In this document: positions 1-64,000 of the stretch, one piece after another | Numbering within the stretch: the stretch's first letter is position 1 | How the letters are laid out: every line of letters starts with the position of its first letter | Origin: Bacteriovoracaceae bacterium | GTDB taxonomy: Bacteria > Bdellovibrionota > Bacteriovoracia > Bacteriovoracales > Bacteriovoracaceae | Direction of reading: 5' to 3' | DNA length: 64,000 bases | Assembly: GCA_947450475.1 (NCBI GenBank) | Contig: CANFVK010000005.1 | Span: 95,763-159,762 of the forward strand | Made by a program: the position numbers and the translations under genes | Notes under the pieces: model-generated | The model's database searches: none | What the model was told of the DNA's origin: nothing | Seen by the model: only the letters and a program-made list of their open reading frames with translations

Positions 1-204
1 TTGAAAATATCTGAAGTTGAAGGAGATAAAGAATTTCATCCTACGGGACTTGCTCGACTTGAAGAGCGTTCTCCGGCGCAGGTATTAACTCCAAACGACG
101 AACCTCCTCTTTTTTTCTGGGGTGCTTTTGGGGTGCTAATCAGTTTCTTTGTTATGTTTTTTGTAAAAGTCGGCAACCACCCGAGTGCTTCTAAAAGTGA
201 ATAA
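1..204 (+). CDS. 3' fragment of an unidentified protein with a C-terminal hydrophobic helix (runs off the window edge)
   Basis: The frame is open from the window edge. The tail FFWGAFGVLISFFVMFFV is hydrophobic. No family motif recognised. Confidence 0.3.
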   Translation: MKISEVEGDKEFHPTGLARLEERSPAQVLTPNDEPPLFFWGAFGVLISFFVMFFVKVGNHPSASKSE

Positions 205-1978
205 CTTCAAAAAATATATTGCTTTTTGCTTGTGCTTTATTTTTTCACAAAATACTTTTGGCTATATTCACAGTATGACAAATAGTGGTGTTTCGCTAGC
301 GTGGACCCTTCCAGTTGGAAATCAGATTGAGATTTTTGTAAATCCCCAAAATAGTTTAACCATCCCGGAAGCTACGGTTCACACCATGGTGCAAAACGCG
401 ATTGACCAATGGAATGGAAAATCAAAAATCATCTTGCATAAAAATTCATCAGCAGGAAAAGATCAAGCAGATTTGAATGAACTTTATTTTTCTAATGATG
501 CTACTGTGTTTAACGGTACAGCGGTCTTGGGTGTGACCTTGGTCAATCACAACAATGACAATGGTCAAATTCTAGAAGCTGATATTTTAATCAATGAGAA
601 TTATCCATTTTCCAGTGACGTACTCGCAGAAAACTATTTGGGAAATGTTATTGCTCATGAAATGGGTCACTTCATTGGACTTGGCCATGGACAAGTCATT
701 GGGGCAACGATGTTTTATTCTGTGGCAAGAGGCCAATCGGAAATTTCTGAAGATGATAAAGCTGGAATTTATTCGATTTACCCAACATCCACGACTTCAT
801 TGGGCTCAATTAATGGAAGGATTATTGGAGGTAAAAATTTGACTTCTGTGTTTGGTGCGCAAGTGCAGGCTATATCCGTTAAAACTGGAAAGATAATGGG
901 AGCAGCTATTAGTCAAACCAATGGTTACTTTAAAATTGACGGACTAGCTCGCGATGATCAATACATAATATATACTAATCCTCTCGAGCAAATAGGCCTG
1001 CCTTCAAATTACTCAAGCGCTCAAAAAGATTTTTGCGAAGCCTCAAGCAATTATCGTGGAAGTTTTTTTCAATCTTGTGGTTCTAGCAATGAAGGGTTTC
1101 CTCAAGCGGTTTCACTGTCTAGTTTAACTTCTAGTGTGAACGTTGGTAACATTACTATTCGTTGTGGATTAGACTCGCCACCAAGTTATTTGCAAAAAAA
1201 GCATACGAATCCCAGTGAGTTTAACCTTGTCTCTTTTTCTTCCAATGGTATTGGTGGATCTTTTGTGGGGTTTTTTTCAAATGCAGAAATTATCAACCCT
1301 TCAACAAAAGATTATTTTAAAGTTGACCTAAAATCTGTTGACTGGACCAAGGTCTCCTCATCCAATTCACTTTATTTAGAGTTGAAAGTACTAAATCAAA
1401 ATTTCTATTCGCCCTTTAAGGCAAATCTTTCAGTCAATTATGCGGCCGTAAATCAAACCATAACGCCTAAGTATTCAGTTAGCACAGATGGATGGATTAA
1501 TATCGATACTATTTCAAGATTTCCCATTAACCGACTAAGTTCATCAGATAATGATTTTAATTTTACAATTAGTCCTGAATGGATGGAGCATCCTTATTTT
1601 CCCAAGGGCATGAGCCCGCCATATAGCAAATCAGATTTGTTTCCCGATTACATGGACTTCCAGGACAATTTTTATTTTTACTTGGTCATTGCAACTATAG
1701 TTAAAGATAACGGAGATGGAACTTTTACGCAGGTTTCATCAAGAATTGATACTTTGTCTGATAATACGCTTTGTCCTGATGCTGCCAATACCTATGCGTT
1801 ATCAAACTATAGTGCAACGGGTTCATCTTCTTCGAGCAATGATCGGCCAAGGGTAATTAGCTGTGCAACGGTAGATATGAATAACGGATCAGGAGGGGGG
1901 CCCGGAGGCTTTTTTATCGGATTAGTCCTGAGTGTTATCATCGCATATCTCTCAAGTAGATATAGCAAGATGGCTTAA
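185..1978 (+). CDS. Secreted metzincin (matrixin/M10-like) zinc metalloprotease with a Gly-rich plus TM plus basic C-terminal tail
   Basis: HEMGHFIGLGH (HExxHxxGxxH) at nt 656-688, followed by a Met-turn-like GATMFY. N-terminal signal-like KKYIAFCLCFIFSQNTFG. GTG start at 185 or 197. C-terminus is SGGGPGGFFIGLVLSVIIAYLSSRYSKMA. Confidence 0.75.
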   Translation: MLLKVNNFKKYIAFCLCFIFSQNTFGYIHSMTNSGVSLAWTLPVGNQIEIFVNPQNSLTIPEATVHTMVQNAIDQWNGKSKIILHKNSSAGKDQADLNELYFSNDATVFNGTAVLGVTLVNHNNDNGQILEADILINENYPFSSDVLAENYLGNVIAHEMGHFIGLGHGQVIGATMFYSVARGQSEISEDDKAGIYSIYPTSTTSLGSINGRIIGGKNLTSVFGAQVQAISVKTGKIMGAAISQTNGYFKIDGLARDDQYIIYTNPLEQIGLPSNYSSAQKDFCEASSNYRGSFFQSCGSSNEGFPQAVSLSSLTSSVNVGNITIRCGLDSPPSYLQKKHTNPSEFNLVSFSSNGIGGSFVGFFSNAEIINPSTKDYFKVDLKSVDWTKVSSSNSLYLELKVLNQNFYSPFKANLSVNYAAVNQTITPKYSVSTDGWINIDTISRFPINRLSSSDNDFNFTISPEWMEHPYFPKGMSPPYSKSDLFPDYMDFQDNFYFYLVIATIVKDNGDGTFTQVSSRIDTLSDNTLCPDAANTYALSNYSATGSSSSSNDRPRVISCATVDMNNGSGGGPGGFFIGLVLSVIIAYLSSRYSKMA

Positions 1979-2021
1979 GCTGATTTATACTTTTTAGGAG
2001 TATAATCAGTAGAGGCATTTA

Positions 2022-2504
2022 ATGAAATTTTCCCTTACTTTTCTATTATTCTTTCAGTTTATTTTCTTTGTGAACTTGAGAGCCCAAGATCTTTTAAAAG
2101 AAAGAATCAGAAAGCTTAGTAATAACAAAACGTCTATCTATATTGAAAAAGGTATTTTTCATAACGGTGGAGTTAAACAAGAATCGATTTTAAAATCCAT
2201 ACGGCAATCTTTTAATCCCAAACTGGGCTTTGAAAGAATTGTTATTGATTTTAATTCAACTCAAATCCCCAAAGTCTATGGGCATGTTAATTCGTTAGAA
2301 AAAAGAGTTTATATAGATTTTTTCGATACGACTCTCGCCAAAGATTTAGTATCTATTACGAGTACAAAATTTGTAGAAAAGGTCAACTTGTTCCCAATTG
2401 AAAGTAACTATCTATCTATGGAAATGAAACTTAAATCAAAAGTGAATGCTGATATTTTCTTTCTAGAAAATCCTGGTCGATTAGTTATTGATTTTAAAAA
2501 TTAA
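2022..2504 (+). CDS. Small secreted protein, AMIN-domain-like
   Basis: Signal peptide MKFSLTFLLFFQFIFFVNLRA. RVYIDF and RLVIDF strands resemble the AMIN fold. Lies immediately upstream of lon. Confidence 0.4.
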   Translation: MKFSLTFLLFFQFIFFVNLRAQDLLKERIRKLSNNKTSIYIEKGIFHNGGVKQESILKSIRQSFNPKLGFERIVIDFNSTQIPKVYGHVNSLEKRVYIDFFDTTLAKDLVSITSTKFVEKVNLFPIESNYLSMEMKLKSKVNADIFFLENPGRLVIDFKN

Positions 2505-2521
2505 ATTTGGAGAAATGGAAA

Positions 2522-5026
2522 ATGTCAGAAATTGAAAATGATTTCCAAGTAAAACTTAAACCTGCATCTGGAAAAGATGATTTACCAAAACTTCCCGAGA
2601 TCGTAGTCATTATTCCGATTATGAATAGTCCTATTTTTCCAGGAATGATTGCTCCCATTATTCTTTCAGAAGAGAAGTTCACTCCTGAGCTAGATGAGTC
2701 ACTTCTAAGAACTGGCTATGTTGCCCTGAATTTGGTTAAGAACGAACTCAAGGACGAAGAAGGCGCGATTATCCCTGAAGAAGATATAGACTTTGAAAAA
2801 AGAGAAATCAAATCTGGAGACATTTATAAGGTCGGAGTACTTTGTAAGGTAGTTAAGAAATTAAAGCTACCTGATGGATCAGTAAATATTTTGGTTCACG
2901 GAATGAAGCGCTATCGTGCGTCTGAGATTTTATCTGAAGCTCCAATCTTAAAAACTAGAATTGAAGTATTTGATGATATTTTAGAAACAGATGAAGAACT
3001 AGATGCTTATACTCGCTCTGTTATTAATCAAGTAAAGAAACTCTCTGAAATTAACCCTTATTTTAATGAAGAAATGAAGTTGGCCATGCTCAATTCACCT
3101 TCACCTGGAGCTCTTGCTGATTTGGTTGCTTTTGCCATTTCGCTTGATATTCCCGAGGCTCAAGATTTCCTAGAAACTCTTGTTGTTAAAAAAAGATTTG
3201 CCAAGTTGCTAGTCTATTTAAAAAGAGAAAAAGATGTTGCCGACATTCAGAAAAAAATATCTGATGAAGTTAATGATAAAGTTAACAAATATCAGCGTGA
3301 GTATTTTCTTCGCGAACAATTAAAAGTTATTCGTTCTGAACTTGGCATGGAAGAAGACGAAAAAACTCGAGACATCAAGAGGATTAAAGAAGAAATAGAA
3401 AAAGTAGGAATGCCTGAAGCCGTATTAAAGACGGCAAAAGAAGAACTGGAAAGACTTGAGCTTATTCCCGATAGTTCTCCAGAATACAACGTTGCGCGAA
3501 CATATCTTAATTGGATGATAGAGTTGCCATGGAAGAAATCTTCTGATGACAACATCGATATTGCTGCCTCTCGAAAAATTTTAGAAAAAGATCATTACGG
3601 ATTAGAAAAAGCTAAAGAGAGAATTTTAGAGTTCTTGGCTGTAAGAAAATTAAAGCCCTCCTACGATGGAACCATACTTTGTCTGGCTGGTCCTCCTGGA
3701 GTCGGTAAAACATCATTAGGTAAAAGTATTGCAGCTTCCCTAGGTAGAACATTTTATCGATTTTCGCTAGGGGGAATGCGAGATGAAGCAGAAATCAAGG
3801 GACATAGAAGAACATATGTTGGAGCAATGCCTGGTAAAATTATTCAAGCGCTGAAGCGAGTTGAAGTGAATAATCCAGTTATTATGCTTGATGAAATTGA
3901 TAAAATTGGTAAAAGCTTTCAAGGTGATCCTGCTTCGGCGTTACTTGAAGTTTTAGATCCAGAGCAAAACTCAAACTTTATTGATAACTATCTTGATATT
4001 CCATTTGATCTTTCAAAAGTTCTTTTTATTGCAACGGCAAATTATATTAATGATATTCCAGAGGCATTGCTTGATAGAATGGAAGTCATTGAGTTGTCTG
4101 GCTACACTTTGGAGGAAAAGGTTAATATAACGACCAAATGGATTATACCTCGCCAATTAAAAAAGCATGGTCTTACTAAATCAGATTTTTCATTGAACCT
4201 GAACGTCATTAAAAAGGTTATTGCAGATTATGCGCGTGAACCGGGCGTTCGTGTGCTTGAGCAACAAATTGCAAAATTGTGCCGAAGAGCTGCTTTAGAA
4301 AAAGTATCTCATCCTAAAAAGAAGTTGCGCTTTACGCCGACTATTCAAAACTTAGAATCCATGTTGGGAACTCCTCGTTTTCAATCTGAGTCAGCTGAAA
4401 AGAAAAATAAACCAGGGGTTGTTACCGGTTTGGCGTGGACGGCTTATGGCGGAGAAATTCTCTTTATCGAAACTCTTCCACTTAAAGGTAAGGGATTCAA
4501 ACTCACGGGACAGCTTGGTGGAGTTATGAATGAGTCGGCTAATTTAGCCTATTCTTATGTTAAGAAATTACTGCAAAATGAAATTGATGATGCCGAAAAA
4601 TCAAAAATTAAAGAATCCAAAAAATTAAAAGCAATTCCAGTTGTAGATCTTAAATCAAAAGTTGAAATTGAAGATTATCTTGCTGGTCACGAGGTGCACT
4701 TGCACTTACCAGCGGGAGCAACTCCCAAAGATGGACCAAGTGCTGGAATCACGATGGCTTTAGCCCTGTATAGTTTAGCCACCAATAAAGCAGTAAACTC
4801 AGATCTGGCCATGACTGGAGAGTTGAGCTTAACTGGTAAGGTTATGCCGGTAGGAGGAATTAAAGAAAAAGTCCTAGCTGCCAAAAGGGCGGGAATCAAA
4901 AATATTATATTGCCAAAGCAAAATGAAAAAGACCTCAAAGAAGTTCCTGTTCTGCATAGAAAAGGAATGAAATTTTTTCCAGTTTCTCATTTTGATGAAG
5001 TTTTAAAAATCGCACTTAAGAAATAA
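2522..5026 (+). CDS. lon: ATP-dependent Lon protease (LonA), paralog 1
   Basis: Walker A GPPGVGKTS. Catalytic-Ser motif PKDGPSAGITMA. LON N-domain. The ATG at 2522 is preceded by GGAGA; the track ORF starts at an upstream TTG at 2507. Confidence 0.95.
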   Translation: MSEIENDFQVKLKPASGKDDLPKLPEIVVIIPIMNSPIFPGMIAPIILSEEKFTPELDESLLRTGYVALNLVKNELKDEEGAIIPEEDIDFEKREIKSGDIYKVGVLCKVVKKLKLPDGSVNILVHGMKRYRASEILSEAPILKTRIEVFDDILETDEELDAYTRSVINQVKKLSEINPYFNEEMKLAMLNSPSPGALADLVAFAISLDIPEAQDFLETLVVKKRFAKLLVYLKREKDVADIQKKISDEVNDKVNKYQREYFLREQLKVIRSELGMEEDEKTRDIKRIKEEIEKVGMPEAVLKTAKEELERLELIPDSSPEYNVARTYLNWMIELPWKKSSDDNIDIAASRKILEKDHYGLEKAKERILEFLAVRKLKPSYDGTILCLAGPPGVGKTSLGKSIAASLGRTFYRFSLGGMRDEAEIKGHRRTYVGAMPGKIIQALKRVEVNNPVIMLDEIDKIGKSFQGDPASALLEVLDPEQNSNFIDNYLDIPFDLSKVLFIATANYINDIPEALLDRMEVIELSGYTLEEKVNITTKWIIPRQLKKHGLTKSDFSLNLNVIKKVIADYAREPGVRVLEQQIAKLCRRAALEKVSHPKKKLRFTPTIQNLESMLGTPRFQSESAEKKNKPGVVTGLAWTAYGGEILFIETLPLKGKGFKLTGQLGGVMNESANLAYSYVKKLLQNEIDDAEKSKIKESKKLKAIPVVDLKSKVEIEDYLAGHEVHLHLPAGATPKDGPSAGITMALALYSLATNKAVNSDLAMTGELSLTGKVMPVGGIKEKVLAAKRAGIKNIILPKQNEKDLKEVPVLHRKGMKFFPVSHFDEVLKIALKK

Positions 5027-5032
5027 TAATTT

Positions 5033-6046
5033 TCAGGCCGCCTTCTGGGCGGCTTGGATTTTTGGAAAGACCATTTTAAAACAAGTGTTGGGGCTATTTT
5101 TATCAAGATAAAATTGTCCGCCATGACTTTCAATTATACTTTTAGAAATACTTAATCCAAGTCCCGTTCCTTTACCCACATCTTTGGTTGTAAAAAACGG
5201 GTTCATTATTTTATCAGCAACTTCTGGAGGAATTTTTCCAGAATCAGAAACTACTAGGACGACCTCATTATTAGTTTCATAGGAGCTGATTTTAATTTGG
5301 GGGTTTTCTAAATTTTCGATAGCATCTACTGAGTTGTTAATTAAATTGATAAGCACTTGTGAGATTTGAACAGATCTTACATCGATCAAGAGATTTGGGT
5401 CCAGTTCATTTATGTCCAAGGTGATTGATTTAGTTTTCAATGTCATTTGAGATAGAAAAAATACGTCATCGACAATATTGCCGATGGGAGTGCTGACCGT
5501 CGGATCTTCTTCTCCTCGACGAGATATTGAACGAAGTGATTTTATGATCTTTTCAATTCGAAAAACGGTTGAGTGAACTTTCTTGGCATAGTCATTTATT
5601 AGCGCCATATTGGGGGAGTCTGATTCGACTTGATTGCGAATGCGCGATGTATAGCCTGAAATAATGGTTAATGGATTATTGATTTCATGGGCCACTGAGC
5701 CCGCCATTTCTCCTAATGAAGACAGCTTTGAGTTTCGATTAATGAGAATTTGTTTCTCATCGATTGTATCTAGTGTTTTATTAATTTGGGAGGCAAGTTC
5801 ACCAATTTCGTCATTTGATTCCACTGATACGCGCTTTTGATCGCTATGATTTTGAGAAATGTTCTCAAGTTGAGACTTAAGCTTAGAGATGGGCTTTATA
5901 AAAATATTATAAGCTAGCCATATTAAAAAGCCTTTTTCCAAGACTTCGAAAAAGACGCCATATTTATTTAGATAAAAATTTACGTGAGCAATTACAGCAG
6001 AAGCGATTGTTAACAAAAAAAGCTTATGGTGGAGTTTCATTCTCAT
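5033..6046 (-). CDS. Membrane sensor histidine kinase (HisKA + HATPase_c); no cognate regulator adjacent
   Basis: H-box SVAHEINNPL, N-box LINLINNSVDA, G-boxes DSGKIP and GTGLGLSISKSII. N-terminal TM segments. Confidence 0.85.
   Translation of the reverse strand: MRMKLHHKLFLLTIASAVIAHVNFYLNKYGVFFEVLEKGFLIWLAYNIFIKPISKLKSQLENISQNHSDQKRVSVESNDEIGELASQINKTLDTIDEKQILINRNSKLSSLGEMAGSVAHEINNPLTIISGYTSRIRNQVESDSPNMALINDYAKKVHSTVFRIEKIIKSLRSISRRGEEDPTVSTPIGNIVDDVFFLSQMTLKTKSITLDINELDPNLLIDVRSVQISQVLINLINNSVDAIENLENPQIKISSYETNNEVVLVVSDSGKIPPEVADKIMNPFFTTKDVGKGTGLGLSISKSIIESHGGQFYLDKNSPNTCFKMVFPKIQAAQKAA
5036..5060 (+). terminator. Hairpin plus T-run downstream of lon (overlaps the 3' end of the convergent kinase gene)
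   Basis: GCCGCC-ttctg-GGCGGC followed by ttggattttt. Confidence 0.45.
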
Positions 6047-6203
6047 CCTATTTTTTGAATCTTATAAGAAGAGGCCAGATCTCCTCCGACCTCTTTTTCA
6101 CCATTCGCAACAGATACACTTTTCCCCTGAAATCCAAGCGCATCTAATAGTGTAAAAGACTTATCGGATAAAAATTAATTTCTTTAATAGCGAGCCAAAA
6201 TGG

Positions 6204-6232
6204 CAAAAAAAAACCGCCTAAAATAGGCGGTC
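6204..6232 (-). terminator. Rho-independent terminator after rpoZ
   Basis: On the minus strand: ACCGCCT-atttt-AGGCGGT followed by a run of T (the A-run at 6204-6213 on the plus strand). Confidence 0.7.
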
Positions 6233-6257
6233 TTTATGTGAAAATGGTTAATTAAAA

Positions 6258-6470
6258 TTAGAATTCGTCAGAATCGTATTCGCTGATAGGAGCATGCTTA
6301 ATTTTTCCAGCAGCAATTTCTCTAAGTGCCGTTACGACTTCTTTGTTTTTCGACTTAACTAAAGGGTCAGCACCATCGCGAAGTTGTTTTACTCGTTTAG
6401 TTGCCAAGTGAACCAGCTCATATCTGTTTTCAACTTTCTCTAAGCAATCTTCAATTGTGATTCTTGCCAT
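6258..6470 (-). CDS. rpoZ: DNA-directed RNA polymerase subunit omega
   Basis: [30 protein letters not shown] is the canonical RpoZ N-terminus. 70 aa. Confidence 0.9.
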
Positions 6471-6518
6471 GGATATCTCCTGCCAAAAAGGCGCTTATTA
6501 GGGATTATAGAACTTTAG

Positions 6519-6547
6519 GTTATATTCCTAAAGTGCATTTTTGTCAA
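6519..6547 (-). promoter_or_regulatory. Sigma-70-like promoter upstream of rpoZ
   Basis: Minus strand reads TTGACA-N17-TATAAC, in the intergenic gap between the acyl-CoA ligase and rpoZ. Confidence 0.4.
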
Positions 6548-6563
6548 AGTGTGAGCAGGACAA

Positions 6564-8396
6564 TTATGACTCCAGTTTTTTGTACAGAGCGTCTATAGCA
6601 TTTGCATAAGTTTTGAGGATCACTTTTTTCTTTAGTTTCAGCGAGGGGGTAAGTTGGCCATTTTCAATAGTAAACTCAGCTGGAGCGATCATGAAGCCCT
6701 TTATTGACTCAAAACTTGCCAGCTCGGCATTGGCCATTTCAACTTCCTTTTCCAGTACTTGGTAAATGCTAGCTTGCGCCGCTAAGGTTTCATAATCGGG
6801 CCGTCCAGAAATCCCCATGGAGTCCAGCTCGTCGAGAAATGACTCTCGGTCAAGGCAAAGAATGGCCACCAAGAATTTGCGCTTATCTCCCACCACTAGG
6901 GCATTAGAAATATGCTTTTGAAGTTTAAGTAAATTTTCAATTTTTTGAGGAGCAACATTTTTACCGGCACTAGTAATGATAATGTCTTTTTTGCGGTCAG
7001 TGATTTTAATATATCCCTCAGGGGTCAGTTCTCCTATATCACCGGTTAAAAACCAACCCTCATTATTAAAAGACTCTTTGGTGGCAGTATCGTTTTTATA
7101 GTAATAAGAAAAAAGAGCCTGTGTCTTAACTAGTATTTCTCCATCCTCTGCAAACTTAATTTGTACGTCACCCAGCGGAAGTCCTATGGCTCCTGGAATT
7201 TGGCGAACGACAGGATTAAGAACACAGGGAGCAATCGTTTCAGTGAGCCCATAGCCTTCAAGAATCGTTAAATTGGCAAACTGCAGAAAGCTCATGATCT
7301 CGGGAGAAAGTGGCGCTCCACCTGAAACCAAGAATCGGATTCGACCACCAAATCGATTATAGATTTTTTGGAAAACAAGTTTATAGGCCAAGTTTTTTTG
7401 AAGAATTTCAAAGGTTGTTGGTGCCTTATCATGATTAATTTTATCAAAATAAACTTTAGAAGCATGTTGGGCCCAATCAAAGACTTTCTTTTTTAGGTCA
7501 GATTCCTTTTGAATCTGATCCATTATTTTTGAGTAAACTTTTTCAAAAATCCGCGGAACGGATATTAATATACTAGGCTTTGCGATTTGAAGATTGTCGA
7601 CTACTTTATCAATGGATTCAGCATAAACACCTTCTAGCTCAAAAATTAAATTTAAAAATGAATCGCATCTACCCAACACATGAGAAAGCGGCAGAAAAAT
7701 CAGCGAGCGATCATTGGGAAGAATATTAGTTCGAAGTGCATTGTAGACGTTTTCTAACATGGCACTAAACGCTTTTTGTGAAATCACTGCACCCTTTGGT
7801 TCACCGGTTGTGCCTGAGGTGTAGATGATGGAGGCAATGTCATGTGGATCACTGCTATAGATTGATTCTTCAAAAAGTTTAGGTGACTTTTGAAACTCGT
7901 CTTGTCCCAATTTAATAAATTGTTCTAAAGATAAAAAACTAATGCCTTCTTTGAGCTTTAGTATTAATTCTTCAGAAACATTCTTAAGTCCAATGATTTG
8001 TTTTAAATATTTTAATTGATCTTGAACTTCGATGATTTTTAGAAGTTGGCTTTCATTTTCAAGAACAAGAAAGCTAGATTCACTATGGTTGAGGATATAC
8101 TCAACTTCATGAGCTAAGTAGGTAGGATATACAGGAATAACAATCGCGCGTGCACACATTGAGGCCAGGTCAAAAAAATGCCATTCTTTACTCGAATTTC
8201 CAAGGATGGCAACTTTGTCTTGAATCGACAGACCTTGCGCGATAAGTCCATAGAAAAGAGTCCTGACTTTTTGCATATATTCTTCATTAGAAATGAAGTG
8301 TAGTTCATTCTGATCTATCCAGCCGATGGCATTTTTTCGCGGCGACTTTGAAGTTTTTCTTAAAAATATTTTAGAAATTGTTTTATCAATATTCAT
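6564..8396 (-). CDS. Long-chain-fatty-acid--CoA ligase / AMP-dependent synthetase
   Basis: AMP-binding signature YTSGTTGEPKGA. GYGLTE-like EGYGLTET. 610 aa, typical of FadD/FAA-like ligases. Confidence 0.85.
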   Translation of the reverse strand: MNIDKTISKIFLRKTSKSPRKNAIGWIDQNELHFISNEEYMQKVRTLFYGLIAQGLSIQDKVAILGNSSKEWHFFDLASMCARAIVIPVYPTYLAHEVEYILNHSESSFLVLENESQLLKIIEVQDQLKYLKQIIGLKNVSEELILKLKEGISFLSLEQFIKLGQDEFQKSPKLFEESIYSSDPHDIASIIYTSGTTGEPKGAVISQKAFSAMLENVYNALRTNILPNDRSLIFLPLSHVLGRCDSFLNLIFELEGVYAESIDKVVDNLQIAKPSILISVPRIFEKVYSKIMDQIQKESDLKKKVFDWAQHASKVYFDKINHDKAPTTFEILQKNLAYKLVFQKIYNRFGGRIRFLVSGGAPLSPEIMSFLQFANLTILEGYGLTETIAPCVLNPVVRQIPGAIGLPLGDVQIKFAEDGEILVKTQALFSYYYKNDTATKESFNNEGWFLTGDIGELTPEGYIKITDRKKDIIITSAGKNVAPQKIENLLKLQKHISNALVVGDKRKFLVAILCLDRESFLDELDSMGISGRPDYETLAAQASIYQVLEKEVEMANAELASFESIKGFMIAPAEFTIENGQLTPSLKLKKKVILKTYANAIDALYKKLES

Positions 8397-8499
8397 TAAA
8401 TTGCCTGCTATGTAATAAGTAGTATAAATTTCGGTACGTTAATAAAAAAACTGATGAATATTCTTTGGATAATAACACTAAACAATACCGGAGTGTTTT

Positions 8500-8760
8500 A
8501 TGCAAGATCTTATTCTCATAATTAGTCGCTGCCTTTCATTGAGAAGTAGTCCGAAGACACATAAGAGTTTTTATTGTTTTCACTTCAAGGGCTTTTACGC
8601 AGGTGAAAAAATAAAAATAATTCATTTATTTCCTCCCGTCTACGGCCCTATTCAGGAACAGTTGATCAAGGGAGAAGATTATTTGTTATGGGTAAAAAGG
8701 AAAAATGTTAAAGCAGGTGTGTTAGAGGTGGAACTTATTTCATGCAAAAAAATAATTTAA
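8500..8760 (+). CDS. Hypothetical small protein
   Basis: ORF with GGAG upstream of the ATG. No motif recognised. Confidence 0.3.
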   Translation: MQDLILIISRCLSLRSSPKTHKSFYCFHFKGFYAGEKIKIIHLFPPVYGPIQEQLIKGEDYLLWVKRKNVKAGVLEVELISCKKII

Positions 8761-8808
8761 AGCAATGGGAAATGATCATGCTAAACTTAGAATCCATGGA
8801 GGCTACTT

Positions 8809-9045
8809 ATGTCAAATGAAGATATTACAGTTGAAGAATTAGTCGCGGGAGAGCGAAAATTCTTGCACGATATAGCAAATCACATAGTCGTGGCTCAGGG
8901 GATGAGCAGTTTGGTATTAAAAGTGATCAAAGAAAACAAAAATGTTGATTCAAAAGAAATTGACCGATTAGAAAAAGCGGTAGAAGCCATTAATAAAATG
9001 ACAGCTCTGCTTCGAGAGAGAAGAGGTTTATTGCATTCCGTTTAA
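8809..9045 (+). CDS. Stand-alone DHp (HisKA-like) two-helix protein
   Basis: GGAGG RBS. H-box-like FLHDIANHI followed by a second predicted helix. No ATPase domain. 78 aa. Confidence 0.5.
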   Translation: MSNEDITVEELVAGERKFLHDIANHIVVAQGMSSLVLKVIKENKNVDSKEIDRLEKAVEAINKMTALLRERRGLLHSV

Positions 9046-9049
9046 TAAA

Positions 9050-9454
9050 TTATTTAACGTGTGCACTCACCACATCACCGATCATAAGTTTTCCAACTTC
9101 AAATACAGGCGTTTCTTCTTCGCTCTCAAGTTTGTTTAAGACTCCAATGGCAGAAGCTTCTTCGACATGCAACACTTTGACTTCACCGATTTTAATCTTA
9201 TGGTTGAATCGTTTTTTGCTTTCGTAGGGATCCAATACTGAAACGACCCGATACACATCAAGAACTGAGCCTTTGGTGACTCCTTGATTTTTTCCCATAT
9301 CAACATAAAAATTTTTGCGAAGCACCTCTTTTTCAACTCCCATGGGAATATCTTGAGAAATACTATAGATCACATAATCTTTCGCAATGGCCATAGAAGC
9401 TGTAAAGGCTAAGGTCACCATAAAAATAACAGGTAATTCAAAATATTTTTTCAT
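9050..9454 (-). CDS. Hypothetical secreted protein
   Basis: Signal peptide MKKYFELPVIFMVTLAFTASMAIA. No family recognised. Confidence 0.5.
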   Translation of the reverse strand: MKKYFELPVIFMVTLAFTASMAIAKDYVIYSISQDIPMGVEKEVLRKNFYVDMGKNQGVTKGSVLDVYRVVSVLDPYESKKRFNHKIKIGEVKVLHVEEASAIGVLNKLESEEETPVFEVGKLMIGDVVSAHVK

Positions 9455-9574
9455 CTTTCTTGTCCTTATTCAAAGTGCAGTCTTCGAATCTATAATTAAT
9501 ATCGGAACAAAAAAATGTAGGTTAAAAACTAATTATGGAATTGAGGCTTCAAGGTAAGATTTGCCTATCATCAT

Positions 9575-11299
9575 TTAACGAAATCGCAAATATTTAGGAT
9601 AACTCCCGACTAAATCAGAAGGTCGATAGTTTTTGACGTAGTCGTGGTAAAGAATAAAATTTCTCGAGTAGTACTGCATAATCCAGGGGATGTCCTTGTT
9701 AACTTCATTTTCCATATTATGGATGAGTTTAATTTTATCCTCTCCCTCGGATAGTTTGCGAAGTTGGGAATACATCTCATCTATTTTCTTATTGGTATAA
9801 TATGAAACATTTGGACCAGGTGGATAATTAGTTGAAATCAAAAGTTGAAATATGTTTTCGGCATCAGGGTAATCTAATGTCCAGCCATCTTGAAAAAATT
9901 GCAACCTACCAGTGCGAGATTTATTCAGAAAAGTTTTAAAATCATTCGCAACGATTTTTAGTTTTATCCCAATTTGCGCCAATTGCTCTTTAAAGTATTG
10001 CGCCTGTTCAATGCTTAGCTTTGTTTCAGATCTGGTGTCGTAAATAATTTCAGGCAAGTTTTTTCCATTAGGATATCCAGCTTTTTTTAAAAATTCTCGA
10101 GCAACCTGAAGATCAAATTTATAGGGTAGAGTTGTCGAAGGATCATAGCCAAGAATACCTGGGGGCAATACTGAATTGGATTGCTGACCGGTGTTGGTCG
10201 TAAACTTCTCGATATACCTGTTCATATCAATCGCATGAGCTATTGCTTTGCGGAGATTGAGGTTTGTGCCCAAAAGGGGGTCGCGCATATTAAATGCTAC
10301 CCACCAATAAGTAAGTGTCGGCATGGTTTGCAAACGAATATTTGTCGATTTGATTTTTTCTTTAAGATTTCCGACATCATCGAAGACCTCACTGAAAAAT
10401 TCTTGAGGCAAAAACAATATATCAATTTCTTTTTTTAAGAAAAGATCAAATCGAGTTTTGTTATCTTTTAAAATCCTAAAGTTGATTGATTCAAGAAAAG
10501 GGATTTTTTCAGATGAATCTTTTAGTAGTCCGCGATTATTGGCAAAGCGATCACCTTCGGTTGGATAAAAACTTTCATGATAATATTTAAATTTTTTGAG
10601 AACAATTTCTTTGCTTGTATCAATTTTCGTGGGAACAAATGGACCGGTACCACAAGTCCTAGAGCTCAAGTCGTTATGATCAAAAGTTACAACTTCTAGA
10701 GGAAGGGGAGACATAAAACTCATGGCCAGTTTATAAACAAATTGGGGAGAAGGTTGATTGAGCTCAATGATAAGTGTTCTATCGTCGGGAGCACTGACAC
10801 CTTTGATAGAAGTTTTTATGAGTTTATCAAAATCATTTCCTACATTTTTTTTAAATTCATTTATTCCAACCACCGCACCATCAATCGTCCACCAGCCAGT
10901 TGAATTAAGAGGAGAAAAGGCAAGTCGTTTTATCTGTAAAATAAAATCCTCAGCGCGAACAAATCGAGGTTTTCCTTTAAATGCGGGGTGATCGTGATAG
11001 CGGATATTAGGCTTAATTTTAATAATATATTTCTTGCCTAGATTCTCCATTGCAGGCAATGCCTCTGCCAGAAGAGGCTTTAGTTCATAAGGACGATTGA
11101 GATAGTGATACTCATAGAGCTGCTCATAAACATTGTACATGACCGAGCCCGAAATATTGTCGTAGGAGTTAGCTGGATCGAGAGTTGAAATTTCACTAGT
11201 AAGTGCTATTTTTAATTTTTTTTCCAGATGCTCATTATCTAACTTGCTACAACCAAGAAATATTAAAAATAAAATTAGACAACAAGAAGTTGTTTTCAT
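9575..11299 (-). CDS. ABC transporter substrate-binding lipoprotein, family 5 (Opp/Dpp-like), orphan
   Basis: Lipobox FLGC. Size and overall pattern of SBP_bac_5. No permease or ATPase genes nearby. Confidence 0.75.
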   Translation of the reverse strand: MKTTSCCLILFLIFLGCSKLDNEHLEKKLKIALTSEISTLDPANSYDNISGSVMYNVYEQLYEYHYLNRPYELKPLLAEALPAMENLGKKYIIKIKPNIRYHDHPAFKGKPRFVRAEDFILQIKRLAFSPLNSTGWWTIDGAVVGINEFKKNVGNDFDKLIKTSIKGVSAPDDRTLIIELNQPSPQFVYKLAMSFMSPLPLEVVTFDHNDLSSRTCGTGPFVPTKIDTSKEIVLKKFKYYHESFYPTEGDRFANNRGLLKDSSEKIPFLESINFRILKDNKTRFDLFLKKEIDILFLPQEFFSEVFDDVGNLKEKIKSTNIRLQTMPTLTYWWVAFNMRDPLLGTNLNLRKAIAHAIDMNRYIEKFTTNTGQQSNSVLPPGILGYDPSTTLPYKFDLQVAREFLKKAGYPNGKNLPEIIYDTRSETKLSIEQAQYFKEQLAQIGIKLKIVANDFKTFLNKSRTGRLQFFQDGWTLDYPDAENIFQLLISTNYPPGPNVSYYTNKKIDEMYSQLRKLSEGEDKIKLIHNMENEVNKDIPWIMQYYSRNFILYHDYVKNYRPSDLVGSYPKYLRFR

Positions 11300-13915
11300 T
11301 TAAGCTAATTTACTAAGTAAAATGCGATGAGCGTGAGCTTTAATTTTAGCGATATGCTCAGCTTCACCTGATCCTTGGGCCATATCAGGTTTACCACCAC
11401 CCTTGCCGTTAATTACGGTTAAAATTTCCTTGAGAGTTTCACCTGCATTTAGCTTGCTGACGGCAGCTCCTCTTCTGACAAGAACAGCTCCTTTTTTATT
11501 GTAAATAACGACAGCTCCATTTTGAAATTTATTTATAAAAAGGTCGGAGAGTTTACGCAAATCGCCCTCTGAGGGAGCTTCGATGATGGCAACATCAACC
11601 TCTCCAATTTTTTCCACAGCGCTAAATAAATCTTTTGATTCTGAGGCTTGAATTTTATCTCGTAGTGATTCTATTTCTTTTTGCTTTTCTTTCAGATCTT
11701 TTACTAAATTTTCAACCTTTGCGAGAGCTTTATCTTCTTTGTCATTGAAAAGAGATTCAATTTTTTTAAAAAGTTGCGAGCGGGATGTGAGGTAATGAAT
11801 AGCTGTCTCACTAGTTGTGGCTTCAATTCTTCGAACGCCTGTAGCTAAAGAACTTTCTGAAAGTATTGTAATCAGACCAATATCTCCAGTGTTACTAACG
11901 TGGGTTCCTCCGCAGAGTTCTGTAGAGAAATCACCCATTGTCAGAACTCTTACAACATTTCCATATTTCTCACCAAATAGGGCCATCGCTCCTTTTTTCA
12001 CAGCTTCGTCCATACTCATACTATTAGCATCTACCTTGGAACTCTTTTGAATTTCAGCATTGACCATGTCCTCAACTTTTTGAATTTCCTCACGACTCAT
12101 GGCTTGGAGGTGAGTGAAGTCAAAGCGGAGTCTCTCCGCTGTTACTTGTGAACCAGCTTGTTTTACATGCGATCCTAACGTTTTAATGAGTGCCGATTGC
12201 AATAAATGTGTTGCCGAGTGATTGCGCATAATAAGCTTGCGATTGTGATGATCAACATCTAGATGATAAGTTTGTCCAATTTCAAGAGCATCGGCATCAC
12301 GCGAAAGCATTACATGAAGTCCCTCAACTGGTTTTTGAGTATCTTCAATATGAGCGAGAATATTTTTGCCACTCATTATGACACCTATATCTCCAACTTG
12401 TCCGCCACTTTCAGCGTAGAATGGAGTTGTATCGAAAACTAAACCTTTGAGTTCACCCATGTTGATGATTTCAAGCAATTTTGCATCACTTTGAGTTTTT
12501 TCATAACCGGTGAATTTCGTAGTTCCAAATTTTTCTTTAACGGAATGAAAAATTTTGTCCGAATTATCTAGGGATCCTTTCCAAGACTTGCGAGAGTTTT
12601 CTTTTTGTTCGTTCATCGCTTTATCAAAACCTGCGTGATCGAGTTTGAGTCCATGATCAAGTAAGTACATTTCAGTTAGATCAACAGGAAATCCAAACGT
12701 ATCGTAAAGTTTAAAAGCTGCAGTCCCTGCAAGCGTTTTATCTTTAACTTCTTTCGAGATAGCTTCTTGTAAAAACTTAATACCATGCTCAAGTGTTTCT
12801 CTGAATTTACGTTCTTCCAATTCAAGCAGTTTGCTGGCAAGCTCGGCATTAGAAGCATTTTGAGGATATTCCAGGCCAAGAGATTCAAAAACAGATGGAA
12901 TGAGTTTGTAAAAAGAAATCTCTTTGACTCCAAGTTCGTTCAAATACTTAATTGCCCGACGAATGATTCTTCTTAGGACGTAACCTCTGCCTTCATTAGA
13001 AGGAATTACCCCATCGGTTATGAGCATCGTCGATGATCTAATATGATCAGCTACTACTCGAAACGAAGCTTTGTTTTTTTCCTCAGCATATTTTTTATCA
13101 GTGATGCTCTCGATTTGTTTCATGATGGGGGCGAAAATATCAGTGTCGTAATTATTGTAGCAGCCTTGCAAGGCTGCAGCGACTCGTTCTAAACCAGCTC
13201 CTGTATCGATAGATGGCTTAGGTAAGCTGAATCTGCCTTCGGGGGTTTTTTCAAATTGCATGAAGACCAAGTTCCAAATTTCAATATAGCGCTTCTCATC
13301 TTCAAGCAAATCGTTAGGATCCTTTCTGACGAGTTCTTTGTCTGTGTATTGTTCTCCATGATCATAAAAAATTTCAGAACATGGCCCGCAGGGACCGTAT
13401 TCTCCCATTTCCCAAAAATTATCTTTGTCACCTTTTGTAAAAATACGATCGAGTGGAATACCAATTTTTTCATTCCAAATTTTGCGAGCTTCATCATCAG
13501 TGTAGTGAACTGTAACATAGAGTCTATCTTTAGAAATTTTCAACTCAACGGTAAGAAAATCCCAAGCCATTTTTATGGCATCTTCTTTAAAATAGTCTCC
13601 AAAAGAAAAGTTACCCAGCATCTCAAAAAATGTGTGGTGGCGAGCGGTATGCCCAACATTTTCGAGGTCGTTGTGTTTTCCGCCGGCGCGTACACATTTT
13701 TGAATGGTAACAGCTCTTCGGTTTTTAGGTGTTGATTTGCCAGTAAAGTAATCTTTAAACTGATTCATTCCGGCGTTGGTAAAAAGCAAGGTTTTATCGT
13801 TGTGAGGAATAAGGGAGCTTGAGTTGTATTTTTCATGACCTTGTTTCATGAAGAATTGAGCAAATTTTTCTCTTGTGTCTTGACCGGTTAAATTTTGATT
13901 ATTTGCAGTTGTCAT
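11300..13915 (-). CDS. alaS: Alanine--tRNA ligase
   Basis: 871 aa. FTNAGMNQFK, editing-domain HSATHLL, and a C-terminal DHHA1-like region. Confidence 0.97.
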   Translation of the reverse strand: MTTANNQNLTGQDTREKFAQFFMKQGHEKYNSSSLIPHNDKTLLFTNAGMNQFKDYFTGKSTPKNRRAVTIQKCVRAGGKHNDLENVGHTARHHTFFEMLGNFSFGDYFKEDAIKMAWDFLTVELKISKDRLYVTVHYTDDEARKIWNEKIGIPLDRIFTKGDKDNFWEMGEYGPCGPCSEIFYDHGEQYTDKELVRKDPNDLLEDEKRYIEIWNLVFMQFEKTPEGRFSLPKPSIDTGAGLERVAAALQGCYNNYDTDIFAPIMKQIESITDKKYAEEKNKASFRVVADHIRSSTMLITDGVIPSNEGRGYVLRRIIRRAIKYLNELGVKEISFYKLIPSVFESLGLEYPQNASNAELASKLLELEERKFRETLEHGIKFLQEAISKEVKDKTLAGTAAFKLYDTFGFPVDLTEMYLLDHGLKLDHAGFDKAMNEQKENSRKSWKGSLDNSDKIFHSVKEKFGTTKFTGYEKTQSDAKLLEIINMGELKGLVFDTTPFYAESGGQVGDIGVIMSGKNILAHIEDTQKPVEGLHVMLSRDADALEIGQTYHLDVDHHNRKLIMRNHSATHLLQSALIKTLGSHVKQAGSQVTAERLRFDFTHLQAMSREEIQKVEDMVNAEIQKSSKVDANSMSMDEAVKKGAMALFGEKYGNVVRVLTMGDFSTELCGGTHVSNTGDIGLITILSESSLATGVRRIEATTSETAIHYLTSRSQLFKKIESLFNDKEDKALAKVENLVKDLKEKQKEIESLRDKIQASESKDLFSAVEKIGEVDVAIIEAPSEGDLRKLSDLFINKFQNGAVVIYNKKGAVLVRRGAAVSKLNAGETLKEILTVINGKGGGKPDMAQGSGEAEHIAKIKAHAHRILLSKLA

Positions 13916-14057
13916 GCCACTATGCCTTGGTGAGTCGTTAATTTTTTTGTCCCTATTCTACTGTTTCATAGCAGATTCTTCAAATTGAATATTGTCTTAT
14001 GGGCTTTTTTAAAATGGGCTTAGTGACCTTTCTTACCCAGGTTGTTAAGATCACAAT

Positions 14058-15344
14058 ATGAAAAAACTGATCATTTTATTTTACTTAACCTTTTGCCCTC
14101 TTTTGGCCCTAGTAAATGTTTGCCATGGTCGAGTCGTTGGTCAGATTCTGACATTGCCTAAAAACGCTGCACCGATGGATATCTACTCCCTGGATATTGA
14201 TCAAGACGGTAACGATGAACTCATTGTGACATCGTTAGATTATATGAGACGCGACCATGCAATGCCGTTGGTAATTTTTAAAAATACAGGCAATTTTCAT
14301 TTTGTAGATGCAACTTCAACTTATTTTAACTCCATACCAACCTTTTTTCATGCCAGGCATGTTATTTTAATTCCTAATTTCAATGGTAGTGCGCCAGCAT
14401 TTTTTGTATCAGATCACGGGATAGATTTACCTCCTTTCGATGGGGGAATTTCTCGGCTTTTTGTTTTTGATGTTAAGACCAGAAAATTTAGTGATCAATC
14501 TGCTTTTTTCAATCTTGATAAGAAAAAAGCTTTTACCTTCGCCAGCACCTTTACTCATCTACCTAAGACGGGCGAACTTGCTATTTTAAAAGCAAATATT
14601 CTAACTTCAAAAAGTCATTTGGAATTTTTTGTTTTTGATAAAAAAAATCAATCAGTTGATAGAGTTGCTGACTTAATGAATTATTCGTCTGAAAAGTGTT
14701 ATATGAATGCTCTTTTTGCAGACCTTGATCGTGATGGCGAAGATGAATTGGTGTTAGGGGGATGCGATGTTCATGAAGCAAAGCCCATTTTTGCTGAAAA
14801 TGATGTCATTCTCAAAATGCAGAGTGGAAAATATACTAAGTTGATTGATTTACCGCAGAGGCACAGTGCGCCCTTTTGGGGAGTCAATGCACTTTATGCC
14901 TCTGACTTATTTAATTCAGGTAAGCCTCTTTTGATTGAGGCCATCTACAATAATACTTATAGTCGCGGTGGTATTAATATCTTTGCACAACAAAGCGATA
15001 GTCGTTTTAAAACCTCCTTCCAATTTACTCCAAAGCTTAAAGAATATGATTTTTTTATACCGTGGTTAGCTTTTTATGACGTAGATGGTGATCATTTAGT
15101 CGATATTGTTGGCAACTATCGTCTGATGGGGAAACCTCGGCTGAAAAATGCCAAAGCGGTAGATTCAATTTTTATCTTAAAAAATACAGGAAGCAATTTT
15201 GTTTTGATGAATAAAAGATTATTTCCTTCAGAAAAAAATAAATTCTATGTTAATGCCATAGTCATCAACGAGAAAAAGCAAAAGAATCTTGCGTTCTTAA
15301 CCACTGACGGAAAACTAATTTTTGCTAATGCGCCTATGAAGTAG
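14058..15344 (+). CDS. Secreted FG-GAP/VCBS-repeat protein
   Basis: Signal peptide. Repeated Ca-binding-like DIDQDGNDELIV, DLDRDGEDELVLGG and DVDGDHLVDIVGN. Confidence 0.6.
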   Translation: MKKLIILFYLTFCPLLALVNVCHGRVVGQILTLPKNAAPMDIYSLDIDQDGNDELIVTSLDYMRRDHAMPLVIFKNTGNFHFVDATSTYFNSIPTFFHARHVILIPNFNGSAPAFFVSDHGIDLPPFDGGISRLFVFDVKTRKFSDQSAFFNLDKKKAFTFASTFTHLPKTGELAILKANILTSKSHLEFFVFDKKNQSVDRVADLMNYSSEKCYMNALFADLDRDGEDELVLGGCDVHEAKPIFAENDVILKMQSGKYTKLIDLPQRHSAPFWGVNALYASDLFNSGKPLLIEAIYNNTYSRGGINIFAQQSDSRFKTSFQFTPKLKEYDFFIPWLAFYDVDGDHLVDIVGNYRLMGKPRLKNAKAVDSIFILKNTGSNFVLMNKRLFPSEKNKFYVNAIVINEKKQKNLAFLTTDGKLIFANAPMK

Positions 15345-15810
15345 CTAACTCATCTTTTATCTGCTTCAAAATCTTTTTAGTTGCAGATAGGTCATGCCCT
15401 TTAGATAGAACAAATCGAATCAGTTTGGTCTCGTGATTGTAATCAATAATGGGCTTACCTCGAAGTTTTTTTTCAAGTAAGCGCTTGATTTGGTCGTCCT
15501 CGCTGTGATGATATTCATTGTATATGGAATCAATAAAGGGGATCTCAACTTTTACGCGTTCAGCATTAAGTTTTTGACGTATAAAATCTTGTGAGTATCC
15601 TTTGTTCATGAAAGCCTTGATCCTGGCTTCGCTATAAACGTCTTCACGTAAGTAATTTTTATCTTTTACCATTTTAATGGCATCTTCAATTTCATTTTCA
15701 GGATATTGTCGTGTTCGCAATTTTTCACGCAGCTTATGTTCGGAATAATCACGGCTGGAAAGTAGTTTTATGAGATACAGAAAAGCTTTGTTGGAATTTT
15801 TTTCGGTCAT
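15334..15810 (-). CDS. recX: Recombination regulator RecX
   Basis: Lies directly downstream of recA. LLSSRDYSEHKLREKL matches the RecX repeat pattern. Confidence 0.7.
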   Translation of the reverse strand: MTEKNSNKAFLYLIKLLSSRDYSEHKLREKLRTRQYPENEIEDAIKMVKDKNYLREDVYSEARIKAFMNKGYSQDFIRQKLNAERVKVEIPFIDSIYNEYHHSEDDQIKRLLEKKLRGKPIIDYNHETKLIRFVLSKGHDLSATKKILKQIKDELATS

Positions 15811-15888
15811 TTAAGATTTAATCGCTAAGAGTTTTAAAGCTCCCGATGCCTCACATTCGCCAGGAAACCGGGAGTTTAAAACAGTTTT

Positions 15889-16995
15889 TTATTGAATAAC
15901 TTTTTTGGGTTTTTTAGTTTTTTCTTCTTCGATAATTTCACCAGTAGTTTCATCAACCGAGGTATTTGCAGAGCCTTCGAGTAGGCCAAATTTAACAAGA
16001 ATTTTGTTTTTAATTTCTTCTGTTAATTCGGGGTTTTGCTCAAGGAACGCTTTAGAGTTCTCTCTTCCTTGACCAATTTTTGTATTATTGTATGAGAACC
16101 ATGCCCCTGCTTTTTCCACAATTCCGTTGTTAGAGGCAAGATCAAGAATGTCTCCAATTTTAGAAATTCCAGAGCCGTACATAATGTCGAACTCAGCTTC
16201 TTTGAAAGGAGGTGCCACTTTATTTTTTACGATTTTAACTTTTGTGCGCGAACCGATATGAGTTTCACCATCTTTAATCGCTGCAGTTTTTCTGATATCG
16301 AGACGAACTGAAGCGTAGAATTTTAGAGCGTTTCCACCAGTTGTTGTCTCTGGGTTACCGAACATAACTCCAATTTTCATACGAAGCTGATTGATGAATA
16401 CAACTGTGCAGTTTGATCTAGAAATTGATCCAGTGAGCTTTCTTAAAGCTTGAGACATAAGTCGAGCTTGAAGACCCATGTGCGAGTCTCCCATCTCTCC
16501 TTCTAGTTCAGCTTTTGGAGTAAGAGCGGCAACCGAGTCGATGATGAGTAGATTAACAGCACCAGAGCGAACGAGCATGTCGGCAATCTCCAGAGCTTGC
16601 TCCCCAGAATCTGGTTGAGAAATAAGTGTGTTTGGTACATCAACGCCAAGCTTTGCAGCATAAGCAGTATCAAGAGCGTGTTCAGCATCAACGAAAGCAA
16701 CGGTACCTCCCTGTTTTTGGCATTCTGCCGCTATATGTAGAGTTAGAGTCGTTTTTCCTGATGATTCAGGACCATAAATTTCAATAATTCTTCCTTGAGG
16801 AATACCACCAACACCAAGGGCAATATCTAGGGTTAAGCAACCGGTTGGGATAACCGACATTTTTTCGACAGCCGATTTGTTGTCGAGTTTCATGATGGCG
16901 CCTTTTCCAAATTGTTTTTCGATAGCAGACAGCGCTAAGTCGAGCGCTTTAAGTTTTTCTGGAGATGGTGAAGCTGATACTTTCTGTAATGACAT
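15889..16995 (-). CDS. recA: Recombinase A
   Basis: [13 protein letters not shown] and Walker [10 protein letters not shown]. The ATG at 16995 is preceded by GGAGGA; the track ORF extends 11 codons further upstream. Confidence 0.97.
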
Positions 16996-17205
16996 TAGTC
17001 CTCCGAAGGTGTGTGTCGTTCCAAACACGAGTTTTTTTGTTGTGTGTTTACGTGCAAATGAATGACTCTATTTAATAATCAAAAAGTCATTATTACTAGA
17101 CGAAAAAGCTCTAGATAATCACTATTTGATCAGACAAAATCAAACACTGCACTTAACCAAGTCTGTGCGTAGTTTTTGCGTAAGTCAAGCATAAATGTAA
17201 AGAAT

Positions 17206-17691
17206 TTATTTTAGGAAATAACTTATGGGTATATAAAGTAAACCTGCATATACGCCACTGACTATATCATCAAGGATGGTTCCAGCGCCGTGCGACATTT
17301 TTTTATCGAAGTAACTTGCCGGCCAAAATTTAATTATGTCAAAGAATCGAAAAAGTATAAAAAGTATAAAAAGATGAAGTAAGTTGTGCTGTTGAATAAA
17401 AAGCCAGGCAGTAGTCATACCTAAAACTTCATCGATTACAATCCATTGTGGATCGTGCGCCTTTAGTTCTGATTGAACTTTGTCGGCAATAAAAGATGAA
17501 ATTATGGTGAGCATGGTCAGAAAAGGAAGAAATAAAAAAAAGGGTGGATTAAAGCGACCAATTCCGTAAAGAAAGGGCAAAGTGGCCAGGGTTCCCCAGG
17601 TGCCTGGGGCCAATGGAAGATATCCCACTCCGAAAAAAGAGAGGAAAAGTATGTCTGGTCTTTTGAGATTTGGTCTATTATCTTGATTCAT
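17206..17691 (-). CDS. pgpA: Phosphatidylglycerophosphatase A
   Basis: APGTWGTLATLP motif, membrane helices, 161 aa. Confidence 0.8.
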   Translation of the reverse strand: MNQDNRPNLKRPDILFLSFFGVGYLPLAPGTWGTLATLPFLYGIGRFNPPFFLFLPFLTMLTIISSFIADKVQSELKAHDPQWIVIDEVLGMTTAWLFIQQHNLLHLFILFILFRFFDIIKFWPASYFDKKMSHGAGTILDDIVSGVYAGLLYIPISYFLK

Positions 17692-17713
17692 TAGATAATA
17701 ATTCTAGCTAAAA

Positions 17714-18973
17714 ATGGACGTGGTTACAAAGGCTAAAATGGATAGACCGCATTACTTACACAAATACATGTTCGACTGGGAAATCCTTGATGTCGTGGTC
17801 GGAGGTAAGTCGGCGCTTGATACTAAGAATTTTCTGGGTCCAATGTCTACCATTGAGCAGGTCAATCAGTTTCTGGTTGGCTATGGGCTTGATCCCAACG
17901 ATCATGTGACTAAAGCTGAGCTTTTTGGAAATTTTCAAGAGGCGTTGCAGTTTATCCGTCGCTTTTTTTTAAAAGAAGGCAGCCCAGATGGGTTAGATTT
18001 AAGACTACCCAATTCATTATTGATGATTTCAGATATCAGCCAGCTTTTTTTAATGGCAACAGATGATAATCCAAATAAAAGAGAAGACAAAATTTGGGCC
18101 GAAATTATTTTGAAAGTTATGCATACGATTGTTCATGCCGACAAGGATCTACGATCAAATTATTTTAATATAGTTCAAACTCAAATTTTTGATCGCTTTT
18201 ATAAATATATTTTTAGAAGTGATGAAGGCAAACTCTTTCTAGGAATCAAGGGTTCTGAAAATGTAGTTGCCTTAGTTGATTTTGAAACAAAATCAAAAAA
18301 AACTCGCGAAAGTGTTATTATTAAATTACTTCATAAAGCAGAAAACGTAGCCGAAGAACTTTTTGATAGAGTCGGAGTTCGATTCGTGACAGAATCGCGT
18401 TTTGATACTTTGCGAGTGATTCGTTTTTTGCTAGAGAAAAATATTGTTATACCTCACAACAATAAACCAAGCCGTGCGATCAATACCATGATTGATCTAC
18501 AAAAGTTTAAAGAGGCTCATCAGCGCGTCCTAAAAATGGCTTTTAGAAACAATCTTTCAGAGGATCGCTTTATCGCTGCAATCGAAAGAGAAATTCAAGA
18601 TTGTTATCTCAACCAAGAAGGCCGAGATAAAAATAAATTTACTTCGAAAAGTTATCAATCTATCCAGTTTACTTGTCGACAGCTGATTGAGTATAAAAAT
18701 CCCTTTCTCTTGGAGTTTAATGATCTTAGAAGAATTGCGAAAATTCATAATTCAGATGAAAACGAACTTGCCAGAAGGGTCTTGAGCATGGATATCTCGC
18801 TAGTAGCAAGAGATATTCGCTTTTTCTATCCTTACGAAATTCAAATTGTAGACAAGTTAGCCTTCCAACAAAATTCTCAAGGCGAAGCCTCTCATCAGGA
18901 GTACAAACGCCAACAAGTTCAATCTGCCATGAAGCGCATTTTTAAGCCAATGATTGAACTTAAGAATCTTTAA
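17714..18973 (+). CDS. Divergent RelA/SpoT-type nucleotidyltransferase-domain protein (function unknown)
   Basis: Ordered motifs resemble the RSH synthetase fold: KSKKTRESVIIKL, DRVGVRFV (D-x-x-G-x-R), YQSIQF (compare Y-x-S-x-H) and YEIQIVD...GEASHQEYK (compare EIQIRT...G.A.H..YK). Confidence 0.5.
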   Translation: MDVVTKAKMDRPHYLHKYMFDWEILDVVVGGKSALDTKNFLGPMSTIEQVNQFLVGYGLDPNDHVTKAELFGNFQEALQFIRRFFLKEGSPDGLDLRLPNSLLMISDISQLFLMATDDNPNKREDKIWAEIILKVMHTIVHADKDLRSNYFNIVQTQIFDRFYKYIFRSDEGKLFLGIKGSENVVALVDFETKSKKTRESVIIKLLHKAENVAEELFDRVGVRFVTESRFDTLRVIRFLLEKNIVIPHNNKPSRAINTMIDLQKFKEAHQRVLKMAFRNNLSEDRFIAAIEREIQDCYLNQEGRDKNKFTSKSYQSIQFTCRQLIEYKNPFLLEFNDLRRIAKIHNSDENELARRVLSMDISLVARDIRFFYPYEIQIVDKLAFQQNSQGEASHQEYKRQQVQSAMKRIFKPMIELKNL

Positions 18974-19884
18974 CCTTTATTAGACATTTTTTTTATTTGT
19001 AGTTTTGTAACAAAGCGATGCAATCGTTGATTAATCATTTCAGGAAAATCAGCTTGCGGTACATGGCTGCCATCTTTAACAATATATAATTCACTTTGTG
19101 GTAAATGTGTTGTCAGGATTCTCTGGAGATAATTAGGGATGATTTTGTCCTTGTCACCACCAATGATAAGTGTAGGCGTTTGGATGGACTCCAGGTGATT
19201 AATGATATCGTGATCGTGCATAAGTTTTAAAAGATGAAATAAGAGTGATTCAGGCAATTCGCTAATTTTTTTCATGTAAAGTTGAATAAACTCCATATCA
19301 ACTTGCTTTTTATTAAATCCGCCATCAAAAATAAAATATTGAGCAATGGGGTTTTTGTAAACATTTTGCCAAATTGTTTTAAATAAAGTTGGATGCTTTT
19401 CAGTAAAACTTTTCAAATGGGGAAATGCAAGATCGATCATATTTGAGTCAAACATGATGTCTTGTGGCGGCAAAACGGTACCAGAAATAAGAATTTGACC
19501 TGACATATCCTCTGGGTAGCGACGAGCATGCTCAAGGCAAATGTTTACCCCCATGCTGTGGCCAACAAATACGGAGTTTTTAATATTTAATTGAGCCAAT
19601 AATTCGTGAAGGTCTTTTGCAATATTGGGAAAGTTACAACTCTCAATATCTCCGTCTTGTGAGGAGGCAAAATGAAAGCGGTAATCGTGTATGAGAATTT
19701 GGTATCCGCATTCTTCGAAGTAGGGGATTTGAAATTTATAGTGATAATTGCTGCAAAGTAATCCATAGATTAAAACCAAAACAGGCTTTGAGTGATTGAT
19801 AGATTCGGGATTAAAATTAGTATTATAAAAAATACGAATGCCGTCTGAAGTATAAAAATAATTAGGGTGGTTATTTTTGAACAT
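18970..19884 (-). CDS. Alpha/beta-fold hydrolase
   Basis: Nucleophile elbow GHSMG. Late D and H residues (GGDKD, GSHVP). Confidence 0.8.
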   Translation of the reverse strand: MFKNNHPNYFYTSDGIRIFYNTNFNPESINHSKPVLVLIYGLLCSNYHYKFQIPYFEECGYQILIHDYRFHFASSQDGDIESCNFPNIAKDLHELLAQLNIKNSVFVGHSMGVNICLEHARRYPEDMSGQILISGTVLPPQDIMFDSNMIDLAFPHLKSFTEKHPTLFKTIWQNVYKNPIAQYFIFDGGFNKKQVDMEFIQLYMKKISELPESLLFHLLKLMHDHDIINHLESIQTPTLIIGGDKDKIIPNYLQRILTTHLPQSELYIVKDGSHVPQADFPEMINQRLHRFVTKLQIKKMSNKG

Positions 19885-20329
19885 TTTTATTATTTTCCAT
19901 TTTAACTAATACTTCTTCAATAAACTCCAGAGTAAATGTCAATTCACTTGCCTCATTAATAAATCGCTCGTAATCATTGGTGAGATCATATTCTGGAAGG
20001 CTTTGCCCAAAATTAACAATTTGGATTTCGTTGCTCCCAAATGCAATTTTGTCATTTAACTTTAATTTCAGGGTACCATTAACTTTTTTTCCATTGATGA
20101 AAAAAGCTGGTGCGCTTACATGGCTTTGGATGATCAGCAGACCTTGGTATATTTTGATGCTGAAGTATTTCAAAGGTAATTCTTTATCTAAAAAAATAAG
20201 GTCATTTTTTTTGGAGCGACCGATGTGAATCTGATCGAAATCGAATTGATAACTTCCAATAGCTTCCAAAGTTGTGCTTTTAATGACATCAAGATGAATC
20301 ATATTGAAAGTATAGCAAAAATTAGGCAA
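19871..20329 (-). CDS. Small FHA-domain protein
   Basis: IHIGRSKKNDLIFLD...FINGKKVNG...LNDKIAFGSNEIQI follows the FHA pattern. Its start abuts the recG stop. Confidence 0.6.
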   Translation of the reverse strand: MPNFCYTFNMIHLDVIKSTTLEAIGSYQFDFDQIHIGRSKKNDLIFLDKELPLKYFSIKIYQGLLIIQSHVSAPAFFINGKKVNGTLKLKLNDKIAFGSNEIQIVNFGQSLPEYDLTNDYERFINEASELTFTLEFIEEVLVKMENNKNVQK

Positions 20330-22489
20330 TTATACTGTAGTGAAAATTCTTTCATCGTTAGAAAATTTTAAAAGTAGTTTCTCGATTTCTGGATCGTGAT
20401 TATGAATCAAATCCAAGGCGTCTTTACGAGCTTCGTAGAGTACATCAGAGTGTAATACGATATTGGCGATTCTTTTTTGGCTGATACTTCCTGATTGATC
20501 CGTACCAAAAAGATCACCCTCTCCCCTAATTTTTAAATCTTCTTCCGCAATTTTGAAGCCATCTGTGTTGGATTCGATGACTTTTAGTCTTTCCATACTC
20601 AAATGAGAAATGGTTTTATCATTAACTAAAAAGCAAAAGCCTGGTTTTTCTCCCCGTCCCACTCGACCGCGCAGTTGATGAAGCGAAGAAAGGCCAAAAC
20701 GTTCAGGGTTCATGATGGCCATGACCGTGGCGTTTAGGACATTGATTCCAACTTCAATTACGCTCGTGGAAACTAAAATATCTACTTGGTGATTTTTGAA
20801 GGCATGAAACATTTGAGCTTTTTCATCTGATTTCATTTGTCCATGTAGACCTTCAACTTTATGTTCAGGAAAATAACTTTTAAATTTTTGTAAAACATCA
20901 TTGAGATTATGAAAATCCTGTTCAACTTCAGCGCTTTCGTTGATGGCCGCAACTACAACGTAAATCTGTTCGCGTAAAGAAAGTCTGGTCTTAATAAAGT
21001 TGAGAAACTGAGGATAGGTTTCTTCTGTCACTATTCTGGTTTTATGGCCTTTGCGTCCGGCCGGCATTACCTTGATGGTGGAAATATCCAAGTCGCCATA
21101 TTGGGTGAGACTTAAAGATCGAGGAATGGGAGTAGCCGACATAATTAAGCAATGAGAACCCTCCGTTTTACTGGTCAAACGGATGCGTTGGTCTACTCCA
21201 AACTTGTGTTGTTCATCGATTATGGCGAGACCTAATTCTTTAAATTGAACATTGTCTTGAATTAAGGAATGTGTCCCAATAATAAATTGGATATTGCCAT
21301 CAAGTAATTCTTGGTAAATAACTTTTCTTTCCTTAGCAGAGGTAGAACCCAATAGAAGTTTTATTTTAAATTCTTTTTGATCAAAAAGATCGAGCGTACT
21401 TACAAAATGCTGTATAGCTAAAGCCTCTGTTGGACACATAAGAGCCACTTGAGCCCCATTGTTCATCACGATCATGGCCGCCAGCATGGCAATGGTAGTT
21501 TTACCACAACCAACATCGCCTTGAACCAATCTCATCATGGGATGATCTCCTTGAAGATCTCGTCGAACATCAATCATCGTGGCATTTTGATCCGGTGTTA
21601 ATCTGTACGGATAGTGGGTGCAAAATTTGGCAAAGAGTTCATTGGAAGATTTATAACTTTTGGCTTTTGGTTTTTTAAAATATTGTCTTCGCAAGTAGAT
21701 CTTGATTTGATCTTCGAAAAATTCTTCGTAAATCAGACGATTTTCTGCTTGAGCTTCTAGCTGTGGAGTGGGTTTTGTTTTTGCATGGATCACTTTAAAT
21801 GATTCACTCAAGGAAAGGAACTGCTTACGGTTTAAAATGGCTTGAGGCAGAGTTTCAGGGATCGAGCTCCATAGAGATGTTGGAATGCGGTCAATGATTT
21901 TTTTTATTTGAACACCGGGGATGGTATTAACGGTAGGATATTGAATTTTTAATTCATTGGCTACGGTAACAAAAGGGGATTGGTCATCAGGGGATTCAAG
22001 TTGAAAAAAATCAGGGTTTGCAAATTGTATTTGACCATTAAATAGACTGGCTTCGCCCATGAATTCAATATAGGTCGCTTTTGATATTTTTTGTGTGACA
22101 GAGTTATAGGAGTTAAACCATTTAAGAGAAATTATTTTTTCGGAAAGAGTATCTTGCACATGAACACTAATATTATATAGCATGGCCCGAGCTTTTCCCC
22201 GCACTCTAAAATTCGGTTTAGATTGGACATTGAGCACTTTAGCCCTGCCAATAAAAATGCGACTTTCTTCTATATGTTCAAAGCTGCGCAGAGGTGGAAG
22301 CTCGATAATTCTCAAAGGGAAAATCCACAAGAGGTCTCGAAGTTCTTTGATGCCAGCAATTTTAAGTTTATCTACTGTTTTGGTTGAAGCTTTGCCCAGC
22401 ATTGACTCGAGCGGGGAAGACCAATCCAAATTGGTGGATTTGGTTTTTTTAGTCGATGAATTCAAATGATTCAATCTCATATTCAACAT
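20330..22489 (-). CDS. recG: ATP-dependent DNA helicase RecG
   Basis: Walker A GDVGCGKT, DEQH box, SATPIPR, and QLRGRVGRG motif VI. The exact start is uncertain (M1 or M4). Confidence 0.93.
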   Translation of the reverse strand: MLNMRLNHLNSSTKKTKSTNLDWSSPLESMLGKASTKTVDKLKIAGIKELRDLLWIFPLRIIELPPLRSFEHIEESRIFIGRAKVLNVQSKPNFRVRGKARAMLYNISVHVQDTLSEKIISLKWFNSYNSVTQKISKATYIEFMGEASLFNGQIQFANPDFFQLESPDDQSPFVTVANELKIQYPTVNTIPGVQIKKIIDRIPTSLWSSIPETLPQAILNRKQFLSLSESFKVIHAKTKPTPQLEAQAENRLIYEEFFEDQIKIYLRRQYFKKPKAKSYKSSNELFAKFCTHYPYRLTPDQNATMIDVRRDLQGDHPMMRLVQGDVGCGKTTIAMLAAMIVMNNGAQVALMCPTEALAIQHFVSTLDLFDQKEFKIKLLLGSTSAKERKVIYQELLDGNIQFIIGTHSLIQDNVQFKELGLAIIDEQHKFGVDQRIRLTSKTEGSHCLIMSATPIPRSLSLTQYGDLDISTIKVMPAGRKGHKTRIVTEETYPQFLNFIKTRLSLREQIYVVVAAINESAEVEQDFHNLNDVLQKFKSYFPEHKVEGLHGQMKSDEKAQMFHAFKNHQVDILVSTSVIEVGINVLNATVMAIMNPERFGLSSLHQLRGRVGRGEKPGFCFLVNDKTISHLSMERLKVIESNTDGFKIAEEDLKIRGEGDLFGTDQSGSISQKRIANIVLHSDVLYEARKDALDLIHNHDPEIEKLLLKFSNDERIFTTV

Positions 22490-22925
22490 CGCCCTTTGGA
22501 GCTTTTACCACTATAGTATCGCCCTCTTCTTTGCCAATGAGAGCACGACCAAGCGGAGAACTGTATGAAATTTTGTTTTCATTGAAATTAGCTTCGTCAT
22601 CCCCAACAATTTTATATGTGTGATTGACACCTTTTTCCGCATCATTGAGAGTGACAGTTGCGCCAAAAATAATTTTACTACTTTTGATTTTTGAAACTTC
22701 AATTACTCGCGAGCGCGCTAAAACTCCTTGGAGTTGAGCGATTTTTCCCTCAATTATGGATTGGCGTTCTTTGGCGGCATGATACTCAGCATTTTCTTTT
22801 AGATCGCCCAGCTCCCTGGCTTCAGATATGGCTATCTTAATTTCTTCTCTTTCAATTTTAATTAATTGATTGAGTTCAGCTTCAATTTTATTTTTACCTG
22901 ATAATGTTATTGGCACTTCACTCAT
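22449..22925 (-). CDS. greA: Transcription elongation factor GreA
   Basis: 158 aa. GDLKENAEYHAAKE coiled-coil motif and a C-terminal FKBP-like domain. Confidence 0.93.
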   Translation of the reverse strand: MSEVPITLSGKNKIEAELNQLIKIEREEIKIAISEARELGDLKENAEYHAAKERQSIIEGKIAQLQGVLARSRVIEVSKIKSSKIIFGATVTLNDAEKGVNHTYKIVGDDEANFNENKISYSSPLGRALIGKEEGDTIVVKAPKGDVEYEIESFEFID

Positions 22926-22936
22926 AGAAAATCCTT

Positions 22937-23257
22937 TTATTTTTTAAACAAGGCGTCTGCCGATTTTAGTAATTCATCTTTTGTGGGTCCACTCGACTGT
23001 GCACCTTTCAAAGAAAAATAATCGCAGAAATTTGCTTTTTCTTTATCAACGACTCGATCGGCATTGTTTTCAATGCATTCATTGTAAACCCTAGGGTCGA
23101 AGAATTTACACATCTTACAACAGTGCAGGCTCTTTGAGCAATAGGGGCAATCTTCCGTTCGCATTACCTTGAAGGCACCAATAACAGGAATATTTTTCAA
23201 ACAAAAATAGCAAGCAAAGCTTGTGGGATTTTCTGGTGTCATGGTTAAAAACTCCAA
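22937..23257 (-). CDS. Small cysteine-rich (zinc-ribbon-like) protein
   Basis: CYFC...CPYC...CCKMC...C...C pattern. Lies directly upstream of greA. Confidence 0.5.
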   Translation of the reverse strand: MEFLTMTPENPTSFACYFCLKNIPVIGAFKVMRTEDCPYCSKSLHCCKMCKFFDPRVYNECIENNADRVVDKEKANFCDYFSLKGAQSSGPTKDELLKSADALFKK

Positions 23258-23754
23258 ACTTTATTAAAGCCTACGTTAAAAGCAGGAAAAACAATGTTTC
23301 CCTGGAGATTACTCTCAGTATTAAAAAAGATTTTAGGTAAATTTCTTTTGTTATATTCTTCCACGGCCTTGGTGAGATTGACTTCGTTGGTCACTTCTAA
23401 TGTTCTGGCAACCAAAAAGTTGACTAGGATGGTTGCCGCCCCAGTTACAAAATAGGTTTGTCGACTGGGGGATTTAGAAGAAAAAAATCCTAAGAGCAAT
23501 AACCCGGTACCGGCCGTTCCCAAAATTGCGCTAGGCAATTTGATAGAAGAGTTTTTTTGATAGGTATTAAGATACTCCCTAGCGATAGGATCTTTTTCCA
23601 GCTGATAGCGAAGGCCTTCCCCCTTGTCTGTGGCATTGGAGTCGACCAGCACTTCCTGAAAATTGATGATTGCAATTCGACTACAGGTTTCCACCGAGCC
23701 AGCTTCGGAGCATATCAAGAGCAATGAAAATAAGAATAAACAAAAATTTCGCAA
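23245..23754 (-). CDS. Hypothetical exported/membrane protein
   Basis: Signal peptide plus two internal hydrophobic segments. No family recognised. Confidence 0.45.
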   Translation of the reverse strand: MRNFCLFLFSLLLICSEAGSVETCSRIAIINFQEVLVDSNATDKGEGLRYQLEKDPIAREYLNTYQKNSSIKLPSAILGTAGTGLLLLGFFSSKSPSRQTYFVTGAATILVNFLVARTLEVTNEVNLTKAVEEYNKRNLPKIFFNTESNLQGNIVFPAFNVGFNKVWSF

Positions 23755-23818
23755 TTAAACCTCAATTAATTTATTTTTTGATTATAATATAGGGATATCC
23801 CATTCAAAAGGTTTTTTC

Positions 23819-25546
23819 ATGGATTTGATTAGAGCTGGCCTGGGCCTTAGTAAAACAATACGCAACGTCACTCGGCTTCAAGAAATTGTCCTAGTCTTCG
23901 CAAGACATGGTTTTGACGAATTTATAACTAATAACGTTACAGCGAAGATACCCAATTTTGTACTTCCAAAATCTAAAAAGCGCATTACCGAGGAATTAAG
24001 AAATTCTTCGGAAAAAGATTGGAACCAGATTTTAGGATTTAGACTCAGAAAATGTTTTGAAGAATTGGGTCCAGCCTTTATTAAGTTCGGACAATTATTG
24101 AGTTCTAGAGAAGATCTTTTTCATCCTTCTTTTATAGAAGAAATGAAGATGCTCAGAGACAAGGTTAAGCCCGTAGCATTTATTGAAGTACTTCCATTGA
24201 TTGAACAATCTTTAGGTAAAAAATTAAACCAGGTATTTTTAGAAGTTGATCCCAATTCGATAGGGACGGCTTCTATTGGAGTGGTGTATCGCGCTGTCCT
24301 TCTGGATGGAACTCCCGTCGTCATAAAAGTAAGACGACCCGGAATTGAAAAAGAAATAGAAACAGATTTTTCAATTCTAATGTTTTTGGCCACGCAAGCA
24401 GAAAGAGTTAGTGCTGAACTTCGATACTTAGGAATTTCTCGAGTGATCAACGATTTTTCTTTTACACTTCAGCGCGAACTAAATTTTAATATTGAAGCAC
24501 TCAATTGCGAGCGTTTAAAAAAGAATCTTGAGAAGCATGACGAGAAAAAAATTTATTACATCCCAAAAGTTTTCAAAGAATTATCTAGTGAAGACATCCT
24601 TATTATTGAAGAGCTTAAAGGCATTCCTTTTAGTCAGTCAGAGCTTATTTTGCAAAAGAAAGAAGATATCGTCCCTAAAATGGAATACGGTGTTCAGCTT
24701 TTCTTAAAAACATTTTTAAAAGATGGTTTTTTCCACGCCGATCTTCACGGAGGGAATTTCTTTTATCTAGAAGATGAACTTCATAAGGGAAAAATAGGTT
24801 TAATTGATTTTGGCCTAATGGGAAGTTTGAGCAAAAATGGAAGGCATCATTTCATTGCCATTATTTATGCAATTCTCTCCTATAATTATGAAAATTTAGT
24901 GTATGAATTTTTAGATGTTGCAGAATATGACAATATACCGGATATCGAAGGTCTAGTTAGAGATGTTCGAGATGGCCTCAGCCCTTTCGTCGGTCTCTCC
25001 GTCAAGCAAACCAATTTCTCCGAATTACTAATGGTCGTCATTAATACACTTAAAAAGCATCAAATATATCTTCCCCGAGAATGGTATATTGTATTCAGAG
25101 CACTTATTACTATAGATGGAGTTGGAAAATCTCTGGGGGTTGATTTAAATATTTTCGGCATTTTAGAAAATGACATAAATGACATTGTTCAAAGCACATT
25201 TAATAAAGATGAACTTATCGAAGACGCGGTTTGGGTGGCCCGAGATTTATCATCCTCGATGCGCATATTGCCTCGACATGTTCGTTGGTTCCTTCGAGAC
25301 TTTGCTAGCAAAGGCTATGCCTTAGAAATAAAAAACTCAGGTTATGAAAGAGAGTTCAGTGCTTTGGTCGGCGCCTTGATTTTTTTAAGTTTTAGCACCA
25401 TTGCCGCTATCTTTGTCTTTTCCGGCGTTTTCATAATGGCGGGACGGATGATTCATTATTGGGGAGATATTCCGACCATGAGCTGGATTCTTTGGAGTAT
25501 TGGACTGTTACTGTTTGCCTCTGGAATTGGCTCTTTAAAGAAATAG
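23819..25546 (+). CDS. ubiB: ABC1/UbiB-family atypical kinase
   Basis: LGPAFIKFGQLLSSREDL, ASIGVVYRA, HADLHGGN and a C-terminal TM pair. Confidence 0.85.
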   Translation: MDLIRAGLGLSKTIRNVTRLQEIVLVFARHGFDEFITNNVTAKIPNFVLPKSKKRITEELRNSSEKDWNQILGFRLRKCFEELGPAFIKFGQLLSSREDLFHPSFIEEMKMLRDKVKPVAFIEVLPLIEQSLGKKLNQVFLEVDPNSIGTASIGVVYRAVLLDGTPVVIKVRRPGIEKEIETDFSILMFLATQAERVSAELRYLGISRVINDFSFTLQRELNFNIEALNCERLKKNLEKHDEKKIYYIPKVFKELSSEDILIIEELKGIPFSQSELILQKKEDIVPKMEYGVQLFLKTFLKDGFFHADLHGGNFFYLEDELHKGKIGLIDFGLMGSLSKNGRHHFIAIIYAILSYNYENLVYEFLDVAEYDNIPDIEGLVRDVRDGLSPFVGLSVKQTNFSELLMVVINTLKKHQIYLPREWYIVFRALITIDGVGKSLGVDLNIFGILENDINDIVQSTFNKDELIEDAVWVARDLSSSMRILPRHVRWFLRDFASKGYALEIKNSGYEREFSALVGALIFLSFSTIAAIFVFSGVFIMAGRMIHYWGDIPTMSWILWSIGLLLFASGIGSLKK

Positions 25547-25711
25547 AAGACTTGGGTCAAGTGCCCACAAATTTAGTCGGTGGCGCAGGAGAAAAAGTCC
25601 GGCATCCTAGGAATCATTTCAAGTTGTTATTGGAAAAAAAGGGCTTATTGTTTACCAAAATCCGTTAAGCACATAAAATTATATCATTAAGGCAGTTTTG
25701 AAGAGGTACGT

Positions 25712-28700
25712 ATGTTAAAAATACTCATTTTGTTATCACTTACTTTTAATTTGGCGTTTGCCAAGTCGCGCTTTACGGAAGAAGACCGTCGCAAATTCAT
25801 GGAGGAAGTAAAGCAAGGTATTGCCGCCCACAAGGTAGACAATAAAGGTAATGTTGATTTTCAAATTATAAAGCCTACCCTCTACGAAGAGTTGGACATT
25901 TATTATAAGCAACAAAAATTTACCCGCGAAGAAGTTGTTAAAATGAAGCAGGATTATGAGGGTTTTATTAAAAAATCGTCGAACCTTTTTAGTGGAGATG
26001 AAAAAGAAAAAGCCTTCATTTCTTTTATTGAGCAAGATTTAAATGAAATCAATCAATCCGAAGTTGCAAAAATAAAAGAAGGTGAAGTCTGCAATAATTG
26101 GGGCTGTGAAGAAGGTCTAAAGTGTGCTCCTGATCCAGTACAGGTCGATGGTAAATCGTGTTTAAAAATGGGCAAAGAGTGTCGTGATGATAAGGATTGC
26201 TGCTCCTCTTCCTGTACTATGGATACAAAAAAGCAAAAGAGATTTTGCGAAGAAGTCTATCGTTGCTTTAAGCCTCTTGATTTGGGTGAATCATGTATGA
26301 CTAACCCTGTTTGTGGAGAAGGCGATTGCTTGCCTTATAATTCTAAAACTTCTGGAATTGGTGAGTGCGAGGATAACAAACATTCTTGTAAAAAAAATAG
26401 CGATTGCTGCTCTAATTCGTGCGTTGAAAAAAAATGCTCAATCTCTTTCATCTGTAAAGATTGTGTAAAAAACGGCAGTAAACCTCAAAGAGGACAAACG
26501 TGTTGCGAGGGGCTTTATCAAGATCAATCTGGACGCTGCGTTCCTGATATGCCTCCAATCGTTCCACCACAGGTAAAAAATGACAAAGTCTCTGATAAAA
26601 TAGTTGCGACCCTGGCTTCTCTTTTGTTGAATTCGGCCCATGCAGATGAAGCCTATGACGAAGTTAATTCGGATCGTGACAAATACTCCAATTATCAAGC
26701 GACCTCATCAACACCAGATGCGGTAAAGGTTAAATCTGCTAATTTTACTTTGACCAGAAAATCAGACTTCAATACTTGTGACGTAAAATTTAGAGATGAC
26801 TTCCTTCAGTACTTGCAACAAGAAAAATTACTTGATTTAGAGCTGGCGATGATTTCTTTTAACTTTGTCTTTCTCGGGGATGGAGTTAACGATTATTGGA
26901 AACTGACATCGGATGAAAACTCTTCAATTTATGGCAGGCTTAAGGCGATTGCTCAGAGACAGCAACAAATGCGTGAAGCTGATAACGCTAAAATGCAAAC
27001 TATTAACCATAAACTTACTTGTATGTGTCTTGATGCTCAGGGTTTTCAAAACATAAAAGATGAAACCAAAAAGAAATTTTTCATGGAAGAATGTGAGGAA
27101 TATAAAACAGCTCTTGCTGGAGCTGTTTGTTACAAATCAGTTCCATGCGATACGGCGTCTGCTGGAACGCCAGTGTGTAACAATGGTCGGATGTTAACAA
27201 CGAATGGTTGTCTTTTGGGTGAGAGTGATTGCGTGTGTACTCAAAGTCAAATTCAAAGTATTCAAAAAGAAACAGCTTCTGGGATAAAAGGTAAACGCTT
27301 AATCGTAACTTTTACTTCAAAGTTAACTGAGTTTAATCAAGCTCTGACTGTCGATCATACGGAAACATACAATGCTATCAGTAAGGTTGGAGCTTATACC
27401 AATCAAGCCAATTGGAATGATACTAGTACTAAAACTTATTCATTATTTAATTTTAGCTTAAAAAATCCAAGCGGAAGTGTCGCTGCCATGGGAGCCATCC
27501 TTGGTGCACTATTAGCTGCAGGGGTTATTGCCGTTTTAGGTGGCTTTGCTACAACGTCGATGCTTTCAGCATGGGCCGCAGCTGGAATCATTGCAACTTC
27601 GGCCGCAACCGGGGGAACTGGATTGTGGTTGATAGCATCTTTAAAAGGAGCTTGGATTTCTAAGAGACCTGTGGTTTATGACAACATGATAAGCCAGTAT
27701 GGTTGTGGAAAAAAAGAAACATGCCAAGATTGGAGCCGCAAATTAACTCAGCCATATAACAATATTTGTAATGTTCACGCTTCGGCCAATGCTTGTGTGA
27801 AGAATTTTGTGGTGTGGAATGATGAAGCTACCGGTGAGCCTCGCTATGTAGTCGATCCTTGGGTTCCATGGGGAGTGCCTAAAGCTGAACTCCTAAGAGA
27901 TACTGGAGGAGTACGCAATTACGCTGAGAAATTAGAAGATGGATTCCAAGAAGCAAAAGATGCCATGATAGCTAAAAACCCAGGGGCCACCGGTGGCGGT
28001 GGTAAAGATGGTGGTGGAGCATTTGTATCTGAAGATTATATGCGCCAACTTTTTATCGACTCTGATGTGCTTGGGCATTATGCTCCCAAAATAGGAACAG
28101 ATGAAAATCAATACTTACTTACTTCAGATGTTGTAGAAAAAATTAAGACTCAAGCTGGTAAATTCCTAATTCTTTCTCAATTAGTTGAAAGACACGTAAT
28201 TGCATCGCCAACAAAAGATATGCAAACTTCTCGTTACTGCGTTAAGGATACGGATCAATCGATTTACTGTTCAGATGATAAGGACAATATTGATAAGTTT
28301 GCCGATTATGCGTATGAATTTCACTTTAAATGGCCAAAAACATCTCGCTTAAAAGAAATAAGTTATCCAACTGTTGCGCTCTCAACTTATTTAGATCTCA
28401 TGTCAAATGGTGTTGTGTTCTCAATGGCTTCTGGTGCTACTAAAGCCGCAAATACTTTTGGTCTGTTGAATGCTCAGTATCTCGACGATTATTTGAAAAC
28501 GTTGGACCTCTATAAGAGTAATACGGTTGACTGTGCCGCTGGACAAACCTGTACGGGGACATCGAAAACGATTAGTACCGATGCAGATAAAGTTAAAGCA
28601 GATCTTGATGCTCAGAAATTAACAAATGCCTTGGCCGGAAATGGCACTCTAGATGCCCAGTTATTAAACTTAAATCCGAACACATTAAGTGGAGCGGCTA

Positions 28701-29425
28701 AACAAGCGGGAATCAACGGAGGAAATTTATCATCAGGACAATCTGCTTTCTTGAATGCCATCGGCTCGCTAAGAAAAGCTCGAAAAGATCAGCTTAAAAA
28801 ATTAGATTTTTTCAATAAAGCCATGGCTTCTAAAGGAAAATCAAATGCTGATCGCACTGCCAAGATGGCGGCAGTCTCTAAAAAATTCTCTAATGCTTTC
28901 ATCAAGCCTTTAAGTGGTGGGCGTGGCGGTTCATCATCTGGATCAAGCCTCTTTGGTTCTGGTGGAGCAGATGGACTGAGCTCTGATGCCAACGGTAAAG
29001 ATAAAAATGGTAGCGGTGGTGATGGAAGTGGAAAAAATGGGGCGGGCAGTGGATATGGAGCTTACGGTATAGGGTCGCTAGGGAATGGGACCTATGGTAA
29101 CGGTGGAGACGGTTCAGGTGCAAATGCTTACGGAGCTGGCGGCGATGGAAGTGGAAACGGCTATGGTAAAAACGGCAAAGGTGGTACTGGCAGTGGAGAT
29201 ACAGGTGCCAACTTAAATGCTCTTGGTAAAGCTAATGGTATGAGTGATGAGGATGCACGCCGATTAGCAGAAGCAATTGAAGCTCGTGATCGTGCCAACC
29301 AAGAAAAATATAAATCACAAGCCGATAAAACTTTATTTGAACAAGTTACAAACGCTTATATTAGAAATTACGACAAAGTATTAATTAAGAAAAAGACTGA
29401 CAAGGACGTCATTGAGCAAAAGTAA
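25712..29425 (+). CDS. Giant (1237 aa) exported cysteine-rich protein with an internal TM hairpin and a Gly-rich tail
   Basis: Signal peptide MLKILILLSLTFNLAFA. Cys-rich block at aa 127-276 containing two C-x6-C-x5-CC-x3-C-xn-C modules. Two hydrophobic helices at aa ~589-645. GGDGSG-type repeats near the C-terminus. Confidence 0.7.
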   Translation: MLKILILLSLTFNLAFAKSRFTEEDRRKFMEEVKQGIAAHKVDNKGNVDFQIIKPTLYEELDIYYKQQKFTREEVVKMKQDYEGFIKKSSNLFSGDEKEKAFISFIEQDLNEINQSEVAKIKEGEVCNNWGCEEGLKCAPDPVQVDGKSCLKMGKECRDDKDCCSSSCTMDTKKQKRFCEEVYRCFKPLDLGESCMTNPVCGEGDCLPYNSKTSGIGECEDNKHSCKKNSDCCSNSCVEKKCSISFICKDCVKNGSKPQRGQTCCEGLYQDQSGRCVPDMPPIVPPQVKNDKVSDKIVATLASLLLNSAHADEAYDEVNSDRDKYSNYQATSSTPDAVKVKSANFTLTRKSDFNTCDVKFRDDFLQYLQQEKLLDLELAMISFNFVFLGDGVNDYWKLTSDENSSIYGRLKAIAQRQQQMREADNAKMQTINHKLTCMCLDAQGFQNIKDETKKKFFMEECEEYKTALAGAVCYKSVPCDTASAGTPVCNNGRMLTTNGCLLGESDCVCTQSQIQSIQKETASGIKGKRLIVTFTSKLTEFNQALTVDHTETYNAISKVGAYTNQANWNDTSTKTYSLFNFSLKNPSGSVAAMGAILGALLAAGVIAVLGGFATTSMLSAWAAAGIIATSAATGGTGLWLIASLKGAWISKRPVVYDNMISQYGCGKKETCQDWSRKLTQPYNNICNVHASANACVKNFVVWNDEATGEPRYVVDPWVPWGVPKAELLRDTGGVRNYAEKLEDGFQEAKDAMIAKNPGATGGGGKDGGGAFVSEDYMRQLFIDSDVLGHYAPKIGTDENQYLLTSDVVEKIKTQAGKFLILSQLVERHVIASPTKDMQTSRYCVKDTDQSIYCSDDKDNIDKFADYAYEFHFKWPKTSRLKEISYPTVALSTYLDLMSNGVVFSMASGATKAANTFGLLNAQYLDDYLKTLDLYKSNTVDCAAGQTCTGTSKTISTDADKVKADLDAQKLTNALAGNGTLDAQLLNLNPNTLSGAAKQAGINGGNLSSGQSAFLNAIGSLRKARKDQLKKLDFFNKAMASKGKSNADRTAKMAAVSKKFSNAFIKPLSGGRGGSSSGSSLFGSGGADGLSSDANGKDKNGSGGDGSGKNGAGSGYGAYGIGSLGNGTYGNGGDGSGANAYGAGGDGSGNGYGKNGKGGTGSGDTGANLNALGKANGMSDEDARRLAEAIEARDRANQEKYKSQADKTLFEQVTNAYIRNYDKVLIKKKTDKDVIEQK

Positions 29426-30536
29426 TTTTGATGAAAAGAATAAAACGAGACTAGTTAACTTAGATTTCTTACGCGGATTATTTGTCATCTTAGCACTCGA
29501 TCAACATTTCACGTACTACATTAACATGTGGTACGTGTCTTATTTTAGAGATGTCATGGCGCTCACTTCAACATACAAAATTAATTTTCCTATGATCGGT
29601 CACCAAATTTCAACAGATCGTTTTAATCTTATGCTTGGAATTATATTCACCCCTTGGGTGAGTCAAGTGTATCTTACAATGGCTTCATTTAATTTGGCCC
29701 GCAAGCCCAGCTACCTTTTTAGAGATGAATTAGCTTCGAAGCTCAAAATGTTTGGACTTATTTTTATTTTTTTTACTTTAGAAAATTTTATAGTCGCACC
29801 CAACAGTGGTGAAGCCATTTCGTTTTATCCCATTATGTTGTGGATGGTGGTAATGAGCATTATTTCCATTTTTTACAGCTTGATGGGGATTAGAGGGGTC
29901 TTGTTACTTACACTGATATCATTTTTACGCTGGGTTGTGCCCATTGATATGCTGTCAAATCTTTTTCAAAGTATAATCCGTTATAATATTCATCCTGGTT
30001 TTGAATATGATGCTCGCATTGAATATTTTTTCTCTTCGGGCTGTTTGGGATTCATAATGGGTCATGCCCATTATCACATGCCCAATTACAAAAAAGTGAA
30101 AGACTTCTATTTCATGCTATTGGGACTTGTTTTTGTTTTATTTTATTGGGCCTATGGGATTCCTTATATAATTGATCCATCCAACGCTTTTGCGCATGAG
30201 CACGATATGGCCCAAAGCTTTAGTGGGACTCTTTTTATTTTAGGAGTTCAGGCATTTGTAATCTCAACTTTTTTATGGCTTGAAAAAAAAGAAATACGAT
30301 TTAATGTTCCGATATTTACATGGGTGGGAGCAAATTCATTGCTTGTTTTTGCCCTTCACAGAGTTTTCTTTGTCAAGTTTTTAGCCCCCGTTAGCTTGAT
30401 GGTGGGAAGCATGCTGGGGCGACCGATTGGAGCTTCAACTTATGAGCTCTACAGTTATGTAGGTCTCACCATAGCATTTTGCTATTTTGTAAAAGCAACT
30501 CGTCTCAATGAAATACTTGTGACAAGAAAAGGATAA
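29412..30536 (+). CDS. Polytopic membrane protein, acyltransferase-3/DUF1624-like (heparan N-acetyltransferase-like)
   Basis: N-terminal RLVNLDFLRGLFVILALDQHF resembles the R-x-x-x-D-x-x-RG...H start of these families. About 9-10 TM helices. The TTG start overlaps the upstream stop by 14 nt, with AAGGA upstream. Confidence 0.5.
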   Translation: MSKSNFDEKNKTRLVNLDFLRGLFVILALDQHFTYYINMWYVSYFRDVMALTSTYKINFPMIGHQISTDRFNLMLGIIFTPWVSQVYLTMASFNLARKPSYLFRDELASKLKMFGLIFIFFTLENFIVAPNSGEAISFYPIMLWMVVMSIISIFYSLMGIRGVLLLTLISFLRWVVPIDMLSNLFQSIIRYNIHPGFEYDARIEYFFSSGCLGFIMGHAHYHMPNYKKVKDFYFMLLGLVFVLFYWAYGIPYIIDPSNAFAHEHDMAQSFSGTLFILGVQAFVISTFLWLEKKEIRFNVPIFTWVGANSLLVFALHRVFFVKFLAPVSLMVGSMLGRPIGASTYELYSYVGLTIAFCYFVKATRLNEILVTRKG

Positions 30537-30544
30537 GGAAGACT

Positions 30545-31615
30545 ATGGACACTAGGTCCCAGCATTTAATTTTTGATGCCATTCTTGAAAAAGAGATAAC
30601 ACAAGCTGATGTCGATGGTATTAAAAATGTTATAGAGAAAAATCTAACTGTCGTTGAAAAAGTGGAGTATAAATTTACACCACAAGGTGAAACAATTGTC
30701 TTTATCCTTTCTGAATCCCACTTTAGCCTTCATACCTATCCCGAAAATAAATATATCTCTATGGACATATATGTTTGCAACATGGAAACAAATCTTGAAA
30801 AAATTATCGATGAGATAAAGGGGATTGTTTCGTTTGAGAAAATTGAATCGCGCATTTTGCCCAGAGGTAGAATTGCTCAGGGAACGATTGATCGAAGTGT
30901 TCAAGTCGTTTATTTGCTAACCATCGTTGTCGCCTGTTGTAGTATCTTGTACGAGTTTTTATTGGCGCAATCTATTTCCACCACGATGGGCAATACCGCA
31001 TTGAGATACAATTTAACCATTGGACTTTTTATAGCTTCAATGGGATTTGGGGCCATCTTGTACAAAAAACTAATTGGGCCAGATCATTTTAAAGAATTTA
31101 TCAAAGTAGAGCTCTTACTTTCCCTTATCGGTGGTATTGCTCCAGTTCTAGTTTTGATTATTGATTATTTTTTTAATTCATTTGCCAAAATATCCAATGT
31201 TTCATTTTTTTCATTTTGGATACAGGCTCCACTTTTTTCGATAAATCACTTGCTAATTGTCGCGATTGGCTTTCTTTCTGGCTTGGAATTACCTCTATTG
31301 ATGGATATGAGCAAGAAGTTCACAACGACGAAAGGGCATTTTGTATTAGCATATGATTATTTAGGCACATTGCTTGGAGCGATTTTATTTCCTATTATTA
31401 TTCTGCCTAATTTGCACTTGTTTACAATCGGCTATGTCGTCTCTGCAATCAATATTTTAGTAGCACTCTTTGTGATGATTAAAATGAAAATAAATCATCG
31501 CGGCTATCGTTTGGCAATATGGCTGATGTTGATTACTTGGATTTTTGTAATTATTCAATCAACTTCTCTCAATGAATTTATTGTTGAAAGATTCTATTTT
31601 GGCGGGAAGTTTTAA
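30545..31615 (+). CDS. S-adenosylmethionine decarboxylase (SpeH-type pyruvoyl proenzyme) fused to a polytopic membrane domain
   Basis: FILSESHFSLHTYPE matches the class-1 AdoMetDC self-cleavage motif (E57|S58, Ser codon at nt 30716-30718). Residues ~115-356 are multi-TM and resemble the N-terminal domain of the next gene. Confidence 0.7.
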   Translation: MDTRSQHLIFDAILEKEITQADVDGIKNVIEKNLTVVEKVEYKFTPQGETIVFILSESHFSLHTYPENKYISMDIYVCNMETNLEKIIDEIKGIVSFEKIESRILPRGRIAQGTIDRSVQVVYLLTIVVACCSILYEFLLAQSISTTMGNTALRYNLTIGLFIASMGFGAILYKKLIGPDHFKEFIKVELLLSLIGGIAPVLVLIIDYFFNSFAKISNVSFFSFWIQAPLFSINHLLIVAIGFLSGLELPLLMDMSKKFTTTKGHFVLAYDYLGTLLGAILFPIIILPNLHLFTIGYVVSAINILVALFVMIKMKINHRGYRLAIWLMLITWIFVIIQSTSLNEFIVERFYFGGKF

Positions 31616-33330
31616 TGGACAAACGATCATTAATTAAAGCAGAACTTTTTTTAATAACTAGTCTTTTAGCTTTTTGTAGCATTGTCTACGAACTTCTTCT
31701 GTCGAATACCTTAGCGATAGTTACCCAGAATTATATCTGGTGGCAATCTTTCACAATTGGGATTTATATAGGTGGATTGGGACTTGGAGCTTATTTTTCA
31801 GATAGGTTCAAAGATACATATAAAAACATTATCAGCGTGGAACTATTGCTGTCGTTTTTTGGTGCTATTTGTGTGCTCTATGTCTATCTTTTTCATGGTA
31901 TATATAAATATATAGACAGTTTGTTTTTCTACACCGGCGATTTCTACTCAACCTTTTATTTGCAAAATGTTTTTTTATTGAAAATAGTTTTTTTTATTGC
32001 CATTCAGGTACTCACGCTTTCTATTGGAACACTTTCTGGGTTTGAAATTCCTCTTATGATGAAAATGGCAGTTGAAAGACTTGGAGAGTCTGAAGAGGGA
32101 GAGCATTATATATTAGGGGTCAATTATCTAGGAACACTGATTGGAACAATTTGTTTTGCTTACTTTTTATTGCCTAAATTAGATGTAGTAAAAACATCTG
32201 TTTTCGTCGCACTCTTGAATCTTTTAGTATGCCTCTATTTCCTGGTAAGATATGTAAAGAAAAATCGAGCTCTATATTCTAGCTTTACAGTGGCCATTGC
32301 TTTACTTATTTCAGTTGTTGGATTTAATGAAAGCTCCATCACTCAGGGCTATTTAAAGTTCTTTTATTATCTTCCCAAAATCCTGGCGAAAGATAATCTT
32401 GATTTCACTGACCTTGTACGAAGAATTGAAGGATTTAAGCCAATCGAAAGAACTAAATCACTTTACCAGTATGTTGATATTTTTAATTATCCAATGACTG
32501 AAGATGGAATTGTTAAGGATTCAACCATATTAACTCTTGATACTAATTTTCAGTTCAACACTGCTACTGAGTTTTATTATCATCAGGCCTTTGCTCATAT
32601 TTCGATAGCTTTAAATAAGAAAATTCCCAAAAGAATACTTATGCTTGGTGGGGGAGATGGTCTTTTATTAAGAGAATTATTAAAATATCCTGAAATCGAA
32701 TTCATAAAGCAAATTGAACTAGATCAAAAGATGATTGATCTTGCTAATTCGCGTTTTGCAGAGCTCAACAAGCACTCAATGCAGGATCCAAGAGTTCATA
32801 CTGAAATTAACGATGGATTCTATTACGCTAGAACAACTAATGAAAAATTCGACGCTGTTTTTATTGATTTTCCTTACCCAAATTCTTACGACCTCTCTCG
32901 TTTGTATAGCGTTGAATTCTATTCATACGTTAGAAAATTACTAAATCCCAACGGTTTTGTCGTACTGGATTCACCTTTTTATAATAAGGTAGATTACAAC
33001 AAAGATCGCTATCAAGGCCGTGTTGTTTTCACTCAGGTCTTTAACGATGTCCAGGTTAAAAGCAATAGTGTTGTCGCAAGCACGTTTTATTATGCTGGTT
33101 TCAAATCATTTTTTCCTTATCGGGTTTCAGATGAATCTTTTATATTCCTGAAGGAGGAGCCAGGCATGATTGATTTCAATTTTATGGATGGTGCCGATCT
33201 CTCTAAATTGCAACCGCAAACGATTAGAGAAATGAAAGAAATAAAAAACCAACAATTTCCCTATAGAATTGCCTTCAAGTTCGTCAACTCAATCTTTAAG
33301 CCTACTCTCATAAGAAAGAACGAATTTTAA
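31615..33330 (+). CDS. Membrane-anchored spermidine-synthase-like aminopropyltransferase with an atypical acceptor motif
   Basis: About 7 N-terminal TM helices. GGGDG at nt 32647-32661, IELD, DPRV. DFPYP sits in place of the canonical D-S-(S/T)-D-P (nt 32866-32880). The ATG shares 1 nt with the upstream TAA. Confidence 0.8.
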   Translation: MDKRSLIKAELFLITSLLAFCSIVYELLLSNTLAIVTQNYIWWQSFTIGIYIGGLGLGAYFSDRFKDTYKNIISVELLLSFFGAICVLYVYLFHGIYKYIDSLFFYTGDFYSTFYLQNVFLLKIVFFIAIQVLTLSIGTLSGFEIPLMMKMAVERLGESEEGEHYILGVNYLGTLIGTICFAYFLLPKLDVVKTSVFVALLNLLVCLYFLVRYVKKNRALYSSFTVAIALLISVVGFNESSITQGYLKFFYYLPKILAKDNLDFTDLVRRIEGFKPIERTKSLYQYVDIFNYPMTEDGIVKDSTILTLDTNFQFNTATEFYYHQAFAHISIALNKKIPKRILMLGGGDGLLLRELLKYPEIEFIKQIELDQKMIDLANSRFAELNKHSMQDPRVHTEINDGFYYARTTNEKFDAVFIDFPYPNSYDLSRLYSVEFYSYVRKLLNPNGFVVLDSPFYNKVDYNKDRYQGRVVFTQVFNDVQVKSNSVVASTFYYAGFKSFFPYRVSDESFIFLKEEPGMIDFNFMDGADLSKLQPQTIREMKEIKNQQFPYRIAFKFVNSIFKPTLIRKNEF

Positions 33331-34382
33331 ATGCTGTCTGCGCCCGCAACATATAGCGATAACCCCAAGTCAATCCATTCAGCAAGAGGTTTAGGTCCTA
33401 AGAGAGACTGTAAGAAATCTTTTTCAGTTAGTTCAAATTGTTTGTTATCAAATATTATTATCACCTTAGAATCATGGATAACTTTAATTTCAAGTCTGCC
33501 ATCAGAGACATTGGCAAGAAAAAGATTTAATTCTTTGGGATCTCCAAGTTTCATAAATGCGGTATAAAAAATTTCCTTGTTTTGAGACAGAACTTGTTCG
33601 CTTTCAGGAAGCCATAGTTTGAAAACTTCAAGTTCCTTTATTATTTGGGCATACTCCTTTAGTCCTAGACACGAAATCTCATGAATAATATTTGTTAAAT
33701 CTCTTCCCTTGTTAACACAGAAATATTTTTCAATACAATGATCAGAGTTTCTTTTTATATAAAGGTCAATCGAAGACATGCCACGGATAATCGACCAATC
33801 TTTTTGTTCTCGTTTAATGGTAAAAAAATGATTTTGATTAAAATGAACATAAAGATTAACAATGGTCTCAAAGTCATTTTCAGATAATTCGGAAAATTGA
33901 GTTCGCTCGTAGCCTATTGGCCTCTGGTCATGTTGGAATATTGTTTTGCCAGTTTCGATTAAACCACCTGTGCGATAAAAAGAAAATTTTTCATATAATC
34001 CCTCAATCTCACTCCATAGTAGAAACAAGGAGACCTTATCTTGAAATTTAACTAGTACATGGTTCAAAAGTGTTTTGAAAAATTTTTTTCCACGATATTT
34101 TTTTGCAGTTACAATTCCACCAATGATTGCGACAGGAGTCTCCACCCCATTTTTAACGGCGATGCGCTCACATACTGATAAATGGGCCACAACCTGATTG
34201 CTTTCTTGGTCAATAATAACAAAACAATTTTCAAAATTTAGTGGATGTACCAAGGGCGCAAAGTCGATGTCAAAATGATTATCTTGATGATAATGAAATT
34301 CTTCTTCTATAAGGAGAATTGTTTCTTCAAAATATTCTGGATTCTCAGATAAAGTAGTCAGAACATATTTATTTTCATTCAT
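33327..34382 (-). CDS. GNAT N-acetyltransferase with a C-terminal extension (Eis-like architecture)
   Basis: Acetyl-CoA motif A IGGIVTAKKYRGKKFFKTLLNHVL. At 351 aa it is far longer than a minimal GNAT. Convergent with the aminopropyltransferase gene, with a 4-nt overlap. Confidence 0.65.
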   Translation of the reverse strand: MNENKYVLTTLSENPEYFEETILLIEEEFHYHQDNHFDIDFAPLVHPLNFENCFVIIDQESNQVVAHLSVCERIAVKNGVETPVAIIGGIVTAKKYRGKKFFKTLLNHVLVKFQDKVSLFLLWSEIEGLYEKFSFYRTGGLIETGKTIFQHDQRPIGYERTQFSELSENDFETIVNLYVHFNQNHFFTIKREQKDWSIIRGMSSIDLYIKRNSDHCIEKYFCVNKGRDLTNIIHEISCLGLKEYAQIIKELEVFKLWLPESEQVLSQNKEIFYTAFMKLGDPKELNLFLANVSDGRLEIKVIHDSKVIIIFDNKQFELTEKDFLQSLLGPKPLAEWIDLGLSLYVAGADSI

Positions 34383-34524
34383 TTGTCTATTTTAGCGACA
34401 ACTTCGGATCCGATGTCTAAATTTCTCACAAAAATATTACCTGATCATTTAACTTACTTTAGCATTTTCTTTATTTATAGATAGTTAGAGTGTTTAAAAT
34501 GTCTAAAAAATAGTCATTTTTTTC

Positions 34525-34551
34525 TAAAGTTATTTTTGGGAGCGCCGATTA
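34525..34551 (+). promoter_or_regulatory. Sigma-28 (FliA) type promoter of flagellin 1
   Basis: TAAA-N15-GCCGATTA compared with the consensus TAAA-N15-GCCGATAA, about 75 nt upstream of the ATG. Confidence 0.6.
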
Positions 34552-34625
34552 GTTATTTATGAAGCCGTGAGGTCAGTCTCACAGAAAAACATGATGTTTT
34601 TCAAGCCAGAAATCAAGGAGGATGT

Positions 34626-35474
34626 ATGGGACTTCGAATTAACACAAACGTAGCGTCGTTAAACGCTCAGAGGAACTTAGGTTCAACTCGTATCAACATG
34701 AACAAGTCTTTGGAGAAACTTTCTTCAGGGCAAAGAATCAACAGAGCGGGCGACGATGCTGCTGGTCTGGCGATTTCTGAAAATTTAAAAGCACAAATTA
34801 GAGGATTGGGACAAGCAGAAAGAAATGCGGAAGACGGTGTGTCTCTGGTTCAAATTGCGGAAGGTGCACTTGGTGAAGTTTCAAACATCTTAATCAGATT
34901 AAGAGAACTTTCAGTACAGGCTGCTTCTGATACTATCGGTGGTACTGAAAGAAAATTCCTTAACGTGGAATTTGAGCAACTAACTTCGGAAGTTGATCGT
35001 ATTGCTAATTCAACAGAGTTTAACCGCGTACCACTTCTAAATGGAACTGGTGCAGTGTTTGATATCCAAATTGGAACAAGAAACGATCCTATCTCAGATA
35101 GATTAACTTTCGATGCCTCTTCAGCAGATGTCAATGTCGCAGCTTTAGGTTTAAACCTAGCTTCGGTATCTGATAAAATCTCTGCTCAAAACTCACTTAG
35201 TTCAATTGACCAAGCTATAATTTCTGTTTCAGGAATCAGAGCAGACTTTGGTGCTCTTCAAAACAGATTGCAATCAACGGTTAATAATATTCAAGTAAGC
35301 ATTGAAAACCTAGCTTCTGCCAACTCACGTGTAAGAGACACTGACGTGGCCGCAGAAACTGCAGAATTAACTAAACAGAACATCTTAATGCAAGCTGGTA
35401 CTAGTGTGCTTTCTCAAGCTAACTCAAGTACTAACACAGCACTAAGCTTGATCCAAGCAGCATCTCAGCGCTAA
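34626..35474 (+). CDS. fliC: Flagellin, copy 1
   Basis: MGLRINTNVASLNAQRNL N-terminus, and a C-terminal ...LSQANSSTNTALSLIQ. GGAGGA RBS. Confidence 0.95.
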   Translation: MGLRINTNVASLNAQRNLGSTRINMNKSLEKLSSGQRINRAGDDAAGLAISENLKAQIRGLGQAERNAEDGVSLVQIAEGALGEVSNILIRLRELSVQAASDTIGGTERKFLNVEFEQLTSEVDRIANSTEFNRVPLLNGTGAVFDIQIGTRNDPISDRLTFDASSADVNVAALGLNLASVSDKISAQNSLSSIDQAIISVSGIRADFGALQNRLQSTVNNIQVSIENLASANSRVRDTDVAAETAELTKQNILMQAGTSVLSQANSSTNTALSLIQAASQR

Positions 35475-35484
35475 TAGCGCTGAG
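35464..35484 (+). terminator. 9-bp hairpin spanning the flagellin-1 stop codon
   Basis: CTCAGCGCT-aat-AGCGCTGAG. The T-run after it is weak. Confidence 0.35.
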
Positions 35485-35671
35485 GCTTTAAGCATGCCTG
35501 CAAGTGTGATTGAAGCATAAAGATACTAATAAAGACGACTTAATATTGTAGTAGATATTAAGAGCTGGAAAACTGTAACTTTTTTTAGAAACTGATTAAA
35601 ACAATTAACAATTTTTTTGAACAAGATGTTCGAAGTATATACCAGGAGGTTTTGAGTGAAAGGAGATTAAC

Positions 35672-36508
35672 ATGGGCTTAAGAATAAATACAAATATCCC
35701 GTCTTTATCGGCGCAGAGATCTTTGGGAATTACTTCAAGAAACTTAAATGATAACTTGAGAAAGCTATCATCAGGCGAAAGAATAACCAGATCGGGTGAC
35801 GATGCAGCAGGATTAGCGATAAGTGAAAACTTAAAAGCGCAGATCAGAGGAATGAGACAGGCCAAAAGAAATGCTGGCGATGCTATCTCAATGTTACAAA
35901 CGGCAGAAGGTGGAATGAATGAAATATCTAACATCATCATCAGACTTAGAGAACTTTCAGTCCAAGCCGCTTCGGACACAGTGGGAGCAACCGAGAGAGG
36001 TTTCTCAGATATTGAATTCCAAAATCTCAAAGATGAGATCGACAGAATTGCAAAATCTACAGAATTCAACGGAATTAAACTTCTCGATGGTTCTGGCGGA
36101 AAACTCGATTTCCAAATTGGTATTAAAAATGATCCGACTCTCGACAGGCTTAGCTATGACGGAGCAAGATCAGACGCCTCCCTACATGCTCTTGGTTTGG
36201 CAGTAGATGGGGTGACGACGAAGGAAAATGCTCAATCTTCGCTTAAAAAACTTGATGATGCCTTAGTGCAAATCAACGGTATAAGAGCGAATTTTGGTGC
36301 CCTTCAAAATCGGTTGCAATCAACAAGCAACAATCTTGAAGTCAGCGATGAAAATTTATCTGCTGCCAATTCGAGAGTAAGAGATGTTGATGTAGCGGCT
36401 GAAACCGCAGAGATGACAAAGAATAATATTCTTCATCAGGCCGGAGTTTCAGTACTAGCGCAAGCGAATCAAACGCCAAACTCAGCTTTAAAACTACTAC
36501 AAGGTTAA
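35672..36508 (+). CDS. fliC: Flagellin, copy 2
   Basis: MGLRINTNIPSLSAQRSL N-terminus and conserved C-terminal helices. Paralog of copy 1. Confidence 0.95.
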   Translation: MGLRINTNIPSLSAQRSLGITSRNLNDNLRKLSSGERITRSGDDAAGLAISENLKAQIRGMRQAKRNAGDAISMLQTAEGGMNEISNIIIRLRELSVQAASDTVGATERGFSDIEFQNLKDEIDRIAKSTEFNGIKLLDGSGGKLDFQIGIKNDPTLDRLSYDGARSDASLHALGLAVDGVTTKENAQSSLKKLDDALVQINGIRANFGALQNRLQSTSNNLEVSDENLSAANSRVRDVDVAAETAEMTKNNILHQAGVSVLAQANQTPNSALKLLQG

Positions 36509-36513
36509 TTCAA

Positions 36514-36549
36514 AAAAGTTGCTCCGAATGGAGCAACTTTTTTCTTTTT
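36514..36549 (+). terminator. Rho-independent terminator after flagellin 2
   Basis: AAAAGTTGCTCC-gaat-GGAGCAACTTTT followed by a T-run. Confidence 0.8.
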
Positions 36550-36578
36550 GATTTATACTCATTAGAAAAGGATTAACA

Positions 36579-37577
36579 ATGAACAACGAACAAGATAATT
36601 TCACCGACAAAAGAAAAACAATATTGATTATGGGGATCAATTCTTTCATAGGCTCAAACTTAGTTGAGTTTTTTAAAAAGGATTATCGCGTAGTTGGAAC
36701 TTTTTTCAAAAAGAATCCTGCGACCCAGGGGATACTTTGTCTTCCATGTGATGTTTTAGAAAAAGAACAAGTCCAACTGGTGCTTTATGCGCTCAAACCA
36801 GATGTCGTTCTCTATTGCGTAGGTCTTACTGGTTTAAAAGACTGTAATGATTTACCCAACCGATGTGATGCTCTAAACTCTGCCGGACTTTTTAATGTTG
36901 CAGAAATGGCACCTCGTTATGGTGCTAGAGTCATGTATTTTTCTTCTCACTTTGTTTTTGCTGGAATGAATAAGAACTATATTGAAATGGATAATCCTGA
37001 CGTTATAACTAATTATGGCAAGGCGCAGGCTTCAGCAGAATTTTACTTACAAAAATCTTCACTCAATTATCTCATTTTTAGATGTGGCAAGCTTTATGGG
37101 CGTGGTGTTTCCCCAACCAAGAACACTTTTTTTGAGTTGTTACAAAAAAATTTGAAAAATAATCAAAGCGCTAACTACGACAATTATGTTCACCAAGGTT
37201 TCCTTGATGTCTATTACCTGGGATTAATGGTCAAGATGTGCATAGATAAAAATATTTCTAATCGCCTGATCCATTTTACCTCTCAAGACATAGTTACCTA
37301 TTACGAATTTGCTAAGCTTTATTGTGAAATATTCAATCAATCTGACGGATTAATAAATACTGGCAAATGGTTTTTTCCCATCAGCAAAGGCGCAAATATA
37401 GAAAAATTGGAAGAGCATCTTTATTACAAGTTAGATCTCTTAAATGTCGAATCGCTTTTAAAAATTAAAATGCCGACAGTCAGAGAATCGCTAGAGTTCA
37501 CCTTTAAAAGATTTCAAGGCAACAAGCAAGTGACCAATGCCGTAACGAATAAGGGGGACGGAGTTTCGTTTGTTTAA
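36579..37577 (+). CDS. NAD(P)-dependent sugar epimerase/reductase (extended SDR, RmlD-like)
   Basis: Rossmann ILIMGINSFIGSNL. Catalytic YGKAQASAE (YxxxK). Confidence 0.7.
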   Translation: MNNEQDNFTDKRKTILIMGINSFIGSNLVEFFKKDYRVVGTFFKKNPATQGILCLPCDVLEKEQVQLVLYALKPDVVLYCVGLTGLKDCNDLPNRCDALNSAGLFNVAEMAPRYGARVMYFSSHFVFAGMNKNYIEMDNPDVITNYGKAQASAEFYLQKSSLNYLIFRCGKLYGRGVSPTKNTFFELLQKNLKNNQSANYDNYVHQGFLDVYYLGLMVKMCIDKNISNRLIHFTSQDIVTYYEFAKLYCEIFNQSDGLINTGKWFFPISKGANIEKLEEHLYYKLDLLNVESLLKIKMPTVRESLEFTFKRFQGNKQVTNAVTNKGDGVSFV

Positions 37578-37583
37578 AGAAAA

Positions 37584-38120
37584 TTAGCGAGCAGAATTAA
37601 CTACAAATTCAGTGAGGTAAAATCGAACGAGAGCGTCTAAGTCAACAGGCTCATTGTTAAATCGCCAAGTGATTTTATTAAATGGACCTAAGTGGGCCCG
37701 GATTTCATGAATATTGGTTGAACCAAATTGATCATTAAAACTTAATCGCGCCCCGTAGACATCTTTACCATTGGCCAAAAAGCCAATGGAAATAACATCA
37801 AATGATTTTCGAGCAATGATTAATCTGATGGAATTTCTAAAGAGCATGAAGTCATTTATGCTGCCTGAAATTTTTAGCAGCTTTAGACTATAGGGAGAAT
37901 TACTTTTTCCGCGGTATTGATTAAATCGCTGAACATAGGCTTCAAACAAATCGCGCAAGTTGTTCATGAAAGCAATTGATGATTCTTCTAGTAAAAGTTC
38001 AGGATTAAGATGGCCATTGATATTAACAATGCCCGACTCGTCCATGTTGATTTCGTCTAGCGCTAGGTTTTCGATCCAGGCAAACTCTTGAGGCTGCACA
38101 ATTTGATTTATGTCTTGCAT
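37584..38120 (-). CDS. Hypothetical protein (start trimmed to MQDINQ)
   Basis: A sigma-70-like TTGACA-N17-GATTAT sits just upstream of this ATG. The longer 240-aa version would begin inside the promoter region. Confidence 0.45.
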   Translation of the reverse strand: MQDINQIVQPQEFAWIENLALDEINMDESGIVNINGHLNPELLLEESSIAFMNNLRDLFEAYVQRFNQYRGKSNSPYSLKLLKISGSINDFMLFRNSIRLIIARKSFDVISIGFLANGKDVYGARLSFNDQFGSTNIHEIRAHLGPFNKITWRFNNEPVDLDALVRFYLTEFVVNSAR

Positions 38121-38126
38121 AATAAA

Positions 38127-38155
38127 ATAATCTCGGCTTTGAGCGAAACTGTCAA
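38127..38155 (-). promoter_or_regulatory. Sigma-70-like promoter, possibly giving a leaderless mRNA
   Basis: Minus strand reads TTGACA-N17-GATTAT. Only 6 nt separate the -10 element from the ATG at 38120, and there is no RBS. Confidence 0.35.
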
Positions 38156-38622
38156 GCGCATTAAGTGGTAGAATAAACTTGGAAAATTTCTTGATTTGAA
38201 AAAAATATGAAGAATAAAAAAAGAGTCTAGGTGGTGGTCTTACTATCGAGGTTCCGCCCATTTTTAAATAGGTGGCTGCAGTTAGTAGTCTCTTTAGGCT
38301 TCTCACTGAAAAAACCGCTTAGGGTTTAATATGAGCTTGCTCACCGTGACCAGGGACCGCTCCCGAATAAATCTTTATAGAGGAACCAACTTAATGCCAA
38401 CTCCTAGACTCACTTTGATTATACACTTTTGAATGAATGGACTAAAGGAAACTTTTTACCTATCTCGTTATTTCGACAACTTAGACTAAAAAACATTTTC
38501 TCAACTCTTTGATCATTGAAAAATCCCGCAGTGTGGTATTATGAAAGAGTAAGAGATTTAAGCTTTTAGAGCTCCAAACCGATAACGATTTAAGGAATAA
38601 TGGGTTTATAGAAGAGGATTAT

Positions 38623-38811
38623 ATGAAAACACTATTAGCTTACATTAAAGATGAAAGCGGACAAACTTCCACTGAGTACATTCTCCTTGTCGCAGTCGTT
38701 GCAATGATTGTTTTCAAGTTTAAGTCTCAAGCACAAGAGAAACTTGGTAACATAACCAATACCGTATTTGGTAAAGCTCAGACGATGGCCGATGGAATTG
38801 AAACTAATTAA
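38623..38811 (+). CDS. flp: Flp-family type IVb pilin
   Basis: MKTLLAYIKDESG|QTSTEYILLVAVVAMIV carries the Flp motif G/xxxxEY followed by a hydrophobic helix. 62 aa. Confidence 0.85.
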   Translation: MKTLLAYIKDESGQTSTEYILLVAVVAMIVFKFKSQAQEKLGNITNTVFGKAQTMADGIETN

Positions 38812-39019
38812 AGATTCTCAAACAACTGGTCAAGCACTAATCGAATACCTTTTTTTATTCTGCTTCATGATTTATATAACCATTAATATGGTAAAGGGCT
38901 TAGGCGCAACGATGTTCAAATCGGTGGGCTACCTCGGCTATGAAATTACCGAACAATTAACCATCGGCGTTTGCCAATCTGAATGTTTTTTCACCGGTTA
39001 TAAGAATCAGGGGAAATAG
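38792..39019 (+). CDS. Second Flp-like prepilin (contains Cys)
   Basis: MELKLIKDSQTTG|QALIEYLFLF has the same 13-aa leader length as flp. The ATG at 38792 overlaps the end of flp. Confidence 0.55.
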   Translation: MELKLIKDSQTTGQALIEYLFLFCFMIYITINMVKGLGATMFKSVGYLGYEITEQLTIGVCQSECFFTGYKNQGK

Positions 39020-39022
39020 AGC

Positions 39023-39532
39023 ATGCTTCCCTTGGTGGTTTTCATCTTTGCTGCGATTCAACTTTTGGTCGTAGCTTACATCGACTTCAAAACCACAAAA
39101 ATTTCCAACCTGTGGTTGATTCTCAATTTTTTCATTTTTTGCATTTTGTCTTTATTGTTTCCTACATTGTATCTGTGGAGACTCGACACATTTGTTTTTC
39201 CAATCGTTTTTTTGTTCGTAGGCTTTGGATTATTTGCCATGAACATCATGGGGGGAGGCGATTCAAAGTATCTGGCATCCTTTTATCTTTTGGTTCCCCT
39301 GGGACATCAAGAAAGTGTCTTTTTGTATTTGCTATATACGACAGTTATCGTCGGGAGTTCTTTGCTACTCTTTAATGCTCTCAAAAATTTTGATAGAATT
39401 GTGATATTATTTAAACTTGGCGACGTTTCCGGAATTAAAAAAATTTTTGGAAAAAAATTTACTTATGCGCCAGTAATCTTTATCGCATGGATGTGGTTTG
39501 GGTGGCAAAATCATTCTCAATTCGCTTATTAA
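39023..39532 (+). CDS. cpaA: Flp prepilin peptidase (A24 family, CpaA/TadV)
   Basis: Polytopic. GGGDSKYLASF aspartyl-peptidase motif. Confidence 0.85.
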   Translation: MLPLVVFIFAAIQLLVVAYIDFKTTKISNLWLILNFFIFCILSLLFPTLYLWRLDTFVFPIVFLFVGFGLFAMNIMGGGDSKYLASFYLLVPLGHQESVFLYLLYTTVIVGSSLLLFNALKNFDRIVILFKLGDVSGIKKIFGKKFTYAPVIFIAWMWFGWQNHSQFAY

Positions 39533-39840
39533 AAAATCAACTAGGTCAATCGACGGTAGAATACATACTCCTCTTGGCGGTTCTGGTTTCGTTGGGGTTT
39601 GGTTTTTTTCACAATAAAAAATTTTTGGATTTTATTAATGCGGCCGATGGAAGTATGTTTGAGTCTATGAGAAAAGGAATTGGGTATTCATATCGCTATG
39701 GTTTAGAATATAAATCCTCAGTACCCTACGACGAAAAAATGATTTTTGATTATAAAAATAATTTACATGATAGTTATACCAAAGACGGTACAGAGAGTCG
39801 TTTTTTTACAGGGGATGCACCATATCCTGCAGGGCCTTAA
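39487..39840 (+). CDS. TadE/pseudopilin-like protein
   Basis: LKNQLG|QSTVEYILLLAVLV prepilin motif. Start codon uncertain: the ATG at 39487 overlaps cpaA by 46 nt. Confidence 0.55.
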   Translation: MDVVWVAKSFSIRLLKNQLGQSTVEYILLLAVLVSLGFGFFHNKKFLDFINAADGSMFESMRKGIGYSYRYGLEYKSSVPYDEKMIFDYKNNLHDSYTKDGTESRFFTGDAPYPAGP

Positions 39841-39844
39841 AAAA

Positions 39845-40357
39845 ATGATTAAAAATAATCGCGGTCAATCGACAATTGAATTTATTCTAACTTTTTCGGC
39901 AACAATCGGATTTATTTTTCTATTCGTAAAAATGTCCATTAATTACACCAATGGCTTTATGGTTCACCACGCAACCTATATGGCTTCACGATCTTTTTTA
40001 GTGATTGATTCAAATGATGACAAGCCTGAAGATGGAGATATAAAGGCTTTTAATTCTGCCAAGCTCGTTTTTAAAAAATACCTACCGGAAGCTATTTTAG
40101 CAGGGCTGGAGCTTAAATCTAACAACCCAGGAGTTGCCGGACACTTGCCAGTTTTCACTGGAGTGTTTACTGAATTTACTCAAAGGTTTTCATCGGGGCA
40201 TATTGGAGGAAGAGGAGAAATTACTTATCGTTCAGAATCTTTTTTAGGAAGGGAGCCAACCCGCTCTGAGTCTTATACCCAGACTTGTCAGGCGATTAAA
40301 ACCGTCACTAAAAAATCTTGTGCCACACTCAACACGCTTGATGATAATGGGGGGTGA
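39845..40357 (+). CDS. TadE-like pseudopilin
   Basis: MIKNNRG|QSTIEFILTF. The ATG at 39845 lies just after the previous stop. Confidence 0.7.
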   Translation: MIKNNRGQSTIEFILTFSATIGFIFLFVKMSINYTNGFMVHHATYMASRSFLVIDSNDDKPEDGDIKAFNSAKLVFKKYLPEAILAGLELKSNNPGVAGHLPVFTGVFTEFTQRFSSGHIGGRGEITYRSESFLGREPTRSESYTQTCQAIKTVTKKSCATLNTLDDNGG

Positions 40358-40892
40358 GGTGAAAGAAAATATTTTTATTAAAACTAAAGCACTCAACAAT
40401 AATAAAGGCCAGGCCCTGTTTGAAATGATTCTTTTTCTACCCTTCCTAATGTTTCTGTACACCATTTATTATACGGCGGGAAATTCTATAAGCGCCTCAA
40501 TTAATCAACAAAAAGTGGTGCGAGGATATTATTACCATCTACTTAAAGGAAATTCATATCTCAATACGCTACCTGATTTAAACGCCCTATCTGGCAATGC
40601 TTTAAAGCGGATAGGATTCAATGCAGTTGGGTGGAGAGATCACAGTGTTAATAATAAAACTTCAATGGCGCCTTGTTTTAAATTTTCTTCTTTATTAAAA
40701 AATGGCAGTACTGAAGAATGTGAAAGTGATGCTCGCGATGAAGAATCTTCGAGCCGCTTTATCAGAGTCTTTACCTTTTATGGTGTTTGCGGTCCCTCAT
40801 ATATCAAACACGCTACGGACTTTGGTGACTTTTATGATATTGTACCAAGCGCTCAAGGTGACATTAGTACTGGATGTTTTCTCGGCCTTTAA
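40320..40892 (+). CDS. TadE/TadF/TadG-like pseudopilin
   Basis: NNNKG|QALFEMILFLPFLMFLY. Start ambiguous: GTG 40320, ATG 40341, ATG 40347 or GTG 40359. Confidence 0.55.
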   Translation: MPHSTRLMIMGGEVKENIFIKTKALNNNKGQALFEMILFLPFLMFLYTIYYTAGNSISASINQQKVVRGYYYHLLKGNSYLNTLPDLNALSGNALKRIGFNAVGWRDHSVNNKTSMAPCFKFSSLLKNGSTEECESDARDEESSSRFIRVFTFYGVCGPSYIKHATDFGDFYDIVPSAQGDISTGCFLGL

Positions 40893-40980
40893 GAGGGCTA
40901 GATAAATTCTGCCTCTTCGTATTATTATTCGAAAATTTGATAAAATCTAAAAAGCTAGTTATTTAAACAGGTTGGGAAAA

Positions 40981-41805
40981 ATGAACACTCGCGCCCTAAC
41001 GTTGGCCTTAGTCATAGCAGGATTTGCGATGATGATGGTCTACACTTACATCGATGATCAAAAAGCAGCGATGGTCAAAGACTATGGGACGCAGAGTTCA
41101 GTCATTGTAGCCAAGGTCGATATACAAGAATTAGATCTAATCGATGATTCAAAAGTTGAAGTAAAAACAGTTCCCGAAAATTTTTTAGCACCAGGACATT
41201 TTAAATCAATCAAAGATTTAGAAAATACAATTGCAACGGTTCCTATTATTAAAGGTGAGCAAATCACCAAGCCAAGAGTGACTTATCCAGGTATAAAGAC
41301 AGGATTATCGCGCCAGGTTTCAGTTGGAAAACGAGCAGTAGCAATCAATATCACGGAACGAGATGCGGTTGGAAGATTGATAAAGCCAGGTGATCGTGTC
41401 GATGTACTTACAGCTATAGATATTTCGCAAGGAGCGAGAAAGGATTTACAAAAAACAAGAACGATTCTGCAAGATGTTCTAGTTCTTTCAACAGGGATGA
41501 GCATGACCAATTCTATTCCTATCTATGGTGTTGAAACTCCCAAAGTTATCCGTACCATGAATTTAAATACCTACTCCTCTTATAGTACGATTACTTTAGA
41601 GCTAGATCCTTACGACGTACAAAAACTCTCTTTCATACAAGCTTACGGCAATGGTTCACTTTCTTTGTCATTGAGAAATAATGCAGACAAAGAACCTGTT
41701 AGGTTAAGAGCAACTCAAATTTATGATGTTCTCGGAGAAGATGCTTCGGAAGCAAAATCTTATTTCTCTGAAAAATATATTAAAGAGTCAAAAAATGCTC
41801 AATAA
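40981..41805 (+). CDS. cpaB: Flp pilus assembly protein CpaB/RcpC
   Basis: N-terminal TM helix. SAF-like VIVAKVDIQELDLIDD...IIKGEQIT. Position within the tad locus. Confidence 0.8.
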   Translation: MNTRALTLALVIAGFAMMMVYTYIDDQKAAMVKDYGTQSSVIVAKVDIQELDLIDDSKVEVKTVPENFLAPGHFKSIKDLENTIATVPIIKGEQITKPRVTYPGIKTGLSRQVSVGKRAVAINITERDAVGRLIKPGDRVDVLTAIDISQGARKDLQKTRTILQDVLVLSTGMSMTNSIPIYGVETPKVIRTMNLNTYSSYSTITLELDPYDVQKLSFIQAYGNGSLSLSLRNNADKEPVRLRATQIYDVLGEDASEAKSYFSEKYIKESKNAQ

Positions 41806-43282
41806 GTTTTTATTTTTCATTTTGGTTTTAATCTTGAGTTTGAAAATTTCATCTCAGGAAGATCCTGCGGGTGAAACTTTAAAAGAAATAGACGTTGTCG
41901 TGGGTCTGGAAAAAATTATTAAATTAGATTTTGTGCCAAATACAGTCGTGAAACTTGCTAACGAAAACTTGGCGTCTTATCAAATTGTTCCATCTAAGAA
42001 AGAAGTTACTATTACCGGACTAAAGGCCGGAGAAACATCATTAACGTTACGAGATAGTGGCGGAGATATTCGGGCAAGATATTTATTAAAAGTTACGGCA
42101 TCCGATCAATCAAAAGTGGTTGTTCAGTTAAAAGAATTATTAGGTGATGTAGAAGGATTGGAGATTGGGATCAAAGGTGATTCTGTTTATGTTGGTGGCT
42201 ATATTGTTGTTCCAAGCGACATTGGAAAAGTTGTCGTTATTCTCGATAAGTATCCAGATGTTTTACGCTTGGTTGAGCTATCTCCTCAAACCCAAGTCGT
42301 AATCGCTCGAAAGATGCAAGAAGAAATTCAAAAATCTAGCTTTAAAGATGTGACTGTCAGAGTCGTCAATGGTAGTTACTGGATAGAGGGAGTTGTTGGT
42401 TCAGATGAAGATAAAACTACCGTAGAAAAAATTGTCCTAGAGTACCTTCCCGATCAAATTCAAAACTTAGCTAGGCGAACTGACGCCGTACAAAAAACCA
42501 AAAAATTACCTTACGCTATTTTACTTACGAAAAATGAAAAGAAAAAACCTGATCCTATCCAAAAACTTTTTAAGATATCAGCACAATTTGTTGAACTAAC
42601 CAAAGGCTACGATAAATTATTTTCTTTTACCTGGACTCCACTTATTGGTGCAGACGGTGGTCAAATTTCCATAGGAAAAGGAAGCAGTGGCGGGGTCACG
42701 ACGAGTTCTAGCGGAACGTTGGCTGCAACTATTTCTAATCTATTTCCTAAACTAAACTCTGCAAAAAGTGCTGGTCACGCTCGCATACTTGAATCGGGAG
42801 TTATTGTGGTGAAGGAAAATGTAGCGGGAGTCATAAAAAAGACAACTCAAATTCCTTTTCAGATAGGAACTGGAGATAATGCCAAAGCGGGAATAGCAGT
42901 TGCGGGCTTTGATATGAGCATTACACCCAAACCTCTGCAAGAAGAAAAAATTGAAATGAAGGTTGTCATCAATGTTAGCTCCGTCTCAGGCGATGCCACG
43001 CCTCAAACTCTAAACAACACCGTGGATACGACCGTAATAGTTAAGTCACAAGATTCAGCAGTAATCGGGGGAGTCGTTACCAGTAAAACTCAAACGGACT
43101 TTGATAAAGAAGGCGATCCCATCAAGATAGATGGAGGAGCGCCATTGTTTGCATTTATTAAATCAAAAAAATACTCAACCAACAGATCTCAATTCGTTAT
43201 TTTTGTTACACCTGAAATTATAGAATCAGCTGCAACAGGGGTTTCAGAGATCGAACGAAAATTTAGAAAAAGGAGCCGATAA
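41795..43282 (+). CDS. cpaC: Tad secretin CpaC/RcpA
   Basis: Signal peptide MLNKFLFFILVLILSLKISS. C-terminal secretin core (...VIGGVVTS...SQFVIFVTPEII). Confidence 0.85.
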   Translation: MLNKFLFFILVLILSLKISSQEDPAGETLKEIDVVVGLEKIIKLDFVPNTVVKLANENLASYQIVPSKKEVTITGLKAGETSLTLRDSGGDIRARYLLKVTASDQSKVVVQLKELLGDVEGLEIGIKGDSVYVGGYIVVPSDIGKVVVILDKYPDVLRLVELSPQTQVVIARKMQEEIQKSSFKDVTVRVVNGSYWIEGVVGSDEDKTTVEKIVLEYLPDQIQNLARRTDAVQKTKKLPYAILLTKNEKKKPDPIQKLFKISAQFVELTKGYDKLFSFTWTPLIGADGGQISIGKGSSGGVTTSSSGTLAATISNLFPKLNSAKSAGHARILESGVIVVKENVAGVIKKTTQIPFQIGTGDNAKAGIAVAGFDMSITPKPLQEEKIEMKVVINVSSVSGDATPQTLNNTVDTTVIVKSQDSAVIGGVVTSKTQTDFDKEGDPIKIDGGAPLFAFIKSKKYSTNRSQFVIFVTPEIIESAATGVSEIERKFRKRSR

Positions 43283-43284
43283 AA

Positions 43285-45522
43285 ATGGCCGGACACATAA
43301 TTTCGATTATTGGAGGCAAGGGCGGATTGGGCAAGTCTCAAGTTGCAGCTAATTTGGCATTTGCCTATTCACTTGAAGGCAAAGTGAAAACTCTCTTGCT
43401 GGACTTTGATCAAAAAGCTGGTGGTGATCAAGATTTTATAACTGGTATGAAAGGTAAAAAGAATTTAAAAGAACTCGCCGAGTTCAAAGGTTCTATCGAC
43501 CCCAATTCCATTCAGCAATTTGTAAGTATGAATCAAAATGTATTTTACATTGGAATGCCAAACGATGCCACGGCAGCTAATAATATAGAAGTTGAGGCTT
43601 TGGGGAGAACTTTAAAGGCGGTCACAAATATTTATCCCATTACGATTATTGATGCTGGCAATGAATTAACTCCATTGGCAATTAAAGCATTGGAATTTTC
43701 TACCCTTATTTTCGTTGTGGTGACTCCTGATATTCTCGCACTTAATCAGACCAAGAGATTATATTCAGATCTTGTTACGATGATGTTTCCCAAAGATATG
43801 ATTCAATTTGTTGTGAATCAAGCGCAGCAGGGGCATCCGGTAACTAATGATGTTATTTCTAAAACCTTAGGTAAGCCAATTTTTTCAGCTATAGCTAAAG
43901 ATGATCAAAATTGCGTAATGGCACTTAATCAGAAAAAGCCTGTGATGCTCGTTGCGAGAAACAGTGCATTTGCTAAGGGTATAGTCGATACCGTTAGGCG
44001 ATTAAACGAAAAAAGTGTTTTAAAAACACTTGAGCGTCTTTCTAAACCTAGTGATGCCGGAGTTAAAAAAGAAGAAAGCAAAGATGGAGCCGTCTCTCCA
44101 ACTAAAGGTGGAAAGAGTCCTTGGACTGATCTTAAGTCACGCATCCATCGAGCACTAGTGGATGAGATGGACATCAAAAAAACTGATGAGAATGATCCCA
44201 AAGCTCAAATTATTTTAAAAGAACAAACCAAAAAAATTGTTGTAGAGCTTTTGGGAAAAGAAGATACCAAAGGAATACTCAACGGTCGCGATGATATGAA
44301 TCAGATTGTAAAAGAAATCATCGATGAGGCCTTAGGACTTGGTCCTCTTGAAGATTTGCTTCGAGATAAATCAATTTCGGAAGTAATGGTGGTTGGGCCT
44401 TTTAAGATTTATTATGAACAAGGTGGAAAAATCAAACTTTCTGAAATCACTTTTACTAATGATCGCCAAGTTCTCAATGTTATAGAAAGGATTGTCGCAC
44501 CAATTGGACGACGTATCGATGAAAAAACGCCCTACGTAGATGCTAGACTTCGCGATGGTTCTAGAGTGCATGCCATTATTCCACCGTCATCCATTGATGG
44601 ATGTACCATTACAATTAGGAAGTTCCCAGAGAAGAGATTGACCTACAAAGATCTTGTAAAATACGGTTCCATGACAGAAAGTATGGCCGATTTTTTGCGA
44701 ATTGCAGTTGAGGCCCATCGAAATATCATTGTCTCCGGTGGTACCGGTTCAGGTAAGACGACTCTGATTAATGTGCTCGGTGGTTTTATTCAATCCAATG
44801 AGCGTATCATTACTTGTGAAGACTCCGCGGAACTCAATTTTCCTCAGGAGCATATCGTTCGTTTGGAAACTCGTCCTCCTTCACTTGAAGGCGATGGTGC
44901 CATTGATATACGTTGTCTGGTTAAGCAAACTTTGCGGATGAGGCCAGATCGCATTGTTGTCGGTGAGTGTCGCGGCGGTGAAACCCTCGACATGCTTCAA
45001 GCAATGGGAACAGGTCACGATGGATCAATGACCACGGTTCACTCAAACAATCCCAGAGAATGTATTGGTCGATTAGAGACATTGGTGCAATATGCTGGAA
45101 CTTCAATTTCTCCAAGAGCTATTAAGGAAATGATTGCCAATGCTGTTCACATGATTATTCAACAGTCTCGCTTGGATGATGGCTCTAGAAGAGTTATGTA
45201 CATAACTGAAATTGGTGGGATGCAAGGAGATACAGTTATCTTGCAAGATATTTTTCTTTTCATTCAAAAAGAAATTGATAAAACTGGAAAAATTCTAGGG
45301 GAATTTCAGGCGACAGGTTTTATTCCAAAGTTTATCGAGGTGCTCGAGCGAAAAGGTTACAATGTTCCTAGAGGAATTTTTAGCAATCGTCCTCCTCAAC
45401 CGGCTTCAACTCCCGCTCCAGCTATAGCAGCTGCGCCAGCACCAACGAATAAGGCGAACACTCCAAGTGCGGCAAGTCCAGGGGCAACGTCGACTCAGGC
45501 TAAGCCAGCAGTTAAGAAGTAG
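43285..45522 (+). CDS. Fusion of a ParA/MinD-like TadZ/CpaE module with the TadA/CpaF secretion ATPase, plus a Pro/Ala-rich tail
   Basis: N-terminal deviant Walker A IIGGKGGLGKSQVAANLA. C-terminal VirB11-type GGTGSGKTT, Asp box and His box (GHDGSMTTVHSN). The last ~50 aa are PPQPASTPAPAIAAAPAP... Confidence 0.85.
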   Translation: MAGHIISIIGGKGGLGKSQVAANLAFAYSLEGKVKTLLLDFDQKAGGDQDFITGMKGKKNLKELAEFKGSIDPNSIQQFVSMNQNVFYIGMPNDATAANNIEVEALGRTLKAVTNIYPITIIDAGNELTPLAIKALEFSTLIFVVVTPDILALNQTKRLYSDLVTMMFPKDMIQFVVNQAQQGHPVTNDVISKTLGKPIFSAIAKDDQNCVMALNQKKPVMLVARNSAFAKGIVDTVRRLNEKSVLKTLERLSKPSDAGVKKEESKDGAVSPTKGGKSPWTDLKSRIHRALVDEMDIKKTDENDPKAQIILKEQTKKIVVELLGKEDTKGILNGRDDMNQIVKEIIDEALGLGPLEDLLRDKSISEVMVVGPFKIYYEQGGKIKLSEITFTNDRQVLNVIERIVAPIGRRIDEKTPYVDARLRDGSRVHAIIPPSSIDGCTITIRKFPEKRLTYKDLVKYGSMTESMADFLRIAVEAHRNIIVSGGTGSGKTTLINVLGGFIQSNERIITCEDSAELNFPQEHIVRLETRPPSLEGDGAIDIRCLVKQTLRMRPDRIVVGECRGGETLDMLQAMGTGHDGSMTTVHSNNPRECIGRLETLVQYAGTSISPRAIKEMIANAVHMIIQQSRLDDGSRRVMYITEIGGMQGDTVILQDIFLFIQKEIDKTGKILGEFQATGFIPKFIEVLERKGYNVPRGIFSNRPPQPASTPAPAIAAAPAPTNKANTPSAASPGATSTQAKPAVKK

Positions 45523-45535
45523 GAAGTAGAACAAA

Positions 45536-46426
45536 ATGAGTGTCTTTATTAGTTTAATTGGTTTCAAAGGACTCATCCTCTTTGTAGGAGGAATGGTCTT
45601 TGCCTTAAGCTATAAATATTCAATCAATATGTTTGAATGGGTCGAACAACAGACCTATGGAACTCGTTCCTATATTATGGAAAAATTGGAGTTTCTATTT
45701 ATTGAAATTCCCCAAGATAAACTGACTTATATTTTATTGGCCTCATCAGTTGGATTGGGTTGCTTTATTTTTTTACTTTTTGGCATCTTGGGATTTTGGA
45801 TTCTTGGAATTATCTTCGGAATCATTTGCGCATTTTTGGGATTTAAAGCGCCAAGAATGATTGTCGATTTTTTAGTTGAAAAAAGAATTAAGGCTTACTC
45901 TTTGCAAATGGTAGATGCCCTTCAATTGCTTTCTAACGGTATCAGGGCCGGTCTCTCAGTGCCACAGGCCATTGGCATGATAGTTGATGAAATGCCTCCT
46001 CCTATTTCCCAGGAATTCAATATTATTTTGCAACAAAATCGAATTGGTGTTCCGTTAGAAGAGTGTTTTGAAAATTTAGCAAAAAGGGTGCCCACTGAGG
46101 ACAATGATATGTTTGTCTCATCTGTAAACATTTTAAGAGAGACTGGGGGTAATCTTGCCGAAACTTTTGACACAATTGTTGATGTCATACGCGAAAGGGT
46201 AAGGCTCCAACAAAAAGTAGACACCTACACTGCACAGGGAATGTTTCAAGGAATGGTTATTGGGGCCATGCCCTACGCTTTAGGTTTCATATATTATCTT
46301 CAAGATCCCGCTTCAATGACTCCATTATTTACCACTGTCATTGGGTTTATTTTGCTTTCTTTTGCAGTTATTTTCGATTTAGTAGGGATTTACGTTATAA
46401 TGAAAATTGTAAAAATAAAGATATAA
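45536..46426 (+). CDS. tadB: Tad platform protein (TadB/TadC, T2SSF family); only copy in the locus
   Basis: T2SSF-like cytoplasmic domain (LQLLSNGIRAGLSVPQAI...) flanked by TM helices. Confidence 0.8.
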   Translation: MSVFISLIGFKGLILFVGGMVFALSYKYSINMFEWVEQQTYGTRSYIMEKLEFLFIEIPQDKLTYILLASSVGLGCFIFLLFGILGFWILGIIFGIICAFLGFKAPRMIVDFLVEKRIKAYSLQMVDALQLLSNGIRAGLSVPQAIGMIVDEMPPPISQEFNIILQQNRIGVPLEECFENLAKRVPTEDNDMFVSSVNILRETGGNLAETFDTIVDVIRERVRLQQKVDTYTAQGMFQGMVIGAMPYALGFIYYLQDPASMTPLFTTVIGFILLSFAVIFDLVGIYVIMKIVKIKI

Positions 46427-46501
46427 ATTTAATATATAATAATATCGTTTTAAACAACCGAAAATCACGAAGAGTTTTTTATCAACAAGGATTTGAGTTT
46501 T

Positions 46502-48130
46502 ATGAATTTGAAAAAAGTATTGATTGCACTTTCGATGGTGCCAATGATGGCGATGGGGGGAGTGAATTTAAAGAATGGGAATTTTTATATCACTTACACT
46601 GATATAATCGTTCCTGGTGGCGATCATGATTTAGAAGTGACCAGAACCTACAATGCTAAATCGACAGAAAATGGTTGGTTTGGTTATGGTTGGGGATCTC
46701 TTTATGAGACTAAACTCGTGGTTTCTGCAGACGGATCTGTTGTTGTCATTGAAAATGGTTCGGGGGCACAAACTCGATTTATTCCAAAAGAAGCAATAAA
46801 CGTTGACTCAGCATCTAAAAAAATCGTTGAGGCCATGAGAAAAAAAGAACCAATGAGCGAGGCTTCATTGGCAGCTCTTACAACGCGATTAAAAAACGAT
46901 GCAGAACTCCGCCAAGCTTATTCAAAAAAGTATAACGTTGAAACAAAGCTTGCCGATGGTACTACTCTATACTCTAACGATCGCGGTATTCAAAACATTC
47001 AAAAAGTTAAAGAAGGATACAAGCGTAGCAATTCTGATGGCCGCACTGATTTTTTCGATAACGATGGAAAAATTGTCAAAATTACAGATAAAAATGGTTA
47101 TGCCATTAGCTTCGAATACAAGGCAAACCAGGTTTATGCCATTAAGGATACCCAAGCCAAGCAAATTCTTTTAGAGTGGAATCCAGATGGAAAGATTAAA
47201 AGTGCTTCATCGGCCGGAGATAAAAAGACCAACTACACCTATGATACAAAAGGTAATCTCGTTCAGAGTATGGATGTAGGTGGAAACAGTTATAAGTATG
47301 ATTACGATGGCAATCATAATTTAACTTCGATCACTTATATCGATAATAGCAAAATGCAAATTAAGTACGACAAGAATGCTTCTGCGACTGAAGTTATCGA
47401 GCGCAATGGAGAATCGACTAAGTACAAGTACGACAACAATCCCAAAAATCCTGACCTACATTATTGGACTACAGTAACGAAAAAGCCACTTGAGGGACCA
47501 GAGTCAGTGAATCGTTACGAGTATGAAATTAAGTCAAAACCTGATGGACAACAGTACACTTACCGTATTGCTACAGAGACTGATGGATTAAAAACTGAAA
47601 CTATTTATTCTGAGTGCTGCTCACTTCCACTAAAAATTACTCGTGGAAAAGAAGTAACTACTTTTGAATACAATTCCAAAGGATTACTTACTAAAAAAAC
47701 ATCGACTAAAGGAGAGTTTGTTCAACTCGACTACGATGAAAAAATCAACAAAATCACTAAAGTTGTTAATAATGATGGATGGACAACTTTTCAATACGAT
47801 AAGATTGGAAACCTTTCTAAGGCGGTTAACAGTTCAGGAAAATCGGTCCTATTGATTTACGATCGCCTCGGCAAAATTACAAAAATGATTGATCAAGAAA
47901 AAAATGACGAAAAATCAAGAAGAACGCTTTCTTTTAAGTACAATTCAATGGGTAAACCAGTTGAAATTGAGATGGAAAAAGTGGGAATTATTAACGTAGC
48001 CTATGATAATTACGGTGAAATTAAAAAAGTTGAGTCAAAAGCTGGGGCAAAAATGGCGCTTCAGGTGACTCAAGCCTTTCAATCATTATTAAGCATTGTT
48101 AAGCCCGCAGGTGTTAATTTAAATATGTAA
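46502..48130 (+). CDS. Secreted YD/RHS-repeat protein without a recognisable toxin tip
   Basis: Signal peptide. N-terminal NLKNGNFYITYTDIIVPGGDHDLEVTRTYNAKS...GWFGYGW. Many YxYDxxGN repeats (YTYDTKGNL, YKYDYDGNHNL, FQYDKIGNL). Confidence 0.85.
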   Translation: MNLKKVLIALSMVPMMAMGGVNLKNGNFYITYTDIIVPGGDHDLEVTRTYNAKSTENGWFGYGWGSLYETKLVVSADGSVVVIENGSGAQTRFIPKEAINVDSASKKIVEAMRKKEPMSEASLAALTTRLKNDAELRQAYSKKYNVETKLADGTTLYSNDRGIQNIQKVKEGYKRSNSDGRTDFFDNDGKIVKITDKNGYAISFEYKANQVYAIKDTQAKQILLEWNPDGKIKSASSAGDKKTNYTYDTKGNLVQSMDVGGNSYKYDYDGNHNLTSITYIDNSKMQIKYDKNASATEVIERNGESTKYKYDNNPKNPDLHYWTTVTKKPLEGPESVNRYEYEIKSKPDGQQYTYRIATETDGLKTETIYSECCSLPLKITRGKEVTTFEYNSKGLLTKKTSTKGEFVQLDYDEKINKITKVVNNDGWTTFQYDKIGNLSKAVNSSGKSVLLIYDRLGKITKMIDQEKNDEKSRRTLSFKYNSMGKPVEIEMEKVGIINVAYDNYGEIKKVESKAGAKMALQVTQAFQSLLSIVKPAGVNLNM

Positions 48131-48168
48131 TCGACCGATAGGGTGAGTAGGAAAAAGAAGGAGTATCT

Positions 48169-48447
48169 ATGAAAATTTTTATGACAGTAATGATTAGTCT
48201 TTTAATGGCCACTTCACTATACGCTGCTGATTGCAAAGAAGGCGAAAAATGCACTAAAGAAGAGTGCGCTAAGCTAGGAGCAGATTTTAAACTTAGCAAT
48301 GAAAAATGTGTGAAGGTTGCTTCTACTGAAAAGGGTCAGACTGATTGTGCTGATATTGTTTCTGCTGGTTCTACCGCAGCAGGGAAAGCAAGTTCTTCAA
48401 GTTCAGCCTCTTCAGATACATCTGGAGCTACTGGGGTAGCTAAGTAA
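48169..48447 (+). CDS. Small secreted Cys-containing protein with a Ser-rich tail
   Basis: AGAAGGAG RBS, signal peptide ...SLYA|ADC, 5 Cys, SSSSSASS tail. Confidence 0.55.
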   Translation: MKIFMTVMISLLMATSLYAADCKEGEKCTKEECAKLGADFKLSNEKCVKVASTEKGQTDCADIVSAGSTAAGKASSSSSASSDTSGATGVAK

Positions 48448-48460
48448 TTTTGAATTTAAC

Positions 48461-48495
48461 GCCTCTTTTGGTGTCATAACCACAAGAGGCTTTTT
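48461..48495 (+). terminator. Hairpin plus T-run
   Basis: GCCTCTT...AAGAGGC followed by TTTTT. Confidence 0.5.
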
Positions 48496-48585
48496 ACCTG
48501 ACTAATGTTTAGACAGACATCTTGTTCTTTGATCATTTCTCATACAACTTCATCTATAAGCATTTAATAGTTCTTGCATCATTCT

Positions 48586-48601
48586 TGGCATTTTCCCTGC
48601 A
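48586..48601 (+). promoter_or_regulatory. Sigma-54 type -24/-12 promoter
   Basis: TGGCAT-ttccc-TGCA. The GG-N10-GC spacing is exact. About 43 nt upstream of the ATG at 48644. Confidence 0.6.
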
Positions 48602-48643
48602 TGTTCATTGATAAGTATAATTTAAACGTTCCAGGGGGAATTT

Positions 48644-48829
48644 ATGAAATTTTTATTAATATTAGTTTTATCATTATCAGCTTTTAACCTAATTGCCGCT
48701 GAGTTAGGTGAAGATAAAAAAAGTGAGTGTCCTTTTACTCACCAATCTAATAAAAGAGAAGCTAAAAAAGTTGAACCAATTGAAACTCAAGCACCATCTC
48801 AGGAAAAAGCTTCAACTATAAGCAAATAG
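48644..48829 (+). CDS. 61-aa secreted peptide precursor, paralog A
   Basis: GGGGGA RBS. Signal peptide ...NLIAA|ELGEDKKSECPFTHQSNKREAKKV... Has its own promoter and terminator. Confidence 0.6.
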   Translation: MKFLLILVLSLSAFNLIAAELGEDKKSECPFTHQSNKREAKKVEPIETQAPSQEKASTISK

Positions 48830-48878
48830 ACTCTGCTAAAGTATTTATAAGTTAAAGTCATTTCAATATTCTTAACCT

Positions 48879-48909
48879 AGGCCCCATTTGATCATGGGGC
48901 CTTTTTTTG
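48879..48909 (+). terminator. Rho-independent terminator
   Basis: AGGCCCCAT-ttgatc-ATGGGGCCT followed by TTTTTTT. Confidence 0.8.
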
Positions 48910-49026
48910 GCTGCGCTCATTTATCGATCACGCCTTAATGTCCAATAATTCAACAGTGGTGTTTGAAATTTAGACGAATTGTATTGTTCTTTGAGGTAAA
49001 GTCTTATTATTGCTAAGCATGGTTAT

Positions 49027-49042
49027 TGGCATGGAGCGTGCA
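49027..49042 (+). promoter_or_regulatory. Sigma-54 type -24/-12 promoter
   Basis: TGGCAT-ggagcg-TGCA. The GG-N10-GC spacing is exact. About 47 nt upstream of the ATG at 49089. Confidence 0.6.
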
Positions 49043-49088
49043 AATATACAATATAAGAAAGCTTAAAAAAGACCGCAAGGGGGAAATT

Positions 49089-49274
49089 ATGAAAGCATTA
49101 ATTATATCTTCACTTTTATTTTTTACTTTAAGGGCCATGTCAGCAGAAGTTGGCGAAGATAAAAAAAGTGATTGTGCTTTTACTAGCCAATCAGCGAAAA
49201 GAGAAGCAAAAGAAGTTCAGTCTGATGAACAAGCAGATGATAAAAAAGAAGAAGTTAAAACGATTAGTAGATAA
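49089..49274 (+). CDS. 61-aa secreted peptide precursor, paralog B
   Basis: GGGGGA RBS. ...RAMSA|EVGEDKKSDCAFTSQSAKREAKEV... The track ORF (TTG at 49026) would start upstream of the promoter, so it is trimmed. Confidence 0.6.
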   Translation: MKALIISSLLFFTLRAMSAEVGEDKKSDCAFTSQSAKREAKEVQSDEQADDKKEEVKTISR

Positions 49275-49307
49275 TCCATTTTTTTGAACATTCCACCACA
49301 AAAAAGA

Positions 49308-49336
49308 AAAGCCCTCCGAATGGAGGGCTTTTTATT
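49308..49336. terminator. Bidirectional rho-independent terminator
   Basis: AAAGCCCTCC-gaat-GGAGGGCTTT, flanked by an A-run and a T-run. Sits between convergent genes. Confidence 0.8.
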
Positions 49337-49666
49337 TTAGTCATTACTTAAAACTTTTCTCAATCTTTCTCGTTCATCCTCGGTATAGGTGTCATCCGTA
49401 GAGCTGCCTTTAGAGGTTTGGTGCTTTTTAACAGCAGCATACTTTGTTTTCACCTCATCTTTTTCAAAAGGTTCAGAATTAGAATAAAGTTTACGAGAGT
49501 ATTTTTTAGTTGTTGAAAATTTTTGTTTGGTAGTGTTTATTGCCTTGTTGGCATAAGGAGTTACCAGTCCATAAAGTTTATCAAATAAGTGAGTGCCGCT
49601 ACCGGCAGGAATGCAGAGAATACCAAAACTCAATGTGAAATAAAAACAAAAGCGAATCAAAAACAT
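49337..49666 (-). CDS. Hypothetical exported protein
   Basis: N-terminal hydrophobic segment and a Lys-rich body. Downstream of the receiver gene. Confidence 0.45.
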   Translation of the reverse strand: MFLIRFCFYFTLSFGILCIPAGSGTHLFDKLYGLVTPYANKAINTTKQKFSTTKKYSRKLYSNSEPFEKDEVKTKYAAVKKHQTSKGSSTDDTYTEDERERLRKVLSND

Positions 49667-49689
49667 AAATTATAAACTCCTGTGACTGC

Positions 49690-50109
49690 TTAATTTGTAG
49701 AATCTTTTTCTACCATTCGCTCAATTTTTTCAACTGATTTTATTAACTCTTCACGCTCAAAAGGCTTTTGAAGAAAATCGATGGCACCATTTGAAATTGA
49801 CTCAATGACAATGCTTTCTATGTTTAATGAAGACATCATAATAATGAAGCGCTCATCGGTAGATTGTTTTTGCTTTTCTTGAAAGTGCTTAGTTAAGTCA
49901 AGCCCAGAAATCTCAGGCATCACTATATCTACAAAAATCAGATTTGCCTTAGTTGAATAAGCCAATTGAATTGCTTCTTCGGCCGAAGCTGCAAGTCCTA
50001 CAACATTAAAGCCTTCTTCTAACAGAATATCTCCCATCATGCGACGATTAAATTCTGAATCATCAACAATTAAAATTTTAAGTGTTTCGTGGTTGCGTGG
50101 TGGCTTCAT
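49690..50109 (-). CDS. Single-domain response regulator (CheY-like receiver)
   Basis: ILIVDDSEF, phospho-acceptor FVDIVMPEISG, and a conserved K in DFLQKPF. No output domain. Confidence 0.85.
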   Translation of the reverse strand: MKPPRNHETLKILIVDDSEFNRRMMGDILLEEGFNVVGLAASAEEAIQLAYSTKANLIFVDIVMPEISGLDLTKHFQEKQKQSTDERFIIMMSSLNIESIVIESISNGAIDFLQKPFEREELIKSVEKIERMVEKDSTN

Positions 50110-50161
50110 TAAAAAATCCTATTAGTTACTAGATCTATACTAATCATAACAATAAAAAGGA

Positions 50162-50197
50162 TTTTAAAAAAAAGAAAAACCAACAATACTGTTGGTT
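50162..50197 (-). terminator. Rho-independent terminator after lon paralog 2
   Basis: Minus strand reads AACCAACA-gtat-TGTTGGTT followed by TTTTCTTTTTTTT. Confidence 0.7.
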
Positions 50198-50229
50198 CCT
50201 CTTTTTTAGTAGACAGTTTTGTTCAAATA

Positions 50230-52647
50230 CTATGCAGCTGCAGGCGGCAAGGTTTCTTTTGCACGAGCGTAAGCACGTTTCTTTTTCTTTTCTTTCCAGC
50301 CGACCAGTGCAACATCTAAAACTTCATCAATGGACTTCACTGCAACAAAATTTAGCTTTGCTCTGTATTCTTCTGGAATTTCTTCTAGATCCTTTTTATT
50401 TTTCCATGGAATAATTATCGTTTTGATATTCATTCTCATCGCTGCAAGTGCTTTTTCTTTTAAGCCACCTATAGGCAATACTTTACCAGTTAAAGTAATT
50501 TCACCGGTCATTGCGACATCTCTACTAATCGGAGTGCCCGTTAGTAGGGAAACAATCGTTGTTGCCAACGTAATACCTGCACTCGGCCCGTCTTTGGGAG
50601 TTGCACCTGCTGGAAGGTGAATGTGAATTTCATTCTTCTCAAAAATTTCTTCATCAATATGGAGTTCACTCGCCATACTTCTGATATAGCCAATAGCTGT
50701 TTGAGCCGACTCTTTCATTACATCACCAAGTTGTCCGGTGAGAGTTAATCCTCTACCTTTCATTTTAGTAGCTTCAATGTAAAGCACTTCACCACCGTGA
50801 GATGTCCAGGCAAGTCCTGTCGCAACACCAACTTCATCAACATCTTTTTCATCATCTTTGGTATAAACTGGTGGTCCTAAAAGTTTGAATACAGTTTCAC
50901 CCATAATGTGAGTCTTTTCAGCTTCACCTTTTGCAATTTTCATTGCAACTTTTCTACAGATGGCTCCAATTTTTCTTTCCAAATTTCTAAGTCCGGCTTC
51001 AGCTGTGTAGTGTTTGATAACACTTGCAACTCCATCATCACTAAATGTGATATGGTCATCGCTAATTCCATTTTCATCCATTTGCTTTGGAATAATATAC
51101 TTCTTAGAAATAGCTACTTTTTCTTCTTGCGAATATCCAGAAAGGTTTATTATTTCCATTCTGTCGCGAAGTGGAGCAGGTATTTGATCTAGCATATTTG
51201 ATGTTGCTATAAACATTACATTTGAAAGATCAAAAGGAATGTTTAAGTAGTGATCACGGAAGTTAGAGTTTTGCTCAGGATCTAATACTTCAAGTAGTGC
51301 TGAAGAAGGATCGCCTTTAAAATCTCCACCCATTTTATCAACTTCATCAAGTAGAATAACTGGATTATTGGTCTTTGCTTGCTTTAGCGCCGCAATGAAA
51401 CGACCAGGCATTGCACCTACATAAGTTCTTCTGTGTCCTCTAATTTCAGCTTCATCCTTTACGCCACCGAGTGAAATACGCACAAACTCTCTGCCGCAAG
51501 CCTTGGCAATAGATTTACCAAGAGATGTTTTCCCAACACCAGGAGGCCCTGAAAAACAAAGAATCGGTCCTTTCATATCAGGTCCCTTTAGTTGTCTGAC
51601 TGCCAAGTATTCCAAGATTCTTTCTTTAACTTTAAATAAATCAAAATGGTCCTCATTCAAAAGCGCCAAGGCTTTATCGAGATCAATATGCTCTTCACTA
51701 GATTTGTTCCAAGGAAGATCACACAACCATTCAAGATAAGTTCGAAGAATTGAAGACTCTGAAGAATCAGGATGCATTTTTTCCAAGCGGCCCAATTGTT
51801 TAGTCGCTTCTTTTTCAGCTTCTTCGCTCATTTTAGCTTTTTTAATTTTTTCTCTGATTTCTGCAAATTCATCATCAGGCTCTTTTTGAGACTCATCGCC
51901 AAGTTCTGACTTAATGGCTTTTATTTGCTCTCTAAGAAAATACTCTTTTTGAGTTTTAGAAATTTCTTCCTTAGCATTACTTTTGATTTTGTTTTGCATT
52001 GCAAGTATTTCCAACTCGCGTGCAAGGATATCATTAATTCTATGCAGCCTTTCCATTGGATCAAGGATTTCTAGAATTGATTGGGCTTCGGCCACATGTA
52101 GATTCAAGTTTGATGCAACTAAATCTGCAAGTCTTCCGGCATCTTTAATGTCTTCTAGAATCATTAAAATATCTGGAGAAAGAACTTTACCCATATTGAT
52201 AACTTTTTCAAGCTGCTCGCGGATGTTTCTCATTAAGGCATTTGCCGCAACATTTGATTCATCGATCACTTGGTCAGAAACTTTTTCAAGCTTGCACATA
52301 TAGTAAGGTGCTTCTTGGGTAAAAGTTGTGATGCGAGCCTTTGAAAGTCCTTGCACCAAAATCTTGATTCTTCCATCTGGAAGTTTTCTCATTCGCATGA
52401 TCATGGCGATAGTTCCGACTTCAAAAATTTCATCTGGAGTAGGAGCTTCTGCTTTCATATCTTTTTGACTGGCCAAAAGTATGAGTCGATCTGTTTTGTT
52501 AAGAGCATGATCTACGGCCTGAATTGAGGAGTCGCGTCCAACAAAAAAAGGTAAAATCATAAACGGGTATACTACTATGTCCCTAATTGGCAGGAGAGGG
52601 AGATGATCTTTTAGTTCGATGTTGTCACCCTCGTAATTAGTTACCAT
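50230..52647 (-). CDS. lon: ATP-dependent Lon protease (LonA), paralog 2
   Basis: GPPGVGKTS, PKDGPSAGITLA, LON N-domain. 805 aa. Confidence 0.95.
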   Translation of the reverse strand: MVTNYEGDNIELKDHLPLLPIRDIVVYPFMILPFFVGRDSSIQAVDHALNKTDRLILLASQKDMKAEAPTPDEIFEVGTIAMIMRMRKLPDGRIKILVQGLSKARITTFTQEAPYYMCKLEKVSDQVIDESNVAANALMRNIREQLEKVINMGKVLSPDILMILEDIKDAGRLADLVASNLNLHVAEAQSILEILDPMERLHRINDILARELEILAMQNKIKSNAKEEISKTQKEYFLREQIKAIKSELGDESQKEPDDEFAEIREKIKKAKMSEEAEKEATKQLGRLEKMHPDSSESSILRTYLEWLCDLPWNKSSEEHIDLDKALALLNEDHFDLFKVKERILEYLAVRQLKGPDMKGPILCFSGPPGVGKTSLGKSIAKACGREFVRISLGGVKDEAEIRGHRRTYVGAMPGRFIAALKQAKTNNPVILLDEVDKMGGDFKGDPSSALLEVLDPEQNSNFRDHYLNIPFDLSNVMFIATSNMLDQIPAPLRDRMEIINLSGYSQEEKVAISKKYIIPKQMDENGISDDHITFSDDGVASVIKHYTAEAGLRNLERKIGAICRKVAMKIAKGEAEKTHIMGETVFKLLGPPVYTKDDEKDVDEVGVATGLAWTSHGGEVLYIEATKMKGRGLTLTGQLGDVMKESAQTAIGYIRSMASELHIDEEIFEKNEIHIHLPAGATPKDGPSAGITLATTIVSLLTGTPISRDVAMTGEITLTGKVLPIGGLKEKALAAMRMNIKTIIIPWKNKKDLEEIPEEYRAKLNFVAVKSIDEVLDVALVGWKEKKKKRAYARAKETLPPAAA

Positions 52648-52844
52648 ATCAATCCTCCAAAATTGGCCTACGCAAATTCTTTTGCTTTCAGATAACTAAA
52701 TCGGGAAAAGAAATAAACTCTTTAAAAAAAAGTGCTCAATATTGCATATTTCTTAAAATTATTTTTTAATACTTGATTGCAATAATCACAGTTCTAAATG
52801 AAAATGAGTGGTATTGGCTGACTAAATTACGAGGGAGATAATCA

Positions 52845-54236
52845 ATGAATTTAACCATAGGGGCAGTTATTCTTGCAGCGGGAGAAGGGAAGCGCTTGAA
52901 ATTAAATGCGCCCAAGCCCTTGGCACCATGTTTAGATAAAAAACTTATCGATTTTCCAATAAGAGAGTTAAAAAAGTTTTTTAGTCAGAATCATTTACAA
53001 GGAAAAATGACTGCAGTTATTGGTCATCAAAAAGAAATGGTTCAATCATATATTGAAAAAAATTATGGTGATATTGCCTTTGCATTACAAGAAAAACAAT
53101 TGGGAACGGCTGATGCACTTCGCTCTTATTTTAATTCCTCCAATGAAACTCTCAATTACGACTACACACTTGTTATATGCGCTGATACGCCCGTGGTCTC
53201 ATTTAATGAGCTTACTTCAATGATGACACTTTTACAGAATGAAAATCTGGATGCAGTTGCAGCAACTTTTAAGGTGGAGAATCCAACGGGATATGGAAGA
53301 ATCATACGAGGCAATTTAGGTTTTCATATCATTGAAGAAAAAGATGCAACTGAAGAAGAAAGAAAAATTACGGAAGTAAATTCAGGTTTATATATTTTCA
53401 AGACGGCTTATGTTCACCAACACCTAAAATCAATTGATAGCAATAATAAGTCAAATGAATTTTACCTGACAGATGTTTTTAAGATTGGCTTCAACGTAAA
53501 GGCTCAATGTTTTTTGAATTCAGAACTATTTTTAGGAGTTAATACTTTAAAGCAACTAGAAGCAGTTGAGTTTGCCCTAAGGGAGCGCAAAAAAAACGAA
53601 CTGCGTGACGCCGGTGTGCGATTTATTGATAGTCAGCATTGCTATATTGATTCAGAAGTTGAAGTCGGTGAAGGCTCGGTAATCTATCCTAATACATACA
53701 TTACCGGGCAATCCAAAATTGGTAAAAATGTAGTTATTGAAATGGGGGCACAGATTAGCCACTCGATAGTTGAAGATAATGCTAAGGTACTGGCTTATAC
53801 CATTTTAGAATCTGCTCATTTGCGCTTAAAGGCAACCGCTGGTCCTTTTGCTCGCTTGCGTCCGGGGGCAGATATTGGAGCTGAAGCCAAGATTGGCAAT
53901 TTTGTAGAAATTAAAAAGTCTGTCCTTGATAAAGGCGTTAAAGTTTCCCATTTGTCCTACGTGGGCGATGCTTTCATTGGTGAAGAAACCAATATTGGTT
54001 GCGGTTTTATTACTTGTAACTTTGATGGCGCCCATAAGCACATTACCCGAATTGGTAAAAACTGTTTTATTGGCTCAGATTCTCAGACCATAGCTCCAGT
54101 GGAGATTGGAGATGATTGTTTCGTTGCTTCATCATCAACTATTACCAAAAGCATGCCTTCTGGCTCATTTGCAATATCCCGTACGGCGCAAGTGACAAAA
54201 GAGCAAATGGCCCACCGATTCATTAAGAAAAAATAG
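52845..54236 (+). CDS. glmU: Bifunctional UDP-GlcNAc pyrophosphorylase / GlcN-1-P acetyltransferase
   Basis: N-terminal AVILAAGEGKRL. C-terminal left-handed beta-helix hexapeptide repeats. Confidence 0.93.
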   Translation: MNLTIGAVILAAGEGKRLKLNAPKPLAPCLDKKLIDFPIRELKKFFSQNHLQGKMTAVIGHQKEMVQSYIEKNYGDIAFALQEKQLGTADALRSYFNSSNETLNYDYTLVICADTPVVSFNELTSMMTLLQNENLDAVAATFKVENPTGYGRIIRGNLGFHIIEEKDATEEERKITEVNSGLYIFKTAYVHQHLKSIDSNNKSNEFYLTDVFKIGFNVKAQCFLNSELFLGVNTLKQLEAVEFALRERKKNELRDAGVRFIDSQHCYIDSEVEVGEGSVIYPNTYITGQSKIGKNVVIEMGAQISHSIVEDNAKVLAYTILESAHLRLKATAGPFARLRPGADIGAEAKIGNFVEIKKSVLDKGVKVSHLSYVGDAFIGEETNIGCGFITCNFDGAHKHITRIGKNCFIGSDSQTIAPVEIGDDCFVASSSTITKSMPSGSFAISRTAQVTKEQMAHRFIKKK

Positions 54237-54250
54237 TAAACACATGTCAC

Positions 54251-54304
54251 TAAGTTTGATATCGTTTTGAGGTTAAAAATTAATCTTATAAGGTATCAAA
54301 CTTA
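54251..54304 (+). repeat. 11-bp perfect inverted repeat whose 3' arm ends at the glmS start codon
   Basis: TAAGTTTGATA (54251-54261) pairs with TATCAAACTTA (54294-54304), with a 32-nt loop. Confidence 0.6.
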
Positions 54305-56130
54305 TGTGTGGAATTGTTGGATATTTAGGACCTTCTCAAAACTCAGTTCAAATCGTTCTTGAAGGCTTAAAGCGCCTTGAATACCGCGGATATGATTCAG
54401 CAGGTGTGAGTTTTATTGATGAACACAACCAAATGCAAAATTTTAAAAAAGCGGGTAAGCTTGAAAATTTGAAATCTGAGTTGGTGGGTAAAAATCTCGT
54501 AGCCAGAACCTGTATCGGACACACTCGTTGGGCAACCCATGGCGGGGTTACTGATAATAATGCTCACCCGCATAGCAATGATATTCTCTCAATTATACAC
54601 AACGGAATTATTGAAAATGCTCATGATCTTAAATCTCAGCTTGAAAAAGAAGGGGTTGTTTTTAAATCGGAAACAGATTCTGAATCTTTTTTAGAATTAG
54701 TGACATTTGAATTAAGAAAGGGAATGCCTATAGCCCAAGCCATTTCTCAATCTTTTAAGAAAATTCATGGCAATTCTTCTTTTGTTGTTCTTTACCCTAA
54801 AACTGGTGAGATCTATGCAATAAAAAGAGGGGCTCCCTTGGTTGCCGGAATCAATGATGTCACAAGTGAAGCATTAGTTTCCTCAGATCCCTATGCCCTG
54901 GCAGGAATGGTCCACAAACTCTATTTTCCAGAAGATGAAGTCTTACTTCATCTTTCTGCTGGCAATCATCATCTTATCAATTTTTATGAATTGGATTTAA
55001 CTAAGACCAAAAGATATTTATCAAAGAAGCAAGATCTCTCGGTGCAAGTTTCAGAAAAAGGTGAGTTTGAACATTTTATGTTAAAAGAAATTCACGAACA
55101 ACCAGAATTAATTAGAGGTTTGACTCAATATTATTTTGGAGGTGAAGGTTACGAATCCCTTACTCGCGTTGCCAAATTAAAGCCAATGCGTATTTTGGTA
55201 TCTGCTTGTGGAACTGCAGCTTATGCTGGAATGGTCGCAAAAGATTTTTTCGAGGGACTCAATCGTATTCCCACGATTGTTGAACTTGCCAGCGAATTTC
55301 GCTATAGAAATCCTATTATTCAAGCCAATGATTTAGGTCTTTTTGTTTCTCAATCAGGAGAAACGGCCGATACACTGGCAGCACAGGCAATGTGCAAAAA
55401 AGCTGGAATTCAAACCGTTTCTATTGTCAATGTAGAGGGATCAACTCTTTTTCGCGACTGTGATGAGAATTTATTAATTAGGGCCGGCGTTGAAATTGGG
55501 GTTGCATCAACTAAAGCTTTTACTCAACAAGTACTCACCGCTCGATTATTGGCTGCAGCTCTTTCGGGCAAGTTGGACGATGCCGATTATCGCGTGAAAT
55601 TAGCTGGTAAATTTTCTCTTCTGGCCGAAAGAATTGATCAACTGCTTGCCAATATTGATAATATTAAAAATATTGCTGAATCTATTTATCACAAAAAAGG
55701 TTTTTTCTATACTGGTCGTGGTGTTTACTTTCCGATTGCTCTAGAGGGTGCTTTAAAGCTTAAAGAAATTGCTTATGTGCATGCTGAAGGCTACGCCGCT
55801 GGAGAACTGAAACATGGACCAATCGCTTTAATTGATGAAGACATTGTAAATATTGCGATCATTGCTCCAGATTTGTATGAAAAAACGATTTCTAATGTTC
55901 AAGAAAATAAGGCAAGGAAGGGAATCATTGTCGGAATCGGACAACTTGGCGATAAAGAAGGAACGAGATTATCTGATTATTACATTGGCGTTGATTTTAA
56001 AGGTTTGGATGAACTTGCTCCTCTTTACATTAATGTTGTCAATCAACTCTTGGCTTATTATATGGCTAAATTCAAAGGAACCGATATTGATAAACCAAGA
56101 AATTTAGCCAAATCAGTAACTGTAGAATGA
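54304..56130 (+). CDS. glmS: Glutamine--fructose-6-phosphate aminotransferase
   Basis: MCGIVGY N-terminal nucleophile. Two SIS domains. C-terminal ...KPRNLAKSVTVE. Confidence 0.97.
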   Translation: MCGIVGYLGPSQNSVQIVLEGLKRLEYRGYDSAGVSFIDEHNQMQNFKKAGKLENLKSELVGKNLVARTCIGHTRWATHGGVTDNNAHPHSNDILSIIHNGIIENAHDLKSQLEKEGVVFKSETDSESFLELVTFELRKGMPIAQAISQSFKKIHGNSSFVVLYPKTGEIYAIKRGAPLVAGINDVTSEALVSSDPYALAGMVHKLYFPEDEVLLHLSAGNHHLINFYELDLTKTKRYLSKKQDLSVQVSEKGEFEHFMLKEIHEQPELIRGLTQYYFGGEGYESLTRVAKLKPMRILVSACGTAAYAGMVAKDFFEGLNRIPTIVELASEFRYRNPIIQANDLGLFVSQSGETADTLAAQAMCKKAGIQTVSIVNVEGSTLFRDCDENLLIRAGVEIGVASTKAFTQQVLTARLLAAALSGKLDDADYRVKLAGKFSLLAERIDQLLANIDNIKNIAESIYHKKGFFYTGRGVYFPIALEGALKLKEIAYVHAEGYAAGELKHGPIALIDEDIVNIAIIAPDLYEKTISNVQENKARKGIIVGIGQLGDKEGTRLSDYYIGVDFKGLDELAPLYINVVNQLLAYYMAKFKGTDIDKPRNLAKSVTVE

Positions 56131-57335
56131 AAAAAAATCAAGCATCACGCTTATTTATTTTTATAACAATACTTCTCGACGCTATTGGTATTGGGATTAT
56201 TATTCCTATTTTGCCAGAAGTTATAAAGAGATTTGGCTCAAGCCCTAGTTTTGTTTCAACTTATTTCGGCTATTTTATTTCGGTCTACGCATTCATGCAA
56301 TTTATTGCTTCCCCACTTTTGGGAACACTCTCTGACAAATATGGTAGACGACCAATTCTTTTAGTTTCGCTTCTCGGCGGAGGATTGGACTATTTACTCA
56401 TGGCATTTGCACCGAGTTTAATTATTTTGTTTCTTGGTCGAATCATTTCCGGTTTAACTGGAGCTAATCAAACGGTTGCCGCATCATATATGGCAGATAT
56501 TTCTGATGAAAAAAATCGAGCTGCAAATTTTGGGATGATCGGCGCTGCTTTTGGTATTGGATTCGTCTTTGGGCCCGCGCTTGGTGGTATAGTTGGAAGC
56601 TTTGGGCATCAATGGCCATTTATCTTATCCTCAGTTTTAACATTGTTAAATTTTTTATTTGGCTTATTTATTCTTCCAGAGTCTTTGCCCATAGAACACA
56701 GGCGTGAATTTTCACTTGCGCGACTAAATCCAATTAAATCGCTATTTAAAACTTTTTTGAAGCCAGGGTTGAGTCTATTTATTTGGGTTTATTTTTTGTC
56801 AAATCTTGCAGGACAAGTGCACCCATCTGTTTGGACTCTTTATACCAATTACAAATTTAATTGGACGAGTTTGCAGGTTGGTCTTTCACTTGCGGCAGTC
56901 GGTATTTCATTTGGTATTGGGCAAGGATTTTCAACTCGAATAATTGTCCCCAGACTTGGAGAAAAAAAGGCTTTGAAATATGGAACTATTCTACTTAGCG
57001 TAAGTTATTTCCTTTATGCCATAGCCCCTAAGGGGTGGATGATGTATCCCATTATCTCATTAATGATTTTCTGTGGTGTTGCAATTCCATCGCTTCAATC
57101 CCTGATGACCAAAGAAGTTTCGGCTAGTGAGCAAGGTGAGCTTCAAGGCAGTCTTATTTCAGTAATGAGCTTGACCTCAATTTTGGGACCGCTATTTTAC
57201 ACATATTTATTTTCTCATTTTACCAAATTGGGAAATGCAAATATTCCAGGCGCTCCATATTACGCTGCCTCTATAATTTCTCTGCTCTGTTTTGTTCTCA
57301 TTTATTATAAAATAACCATAAAGGCAGCTCGGTAA
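56127..57335 (+). CDS. MFS transporter (TetA/TCR-like efflux family)
   Basis: Motif A GTLSDKYGRRPILL. 12 TM helices. ATGA overlap with glmS. Confidence 0.85.
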   Translation: MKKNQASRLFIFITILLDAIGIGIIIPILPEVIKRFGSSPSFVSTYFGYFISVYAFMQFIASPLLGTLSDKYGRRPILLVSLLGGGLDYLLMAFAPSLIILFLGRIISGLTGANQTVAASYMADISDEKNRAANFGMIGAAFGIGFVFGPALGGIVGSFGHQWPFILSSVLTLLNFLFGLFILPESLPIEHRREFSLARLNPIKSLFKTFLKPGLSLFIWVYFLSNLAGQVHPSVWTLYTNYKFNWTSLQVGLSLAAVGISFGIGQGFSTRIIVPRLGEKKALKYGTILLSVSYFLYAIAPKGWMMYPIISLMIFCGVAIPSLQSLMTKEVSASEQGELQGSLISVMSLTSILGPLFYTYLFSHFTKLGNANIPGAPYYAASIISLLCFVLIYYKITIKAAR

Positions 57336-57345
57336 GAATAAAAAT

Positions 57346-59616
57346 ATGAGTATCGATTTATCTCAACTTAACGAGGTTCAAAAAAAAGCCGTTATAACAA
57401 CGGATGGACCTGTGATGATTTTAGCTGGCGCGGGATCTGGGAAAACAAAAACGCTAGTGACAAGAATTACTTTTTTGTTAGACGAAAAAAACATCAGTCC
57501 CCACCAGCTTCTCGCACTCACTTTTTCAAACAAGGCAGCTCGAGAAATGCGGGAGCGTATCGCACACGAATTGGGTTCTATCGATATTGGAGCTTTGCAG
57601 ATCACTACCTTTCACGCTTTCTGTGCCAAACTTCTGCGTTCAGAGGCTAATTTTTTAGGACTTTCACGCAATTTTACTATTTATGATGAAGGTGAATCCA
57701 AGGCGATAGCCAAATCACTTTTAGAGCGTAGAGGTATTTCAACCAAAGAAATAAACCCATATGAAATCCTAACTTATATAGATACATTAAAAAATAGTGG
57801 TTATTATCCTGGTCGCATAATGAGTGAAGGAGCAGCTGATCCTGCCGATGAGTACTTTGGTTACTTTGAAGAATATGAATCGGAGCTTCACCGCGCAAAT
57901 GCGGTTGATTTTGGAGGCTTGATAACTGCCGTGATTGCACTTTTTGAAAAATTTCCCGATGTTCTGAATCGTTACCAAAATCGTTTTCATTATGTCTTGG
58001 TTGACGAATATCAAGACACTAATCGCGCTCAGTTTGAACTGATAAAAATGCTGTGTGGAAAACGCAGGAATATATGTGTTGTCGGCGATGAAGATCAATC
58101 TATTTACTCTTGGAGAGGTGCCGACATTCGAAATATTCTAGATTTCGAAAATGTTTTTCCCGATGTAAATGTCTTGAAATTAGAACAAAACTATCGATCT
58201 AGCAAAACGATAATTGAGGCAGCCTCCTGCGTGATTCAAAAAAACGTTTTACGTAAAGGCAAGCAGATGTGGACCAATAATCCAGATGGTGATGCCATTG
58301 AAATCATCGAATGCTTCAATGATAAAGATGAAGCAGAGTTTGTAGCACAAGAAACCCATAAGCTTAATCGACAAGGTGTCTCATACAAAGAGATGGCCGT
58401 CTTTTATAGATCCAATGCCCAAGCGCGATTAATTGAAGATGCGCTTCGAAAATATAAAATAGCCTATCGAGTGGTTGGTGGTGTCAAGTTTTATGAACGC
58501 AAGGAAATAAAAGATATGCTTTCATACTTACGGCTCATCATTAATTCTAAAGATTCTTTAGCCTTGAGTCGCATTATTAATATTCCGGCAAGAGGTGTTG
58601 GGGCAACTTCTCTTAGAAAACTTGAGATAGAAGCAGTAAATGCTAACACTTCCTTGTGGGATATTATCGAAAAAATTGTCGATGACTCCGGACAATTTTC
58701 TCATATTAAACTATCTGCTAAAATAAAGTCTTCTCTTTCAGAGTTCGTTACTCTATTAAATGAGCTTCGAATTCTTGATCAAAATAAAGTTAAGCCTTCT
58801 ATCATATATGAAAAAATCCTTCATGAGTCTGGCTACTATTCTTTTTTGAAAGCAAATAAAGATTATGAAACTCTCGCTAGACTTGAAAATCTAGACGAAC
58901 TCTTAAATGCCATCACCCAATTTGAAGACTCTGCAGAAAAGCCAACGTTGGAAGGATTTCTCGAAACGATTACACTAGATTCTTCGAGTGATTTTGATGA
59001 AGATGCAGTAAATAATTCTGGCGAGATTTCACTGATGACTGTTCATGGTGCCAAAGGACTTGAATTTACCCATGCCTTTGTTATTGGAGTGGAAGAAAAT
59101 GTTTTCCCAAGTTATAGAAGTGTCGATGGCGGAGAAGTCGCGATGGAAGAAGAACGTCGCCTTTTTTATGTTGCCATGACGAGGGCCATGATTAAGCTTT
59201 ATATTTCTTTCGCTCAGGGAAGAATGCTTTTTGGCCAAGTAAAATTTAATGGCCCAAGCCGCTTTGTGGATGAAATACCTGAGAAATTATTTACTTGGAA
59301 AAAATTAAATGGCAATTCCAATCGCGAGAACTTCAATCCTGGTTGGAAGCAATCTCGTGATGGTCATCAAGATTTTGATCCTTACAATCAATCACAAGAG
59401 ACAAAATATGATGATGAAGAAGTTGTTTATCAGGTACGAGAATCTTTTCATCAGCCCAAATTTCCCAAAGGCTCTAAGGTTGTTCACTCGCTTTACGGCG
59501 CAGGTAAGGTCGAGGAAAGTGAGGGGGCCGGTGCAGATGAAAAAGTGTTAATTCGTTTTGCTGACGGAAATCGAAAAAAGTTTATGGTTAAATTCGCCCC
59601 GATCGTTATGGCTTAG
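57346..59616 (+). CDS. uvrD: ATP-dependent DNA helicase UvrD/PcrA
   Basis: AGAGSGKTKTL, DEYQDTN, VGDEDQSIYSWRGA, QNYRS, VHGAKGLEF. Confidence 0.93.
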   Translation: MSIDLSQLNEVQKKAVITTDGPVMILAGAGSGKTKTLVTRITFLLDEKNISPHQLLALTFSNKAAREMRERIAHELGSIDIGALQITTFHAFCAKLLRSEANFLGLSRNFTIYDEGESKAIAKSLLERRGISTKEINPYEILTYIDTLKNSGYYPGRIMSEGAADPADEYFGYFEEYESELHRANAVDFGGLITAVIALFEKFPDVLNRYQNRFHYVLVDEYQDTNRAQFELIKMLCGKRRNICVVGDEDQSIYSWRGADIRNILDFENVFPDVNVLKLEQNYRSSKTIIEAASCVIQKNVLRKGKQMWTNNPDGDAIEIIECFNDKDEAEFVAQETHKLNRQGVSYKEMAVFYRSNAQARLIEDALRKYKIAYRVVGGVKFYERKEIKDMLSYLRLIINSKDSLALSRIINIPARGVGATSLRKLEIEAVNANTSLWDIIEKIVDDSGQFSHIKLSAKIKSSLSEFVTLLNELRILDQNKVKPSIIYEKILHESGYYSFLKANKDYETLARLENLDELLNAITQFEDSAEKPTLEGFLETITLDSSSDFDEDAVNNSGEISLMTVHGAKGLEFTHAFVIGVEENVFPSYRSVDGGEVAMEEERRLFYVAMTRAMIKLYISFAQGRMLFGQVKFNGPSRFVDEIPEKLFTWKKLNGNSNRENFNPGWKQSRDGHQDFDPYNQSQETKYDDEEVVYQVRESFHQPKFPKGSKVVHSLYGAGKVEESEGAGADEKVLIRFADGNRKKFMVKFAPIVMA

Positions 59617-59621
59617 ATTTT

Positions 59622-60812
59622 ATGGGAAAATTTTTAAAATTAATTATTATAGCAATTTCTGTAGGGATGCTTGCTGGAATATGCTCATGGTCTTTTCTCC
59701 ATTCAATAAATTTTGCAATCATGTTTAGAAAAGAACACGCTTGGATTATTTATTTTCTTCCGATTGTTGGAGTCATTGTCTCATGGTGCTATATGCAATT
59801 GGGAAAAGGCATTGATAGTGGCAGTCAATTGATACTCGAAGAAATTCATAGTCCTCAAAAGCACATAGCTTTTAGAATGGTTCCAATGATTTTTTTGAGC
59901 ACTGTAATTTCTCATCTGTTCGGCGCATCAGTCGGAAGAGAGGGGGCAGCGGTTCAGATGGGAGCTGGAATTAGTGACCAATTTGCGAAATACTTTCCCA
60001 AAATGATTTCAAGTCGTAGGGTTGTTCTCATGATTGGAATAAGTGCTGGCTTCGCTGCCATTTTTGGAACTCCAATTGCGGGAGCTTTATTCGGTGTTGA
60101 AGTACTCATCGTAGGAGCAGAAAATATAGAAGCAATATTCCCCTGCTTTTTAGCTGCTTGGGTTGGACATAACTCGGCAATGTTTTTAGGAGTTCACCAC
60201 ACTTTATTTCCCCATCCACTCGTTTCTGAAATTCAATCTTGGGGGATTTTATCATCAGTCATTGTTGGATTGTGCGCAGGAATGGTAGTTAGACTATTTG
60301 TTTGGAGCATGCGTTCAGTTAAAAAGATGGTTTCTCAAATCACTACCAATCCAATCTTGAGACCAATGACTGGAGGTGTGGTGATCATTATCTTTTATTT
60401 TATGATGGGAAATGACCGTTATTTAAGCCTGGGAGAGGACGTAATAAATGAAAGTTTTATTGGACATGTGCATCCGTGGGATTTTTTAGGTAAAATTTTT
60501 TCAAGTTCATTCTCTATAGGTTCGGGCTTTAGAGGCGGAGAAGTAATGTCACTTTTTTATATTGGAGCAACGCTCGGAAATAGCTTAAGCCACATTTTGC
60601 CTTTAGCTCTACCTGTGTTAGCTGCGCTAGGATTTACTGCAGTTTTTGCAGGTGCTGCCAATACTCCATTTGCTTCTTTGTTTTTAGCGTTGGAACTTTT
60701 TGGTAGCAACATAACTTTGTATGTTTTTGTGGCCATTATTGTAAGCGTGATGTTTTCTGGTAAAAAAGGAATTTATCAAAACCAAACAAAATATCTAATC
60801 AAAAAACTATGA
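59622..60812 (+). CDS. Short ClC-family anion channel/antiporter
   Basis: GREGAAVQMG (gating Glu), GTPIAGALFGVE, GGEVMSLFYIGA. 396 aa with no CBS domains. Confidence 0.8.
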   Translation: MGKFLKLIIIAISVGMLAGICSWSFLHSINFAIMFRKEHAWIIYFLPIVGVIVSWCYMQLGKGIDSGSQLILEEIHSPQKHIAFRMVPMIFLSTVISHLFGASVGREGAAVQMGAGISDQFAKYFPKMISSRRVVLMIGISAGFAAIFGTPIAGALFGVEVLIVGAENIEAIFPCFLAAWVGHNSAMFLGVHHTLFPHPLVSEIQSWGILSSVIVGLCAGMVVRLFVWSMRSVKKMVSQITTNPILRPMTGGVVIIIFYFMMGNDRYLSLGEDVINESFIGHVHPWDFLGKIFSSSFSIGSGFRGGEVMSLFYIGATLGNSLSHILPLALPVLAALGFTAVFAGAANTPFASLFLALELFGSNITLYVFVAIIVSVMFSGKKGIYQNQTKYLIKKL

Positions 60813-60858
60813 CTAAAATGTAGTTGATAATAACTAATCTTTAGTTAATAATCTTTGA

Positions 60859-61152
60859 ATGCTAGAAGGATTATTTGGAAATAAATCTGCAGAGAAAGTC
60901 ATGCTCGCCATTTTTACACATGGCGAGCTGCACGCTTCGGCTATTGCCAAGCTAAACAATACTGCAATCGATCCCATCAAAAAACAATTGGAGCGCTTTG
61001 AGCTTTCAGGATTTTTGGTTTCAAGAGCAGTCGGTCGATCAAAATTATACAAATTTAATGAAAATAATCCTCTGGTGCTTCCTCTGAAGCAATTGCTATT
61101 TCTTGCTCACAAGAAAATAGATAAATCTCAATTATCCGCTGATTTTATTTAA
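60859..61152 (+). CDS. Small winged-helix DNA-binding protein (MarR/ArsR-like)
   Basis: The pattern ...LHASAIAKLNNTAIDPIKKQLERFELSGFLVSRAVGRSKLYKFN fits helix-turn-helix plus wing. Confidence 0.45.
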   Translation: MLEGLFGNKSAEKVMLAIFTHGELHASAIAKLNNTAIDPIKKQLERFELSGFLVSRAVGRSKLYKFNENNPLVLPLKQLLFLAHKKIDKSQLSADFI

Positions 61153-61172
61153 AAAGTTAATATAGGTAAATT

Positions 61173-63455
61173 ATGAAAAAAAACAGATTGAAAATCTTTG
61201 CACTCGGTATCCTTACGATTTTTATATTGCTTGGTGGCTTATTTTATTACGCTTCAACCAAGCTTCGCTCTGATGAGATTAAAAAATTAGCTATAGAGCA
61301 AACACAGAAAATGTTCCCCAAGGCAGAAGTAAATCTCGACTCTGTTGATATTGGTTGGGGATTAAATTTTAAAATTAGTTTAGTAAATTTTTCTATAAGA
61401 GATATTAAAGATAATCAAAAATATCCAATGATGTCAGTGAATCAGATCGTGCTAAAAGTTCCAGTTTGGGCCGTTTTAACTGGTGCAGGACTAATTGAAG
61501 TTAAATTAGATGCTCCAGAGGTGAATTATCACGAATTCCTTGAAGGAAATAATTGGTCCCATGCGATTGGAAATTCAAAATCAATTTCCGATCAAAAGAA
61601 TGAAACTACATCATCTTCCTCTGAATCAAGCACTGCTTCTCTAGGAATTTTTAGAAAGAGCAAAATCAATATAAAACTATCTGATATATCGGTTAAATAT
61701 AACCTTAAAGATAATTCTAAAGGAGAAGTTAAAGTTTCTCGGTTCTTGGTGAAGGGGTTAAATTTTGAATCTTCTACTGCTTTCGAAATTGCATCAACTG
61801 CTAAGTTTTCTATGAAAGATCAATCCATTTTTTCTTTCGATACTATGGCAATTGGAGAGTTTAACGCATCAGATTTAATCAAAAATGGCTCAATTAGTTC
61901 AGTTGTCATAATAAAAATAAATAATATTTCAAAAACAGGACTTGCATGGAAAATTCCTGAAATCACCACTAAGTTGGACATGGTACTCAGAAAAGATGGA
62001 GAGATCTCAGGAGGAGTTACGACTACTTTTGAAAATCAAAATAAAGTGACAGCTCATTTTAAAATGAGCAAAAAAATGGAAGTCACCGACATTAATGCAG
62101 AAATAATATTGAAAGATATTGCCTCGATAATGAACCTGGATAATACAATTGACATGTCAAAAGCAAAGTTTTTTTCCAAAGGTTCAATTTTATATGGCGA
62201 GGACAAAAAAATAAGTGCCAACTTGAATTTTAATATCACTCCAGGAATTTCATATTCTAAGGATGGTTTTTCAGCGGTGACAACGATTGTTGGAGAGTTT
62301 AAGGAAAAAGATTTATCGCTAAAAGTTAAAACAGAATCTCTTGAAGGTCAGATTAATACTTTTATTACTGGTGTGATTGATCCAAATGAAAAATTTGAAA
62401 TGGGCAAATTAAAGCCATTTGATATTCGAGTGATTGCTAACGGTATGAAAATTCCAGAGAAATTTATTAGAGCAAAGCTTTGGGATAAAAAGAAAGAAGA
62501 AGAAAAGATTGTTGTTGAAAAAGATTCCAGAGCTAAGGCCAATTCACAATTACCTGACGAATCCATGGGACTTCCACCTTCAAGTATCAGTTTTGAGTGG
62601 AGCAATGTTAATATTGGTGGTGAAGATTTTTCTGGCAGAGGAAAAATGATTACGAGTACAAATGCTGTTGCCATAGATAACTTAACATTTAAATTCTCAA
62701 AGGGATCAGGAAAACTTACTCAAACTATGAGAATTGGAAAAAATGCATCTGAATCAAAGTTTAATTTTGAAATTGCAAATTTAAATCTATCTTCTTTTAA
62801 GGCATTTCTTCCTCCATTTGTAGAAAATTTTTCTGGAACATTTTCGGGAAAAGTTGCCGGAGCTGCGACCATTTATAATTCAACCAAAGCTCCTGTTTTT
62901 GATGTACAAGTTGCAATTGACGCCAAAAAAGGAGAGGTAAAAAAATTAAACTTATCTGATTATATTAATCCTATGCTCGCCAATATTCCGATAGTGAAAG
63001 ATCAGGTAAAGGATAGGCAGATCAAAGTTGACGGAAATTTTGAAACACTTTCAATGAAAGGCCAATTTAATAATGATCAATATACCCTTAGTTCATTTGA
63101 CTTCGTAGGCATTGATAAAAAAATTCAAGTTTCTGGCTCGGGTGAGATTTACCCTCAAGTCGGAAGCAAAAATTCTGTGGTTGAGTTTAATGTCATTGAT
63201 AACACGGGTAAGATTTCAGATCTGCTTCAAAAAAATATGGGAACAAAAATACTACCGATGCGTATAACTGGTCCTGGATTTGATTTAAAACCAGATTATG
63301 CTTTTACCATTTCCCGTTTGGCAAAAGGAGCACTTAAGACTAAAGCAGAAGATAAGCTTAAAGAAGTTGTTAAGAAAAATTTAGATAAAATAGTACCTGC
63401 GGCAGCAAAGGAAAAAGTTAAAAATCTTTTAGATGGCTTTTTAAAAAGAAAATAG
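61173..63455 (+). CDS. AsmA-family-like envelope protein
   Basis: A single N-terminal TM helix followed by a long beta-rich periplasmic body. 760 aa. The assignment rests on architecture only. Confidence 0.5.
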   Translation: MKKNRLKIFALGILTIFILLGGLFYYASTKLRSDEIKKLAIEQTQKMFPKAEVNLDSVDIGWGLNFKISLVNFSIRDIKDNQKYPMMSVNQIVLKVPVWAVLTGAGLIEVKLDAPEVNYHEFLEGNNWSHAIGNSKSISDQKNETTSSSSESSTASLGIFRKSKINIKLSDISVKYNLKDNSKGEVKVSRFLVKGLNFESSTAFEIASTAKFSMKDQSIFSFDTMAIGEFNASDLIKNGSISSVVIIKINNISKTGLAWKIPEITTKLDMVLRKDGEISGGVTTTFENQNKVTAHFKMSKKMEVTDINAEIILKDIASIMNLDNTIDMSKAKFFSKGSILYGEDKKISANLNFNITPGISYSKDGFSAVTTIVGEFKEKDLSLKVKTESLEGQINTFITGVIDPNEKFEMGKLKPFDIRVIANGMKIPEKFIRAKLWDKKKEEEKIVVEKDSRAKANSQLPDESMGLPPSSISFEWSNVNIGGEDFSGRGKMITSTNAVAIDNLTFKFSKGSGKLTQTMRIGKNASESKFNFEIANLNLSSFKAFLPPFVENFSGTFSGKVAGAATIYNSTKAPVFDVQVAIDAKKGEVKKLNLSDYINPMLANIPIVKDQVKDRQIKVDGNFETLSMKGQFNNDQYTLSSFDFVGIDKKIQVSGSGEIYPQVGSKNSVVEFNVIDNTGKISDLLQKNMGTKILPMRITGPGFDLKPDYAFTISRLAKGALKTKAEDKLKEVVKKNLDKIVPAAAKEKVKNLLDGFLKRK

Positions 63456-63464
63456 GATTCGAGT

Positions 63465-64000
63465 ATGATTTCATCAATTAGGCCCATAACATTTGATCAA
63501 GAGATTTTAAAACTGCTGGACCAAAGGCTGCTTCCTTCGGAAGAAGTCTATTTAACGATGAAGTCAATCGAGGATTGCTCTCGGGCGATTCAAGAAATGG
63601 TTGTACGTGGAGCCCCACTAATTGGCTTTACTGGAATTTGGGGAATGGCGCTCTTTATTAAGCATAATCCCAAAGCTACTTTGGAACAATTTGTCAGAGC
63701 AGCAGATTATTTGAAGGATGCTCGCCCCACCGCAGTCAATTTGGCGTTTGAGATAGATCGCTGTGTTGAAATGGCTCGACTTGAAACGCACATGAACGCT
63801 CTTTATCCCAAGTTGATCAGTCATGCAAAAAGTGAGATGAATAATCTTTATGAGAAAAACTTGTTAATGGCGCAGACTGCAGAAACAGAATTAATTTCAA
63901 TTTATGGTGATCGTCCTTTAAACATTATGACTATTTGTAACACCGGTGTACTCGCTTGTGGTGTTCTCGGTACTGCACTTGGAGTAGTAAGCTATCTTCA
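63465..64000 (+). CDS. mtnA: S-methyl-5-thioribose-1-phosphate isomerase (5' part, runs off the window)
   Basis: LDQRLLP, VRGAPLIG, RPTAVNL and ICNTGVLAC..LGTALGV motifs of MtnA/eIF-2B-like isomerases. The frame is open to the window end. Confidence 0.75.
   Translation, partial: MISSIRPITFDQEILKLLDQRLLPSEEVYLTMKSIEDCSRAIQEMVVRGAPLIGFTGIWGMALFIKHNPKATLEQFVRAADYLKDARPTAVNLAFEIDRCVEMARLETHMNALYPKLISHAKSEMNNLYEKNLLMAQTAETELISIYGDRPLNIMTICNTGVLACGVLGTALGVVSYL

Follow-up and report, generated by a model that had tools for sequence, protein, structure and literature searches.

Bacterial fusions of an MFS or 7TM membrane domain to a spermidine-synthase-like domain, whose genes are clustered with class 1b AdoMetDC (S-adenosylmethionine decarboxylase), have been described by Li, Kurihara, Kim, Liang & Michael (2019, Biochem J 476:2579). 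According to PMC12803844 and PMC11237479, which cite this work, such fusions of a membrane protein to an aminopropyltransferase (APT)-like domain make no spermidine or spermine; the acceptor is thought to be other than putrescine, and a link to the envelope or membrane is suggested. 7TM-SpdSyn-like proteins also occur in PspA operons (PMC11237479), and fusions of AdoMetDC directly to APT are known (Green et al. 2011, Mol Microbiol 81:1109), including those of Pelagibacter (PMC11107197). Thousands of bacteria carry membrane-embedded APT-like proteins beside AdoMetDC, and what these proteins modify is an open question in polyamine biology. The locus analysed here, on a window of 64,000 nucleotides from a Bacteriovoracaceae bacterium (GCA_947450475.1, contig CANFVK010000005.1, positions 95,763 to 159,762), resembles the MFS/7TM-SpdSyn-like fusions in pairing a polytopic N-terminal domain with an APT-like domain and in its linkage to AdoMetDC, and presents the acceptor problem in a compact and strongly co-conserved form.

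Four genes on the forward strand are packed as an operon, followed by a convergent GNAT gene (see table). ORF2 starts at a TTG (29412) lying 14 nt within ORF1, with an AAGGA ribosome-binding site 5 nt upstream; an 8-nt gap separates ORF2 from ORF3, ORF3 and ORF4 meet in a TAATG at 31613-31617, and the GNAT gene overlaps the 3' end of ORF4 by 4 nt. The coordinates that the initial annotation had given for this packing and for both overlaps are all correct, and its description of the four products as a Cys-rich exported protein, a protein of about 10 helices, an AdoMetDC joined to a polytopic domain and a polytopic domain joined to an APT is upheld.

Features of the locus, in positions of the window
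Feature	Position	Strand	Basis
ORF1, 1237-aa exported protein, lineage-specific	25712-29425	+	ORF listing, family and fold searches
ORF1 signal-peptide-like N-terminus MLKILILLSLTFNLAFA	25712-25762	+	read from sequence; conserved in alignment A2
ORF1 Cys-rich region, residues 127-276, 24 Cys	26090-26539	+	
ORF1 Gly/Ala-rich hydrophobic segment, residues 589-650	27476-27661	+	
ORF1 Gly/Ser/Asn-rich low-complexity linker	28910-29242	+	length and sequence variable; pLDDT ~30
ORF1 conserved C-terminal module (...AIEAR...LFEQVTNAYIRNYDKVL...)	29243-29422	+	
ORF2, putative divergent AT3/HGSNAT-fold transmembrane acyltransferase, 374 aa	29412-30536	+	profile and Foldseek
ORF3, AdoMetDC fused to 7TM	30545-31615	+	
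ORF3 N-terminal AdoMetDC class 1b proenzyme domain	30545-30874	+	PF02675, PDB 2iii and 1tlu
ORF3 7TM domain and short conserved tail	30899-31615	+	TM part of NF002956
ORF4, 7TM fused to APT	31615-33330	+	
ORF4 7TM domain, paralogue of that of ORF3	31639-32337	+	
ORF4 SpeE-type APT domain	32452-33114	+	PF01564, 101 bits
ORF4 DFPYP motif, Tyr421 in place of the second Asp of D-x-x-D-P	32866-32880	+	
GNAT gene, convergent neighbour outside the conserved core	33327-34382	-	Acetyltransf_9

ORF1 to ORF4 are a co-conserved unit in Bacteriovoracaceae, whereas their flanks turn over. The gene order and tight spacing were found again in about 30 loci of other genomes and metagenomes, distant ones among them, which is more than chance would give and upholds the operon-type packing. 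In closer relatives, synteny extends over the entire stretch between UbiB and RmlD. Wherever a Bacteriovoracaceae locus offers sufficient DNA, the block is intact; this includes six divergent contexts (P0116, L018, L019, L023, L035 and L036) that lack the UbiB, GNAT, flagellin and RmlD genes of the window. When the four most divergent loci (L018, L019, L020 and L023) were compared all against all, the only genes in common were homologues of ORF1-4, and none of the flanks of about 10 kb was shared. Metagenome loci recovered with the ORF2 profile had the partner genes in 9 of 9 cases, as far as their DNA reaches. The neighbourhood comparison proposed in the initial annotation thus came out in favour of a four-gene unit. 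One Halobacteriovoraceae locus (L020) has no ORF2, which is therefore not obligatory in cis.

The same comparison removes the GNAT gene, which had been put forward as facing, and perhaps serving, the system. It was not found in the six divergent contexts or in L020, it lies about 1.5 kb from ORF4 in three further loci (L006, L007 and L015), and it is retained only where the full region, UbiB and flagellins included, is syntenic. Its earlier label, Eis-like, holds as far as an Acetyltransf_9 domain (36.8 bits, the only domain match), but a phmmer search against the PDB found no Eis chain.

The enzymatic core appears well preserved. ORF3 matches Pfam AdoMet_dc (PF02675) with 66.9 bits against a gathering threshold of 25, and its cleavage site E57-S58, together with H63, E67 and C78, is invariant or nearly so in 12 homologues. 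This is the class 1b spacing, for which we take T. maritima S63/H68/E72/C83 as the reference; processing and catalytic residues are thus intact at the level of the alignment. The score against the equivalog TIGR03330 (66 bits) lies under its cutoff of 75.65. The APT domain of ORF4 has its best PDB match in the Thermus polyamine aminopropyltransferase 1uir (4e-25), and G345-G346-G347-D348-G349, E368, D370, D400 and D418 are invariant or nearly invariant, so that the dcSAM site (GGGDG and the acidic ribose/adenine contacts) and the catalytic Asp are, by alignment, kept. ORF4 scores 260.2 bits against NF002956 (PRK03612; cutoff 472) and 22.9 bits against NF037959, the fused MFS/spermidine synthase (cutoff 40), the latter covering only residues 138-235. 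A search for anti-phage defence proteins with PADLOC gave one match in the block, of ORF4 to mad2 (57 bits, across the generic methyltransferase fold), and so does not support membership in such a system.

One position of the ORF4 active site departs from the canonical pattern. DFPYP aligns to DLTDP of 1uir and is invariant in all of the more than 20 block-linked orthologues; outside the block, the motif reads DFPDP in an Omnitrophota relative and DFPFP in Bdellovibrionales relatives. In SpeE structures, the diamine acceptor is held at its distal amine by the second Asp of D-x-x-D-P, the position of Tyr421 in ORF4. DFPYP therefore suggests that ORF4 acts on something other than putrescine or a similarly simple diamine.

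Both halves of the pathway are, as initially proposed, anchored in the membrane, ORF3 and ORF4 each being polytopic. The 7TM domain of ORF3 matches the TM part of NF002956 (4e-38, 131 bits), and an hhalign comparison with that of ORF4 gave a probability of 99.95% (E 1e-38, 237 columns), which identifies the two domains as paralogues on profile similarity. Each subunit of the pair has three conserved intramembrane Glu. An Omnitrophota locus holds the same modules unfused, as 7TM-APT, 7TM-only and stand-alone AdoMetDC, and Bdellovibrionales have pairs of 7TM-only and 7TM-APT proteins. ORF3 and ORF4 may form a heterodimer through these domains. The positive-inside bias indicates an N-in orientation for both families (the ORF3 7TM domain has a K+R count of 15.0 on its N-terminal side, against 2.7 on the other). 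With seven hydrophobic helices, N-in implies C-out; the APT domain of ORF4 is therefore predicted, from hydropathy and charge bias, to be periplasmic, opposite the AdoMetDC domain of ORF3, and dcSAM would then have to cross the membrane. Literature searches found no precedent for such a crossing.

ORF2 is a remote member of its superfamily. A direct Pfam search, PF01757 and PF07786 included, gave no match even at E up to 10, and a profile search of 1.84 billion representatives returned only 105 relatives, a tiny family compared with the HGSNAT/AT3 enzymes. Two distant relatives reach Pfam cutoffs, one for Acyl_transf_3 (P0388, PF01757, 34.9 bits, cutoff 31) and the other for HGSNAT_cat (P0396, PF07786, 26.4 bits, cutoff 22). 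The AF2 model (pLDDT 84, about 10 helices) has human HGSNAT in all of its best 12 Foldseek matches in the PDB (prob 1.0, TM ~0.5). The TM1 motif is invariant (N16-x-D18-F19-L20-x-G22 ... H32), with R21 in most homologues, and thus includes the Arg...His pair of TM1. Through these intermediates and the common predicted fold, ORF2 is assigned to the AT3/HGSNAT superfamily, in line with the resemblance to acyltransferase-3 that had been noticed at the outset. HGSNAT and the bacterial AT3 enzymes (OafA, OatA) share the fold and the TM1 Arg/His motif with ORF2, whereas ORF2 has no direct Pfam match and no fused SGNH domain. HGSNAT/AT3 enzymes carry acyl groups from cytoplasmic acyl-CoA to an acceptor across the membrane, and the target acetylated by HGSNAT is an amine.

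ORF1 is specific to this lineage: its homologues form 80 clusters, all of them Bacteriovorax-like. It has no match in Pfam, NCBIfam or PADLOC, and none of 13 homologues has any match in Pfam. An AF2 model of residues 38-1237 (pLDDT 73.6, pTM 0.69) found no significant Foldseek match in the PDB or BFVD; the pore-forming toxins ClyA, AhlC and Cry6Aa appeared only below threshold (prob <0.1, not significant). Of 42 cysteines, 24 fall within residues 127-276, and 22 of these 24 are invariant or nearly so among 13 to 72 homologues. The spacing C-x6-C-x5-CC-x3-C-x(4-10)-C of inhibitor cystine knots can be traced in two stretches; the earlier term "cystine-knot" describes this Cys pattern and has no family match behind it. 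The hydrophobic segment 589-650 is modelled with low confidence, and it is missing in the three most divergent homologues of alignment A2. Invariant cysteines flank it (C356-C461 before, C665-C695 after), which argues for a hairpin or a non-spanning segment. With about 30 invariant cysteines in all, divided between the two sides of this segment, ORF1 is, as judged from their distribution, an extracytoplasmic protein. Its C-terminal module is kept even in the most divergent homologues and also ends an otherwise different 868-aa exported protein in another locus (L004).

Taking these results together, we regard as the best explanation, tentatively and somewhat short of calling it probable, that the operon carries out vectorial aminopropyl and acyl transfer to a non-putrescine extracytoplasmic acceptor. 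The paralogous 7TM domains would bring ORF3 and ORF4 together as a pair, and the cytoplasmic AdoMetDC domain of ORF3 would supply dcSAM on the inner membrane face. Either the cationic donor may be handed on by the 7TM pair or the acceptor may be offered by it, in both cases to the ORF4 APT domain, which would place aminopropyl groups on an acceptor other than a simple diamine. ORF2 could take acyl-CoA from the cytoplasm as its donor and acylate an amine or hydroxyl, likewise on the outer side. ORF1 would serve as acceptor or scaffold, or as a partner acting together with the product; it may thus be a substrate itself. An envelope-side acceptor instead of bulk spermidine, as originally suggested, is in keeping with two independent hints, DFPYP and the predicted outside location of the APT domain.

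A first rival is ordinary polyamine synthesis, in which ORF3 and ORF4 are a membrane-anchored speD/speE making cytoplasmic spermidine or a related free polyamine; ORF1 and ORF2 would then be only loosely linked, with envelope roles, for instance, that draw on polyamines or react to them. AdoMetDC beside APT is the classic spermidine operon, every dcSAM-binding and catalytic residue is present, and ORF4, otherwise a normal SpeE-type APT nearest a broad-specificity Thermus enzyme, has a polyamine aminopropyltransferase as its best match in NCBIfam (PRK03612) and a true one in the PDB; the Omnitrophota relative even retains the canonical motif. However, ORF4 remains far under the NF002956 cutoff, the Asp for the distal amine is Tyr in all block-linked orthologues, the odd number of helices and the N-in bias put the APT domain outside, and ORF1 and ORF2 stay attached despite complete turnover of the flanks. 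The published membrane APT-like fusions, according to PMC12803844, likewise make no spermidine. We therefore consider ordinary synthesis rather unlikely. It is a quite unlikely alternative that the product is a small molecule, namely an exported polyamine aminopropylated by ORF4, acylated by ORF2 and working together with ORF1, perhaps in predation or to protect the envelope, with no covalent modification of a macromolecule. The evidence on enzymes and sidedness applies here as it does to the vectorial transfer that we favour, and fits a small-molecule and a macromolecular acceptor alike; the hydrophobic segment of ORF1, its long helices and its sub-threshold toxin matches would suit such a role, but these matches are not significant, and the block contains neither a gene for the biosynthesis of a diamine precursor nor an exporter.

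Neofunctionalization is widespread among AdoMetDC/SpeD homologues (PMC10407285), and the sub-cutoff TIGR03330 score would allow ORF3 to be a pyruvoyl-dependent arginine/ornithine decarboxylase that supplies the amine acceptor and not the donor. This is improbable, as translation of ORF3 is coupled to that of a dcSAM-dependent APT and ORF3 has its processing and catalytic residues at class 1b spacing; the neofunctionalized cases of PMC10407285 come from settings that have no APT partner or have a second SpeD. Inherited synteny without functional coupling could be read from the UbiB-to-RmlD region of the closer relatives, but it is largely refuted and can be given hardly any credence, because in the six divergent contexts other flanks surround a block that has retained its tight junctions.

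Within the favoured vectorial scheme, a more specific route can be imagined, which we think unlikely as a whole: dcSAM made by ORF3 would pass through the 7TM heterodimer to the periplasmic APT, which would attach chains of aminopropyl or polyamine units to a macromolecule that has been exported, in the simplest case to Lys of ORF1 or of other proteins with its C-terminal module, followed by N-acylation by the AT3 protein. If true, dcSAM would here be used outside the cytoplasm for the first time, and bacteria would have a counterpart of the silaffin-type polyamination of proteins. The operon offers candidate partners in this regard (the Cys-rich exoprotein, whose C-terminal module is portable, and the HGSNAT-like acyltransferase), an active-site signature (Asp to Tyr) and a sharp prediction, that the domain making the donor and the domain using it are on opposite membrane faces. 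Should this prediction hold, dcSAM chemistry would reach the cell envelope, and a surface or periplasmic modification new for predatory bacteria would be indicated.

In summary, the initial annotation called the system undescribed, and this holds only with a reservation, as fusions of membrane proteins to APT-like domains, clustered with AdoMetDC and making no spermidine, have already been published. Compared with the MFS/7TM-SpdSyn-like fusions, the partners here are an AdoMetDC on a second, paralogous 7TM domain, an AT3 protein and a giant Cys-rich exoprotein instead of DUF350, PspA or CesT-type genes, and ORF4 falls below the NF037959 cutoff. PRK03612/NF002956 proteins share with ORF4 the order of 7TM and then SpeE, and with ORF3 the TM part; both ORFs score under the equivalog cutoff, however, D-x-P-D-P there is DFPYP here, and a separate AdoMetDC-7TM paralogue always adjoins. 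Finally, the AdoMetDC-APT fusions likewise couple donor-making and donor-using domains physically, but they are single polypeptides that yield free spermidine or spermine, whereas ORF3 and ORF4 are two proteins that would be coupled via paralogous membrane domains and whose catalytic domains are predicted to be separated by the membrane.

A four-gene block in the window, encoding a 1237-aa Cys-rich exported protein (ORF1), a transmembrane acyltransferase (ORF2), an S-adenosylmethionine decarboxylase (AdoMetDC) fused to seven transmembrane helices (7TM; ORF3) and a 7TM-aminopropyltransferase (7TM-APT; ORF4), proved to be a real and strongly co-conserved unit, as the initial annotation had proposed. 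Loci were gathered with an ORF3 profile on one genome per species and an ORF2 profile on JGI metagenomes, and all of them were searched by tblastn. The order ORF1-2-3-4 with short junctions was found in every Bacteriovoracaceae locus with enough DNA. Closer relatives say little about functional linkage, because the whole region is syntenic in them. The block is also kept in six divergent genomic or metagenomic contexts (the P0116 contig, L018, L019, L023, L035 and the marine L036) from which UbiB, the convergent acetyltransferase (GNAT) gene, the flagellins and RmlD are missing, and in which identity is 39-46% for ORF3 and 27-31% for ORF1. When L018, L019, L020 and L023 were compared all against all, the homologues of ORF1-4 were the sole common proteins; L020, a Halobacteriovoraceae locus, has ORF1, ORF3 and ORF4, with ORF2 absent. 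The GNAT gene, initially included in the system, is missing from these six contexts and from L020, and lies ~1.5 kb from ORF4 in three closer loci. It was rejected as a member on phyletic grounds, by which it is a neighbour of the block. The initial interpretation thus stood in its four-gene core and its family guesses, but not in the membership of GNAT; its coordinates and junctions agree exactly with the ORF table and with the sequence at each junction.

Positions and junctions of the four-gene block and the convergent GNAT gene in the window
Feature	Position	Strand	Junction or basis
ORF1	25712-29425		ORF table, junction sequences
ORF2	TTG start 29412		Start 14 nt ahead of ORF1 stop; AAGGA ribosome-binding site 5 nt upstream
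ORF3	30545-31615		8-nt gap after ORF2
ORF4	31615-33330		Coupled to ORF3 via TAATG at 31613-31617
GNAT gene	33327-34382	Opposite to ORF1-4	351 aa; 4-nt overlap with ORF4

The surroundings are an ordinary chromosomal region (GC ~37%) that also encodes Lon, AlaRS, RecA, RecG, GreA, UbiB, two flagellins, tad-pilus proteins, GlmU/GlmS-like proteins and UvrD. Its nearest named relatives are Bacteriovorax species, and the B. stolpii locus is syntenic throughout. An Rfam search of the whole window gave no match to a riboswitch or other RNA element, and promoter and terminator scans gave signal no better than chance. Lon protease is encoded twice within the 64 kb, both times at full length (2507-5026, plus strand; 50230-52647, minus strand). 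The flagellin genes are in tandem (34626-35474 and 35672-36508, both plus strand); the first product shows 95-99% protein identity across loci compared with only 50-80% for other proteins there, a conservation unusually strong for a flagellin. An RHS-repeat/DUF6531 protein (46493-48130, plus strand) is encoded directly 3' of tad/Flp-type pilus genes (41723-45522), namely those for a secretin and for a TadA-like ATPase with a fused ParA/MinD-like domain.

Residues 1-110 of ORF3 form a class 1b AdoMetDC domain (Pfam PF02675, 66.9 bits; PDB relatives 2iii and 1tlu) that conserves the processing site Glu57-Ser58 as well as His63, Glu67 and Cys78. The remainder consists of seven hydrophobic helices matching the N-terminal membrane part of NF002956, the NCBIfam model for membrane-anchored polyamine aminopropyltransferase (4e-38). 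ORF4 has a seven-helix domain of the same kind followed by a SpeE-type domain (PF01564, 101 bits), whose top hit in the PDB is the polyamine aminopropyltransferase of Thermus (1uir); the protein scores 260 bits against NF002956, under the equivalog cutoff of 472, and 22.9 bits against the fused MFS/spermidine synthase model, under the cutoff of 40. By hhalign comparison (99.95% probability, E 1e-38, 237 aligned columns, taking in a short amphipathic segment past the seventh helix), the two membrane domains are paralogous. In Omnitrophota the same modules occur unfused, as 7TM-APT, 7TM-only and stand-alone AdoMetDC proteins, and 7TM-only plus 7TM-APT pairs are present in Bdellovibrionales. Because the modules recur in both groups, the second 7TM subunit is judged to be a regular partner, which in Bacteriovoracaceae carries the decarboxylase. 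In an Omnitrophota MAG (L022:9995-13008), the 7TM-aminopropyltransferase, 7TM-only and AdoMetDC genes are consecutive and followed by that for a SelO-like protein; this row is the unfused counterpart, in a distant phylum, of the ORF3/ORF4 pair. In a Pseudobdellovibrionaceae MAG (L025:981-2774), a 7TM-only plus 7TM-APT pair lies directly downstream of two prepilin-type N-terminal methylation motif proteins. ORF4 residues 324-462 (window 32584-33000) also match the PADLOC model mad2 with 57 bits, a resemblance generic to the class I methyltransferase fold that could mislead automated annotation of defence systems.

Topology was assessed by placing helix boundaries on the alignments and counting Lys+Arg on each membrane side. 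In the ORF3 family the mean count is 15.0 on the N-terminal side versus 2.7 opposite, and in the ORF4 family it is 9.8 versus 4.5, ~2.4 of the latter 4.5 falling within the first 15 residues past TM7. The AdoMetDC domain of ORF3 lies on the Lys/Arg-rich side, and the SAM that it needs is cytoplasmic. Homology and charge bias together predict an N-in orientation for both proteins, which, with seven helices, would place the APT domain of ORF4 outside the cytoplasm. An antiparallel 7+7 heterodimer of ORF3 and ORF4 with both catalytic domains in the cytoplasm was dropped, because the N-in bias is the same in both families. Helices 1, 3 and 4 of each 7TM domain contain conserved Glu, which would fit a role in binding a cationic donor or acceptor.

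Direct searches with ORF2 against Pfam, NCBIfam and PADLOC, and with its profile against PDB sequences, gave no match; the family is tiny, with 105 representatives among 1.84 billion proteins in a profile search. Distant members pass the Pfam thresholds of Acyl_transf_3 and HGSNAT_cat, the confident AF2 model (pLDDT 84) has human HGSNAT as all 12 of its best PDB fold matches (probability 1.0), and the TM1 motif, including a conserved His, is invariant. ORF2 is therefore a divergent AT3/HGSNAT-type transmembrane acyltransferase, which bears out the initial family guess. In this fold class, cytoplasmic acyl-CoA supplies an acyl group that the enzyme passes to an acceptor across the membrane, and the substrate acetylated by HGSNAT is an amine. 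The distant ORF2-like proteins P0376, P0388 and P0392 showed no link to the block in their contexts, which are short contigs.

ORF1 had no family match in Pfam, NCBIfam or PADLOC, and its usable AF2 model (pLDDT 73.6) had no significant Foldseek match in the PDB or BFVD; the weak matches to ClyA, AhlC and Cry6Aa, all with a Foldseek probability below 0.1, may serve as a lead only. Behind a signal-peptide-like N-terminus, residues 127-276 contain 24 Cys, nearly all invariant among homologues, and a Gly/Ala-rich hydrophobic segment has further invariant Cys on either flank; a variable Gly/Ser-rich linker and a C-terminal module, the most strongly conserved part, are also present. That so many Cys are invariant speaks for an oxidising location outside the cytoplasm. 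The earlier label 'cystine knot' describes a pattern of Cys spacing only. In one Bacteriovorax MAG, an 868-aa exported protein is encoded between UbiB and ORF1 (L004:1328-3934, minus strand). Most of its length is unrelated to ORF1, with which it has in common a Gly/Ala-rich hydrophobic segment and a Ser/Gly/Asn-rich stretch, and it ends in the ORF1 C-terminal module (...AIEARNK...LFEKVTNAYIRNYDKLL; tblastn E 1e-16; cf. window 29243-29422). The module thus looks portable and is possibly a sorting or recognition tag.

Taken together, the features of all four products point towards the outer face of the inner membrane. As to the acceptor, the APT domain of ORF4 retains GGGDG, the acidic ribose and adenine contacts and the catalytic Asp418, but in every block-linked orthologue the motif DFPYP has Tyr for the second Asp of the canonical D-x-x-D-P; this position is occupied by Phe in two Bdellovibrionales relatives, and by Asp in an Omnitrophota relative. 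In published SpeE structures the second Asp anchors the far ammonium group of putrescine, and its loss points to an acceptor other than putrescine. Our best reading, a tentative one, is that the ORF1-4 system acts on an envelope-side, non-putrescine acceptor. The main rival, ordinary membrane-anchored polyamine synthesis, with which the retained catalytic residues would be compatible and the DFPYP substitution less so, we consider rather unlikely. It is more doubtful still that decarboxylated SAM is delivered across the membrane to a transferase in the periplasm, which would polyaminate ORF1 or else proteins carrying the ORF1 C-terminal module. A minor alternative is that the AdoMetDC domain of ORF3 has neofunctionalised as an amino-acid decarboxylase, as is on record for AdoMetDC homologues (PMC10407285).

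Neither Bacteriovorax polyamines nor the topology of Rv2601-type enzymes is treated in any paper that we found. In a search not reaching Li et al. 2019 and Green et al. 2011, there was likewise no report of a fusion between AdoMetDC and a paralogous 7TM domain, of the signature DFPYP, or of a link with an AT3 enzyme plus a giant Cys-rich exoprotein. Among known systems, single-chain AdoMetDC-APT fusions yield free polyamines (PMC11107197). Fusions of membrane proteins to APT-like domains, clustered with AdoMetDC, have been described and, as relayed in PMC12803844 from Li et al. 2019, reportedly make no spermidine or spermine. In PspA operons, 7TM-spermidine-synthase-like proteins occur that have been suggested to aminopropylate other substrates (PMC11237479).

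Follow-up and report, generated by a model that had tools for sequence, protein, structure and literature searches.

A protein of 1237 residues, encoded within a 64,000-nucleotide stretch of Bacteriovorax DNA (the window), carries a cysteine-rich segment that we interpret, with a probability of roughly 60%, as an exported, disulfide-bonded domain of tandem ten-cysteine units with knottin-like cores, which serves as the partner-bound binding head of a large envelope protein and not as a free toxin. As proposed, residues 127 to 276 would be extracytoplasmic and hold 12 disulfides, with two ten-cysteine units built around inhibitor cystine knot (ICK)-like cores, followed by a four-cysteine half-module. 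An N-terminal Sec signal peptide would export the domain, and oxidation would take place in the periplasm through a genome-encoded VKOR/DsbA-type system. The product may be a rigid, protease-resistant and possibly bivalent binding head that positions or regulates the large protein at the predator envelope or the predator-prey interface. We favor a partner-bound head over a free toxin because the domain is tethered to, or partnered with, the large protein, and because a conserved linker and tail lie beside variable knot loops. The features are as follows, in window coordinates.

25712..29425, plus strand: open reading frame P0001, 1237 aa; Bacteriovorax, orphan family, no Pfam or NCBIfam match
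25712..25762, plus strand: N-terminal Sec-type signal peptide, MLKILILLSLTFNLAFA followed by K, read from the sequence; consensus end AFA followed by K, A17 invariant
25778..26053, plus strand: four-helix N-terminal region, residues ~23-114, from DSSP on the AF2 model and alignment with the split small proteins
26090..26266, plus strand: ten-cysteine unit 1, residues 127-185; three-cysteine hairpin, six-cysteine module and one closing cysteine
26159..26248, plus strand: module 1, ICK-like, C-x6-C-x5-CC-x3-C-x10-C, residues 150-179, CLKMGKECRDDKDCCSSSCTMDTKKQKRFC
26294..26455, plus strand: ten-cysteine unit 2, residues 195-248; all ten cysteines invariant or nearly so
26366..26437, plus strand: module 2, ICK-like, C-x6-C-x5-CC-x3-C-x4-C, residues 219-242, CEDNKHSCKKNSDCCSNSCVEKKC; core KKNSDCCSNSC
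26462..26539, plus strand: four-cysteine tail, C-x12-CC-x10-C, residues 251-276; all four cysteines invariant
26540..26575, plus strand: conserved proline-rich linker, VPDxPPxVxPQV
26573..26644, plus strand: internal signal-peptide-like segment, residues 288-311; basic n-region, h-region IVATLASLLL, end NSAHA followed by D, A311 invariant
26762..29422, plus strand: part homologous to the large gene of split lineages, residues ~351-1237, collinear by BLASTP
27467..27646, plus strand: Gly/Ala-rich hydrophobic hairpin, residues 586-645, from Kyte-Doolittle peaks
29412..30536, plus strand: gene encoding a polytopic membrane protein of 374 aa, overlapping P0001 downstream

The original prediction of two six-cysteine modules proved exact in position and spacing, and both modules do share the (K/R)xxxDCCSxSC core that it described. 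Its description of "two modules" nonetheless understates the repeat, which is a ten-cysteine unit of ~60 aa that occurs twice and is followed by the four-cysteine tail, and residues 127 to 276 contain 24 cysteines, not the 26 claimed. Placement of the domain behind a signal peptide agrees with the N-terminal segment, but ~109 residues of predicted helices intervene, and the label of bacterial exoprotein is reasonable but leaves out the hydrophobic hairpin in mid-protein and the internal segment that resembles a signal peptide. Protease inhibitor, ion-channel ligand, and adhesin, the roles it suggested, are candidate functions.

The cysteine-rich domain stands out within its genome, with cysteine making up 16% of residues 127 to 276 compared with 1.26% in open reading frames of at least 80 aa, and it is the most cysteine-dense 150-aa segment encoded there. 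The exact framework, searched as a regular expression in the ∼1.04 million residues of the genome's six-frame open reading frames, matches only modules 1 and 2. Units 1 and 2 are clearly homologous (hhalign probability 97.6%, E value 3.7e-12, 57 columns); the four-cysteine tail aligns weakly to module 2 (probability 17%), and may be half of a module, of the hairpin type and with two disulfides. The orphan family ranges over the Bacteriovoracaceae/Halobacteriovoraceae with one copy per genome, and its more than 80 full-length homologues are all Bacteriovorax hypothetical proteins. When 1.84 billion representative proteins were searched, the domain turned up in this family only, and among 301 genomes sampled phylum-wide it is present, as a single copy, in 26, all of the same family. 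A length-window profile search for stand-alone relatives returned nothing but fragments of P0001-family proteins, and a literature search found no paper on bacterial knottins or on this family. The domain is the best-conserved part of the protein, with a mean column identity of 65% versus 42% for the whole, and within it the knot loops are the least conserved (top-residue frequency 0.44 to 0.51), beside strongly conserved linker and tail residues. Eighteen of the 24 cysteines are invariant across 54 full-length homologues, and the other six (C150, C157, C163, C164, C219, and C233) vary solely through paired or compensated loss. Conservation of the spacing in homologues was one point on which the original prediction could fail; in the 122 full-length domain copies of relatives the cysteines are retained, paired losses aside.

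The pattern of these losses bears on pairing. Cysteine numbers are even in 122 of 122 domain sequences (20, 22, 24, or 26), and where additional cysteines appear at positions 120 and 133, they do so as a pair. Counting sequences with both cysteines, the first only, the second only, or neither, we obtained 68/3/0/51 for C150-C164 (module 1, I-IV), 110/0/0/12 for C219-C233 (module 2, I-IV), 119/0/0/3 for C226-C237 (module 2, II-V), and 111/0/0/11 for C127-C138 (the unit 1 hairpin); in a single case, homologue P0118, C157 and C168 (module 1, II-V) are lost together. Judged from the alignments, these paired losses agree with the I-IV and II-V bonds of an inhibitor cystine knot, and a III-VI bond would then be assigned by elimination only. 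In the proposed structure the six cysteines of each knot would pair CysI-IV, II-V, and III-VI. Each unit would have two more bonds, one in its hairpin (C127-C138 for unit 1 and C195-C206 for unit 2) and one that closes it (C132-C185 and C201-C248, respectively). The genome encodes a VKOR-DsbA fusion, and two other genes in it are DsbA-like. It is very improbable that the cysteines instead bind metal, as in a zinc ribbon, a metallothionein-like protein, or an Fe-S cluster, and form no disulfides; high cysteine density is the one point in favor of this, whereas the exported domain follows a signal peptide, its cysteines are gained and lost strictly in pairs with an always even count, no cluster of four histidines or cysteines has metal-site spacing, periplasmic oxidative-folding genes are present, and AF2 predicts a confident small-beta fold.

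Structure prediction is consistent with a knottin-like core. The AF2 model of residues 118 to 290 (pLDDT 83) has β-hairpins bearing CysV and CysVI in both modules, with DSSP strands at 168-171/176-179 in module 1 and 237-238/241-242 in module 2, and the secondary structure of the domain is the same in a second, 1058-residue AF2 model, although AF2 is possibly biased to knottin folds seen in training. These small antiparallel CysV/CysVI hairpins are as expected of an ICK, and the loop lengths, 6/5/0/3/10 for module 1 and 6/5/0/3/4 for module 2, lie within the ICK consensus C-x2-7-C-x3-11-C-x0-7-C-x1-17-C-x1-19-C and are retained in homologues. Knottins or related disulfide-hairpin peptides head the list of 49 Foldseek rows and make up about half of it; they include maurocalcin, ProTx-I (rmsd 1.6 Å, 30 columns), ProTx-II (target-normalized TM 0.71), and DkTx, a double-knot toxin, but no row is statistically significant (E values >0.1). 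The rmsd of 1.6 to 1.7 Å to ProTx-I and ProTx-II, obtained with a predicted model, is an indirect indication that the III-VI disulfide may thread the ring made by I-IV, II-V, and the backbone.

A competing explanation is that the spacing is knottin-like but the fold is unknotted, with disulfide-stapled hairpins of another connectivity (nearest-neighbor pairs, or a two-disulfide β-hairpin plus staples) and a convergent, superficial likeness to toxins. We consider this rather unlikely. The divergent homologues P0071 and P0075 speak for it, as both jointly lack C157 and C163 while keeping C168 and C179, a pattern that agrees with an ICK only on the condition that the two cysteines left over re-pair; moreover, about 40% of homologues are without the C150-C164 bond, and the four-cysteine tail resembles a half module. 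However, the pairs that are lost together are I-IV in both modules and II-V in module 2 (and in module 1 of P0118), not nearest neighbors, the best superpositions are to whole ICK toxins at 1.6 to 1.7 Å, and the CysV/CysVI hairpin appears in both modules in two independent AF2 models. The framework VI/VII knottin assignment of the original prediction is supported by the spacing, the co-loss of I-IV and II-V cysteines, the AF2 hairpin, and the Foldseek rows, but not as formal membership, for which Pfam scores stay below cut-off and Foldseek E values exceed 0.1.

Knottin families are the only Pfam and PDB profile matches of the cysteine-rich domain, and all are subthreshold. The original prediction had proposed an HMM check against knottin families; of the curated ones (Omega-toxin, Toxin_27, Conotoxin_I2, Toxin_23, and UPF0506), none reaches its gathering cut-off; the best score of P0001 is 18.5 bits for UPF0506 (cut-off 23.2), the next is 14.7 bits (cut-off 22), and module 2 has a PDB profile match to maurocalcin with an E value of 0.11. 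The 39 homologues compared with Pfam knottin models give no E value better than 0.003, and all are well below the family cut-offs. UPF0506 is an uncharacterized, cysteine-rich family that is also found in nematodes. It is known from flatworm studies (PF11703), and its 59-position profile spans a whole ten-cysteine unit in the distant homologue P0110 (positions 4 to 58, 22.0 bits); NCBI names one P0001-family member "UPF0506 family protein." Nonetheless, scores are under the 23.2-bit cut-off everywhere tested, including all 25 genomes scanned, where matches are at noise level, control genomes included, and we reject membership. The Dickkopf N-terminal domain and colipase resemble the ten-cysteine unit in having ten cysteines and a C-x6-C-x5-CC stretch. 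The suggested likeness to them is not supported, as P0001 has no match to Dickkopf_N, and superposition on Dkk1 (3s8v_X) and colipase (1lpa_A) gives rmsds of 10.3 and 11.2 Å; a model of the Dkk C-subdomain matches one of the 39 homologues, with an E value of 0.11. We therefore discarded the Dickkopf/colipase fold.

The relationship of the domain to the rest of the protein is illuminated by three other lineages (L013, L014/L015, and L016), in which a small gene of 127 to 208 aa encodes a signal peptide and the cysteine-rich domain, and lies directly upstream of a 914- to 1128-aa gene with its own signal peptide. The large genes are collinear with P0001 residues ∼351 to 1237 (BLASTP E values 1e-21, 2e-19, and 7e-9). 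Because domain and large partner are adjacent, separate genes in these lineages, P0001 is a fusion. The stand-alone small proteins are missing residues ∼23 to 114 in alignment and end at or just past the PDxPP part of the linker, and residues 288 to 311 of P0001 are the counterpart of the large partner's signal peptide. We thus propose that the domain is a dedicated partner of a ∼900-aa helical envelope protein, that the two genes would have been joined in the Bacteriovoracaceae, and that the partner's signal peptide would survive as the conserved internal n-h-c/AxA segment. The fusion, with its complete internal signal peptide, offers a clean case in which to follow the fate of such a segment after gene fusion. 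Cutting by signal peptidase I at the AxA of residue 311 is topologically awkward after an already exported domain. An internal start at the nearly invariant V288, giving a separate signal-peptide protein, was considered and rejected, as the codon is GTA or GTT in eight of nine loci and there is no Shine-Dalgarno sequence.

This arrangement also raises the question as to whether the domain is a released effector, either cut from the large protein at the internal AxA or, in the split lineages, secreted by itself, that acts on prey as a knottin-type toxin, a channel or porin blocker, or a protease inhibitor. The conserved n-h-c/AxA segment with its invariant A311 lies directly after the domain and may be cleaved, small secreted stand-alone versions exist, tandem modules recall bivalent double-knot toxins, and the organism is a predator. 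We nonetheless judge release improbable, as the domain is always fused to, or encoded with, this one large partner, its gene is single copy with no gene-family expansion, and cleavage past an exported domain poses the topological problem noted above. Furthermore, linker and tail are strongly conserved, unlike in arms-race toxins, and loop 1 is variable, with no conserved reactive loop of the inhibitor type.

Spider, scorpion, and cone snail ICK peptides (ProTx-I/II, psalmotoxin, the maurocalcin/calcine family, and framework VI/VII ω-conotoxins) have the same six-cysteine C-C-CC-C-C framework with loops of 6/5/0/3/4-10, and resemble the P0001 modules in the I-IV and II-V bonds deduced here, in the CysV/CysVI β-hairpin, and in giving the top Foldseek superpositions. 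They are, however, free 30- to 40-aa peptides with a propeptide, whereas the P0001 modules are bacterial and sit in a ten-cysteine unit within or beside a ∼1000-aa protein; and P0001 is a single-copy gene under strong purifying selection, whereas animal ICK toxins form an expanded, hypervariable family. With one copy, a location in or next to a ∼1000-aa protein, and 65% identity in the domain, P0001 does not behave as a venom-type toxin gene family. It does have the hallmarks of tandem cysteine-rich repeat proteins of the SCREP/double-knot type, with homologous disulfide-rich modules in tandem, a signal peptide, and small stand-alone versions elsewhere. It shares with DkTx and the SCREPs (secreted cysteine-rich repeat proteins) a tandem pair of homologous, disulfide-rich modules with a short linker between them, an architecture linked to bivalent, high-avidity binding (PMC6262176); it differs in that its units have ten cysteines plus a four-cysteine tail and are fused to, or partnered with, a large envelope protein.

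The framework also occurs more widely. The number of modules in distant homologues runs from one to three or more, and arrays of 10 to 16 copies of the same framework are found in Myxococcota (Polyangia/Myxococcales) and one archaeal MAG, with identical spacings of 6/5/0/3/4 and 6/5/0/3/9-10; these arrays also have in common with P0001 the core G..C....(D/E)CCS(G/N).C..G.C. The P0001 and array modules match in profile-profile comparison with a probability of 97.4%, a score that is inflated by the choice of array modules on their spacing pattern, against at most 4% for reversed or permuted controls. Among the array proteins, some pass the Conotoxin_I2 model of Pfam or come with precomputed matches to knottin families. 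The arrays differ in being uncurated, bare modules in series, without the three-cysteine hairpin, the closing cysteine, or the large partner; the myxobacterial ones, with all six cysteines in 326 of 328 aligned modules, have too little loss for a co-loss test of connectivity.

Knottins are eukaryotic mini-proteins of venoms, plant defense, and fungal effectors, and a favored drug scaffold. If real, a bacterial module of knottin-like type that is conserved and whose disulfides covary would extend the fold to prokaryotes, as a fixed two-protein partnership here and as long arrays elsewhere, and would bring new material to the debated point of a single versus multiple origin of ICK folds. The analysis also points to bacterial, periplasmically folded knottin scaffolds of natural origin, and it presents the orphan envelope protein of the Bacteriovoracaceae, which is family-wide and single copy, as a system of two components whose parts are separately expressible and testable. 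There is a small chance that predatory bacteria have a prokaryotic module family with a (D/E)CCS core and C-x6-C-x5-CC-x3-C-xn-C framework that is related to animal ICK toxins, such that knottins are no eukaryotic invention; in Bacteriovoracaceae it would form the double-knot subunit of an envelope machine, and in Polyangia the 10- to 16-copy arrays, with the Bacteriovorax double knot acting in attack as a bivalent ligand of a conserved prey-envelope target, freed at the retained internal signal-peptidase site.

The large part of P0001, residues ∼351 to 1237, is helical and β-rich; it has four plus four invariant cysteines and a tail rich in Gly/Ser, and its C-terminal motif is conserved. A fold search of the PDB with the whole protein (the 1058-residue AF2 model; pLDDT 77, pTM 0.73) gave no match, and we discarded its ClyA-, AhlC-, and BipD-like helical rows (E >1, rmsd ∼20 Å). 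Residues 586 to 645 are probably two membrane helices; AF2 pLDDT is <50 here, and the hairpin is flanked on both sides by conserved paired cysteines. Pfam and NCBIfam searches gave no match for the other parts of P0001 or for the 374-aa downstream membrane protein, whose gene keeps a conserved position relative to the large protein.

The two C-C-CC-C-C modules of the original prediction match exactly within a single ORF, whose product (P0001; residue numbers refer to it) contains both, with the common core (K/R)xxxDCCSxSC:

25712-29425, + strand: ORF of 1237 aa holding both modules
26159-26248, + strand: module 1, C150-x6-C-x5-CC-x3-C-x10-C179
26366-26437, + strand: module 2, C219-x6-C-x5-CC-x3-C-x4-C242

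Residues 127-276 have 24 cysteines on recounting, not the 26 first reported. With 16% Cys, compared with 1.26% across genome ORFs of at least 80 aa, this region has the highest Cys density among the genome's 150-aa windows, and the exact framework has only two matches in the ~1.04 million residues of the six-frame genome ORFs, both of them here; the pattern is far above random expectation. Although both modules are present, the real repeat is larger than the one proposed and has 10 Cys per unit, with unit 1 (residues 122-185) and unit 2 (residues 190-248) aligning over 57 columns in profile-profile comparison (probability 97.6%, E 3.7e-12). Each unit comprises a three-Cys hairpin (C127/C132/C138 in unit 1, C195/C201/C206 in unit 2), the six-Cys module, and one Cys five residues on (C185 and C248, respectively). 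A four-Cys tail after unit 2 (C251, C264, C265, C276) may be a half module, the profile-profile likeness being weak (probability 17%).

The number of domain cysteines is even in all 122 aligned sequences (20, 22, 24, or 26), and cysteines are gained and lost in pairs, as follows.

Cysteine pairs in the 122-sequence alignment (both present / first only / second only / neither)
C150-C164: 68/3/0/51; a new Cys at position 155 in the three exceptions
C219-C233: 110/0/0/12; at least four different replacement residues
C226-C237: 119/0/0/3
C127-C138: 111/0/0/11
Positions 120 and 133: 21/1/0/100; an additional pair, gained jointly

The variety of replacements at C219-C233 indicates several independent loss events. 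In module numbering the paired losses are I-IV in both modules and II-V in module 2, plus a single module 1 case, homologue P0118, which lacks both C157 and C168; they match the connectivity expected of a knottin for I-IV and II-V. The III-VI, C132-C185, and C201-C248 bonds would then be assigned by elimination alone. The I-IV bond of module 1 is missing in ~40% of family members. An awkward case is presented by homologues P0071 and P0075, in which module 1 is remodelled (C150, C157, C163, and C164 missing, C168 and C179 kept), and which would be compatible with inhibitor-cystine-knot pairing only if both hairpin cysteines re-pair. On balance, we consider it probable that the modules form a true cystine knot.

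The knottin likeness is supported by Cys pairing and by structural models, but all sequence profiles fall under their cut-offs. The AF2 model of residues 118-290, built from a 39-sequence alignment, has a mean pLDDT of 83 and hairpins with CysV and CysVI on short strands in both modules; a separate 1058-residue model (pLDDT 77, pTM 0.73) repeats their secondary structure. Foldseek searches of the PDB gave no significant E-value (best 0.27), and the top row and about half of all rows are knottins or related hairpin peptides, including ProTx-I (rmsd 1.6 A over 30 columns, probability 0.97; E not significant), ProTx-II (target-normalised TM 0.71; E not significant), ceratotoxin, psalmotoxin, Aps III, maurocalcin, and the double-knot toxin DkTx. 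No knottin-type profile from Pfam or the PDB matches the domain at cut-off; sub-cut-off matches are to Omega-toxin, UPF0506, Toxin_23, Conotoxin_I2, the scorpion calcine family, and maurocalcin (PDB profile, E 0.11), and PF11703 scores at noise level in relatives and control genomes alike. The suggested resemblance to Dickkopf/colipase folds was not recovered, with zero Dickkopf_N matches and rmsd values above 10 A for Dkk1 and colipase.

P0001 has >80 full-length homologues (35-60% identity), all annotated 'hypothetical' and, where an organism is named, nearly all from Bacteriovorax. When the 150-aa domain was used as HMMER query against 1.84 billion representative proteins, all 91 matches were P0001 family members or fragments of them. 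Named records of the family come from Bacteriovorax, Bacteriovoracaceae, and Halobacteriovoraceae. The gene is present in 26 of 301 genomes sampled phylum-wide, all 26 from the family of the window organism, and, within the genus, 23 of 25 genomes carry exactly one copy; the Cys-rich domain is confined to one bacterial family. No Pfam or NCBIfam family matches any portion of P0001. The Cys-rich region is its most conserved portion (mean column identity 65%, versus 42% for the whole protein), and 18 of the 24 domain cysteines are invariant among 54 sequences.

Modules of the Bacteriovorax type exist in other prokaryotes. Distant family members have between one and three modules, a fragment among them consisting of modules only, and a pattern scan of species genomes found proteins with 10-16 tandem modules and 65-200 Cys in Polyangia/Myxococcales MAGs and one archaeal MAG (array loci L035, 1801-4803; L036, 718-4113; L037, 1495-4125; L038, 2617-4146; L039, 2440-3570). 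These share with the Bacteriovorax modules the spacings 6/5/0/3/4 and 6/5/0/3/9-10 and the core G..C....(D/E)CCS(G/N).C..G.C, and comparison of the module 2 profile with that of the array modules gives a match at 97.4% probability (reversed or column-permuted controls, at most 4%), a score inflated by selection of array modules on spacing. One array protein exceeds the Pfam Conotoxin_I2 cut-off (32.8 bits versus 27). At least 141 protein clusters resemble an array protein, many with precomputed knottin-family matches; all are hypothetical, and those named are from Polyangiaceae or Minicystis.

Short matches of the domain search led to three other lineages in which the domain and a large partner are encoded separately.

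Split-gene loci
L013, 6001-10017 (GC 0.49): small gene 208 aa, large gene 1128 aa
L016, 6001-9177 (GC 0.38): small gene 127 aa, large gene 914 aa
L014/L015, L014 1341-5454 (GC 0.73-0.75): small gene 202 aa, large gene 1012 aa

The small products consist of a signal peptide and the Cys-rich domain, ending at or just past PDxPP, a motif of the conserved linker VPDxPPxVxPQV(R/K) that directly follows the domain in P0001. The large gene lies downstream of the small one, 3-48 nt away in L013 and L016 and ~470 nt away in L014; in L014/L015 the interval contains an extra small Cys/Pro-rich ORF whose product has a signal peptide. The large genes are collinear with P0001 from residue ~351 (E 7e-9, 1e-21, and 2e-19), and that of L013 shares the C-terminal motif LFE.V..AY.RNY..VL; those of L013 and L014 have a clear N-terminal signal peptide of their own, and that of L016 has one only with an upstream in-frame TTG as start. 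These adjacent gene pairs identify P0001 as a Rosetta-stone fusion, within which one further feature comes after the linker:

26573-26644, + strand: signal-peptide-like segment (n-h-c, AxA) inside the ORF, residues 288-311, present in 54/54 homologues

Its basic residues precede 10-13 hydrophobic ones and then small-x-Ala with A311 invariant; a hypervariable insert of 0 to ~250 aa comes directly after it. The segment corresponds to the signal peptide of the separately encoded large partner and is maintained by selection. Cleavage there by signal peptidase I is topologically awkward, the upstream domain being already exported. An internal start at V288 was rejected, the codon being GTA or GTT in eight of nine loci with no upstream Shine-Dalgarno.

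We tentatively propose (probability about 0.45) that the domain is a rigid, protease-resistant, possibly bivalent binding head, acting together with its large partner either at the envelope or at the predator-prey interface. That it is instead a released toxin or inhibitor seems unlikely: unlike a venom-like free toxin, its gene is single copy, its partner is obligatory, and the non-Cys residues of its linkers and tail are strongly conserved; its knot loops vary, and module 1 loses the I-IV bond in ~40% of members. This variability suggests a conserved surface around the hairpins, the 'TSGIGEC' linker, module 2, and the CCEGLY tail. The knottin fold type is already known; we found no description of a conserved bacterial version in the searchable literature, Pfam, or NCBIfam. 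Features of this version are the 10-Cys unit, the double-knot domain that is joined by partnership or fusion to an orphan envelope protein, and the related long Myxococcota arrays.

Export and oxidation of the domain are plausible, given the signal-like N-terminus (MLKILILLSLTFNLAFA/K, A17 invariant) and a genome encoding a VKOR-thioredoxin fusion and two more DsbA-like genes. The VKOR and DsbA-like thioredoxin domains occupy a single 382-aa frame outside the window (contig C1:120820-121881, - strand) and the genome has no DsbB, so the predator seems to rely on a VKOR-type disulfide pathway. Conserved cysteines beyond the domain are also paired and flank both sides of a hydrophobic Gly/Ala-rich hairpin (residues 586-645, pLDDT <50), which is consistent with both halves of P0001 being extracytoplasmic; no matching hydrophobic stretch aligned in the split-lineage partners, and a PDB fold search with the whole-protein model gave no match. 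Lineage-specific cysteines include a six-Cys insert (C473-C509, 27128-27238), co-occurring in 12-15 of 54 homologues, and the pairs C843/C853 (6/54) and C941/C947.

Genes for a 374-aa polytopic membrane protein, a membrane-fused AdoMetDC, and a membrane aminopropyltransferase follow that of the large protein (29412-33330). This order is kept in the genus (loci L007, L008) and in another genus (L010), where the large protein is just 29% identical; it has been replaced in L012, and L009 and L011 lack it. The C-terminal motif AIEAR..AN..KY....TLFE.VTNAYIRNYDKVL (29240-29422, residues ~1177-1237) also terminates other proteins of ~640-920 aa in related genomes, has a second copy in L012 (15213-15362), and looks like a common C-terminal tag or anchor. 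A second Cys-rich protein lies outside the window (C1:640546-642393, + strand), in a 615-aa stop-to-stop frame with a lipobox-like LSSC near its N-terminus and 19-20 Cys in the last ~150 residues, including the frameworks C-x5-C-x4-CC-x4-C-x8-C and C-x5-C-x3-CC-x6-C.

Follow-up and report, generated by a model that had tools for sequence, protein, structure and literature searches.

Two paralogous seven-helix membrane proteins, one carrying AdoMetDC and one a SpeE-like domain, as candidate subunits of a membrane aminopropylation system in Bacteriovoracaceae

The window analysed here, a stretch of 64,000 nt from a predatory Bacteriovoracaceae bacterium (contig CANFVK010000005.1), contains a four-gene operon followed by a convergent gene, with ORF1 and ORF2 as the third and fourth genes of the operon (Table 1). 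The first operon gene overlaps the next ORF by 14 nt, whilst the stop codon of ORF1 and the start codon of ORF2 share one base (TAATG), an arrangement through which ORF2 is predicted to be translationally coupled to ORF1. At the other end, the GNAT gene overlaps the 3′ end of ORF2 with its own 3′ end by 4 nt; this association is limited to close relatives, and the gene is possibly an accessory one. A scan for promoters and terminators returned sites no more numerous than those in shuffled sequence and did not define the operon boundaries. The 374-aa protein encoded upstream of ORF1 is a conserved member of the cluster, present at 25 loci. Its profile had no match among PDB sequences; an hhalign chain (77 % and 97.7 %) connected it to a family matching Pfam HGSNAT_cat, and two of its homologues carry PF01757. 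Taken together, there is moderate evidence that it is an acyltransferase of the AT3/HGSNAT clan, a gene of which neighbours about 41 of the 69 loci surveyed below.

Table 1. Genes, domains and sites at the locus, numbered from the first base of the window
Feature	Position (nt)	Strand	Basis or remark
First operon gene, 1237-aa secreted Cys-rich and Gly-rich protein	25712..29425	+	Lineage-specific
Upstream 374-aa polytopic protein, putative divergent AT3/HGSNAT-clan membrane acyltransferase	29412..30536	+	hhalign chain; PF01757 in homologues
ORF1 ribosome-binding site, AGGA-type	7-8 nt 5′ of ATG		
ORF1, AdoMetDC-7TM fusion, 356 aa	30545..31615	+	Domain searches, AF2
Class-1b AdoMetDC proenzyme domain, ORF1 residues 1-112	30545..30880	+	Pfam PF02675, PDB matches, Foldseek
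Ser58 codon, predicted self-cleavage site/pyruvoyl precursor (Glu57|Ser58)	30716..30718	+	Aligned to T. maritima S63
Partner-type 7TM domain, ORF1 residues 117-356	30893..31612	+	AF2, residue conservation, tree grouping
ORF2, 7TM-aminopropyltransferase, 571 aa	31615..33330	+	Domain searches, AF2
SpeE-type 7TM domain, ORF2 residues 1-258 including post-TM7 helix	31615..32388	+	AF2 helices
Aminopropyltransferase catalytic domain, ORF2 residues ~275-571	32437..33327	+	Pfam PF01564, Foldseek
GGGDG, ORF2 residues 345-349	32647-32661	+	
Catalytic Asp418 inside DFPYP, ORF2	32866-32868	+	
GNAT (Acetyltransf_9) gene, convergent	33327..34382	-	Pfam

The N-terminal part of ORF1 is a class-1b AdoMetDC domain with intact Ser58, His63 and Cys78. 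The class-1 pyruvoyl signature that the original prediction had assigned to this region is indeed present: residues 31-108 matched Pfam AdoMet_dc (PF02675; E-value 2.3e-18, 66.9 bits, cutoff 25), the domain matched PDB entries 2iii (E-value 4e-10) and 1tlu (E-value 1e-8), and Ser58, His63 and Cys78 aligned with S63, H68 and C83 of T. maritima AdoMetDC, which are the processing serine (S63) and catalytic residues (H68 and C83) of that enzyme (PMC10407285). Across 53 homologues of ORF1, Ser58 was invariant and all three residues were either invariant or at least 90 % conserved. The domain missed the equivalog cutoff of NCBIfam TIGR03330 (66.0 vs 75.65 bits), which is cleared by unfused AdoMetDCs in sister clusters (120 and 117 bits). 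Furthermore, the AdoMetDC domains of five relatives (P0125, P0128, P0129, P0135 and P0145) are degenerate, having lost the ES/HTxPE motifs, and thus the fused domain is not always catalytic. In the AF2 model of ORF1 (pLDDT 88.3), residues 5-107 adopt the AdoMetDC fold, and Foldseek aligned this domain with T. maritima AdoMetDC (1vr7 and 1tlu) at a TM-score of 0.76-0.78 and an rmsd of 2.5-2.8 Å. The rest of the protein, earlier described simply as multi-TM, was modelled as seven long helices between residues 117 and 337 (117-148, 151-171, 181-217, 224-257, 264-289, 292-313 and 319-337), followed by a terminal, interfacial helix at 339-351. Conserved residues of this 7TM domain are E137, E189, E248, D271, Y136, Y155, Y272 and N303, and the four acidic residues amongst them (E/E/E/D), embedded in the membrane, are invariant or nearly so.

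ORF2 has, in its AF2 model, seven helices at residues 3-237 and then a Spermine_synth domain (PF01564; E-value 6.8e-29, 101.2 bits, cutoff 22.9), the best Foldseek matches of which were 1uir (E-value 8e-13) and 3anx. The proposal that the donor-making enzyme sits on one membrane paralogue and the transferase on its counterpart is therefore borne out, with PF02675 on ORF1 and PF01564 on ORF2. Spermidine synthases such as those of T. maritima and human possess the putrescine-site motif D-S/C-T/S-D-P, with both Asp residues present. ORF2 does not have the full motif but reads DFPYP, which keeps an invariant first Asp (D418) and has Tyr421 in place of the other; across the 69 SpeE-domain relatives the acceptor motif is DFPxP. 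The GGGDG motif is invariant in ORF2 homologues, and G(G/A)GDG occurs in 66 of the 69 SpeE domains. As the acidic residue in GxG(D/E)G selects dcSAM over SAM (PMC10349129), the SpeE domain of ORF2 is predicted to be a dcSAM-type aminopropyltransferase.

The suggested kinship of the two membrane domains was checked by pairwise alignment, in which they shared 31 % identity over 239 aa (BLASTP, E-value 6e-21) and had a Smith-Waterman score of 278, against 46 ± 8 for 500 shuffles (z = 28) and 47-51 for an unrelated polytopic protein of the same operon used as a control. Both domains matched the N-terminal half of NCBIfam NF002956 (E-values 4e-38 and 3e-77), and each of the shared motif strings originally quoted for them was found in the sequence. 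By these comparisons the two domains are true paralogues. The idea that a single membrane scaffold had been duplicated thus holds as regards paralogy, but not as regards a local event. In an NJ tree, fused and free partner TM domains formed one clade, separate from the SpeE-fused TM domains, and the TM domain of ORF1 grouped with free-standing partner proteins of ~230-250 aa rather than with that of ORF2. The duplication of the 7TM domain is ancient and widespread, and the element specific to the lineage is the fusion of AdoMetDC onto a pre-existing 7TM partner. No Pfam family covers the TM domain, and Foldseek searches of the PDB with both AF2 models returned AdoMetDC or SpeE matches only, with no credible match to the TM fold and no known transporter fold. 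The best long alignment, to 9d7x, was rejected as a structural match for the TM domain (TM-score 0.33, rmsd 11 Å).

A homologue search returned 184 related protein clusters, and a genome scan using an alignment of 11 partner sequences contributed to a survey of 69 species-level loci from about ten phyla. Typically, such a locus encodes the 7TM partner, the AdoMetDC and the 7TM-SpeE protein, the first two as free-standing proteins. With A for AdoMetDC, T for 7TM and S for SpeE, the layouts included AT/TS (19 loci), T/TS (12), T/A/TS (11), T/TS/A(-) (three), TTS/A (two), A/T/TS (one) and ATS (one). The single A/T/TS locus (L020) represents an unfused version with the same gene order as the window. 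Additionally, a free partner gene was found at five loci that had no neighbouring 7TM-SpeE gene, and 7TM-SpeE occurred alone at three. Within this survey the AdoMetDC-7TM fusion is confined to Bacteriovoracaceae and Halobacteriovorax, where it recurs as a protein of 348-382 aa in 19 species-representative genomes, and thus is not an assembly artefact. In most of the 69 loci a gene of the partner 7TM type lies next to one of the 7TM-SpeE type, and the stop codon of one frequently overlaps the start codon of the other; the window, with its adjacent genes and conserved E/E/E/D membrane residues, fits the paired 7TM partner/7TM-SpeE system that we define here. Single-chain 7TM-7TM-SpeE (T-T-S) and AdoMetDC-7TM-SpeE fusions also occur naturally, the former in several Bdellovibrionota lineages. 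In all tandem T-T-S proteins the first copy ends after TM6 and is joined to the second by a hydrophilic linker (6+7 helices), whilst in the triple fusions P0142, P0146 and L047 AdoMetDC is separated from SpeE by seven hydrophobic segments.

The adjacency of the two gene types at most loci, together with the T-T-S and AdoMetDC-7TM-SpeE fusions, favours a physical pairing of the TM domains, and the natural fusions support a parallel arrangement for the putative complex. The comparative evidence thus favours the pairing proposed in the original prediction, although not as a simple heterodimer: class-1b AdoMetDC and SpeE enzymes are themselves dimers, as seen in T. maritima structures, and hence a 2:2 assembly is more likely. 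For 107 relatives of all architectures, mean K+R counts were 2-3 in loops 2, 4 and 6, 1.2-3.1 in the N-terminal flank and 0-1.6 in loops 1, 3 and 5; the first 15 residues past TM7 also hold about two K+R, a point against the topology proposed below. This loop bias, the seven helices of the triple fusions and the missing helix 7 of the first tandem copy place the N-termini in the cytoplasm and SpeE outside, as predicted from the positive-inside rule and helix counting. Comparison with relatives therefore suggests that donor synthesis and transfer take place on opposite faces of the cell membrane, in which case dcSAM would have to cross it. The channelling of dcSAM that had been envisaged would, as such, probably not be a lateral hand-over between two cytoplasmic enzymes, because the topology evidence sets SpeE opposite AdoMetDC. 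An antiparallel (dual-topology) pairing was also considered and rejected, as all architectures share the same charge bias and the tandem fusions have 6+7 helices. We know of no precedent for an enzyme that depends on SAM or dcSAM and works outside the cytoplasm of a bacterium. An external SpeE domain would also release MTA outside the cell, a consequence that counts against the model.

The closest known system is the cluster that Li et al. reportedly described in 2019, where a class-1b AdoMetDC gene lies beside a membrane-SpdSyn-like fusion gene and the function is thought to fall outside putrescine-to-spermidine synthesis. The window resembles this cluster in that the AdoMetDC gene adjoins a gene for an N-terminal membrane domain fused to a SpdSyn-like domain, but differs in that its AdoMetDC carries a membrane domain of its own, paralogous to the first. 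The cluster type reportedly includes a DUF350 membrane protein, whereas Pfam scans of five window ORFs, those of the operon and the GNAT gene, gave no match to DUF350, PspA or CesT. Soluble AdoMetDC-aminopropyltransferase fusions making spermidine and related polyamines are said to have been reported by Green et al. in 2011 (Mol Microbiol; cited in PMC12803844). These likewise couple the donor-making and donor-using enzymes physically; in the window, unlike in the soluble fusions, the coupling runs via two paralogous 7TM domains, and the rare single-chain relatives have seven TM helices between the enzymes. AT3-SGNH enzymes such as OatA, and likewise HGSNAT, transfer acyl groups across the membrane, from a donor in the cytoplasm to an acceptor outside it. 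By analogy, the logic proposed here would comprise a cytoplasmic donor, a polytopic domain passing it across the membrane and an outward-facing transferase, and a gene of the AT3/HGSNAT clan is a conserved neighbour; the chemistry (aminopropyl transfer from dcSAM) and the folds are different. P. aeruginosa SpeD2/SpeE2 (PA4773/PA4774) was rejected as a 'surface polyamine' analogue, since SpeE2 is a stand-alone thermospermine synthase of 349 aa, which was active on expression in E. coli.

The architecture of ORF2 is also that of the PRK03612-type membrane-anchored polyamine aminopropyltransferases (NF002956) and of the '7TM transporter-like + spermine/spermidine synthase-like' proteins found in PspA operons (PMC11237479), but the descriptions of both lack a paired 7TM paralogue, whether free or fused to AdoMetDC. 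Against the NF002956 equivalog cutoff of 472 bits, ORF2 scored 260.2 and ORF1 131.1 (TM half only), and all proteins tested fell below it (260-328 bits); ORF1 and ORF2 are best classed as relatives, not equivalogs, of PRK03612. Matches to the 'fused MFS/spermidine synthase' family NF037959, the type of membrane domain associated with the Li et al. cluster, were weak and below the cutoff for both the ORF2 TM domain (22.9 bits) and the TM regions of relatives (20.7-31 bits; cutoff 40). A further parallel is the fungal methyltransferase NHMT (AN4663), which acts on secreted LPMOs in the ER and, like ORF2, has seven TM helices followed by a spermidine-synthase-fold domain; this domain must act on the non-cytosolic side (PMC10349129). 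Unlike ORF2, NHMT has Ile in place of Asp/Glu in its GxGxG motif, making it a methyltransferase (PMC10349129). No similarity was detected between the NHMT 7TM region, rebuilt as a query from supplement text, and the bacterial TM profile (hmmsearch E-value 0.11, hhalign probability 0.4 %), leaving the parallel as an analogy only. In bacteria, membrane-APT-like fusion proteins were found experimentally to have no part in spermidine or spermine synthesis, as summarized in a later report (PMC12803844, citing Li et al. 2019); such proteins reportedly form no spermidine and fail to complement an E. coli speE mutant.

From these comparisons we think it fairly probable that ORF1 and ORF2 are membrane subunits of a widespread aminopropylation system, in which dcSAM would pass through the 7TM pair to an external transferase acting on an acceptor other than putrescine. 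The parts of such a system would be a free 7TM partner, AdoMetDC and 7TM-SpeE, with AdoMetDC fused to the N-terminus of the partner in Bacteriovoracaceae. Given its intact catalytic residues, the AdoMetDC domain would cleave itself between Glu57 and Ser58 to form the pyruvoyl cofactor and decarboxylate SAM on the cytoplasmic side of the membrane. The 7TM domains of the partner and of ORF2 would pack alongside each other in parallel, as the natural tandem fusions suggest, and charge bias, helix count and fusion architectures point to both being N-in/C-out, with SpeE at the outer surface of the inner membrane. Lined by the invariant Glu, Asp and Tyr residues, the pair may take the cationic dcSAM from AdoMetDC and deliver it to the external transferase, which, with its GGGDG motif, catalytic Asp and altered acceptor site (DFPYP), might aminopropylate an acceptor other than putrescine. 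The acceptor would probably be an envelope component, which the neighbouring AT3/HGSNAT-like transmembrane acyltransferase may modify further. More tentative, and in our estimate somewhat short of an even chance, is the specific combination of an extracytoplasmic SpeE-like domain, a 7TM paralogue pair serving as the dcSAM conduit from a membrane-docked AdoMetDC, and an envelope molecule that is aminopropylated and that the AT3/HGSNAT-like enzyme might N-acylate.

The locus could instead serve ordinary synthesis of spermidine or another polyamine tethered to the membrane, both catalytic domains being cytoplasmic and the TM domains acting as an anchor or scaffold, or exporting the finished polyamine. 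SAM and dcSAM are cytoplasmic metabolites, the catalytic residues of AdoMetDC are intact, the SpeE domain has both GGGDG and the catalytic Asp, the structure that it matches best is that of a genuine polyamine aminopropyltransferase and the source annotations read 'spermidine synthase'; all of this would fit such a role. We nevertheless hold it to be unlikely, as it needs the paralogous 7TM domains to lie in opposite orientations, whilst their K+R bias is the same, TM7 is dropped in the tandem fusions, keeping the copies parallel, and seven helices separate AdoMetDC from SpeE in the triple fusions. The putrescine site, in which a different residue stands at the second acidic position, also speaks against it, as does the failure of related bacterial membrane-APT-like fusions to make spermidine or spermine (PMC12803844).

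Less likely still is that no hetero-complex exists, each protein being a homo-oligomer and adjacency reflecting co-regulation and shared ancestry only. The loci at which one of the two proteins is encoded without the other (five and three, respectively) agree with this, and AdoMetDC and SpeE enzymes are generally known to be homodimeric by themselves; the tight adjacency across about ten phyla, the fusion of both copies into one chain in several Bdellovibrionota lineages and the retention of two distinct paralogue clades do not. Finally, that the N-terminal domain of ORF1 is a neofunctionalized pyruvoyl arginine or ornithine decarboxylase, or a regulatory pseudo-enzyme, seems very improbable: SpeD homologues have repeatedly turned into ADC or ODC (PMC10407285), ORF1 falls below the TIGR03330 cutoff and five relatives have lost the motifs, but its three key residues are conserved in the 53 close homologues, the unfused AdoMetDCs of sister clusters clear that cutoff and the partner transferase has the Asp by which dcSAM is chosen in preference to SAM (criterion of PMC10349129).

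Many bacteria have AdoMetDC genes beside genes for membrane-fused SpdSyn-like proteins, and bacterial membrane-APT-like fusion proteins were shown to lie outside spermidine and spermine synthesis, according to a later summary (PMC12803844, citing Li et al. 2019). The AdoMetDC-7TM fusion in the window places the N-terminal end of the 7TM fold on the cytoplasmic side and, together with the tandem and triple fusions, leads to a testable model of a two-paralogue membrane complex with the transferase outside and dcSAM crossing the membrane. Should the transferase prove to be cytoplasmic, the finding would come down to a known gene pair in a form tethered to the membrane. If the model of an external transferase is true, this would be, to our knowledge, the first case in bacteria of a SAM-derived group being transferred at the outer surface of the inner membrane; the 'polyamine-independent' AdoMetDCs of many phyla would then have an explanation, and the system would represent both a novel kind of envelope modification and a novel conduit for a small molecule.

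ORF1, preceded by a ribosome-binding site of the AGGA type, encodes a class-1 AdoMetDC followed by a multi-spanning membrane domain, in agreement with the original prediction. Pfam AdoMet_dc covers residues 31–108 (E = 2.3e-18), and the domain could be aligned with the class-1b enzymes of T. maritima and A. aeolicus, so that Ser58, His63 and Cys78 correspond to T. maritima S63, H68 and C83, which are processing and catalytic residues (PMC10407285). In the AF2 model (pLDDT 88.3, pTM 0.70; input alignment of 53 sequences), residues 5–107 form the AdoMetDC sandwich, matching T. maritima AdoMetDC with a TM-score of 0.76–0.78 (Foldseek), and are followed by seven long helices (117–148, 151–171, 181–217, 224–257, 264–289, 292–313 and 319–337) and a short terminal helix. 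The proposed paralogy of this seven-helix (7TM) domain with that of ORF2 was borne out in every detail: the two are 31% identical over 239 residues (BLASTP, E 6e-21), their Smith–Waterman score is 278 compared with 46 +/- 8 in shuffles (z = 28) and ~50 for an unrelated multi-spanning protein from this operon, and both align with the N-terminal half of NCBIfam NF002956.

Genes of the region (window positions)
Product	Position	Strand	Length (aa)	Remark
First operon gene	25712-29425	+	1237	14-nt overlap with next ORF
Polytopic protein	29412-30536	+	374	
ORF1, AdoMetDC-7TM	30545-31615	+	356	
ORF2, 7TM-SpeE	31615-33330	+	571	
GNAT (Acetyltransf_9)	33327-34382	-	351	Convergent with ORF2, 3' ends overlap by 4 nt
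Flagellin	34626-35474	+		
Flagellin	35672-36508	+		
NAD-dependent epimerase/dehydratase-like	36579-37577			

An exhaustive phmmer search with ORF1 returned 3842 relatives (E <= 0.001) in five classes: AdoMetDC-7TM proteins (~330–380 aa), many free-standing 7TM proteins (220–250 aa), 7TM-SpeE proteins (580–650 aa), AdoMetDC-7TM-SpeE (P0142, 772 aa; P0146, 762 aa) and 7TM-7TM-SpeE (P0194, P0218). A scan of species-representative genomes identified 69 loci in Bdellovibrionota, Myxococcota, Omnitrophota, Planctomycetota, Verrucomicrobiota, Elusimicrobiota, Patescibacteria, Desulfobacterales, Leptospiraceae and others. Using custom HMMs for AdoMetDC (A), 7TM (T) and SpeE (S), we assigned these to the layouts AT/TS (19 loci, all Bacteriovoracaceae or Halobacteriovorax), T/TS (12), T/A/TS (11), T alone (5), T/TS/A(-) (3), TS alone (3), TTS/A (2), A/T/TS (1; L020, unfused with the gene order of the window), ATS (1) and others (12). 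The free-standing proteins are 40–46% identical to the ORF1 membrane domain, exceeding ORF2, and a neighbour-joining tree of the membrane domains (no bootstrap) unites free partners with AdoMetDC-fused ones and with the first copy of each of two tandem fusions, in a clade that excludes the SpeE-fused domains. This placement of ORF1 indicates that the duplication is not recent and that, in a lineage-specific event, AdoMetDC was fused to a partner subunit that already existed. The earlier observation is confirmed and its interpretation partly supported. Six relatives with an N-domain-7TM layout (P0125, P0128, P0129, P0135, P0145 and P0172) have lost the ES/HTxPE AdoMetDC motifs, and their N-domains look like pseudo-enzyme domains kept on the partner subunit. 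Two loci from Pseudobdellovibrionaceae and Bdellovibrionaceae MAGs (L062, 5959-11291; L070, 5968-11270) contain two T/TS pairs in succession, and therefore a duplication of the whole two-gene module. An Omnitrophota locus (L054, 5291-9169) follows T/A/TS with a second, more divergent 7TM-SpeE gene. In a Myxococcales MAG (L030, 1694-6717), a flavin amine oxidase gene (PF01593) lies between the 7TM-SpeE gene and that of a 591-aa protein, in which a partner-type 7TM domain makes up the C-terminal 220 residues and the N-terminal 370 residues match nothing in Pfam.

ORF2, whose start shares one base with the ORF1 stop (TAATG), comprises seven helices (3–237), an interfacial helix and a Spermine_synth domain (Pfam E 6.8e-29) in its AF2 model (pLDDT 86.2, pTM 0.78), and its top Foldseek match is the T. 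thermophilus aminopropyltransferase. At the spermidine-synthase acceptor motif, D-S-T-D-P, it reads DFPYP, the second Asp being replaced. The invariant GGGDG and catalytic Asp418 are present; the Asp in GxG(D/E)G tells dcSAM users from methyltransferases (PMC10349129). Given the replaced Asp, and since bacterial membrane-APT-like fusion proteins have, according to PMC12803844 (citing Li et al., 2019), been shown by experiment to play no part in spermidine/spermine synthesis, putrescine is probably not the ORF2 acceptor.

In all tandem 7TM-7TM-SpeE proteins (P0194, P0218 and those of loci L064, L068 and L072), the first copy stops after TM6 and a hydrophilic, often basic linker leads to TM1 of the second; without TM7 in the first copy, both share an orientation. 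Such a loss would be expected if the two domains lie next to each other in parallel and TM7 genuinely crosses the membrane. Together with near-obligatory gene adjacency, these fusions constitute Rosetta-stone evidence arguing for the ORF1–ORF2 type of complex proposed originally.

Across 107 aligned relatives from all four architecture classes, Lys+Arg averages 2–3 in each of loops 2, 4 and 6, 1.2–3.1 in the N-flank and 0–1.6 in loops 1, 3 and 5; in the 7TM-SpeE class the N-flank/even-loop side carries ~9.7 versus 1.0 for the odd loops. By the positive-inside rule this bias places the N-terminus in the cytoplasm, as does the presence of a folded 115-residue AdoMetDC that lacks a signal peptide and needs cytoplasmic SAM. 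As hydropathy and AF2 both give seven helices, the C-terminus, hence the SpeE domain, would lie outside. Independently, exactly seven hydrophobic segments separate the two enzymes in single-chain AdoMetDC-7TM-SpeE proteins, again pointing to an outer SpeE domain. We therefore predict SpeE on the outer side and AdoMetDC on the cytoplasmic side of the membrane. A counter-signal is the presence of about two basic residues, one invariant, in the first 15 residues past TM7, and to our knowledge no dcSAM-dependent enzyme has been described outside the cytoplasm of a bacterium.

Were the transferase outside, dcSAM would have to traverse the membrane, and the paired 7TM domains, the sole candidates in the cluster, would form its conduit, supplied directly by the AdoMetDC fused to one of them. 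E137, E189, E248 and D271 are invariant or nearly so in the membrane fold, and Y136, Y155, Y272 and N303 are likewise conserved. With the AF2 helices in the predicted orientation, E189, E248 and D271 would face the cytoplasmic leaflet and E137 would sit deeper, an acidic, aromatic lining that would suit dcSAM, an amine or a similar cationic ligand.

AT and TS end a tightly packed four-gene block kept in Bacteriovoracaceae, after genes for a ~1200–1380-aa secreted protein and a ~370-aa polytopic protein. The 1237-aa protein has no Pfam match; its N-terminus resembles a signal peptide, followed by several Cys-rich modules (about residues 125–270), a Gly/Ala-rich hydrophobic stretch (about 585–650) and a long Gly/Ser/Asn-rich tail. 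Its conservation ahead of the cluster is confined to Bacteriovoracaceae and Halobacteriovorax, and the system may use it as a substrate or surface partner. The 374-aa protein has no direct Pfam match; members of its family were identified in 25 loci, some of them from Myxococcota and Silvanigrellales. By hhalign it relates (77%) to a family from eight Bdellovibrionota loci (Bdellovibrionales, Pseudobdellovibrionaceae and one Bacteriovoracaceae MAG), which in turn relates (97.7%) to an Omnitrophota/Planctomycetota family matching Pfam HGSNAT_cat (E 1e-12); Acyl_transf_3 (PF01757) was detected on two homologues of the 374-aa protein itself. A divergent AT3/HGSNAT-clan transmembrane acyltransferase is thus only moderately supported, and on the same grounds such a gene accompanies ~41 of the 69 loci, across phyla. 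As this class uses cytoplasmic acyl-CoA to modify extracytoplasmic acceptors, an envelope-modification role would fit. The GNAT gene, in the same position in ~15 related loci, might acetylate an amine product. Beyond it, the tandem flagellin genes and epimerase/dehydratase-like gene occur in the same order in Bacteriovorax stolpii (L003).

The closest known system is the AdoMetDC and membrane-SpdSyn-like cluster described by Li et al. (2019), and '7TM transporter-like + SpeE-like' proteins are recorded in a PSP comparative study (PMC11237479). PRK03612/NF002956 is a related family whose cutoff ORF2 and its relatives do not reach; they match NF037959 ('fused MFS/spermidine synthase') only weakly. 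Fungal NHMT has the same architecture as ORF2 (7TM and a SpeE-fold domain), although its 7TM has no detectable similarity to the bacterial profile; its targets in the ER are secreted LPMO proteins (PMC10349129), implying a lumen-facing catalytic domain. Among papers other than Li et al. (2019) and Green et al. (2011), the search turned up none that describes the AdoMetDC-7TM fusion, the free-standing 7TM partner or the predicted topology. The fusion appears to be a new form within a known, functionally unsolved kind of system, and its main value is that, with its relatives, it provides a specific, falsifiable model for that system.
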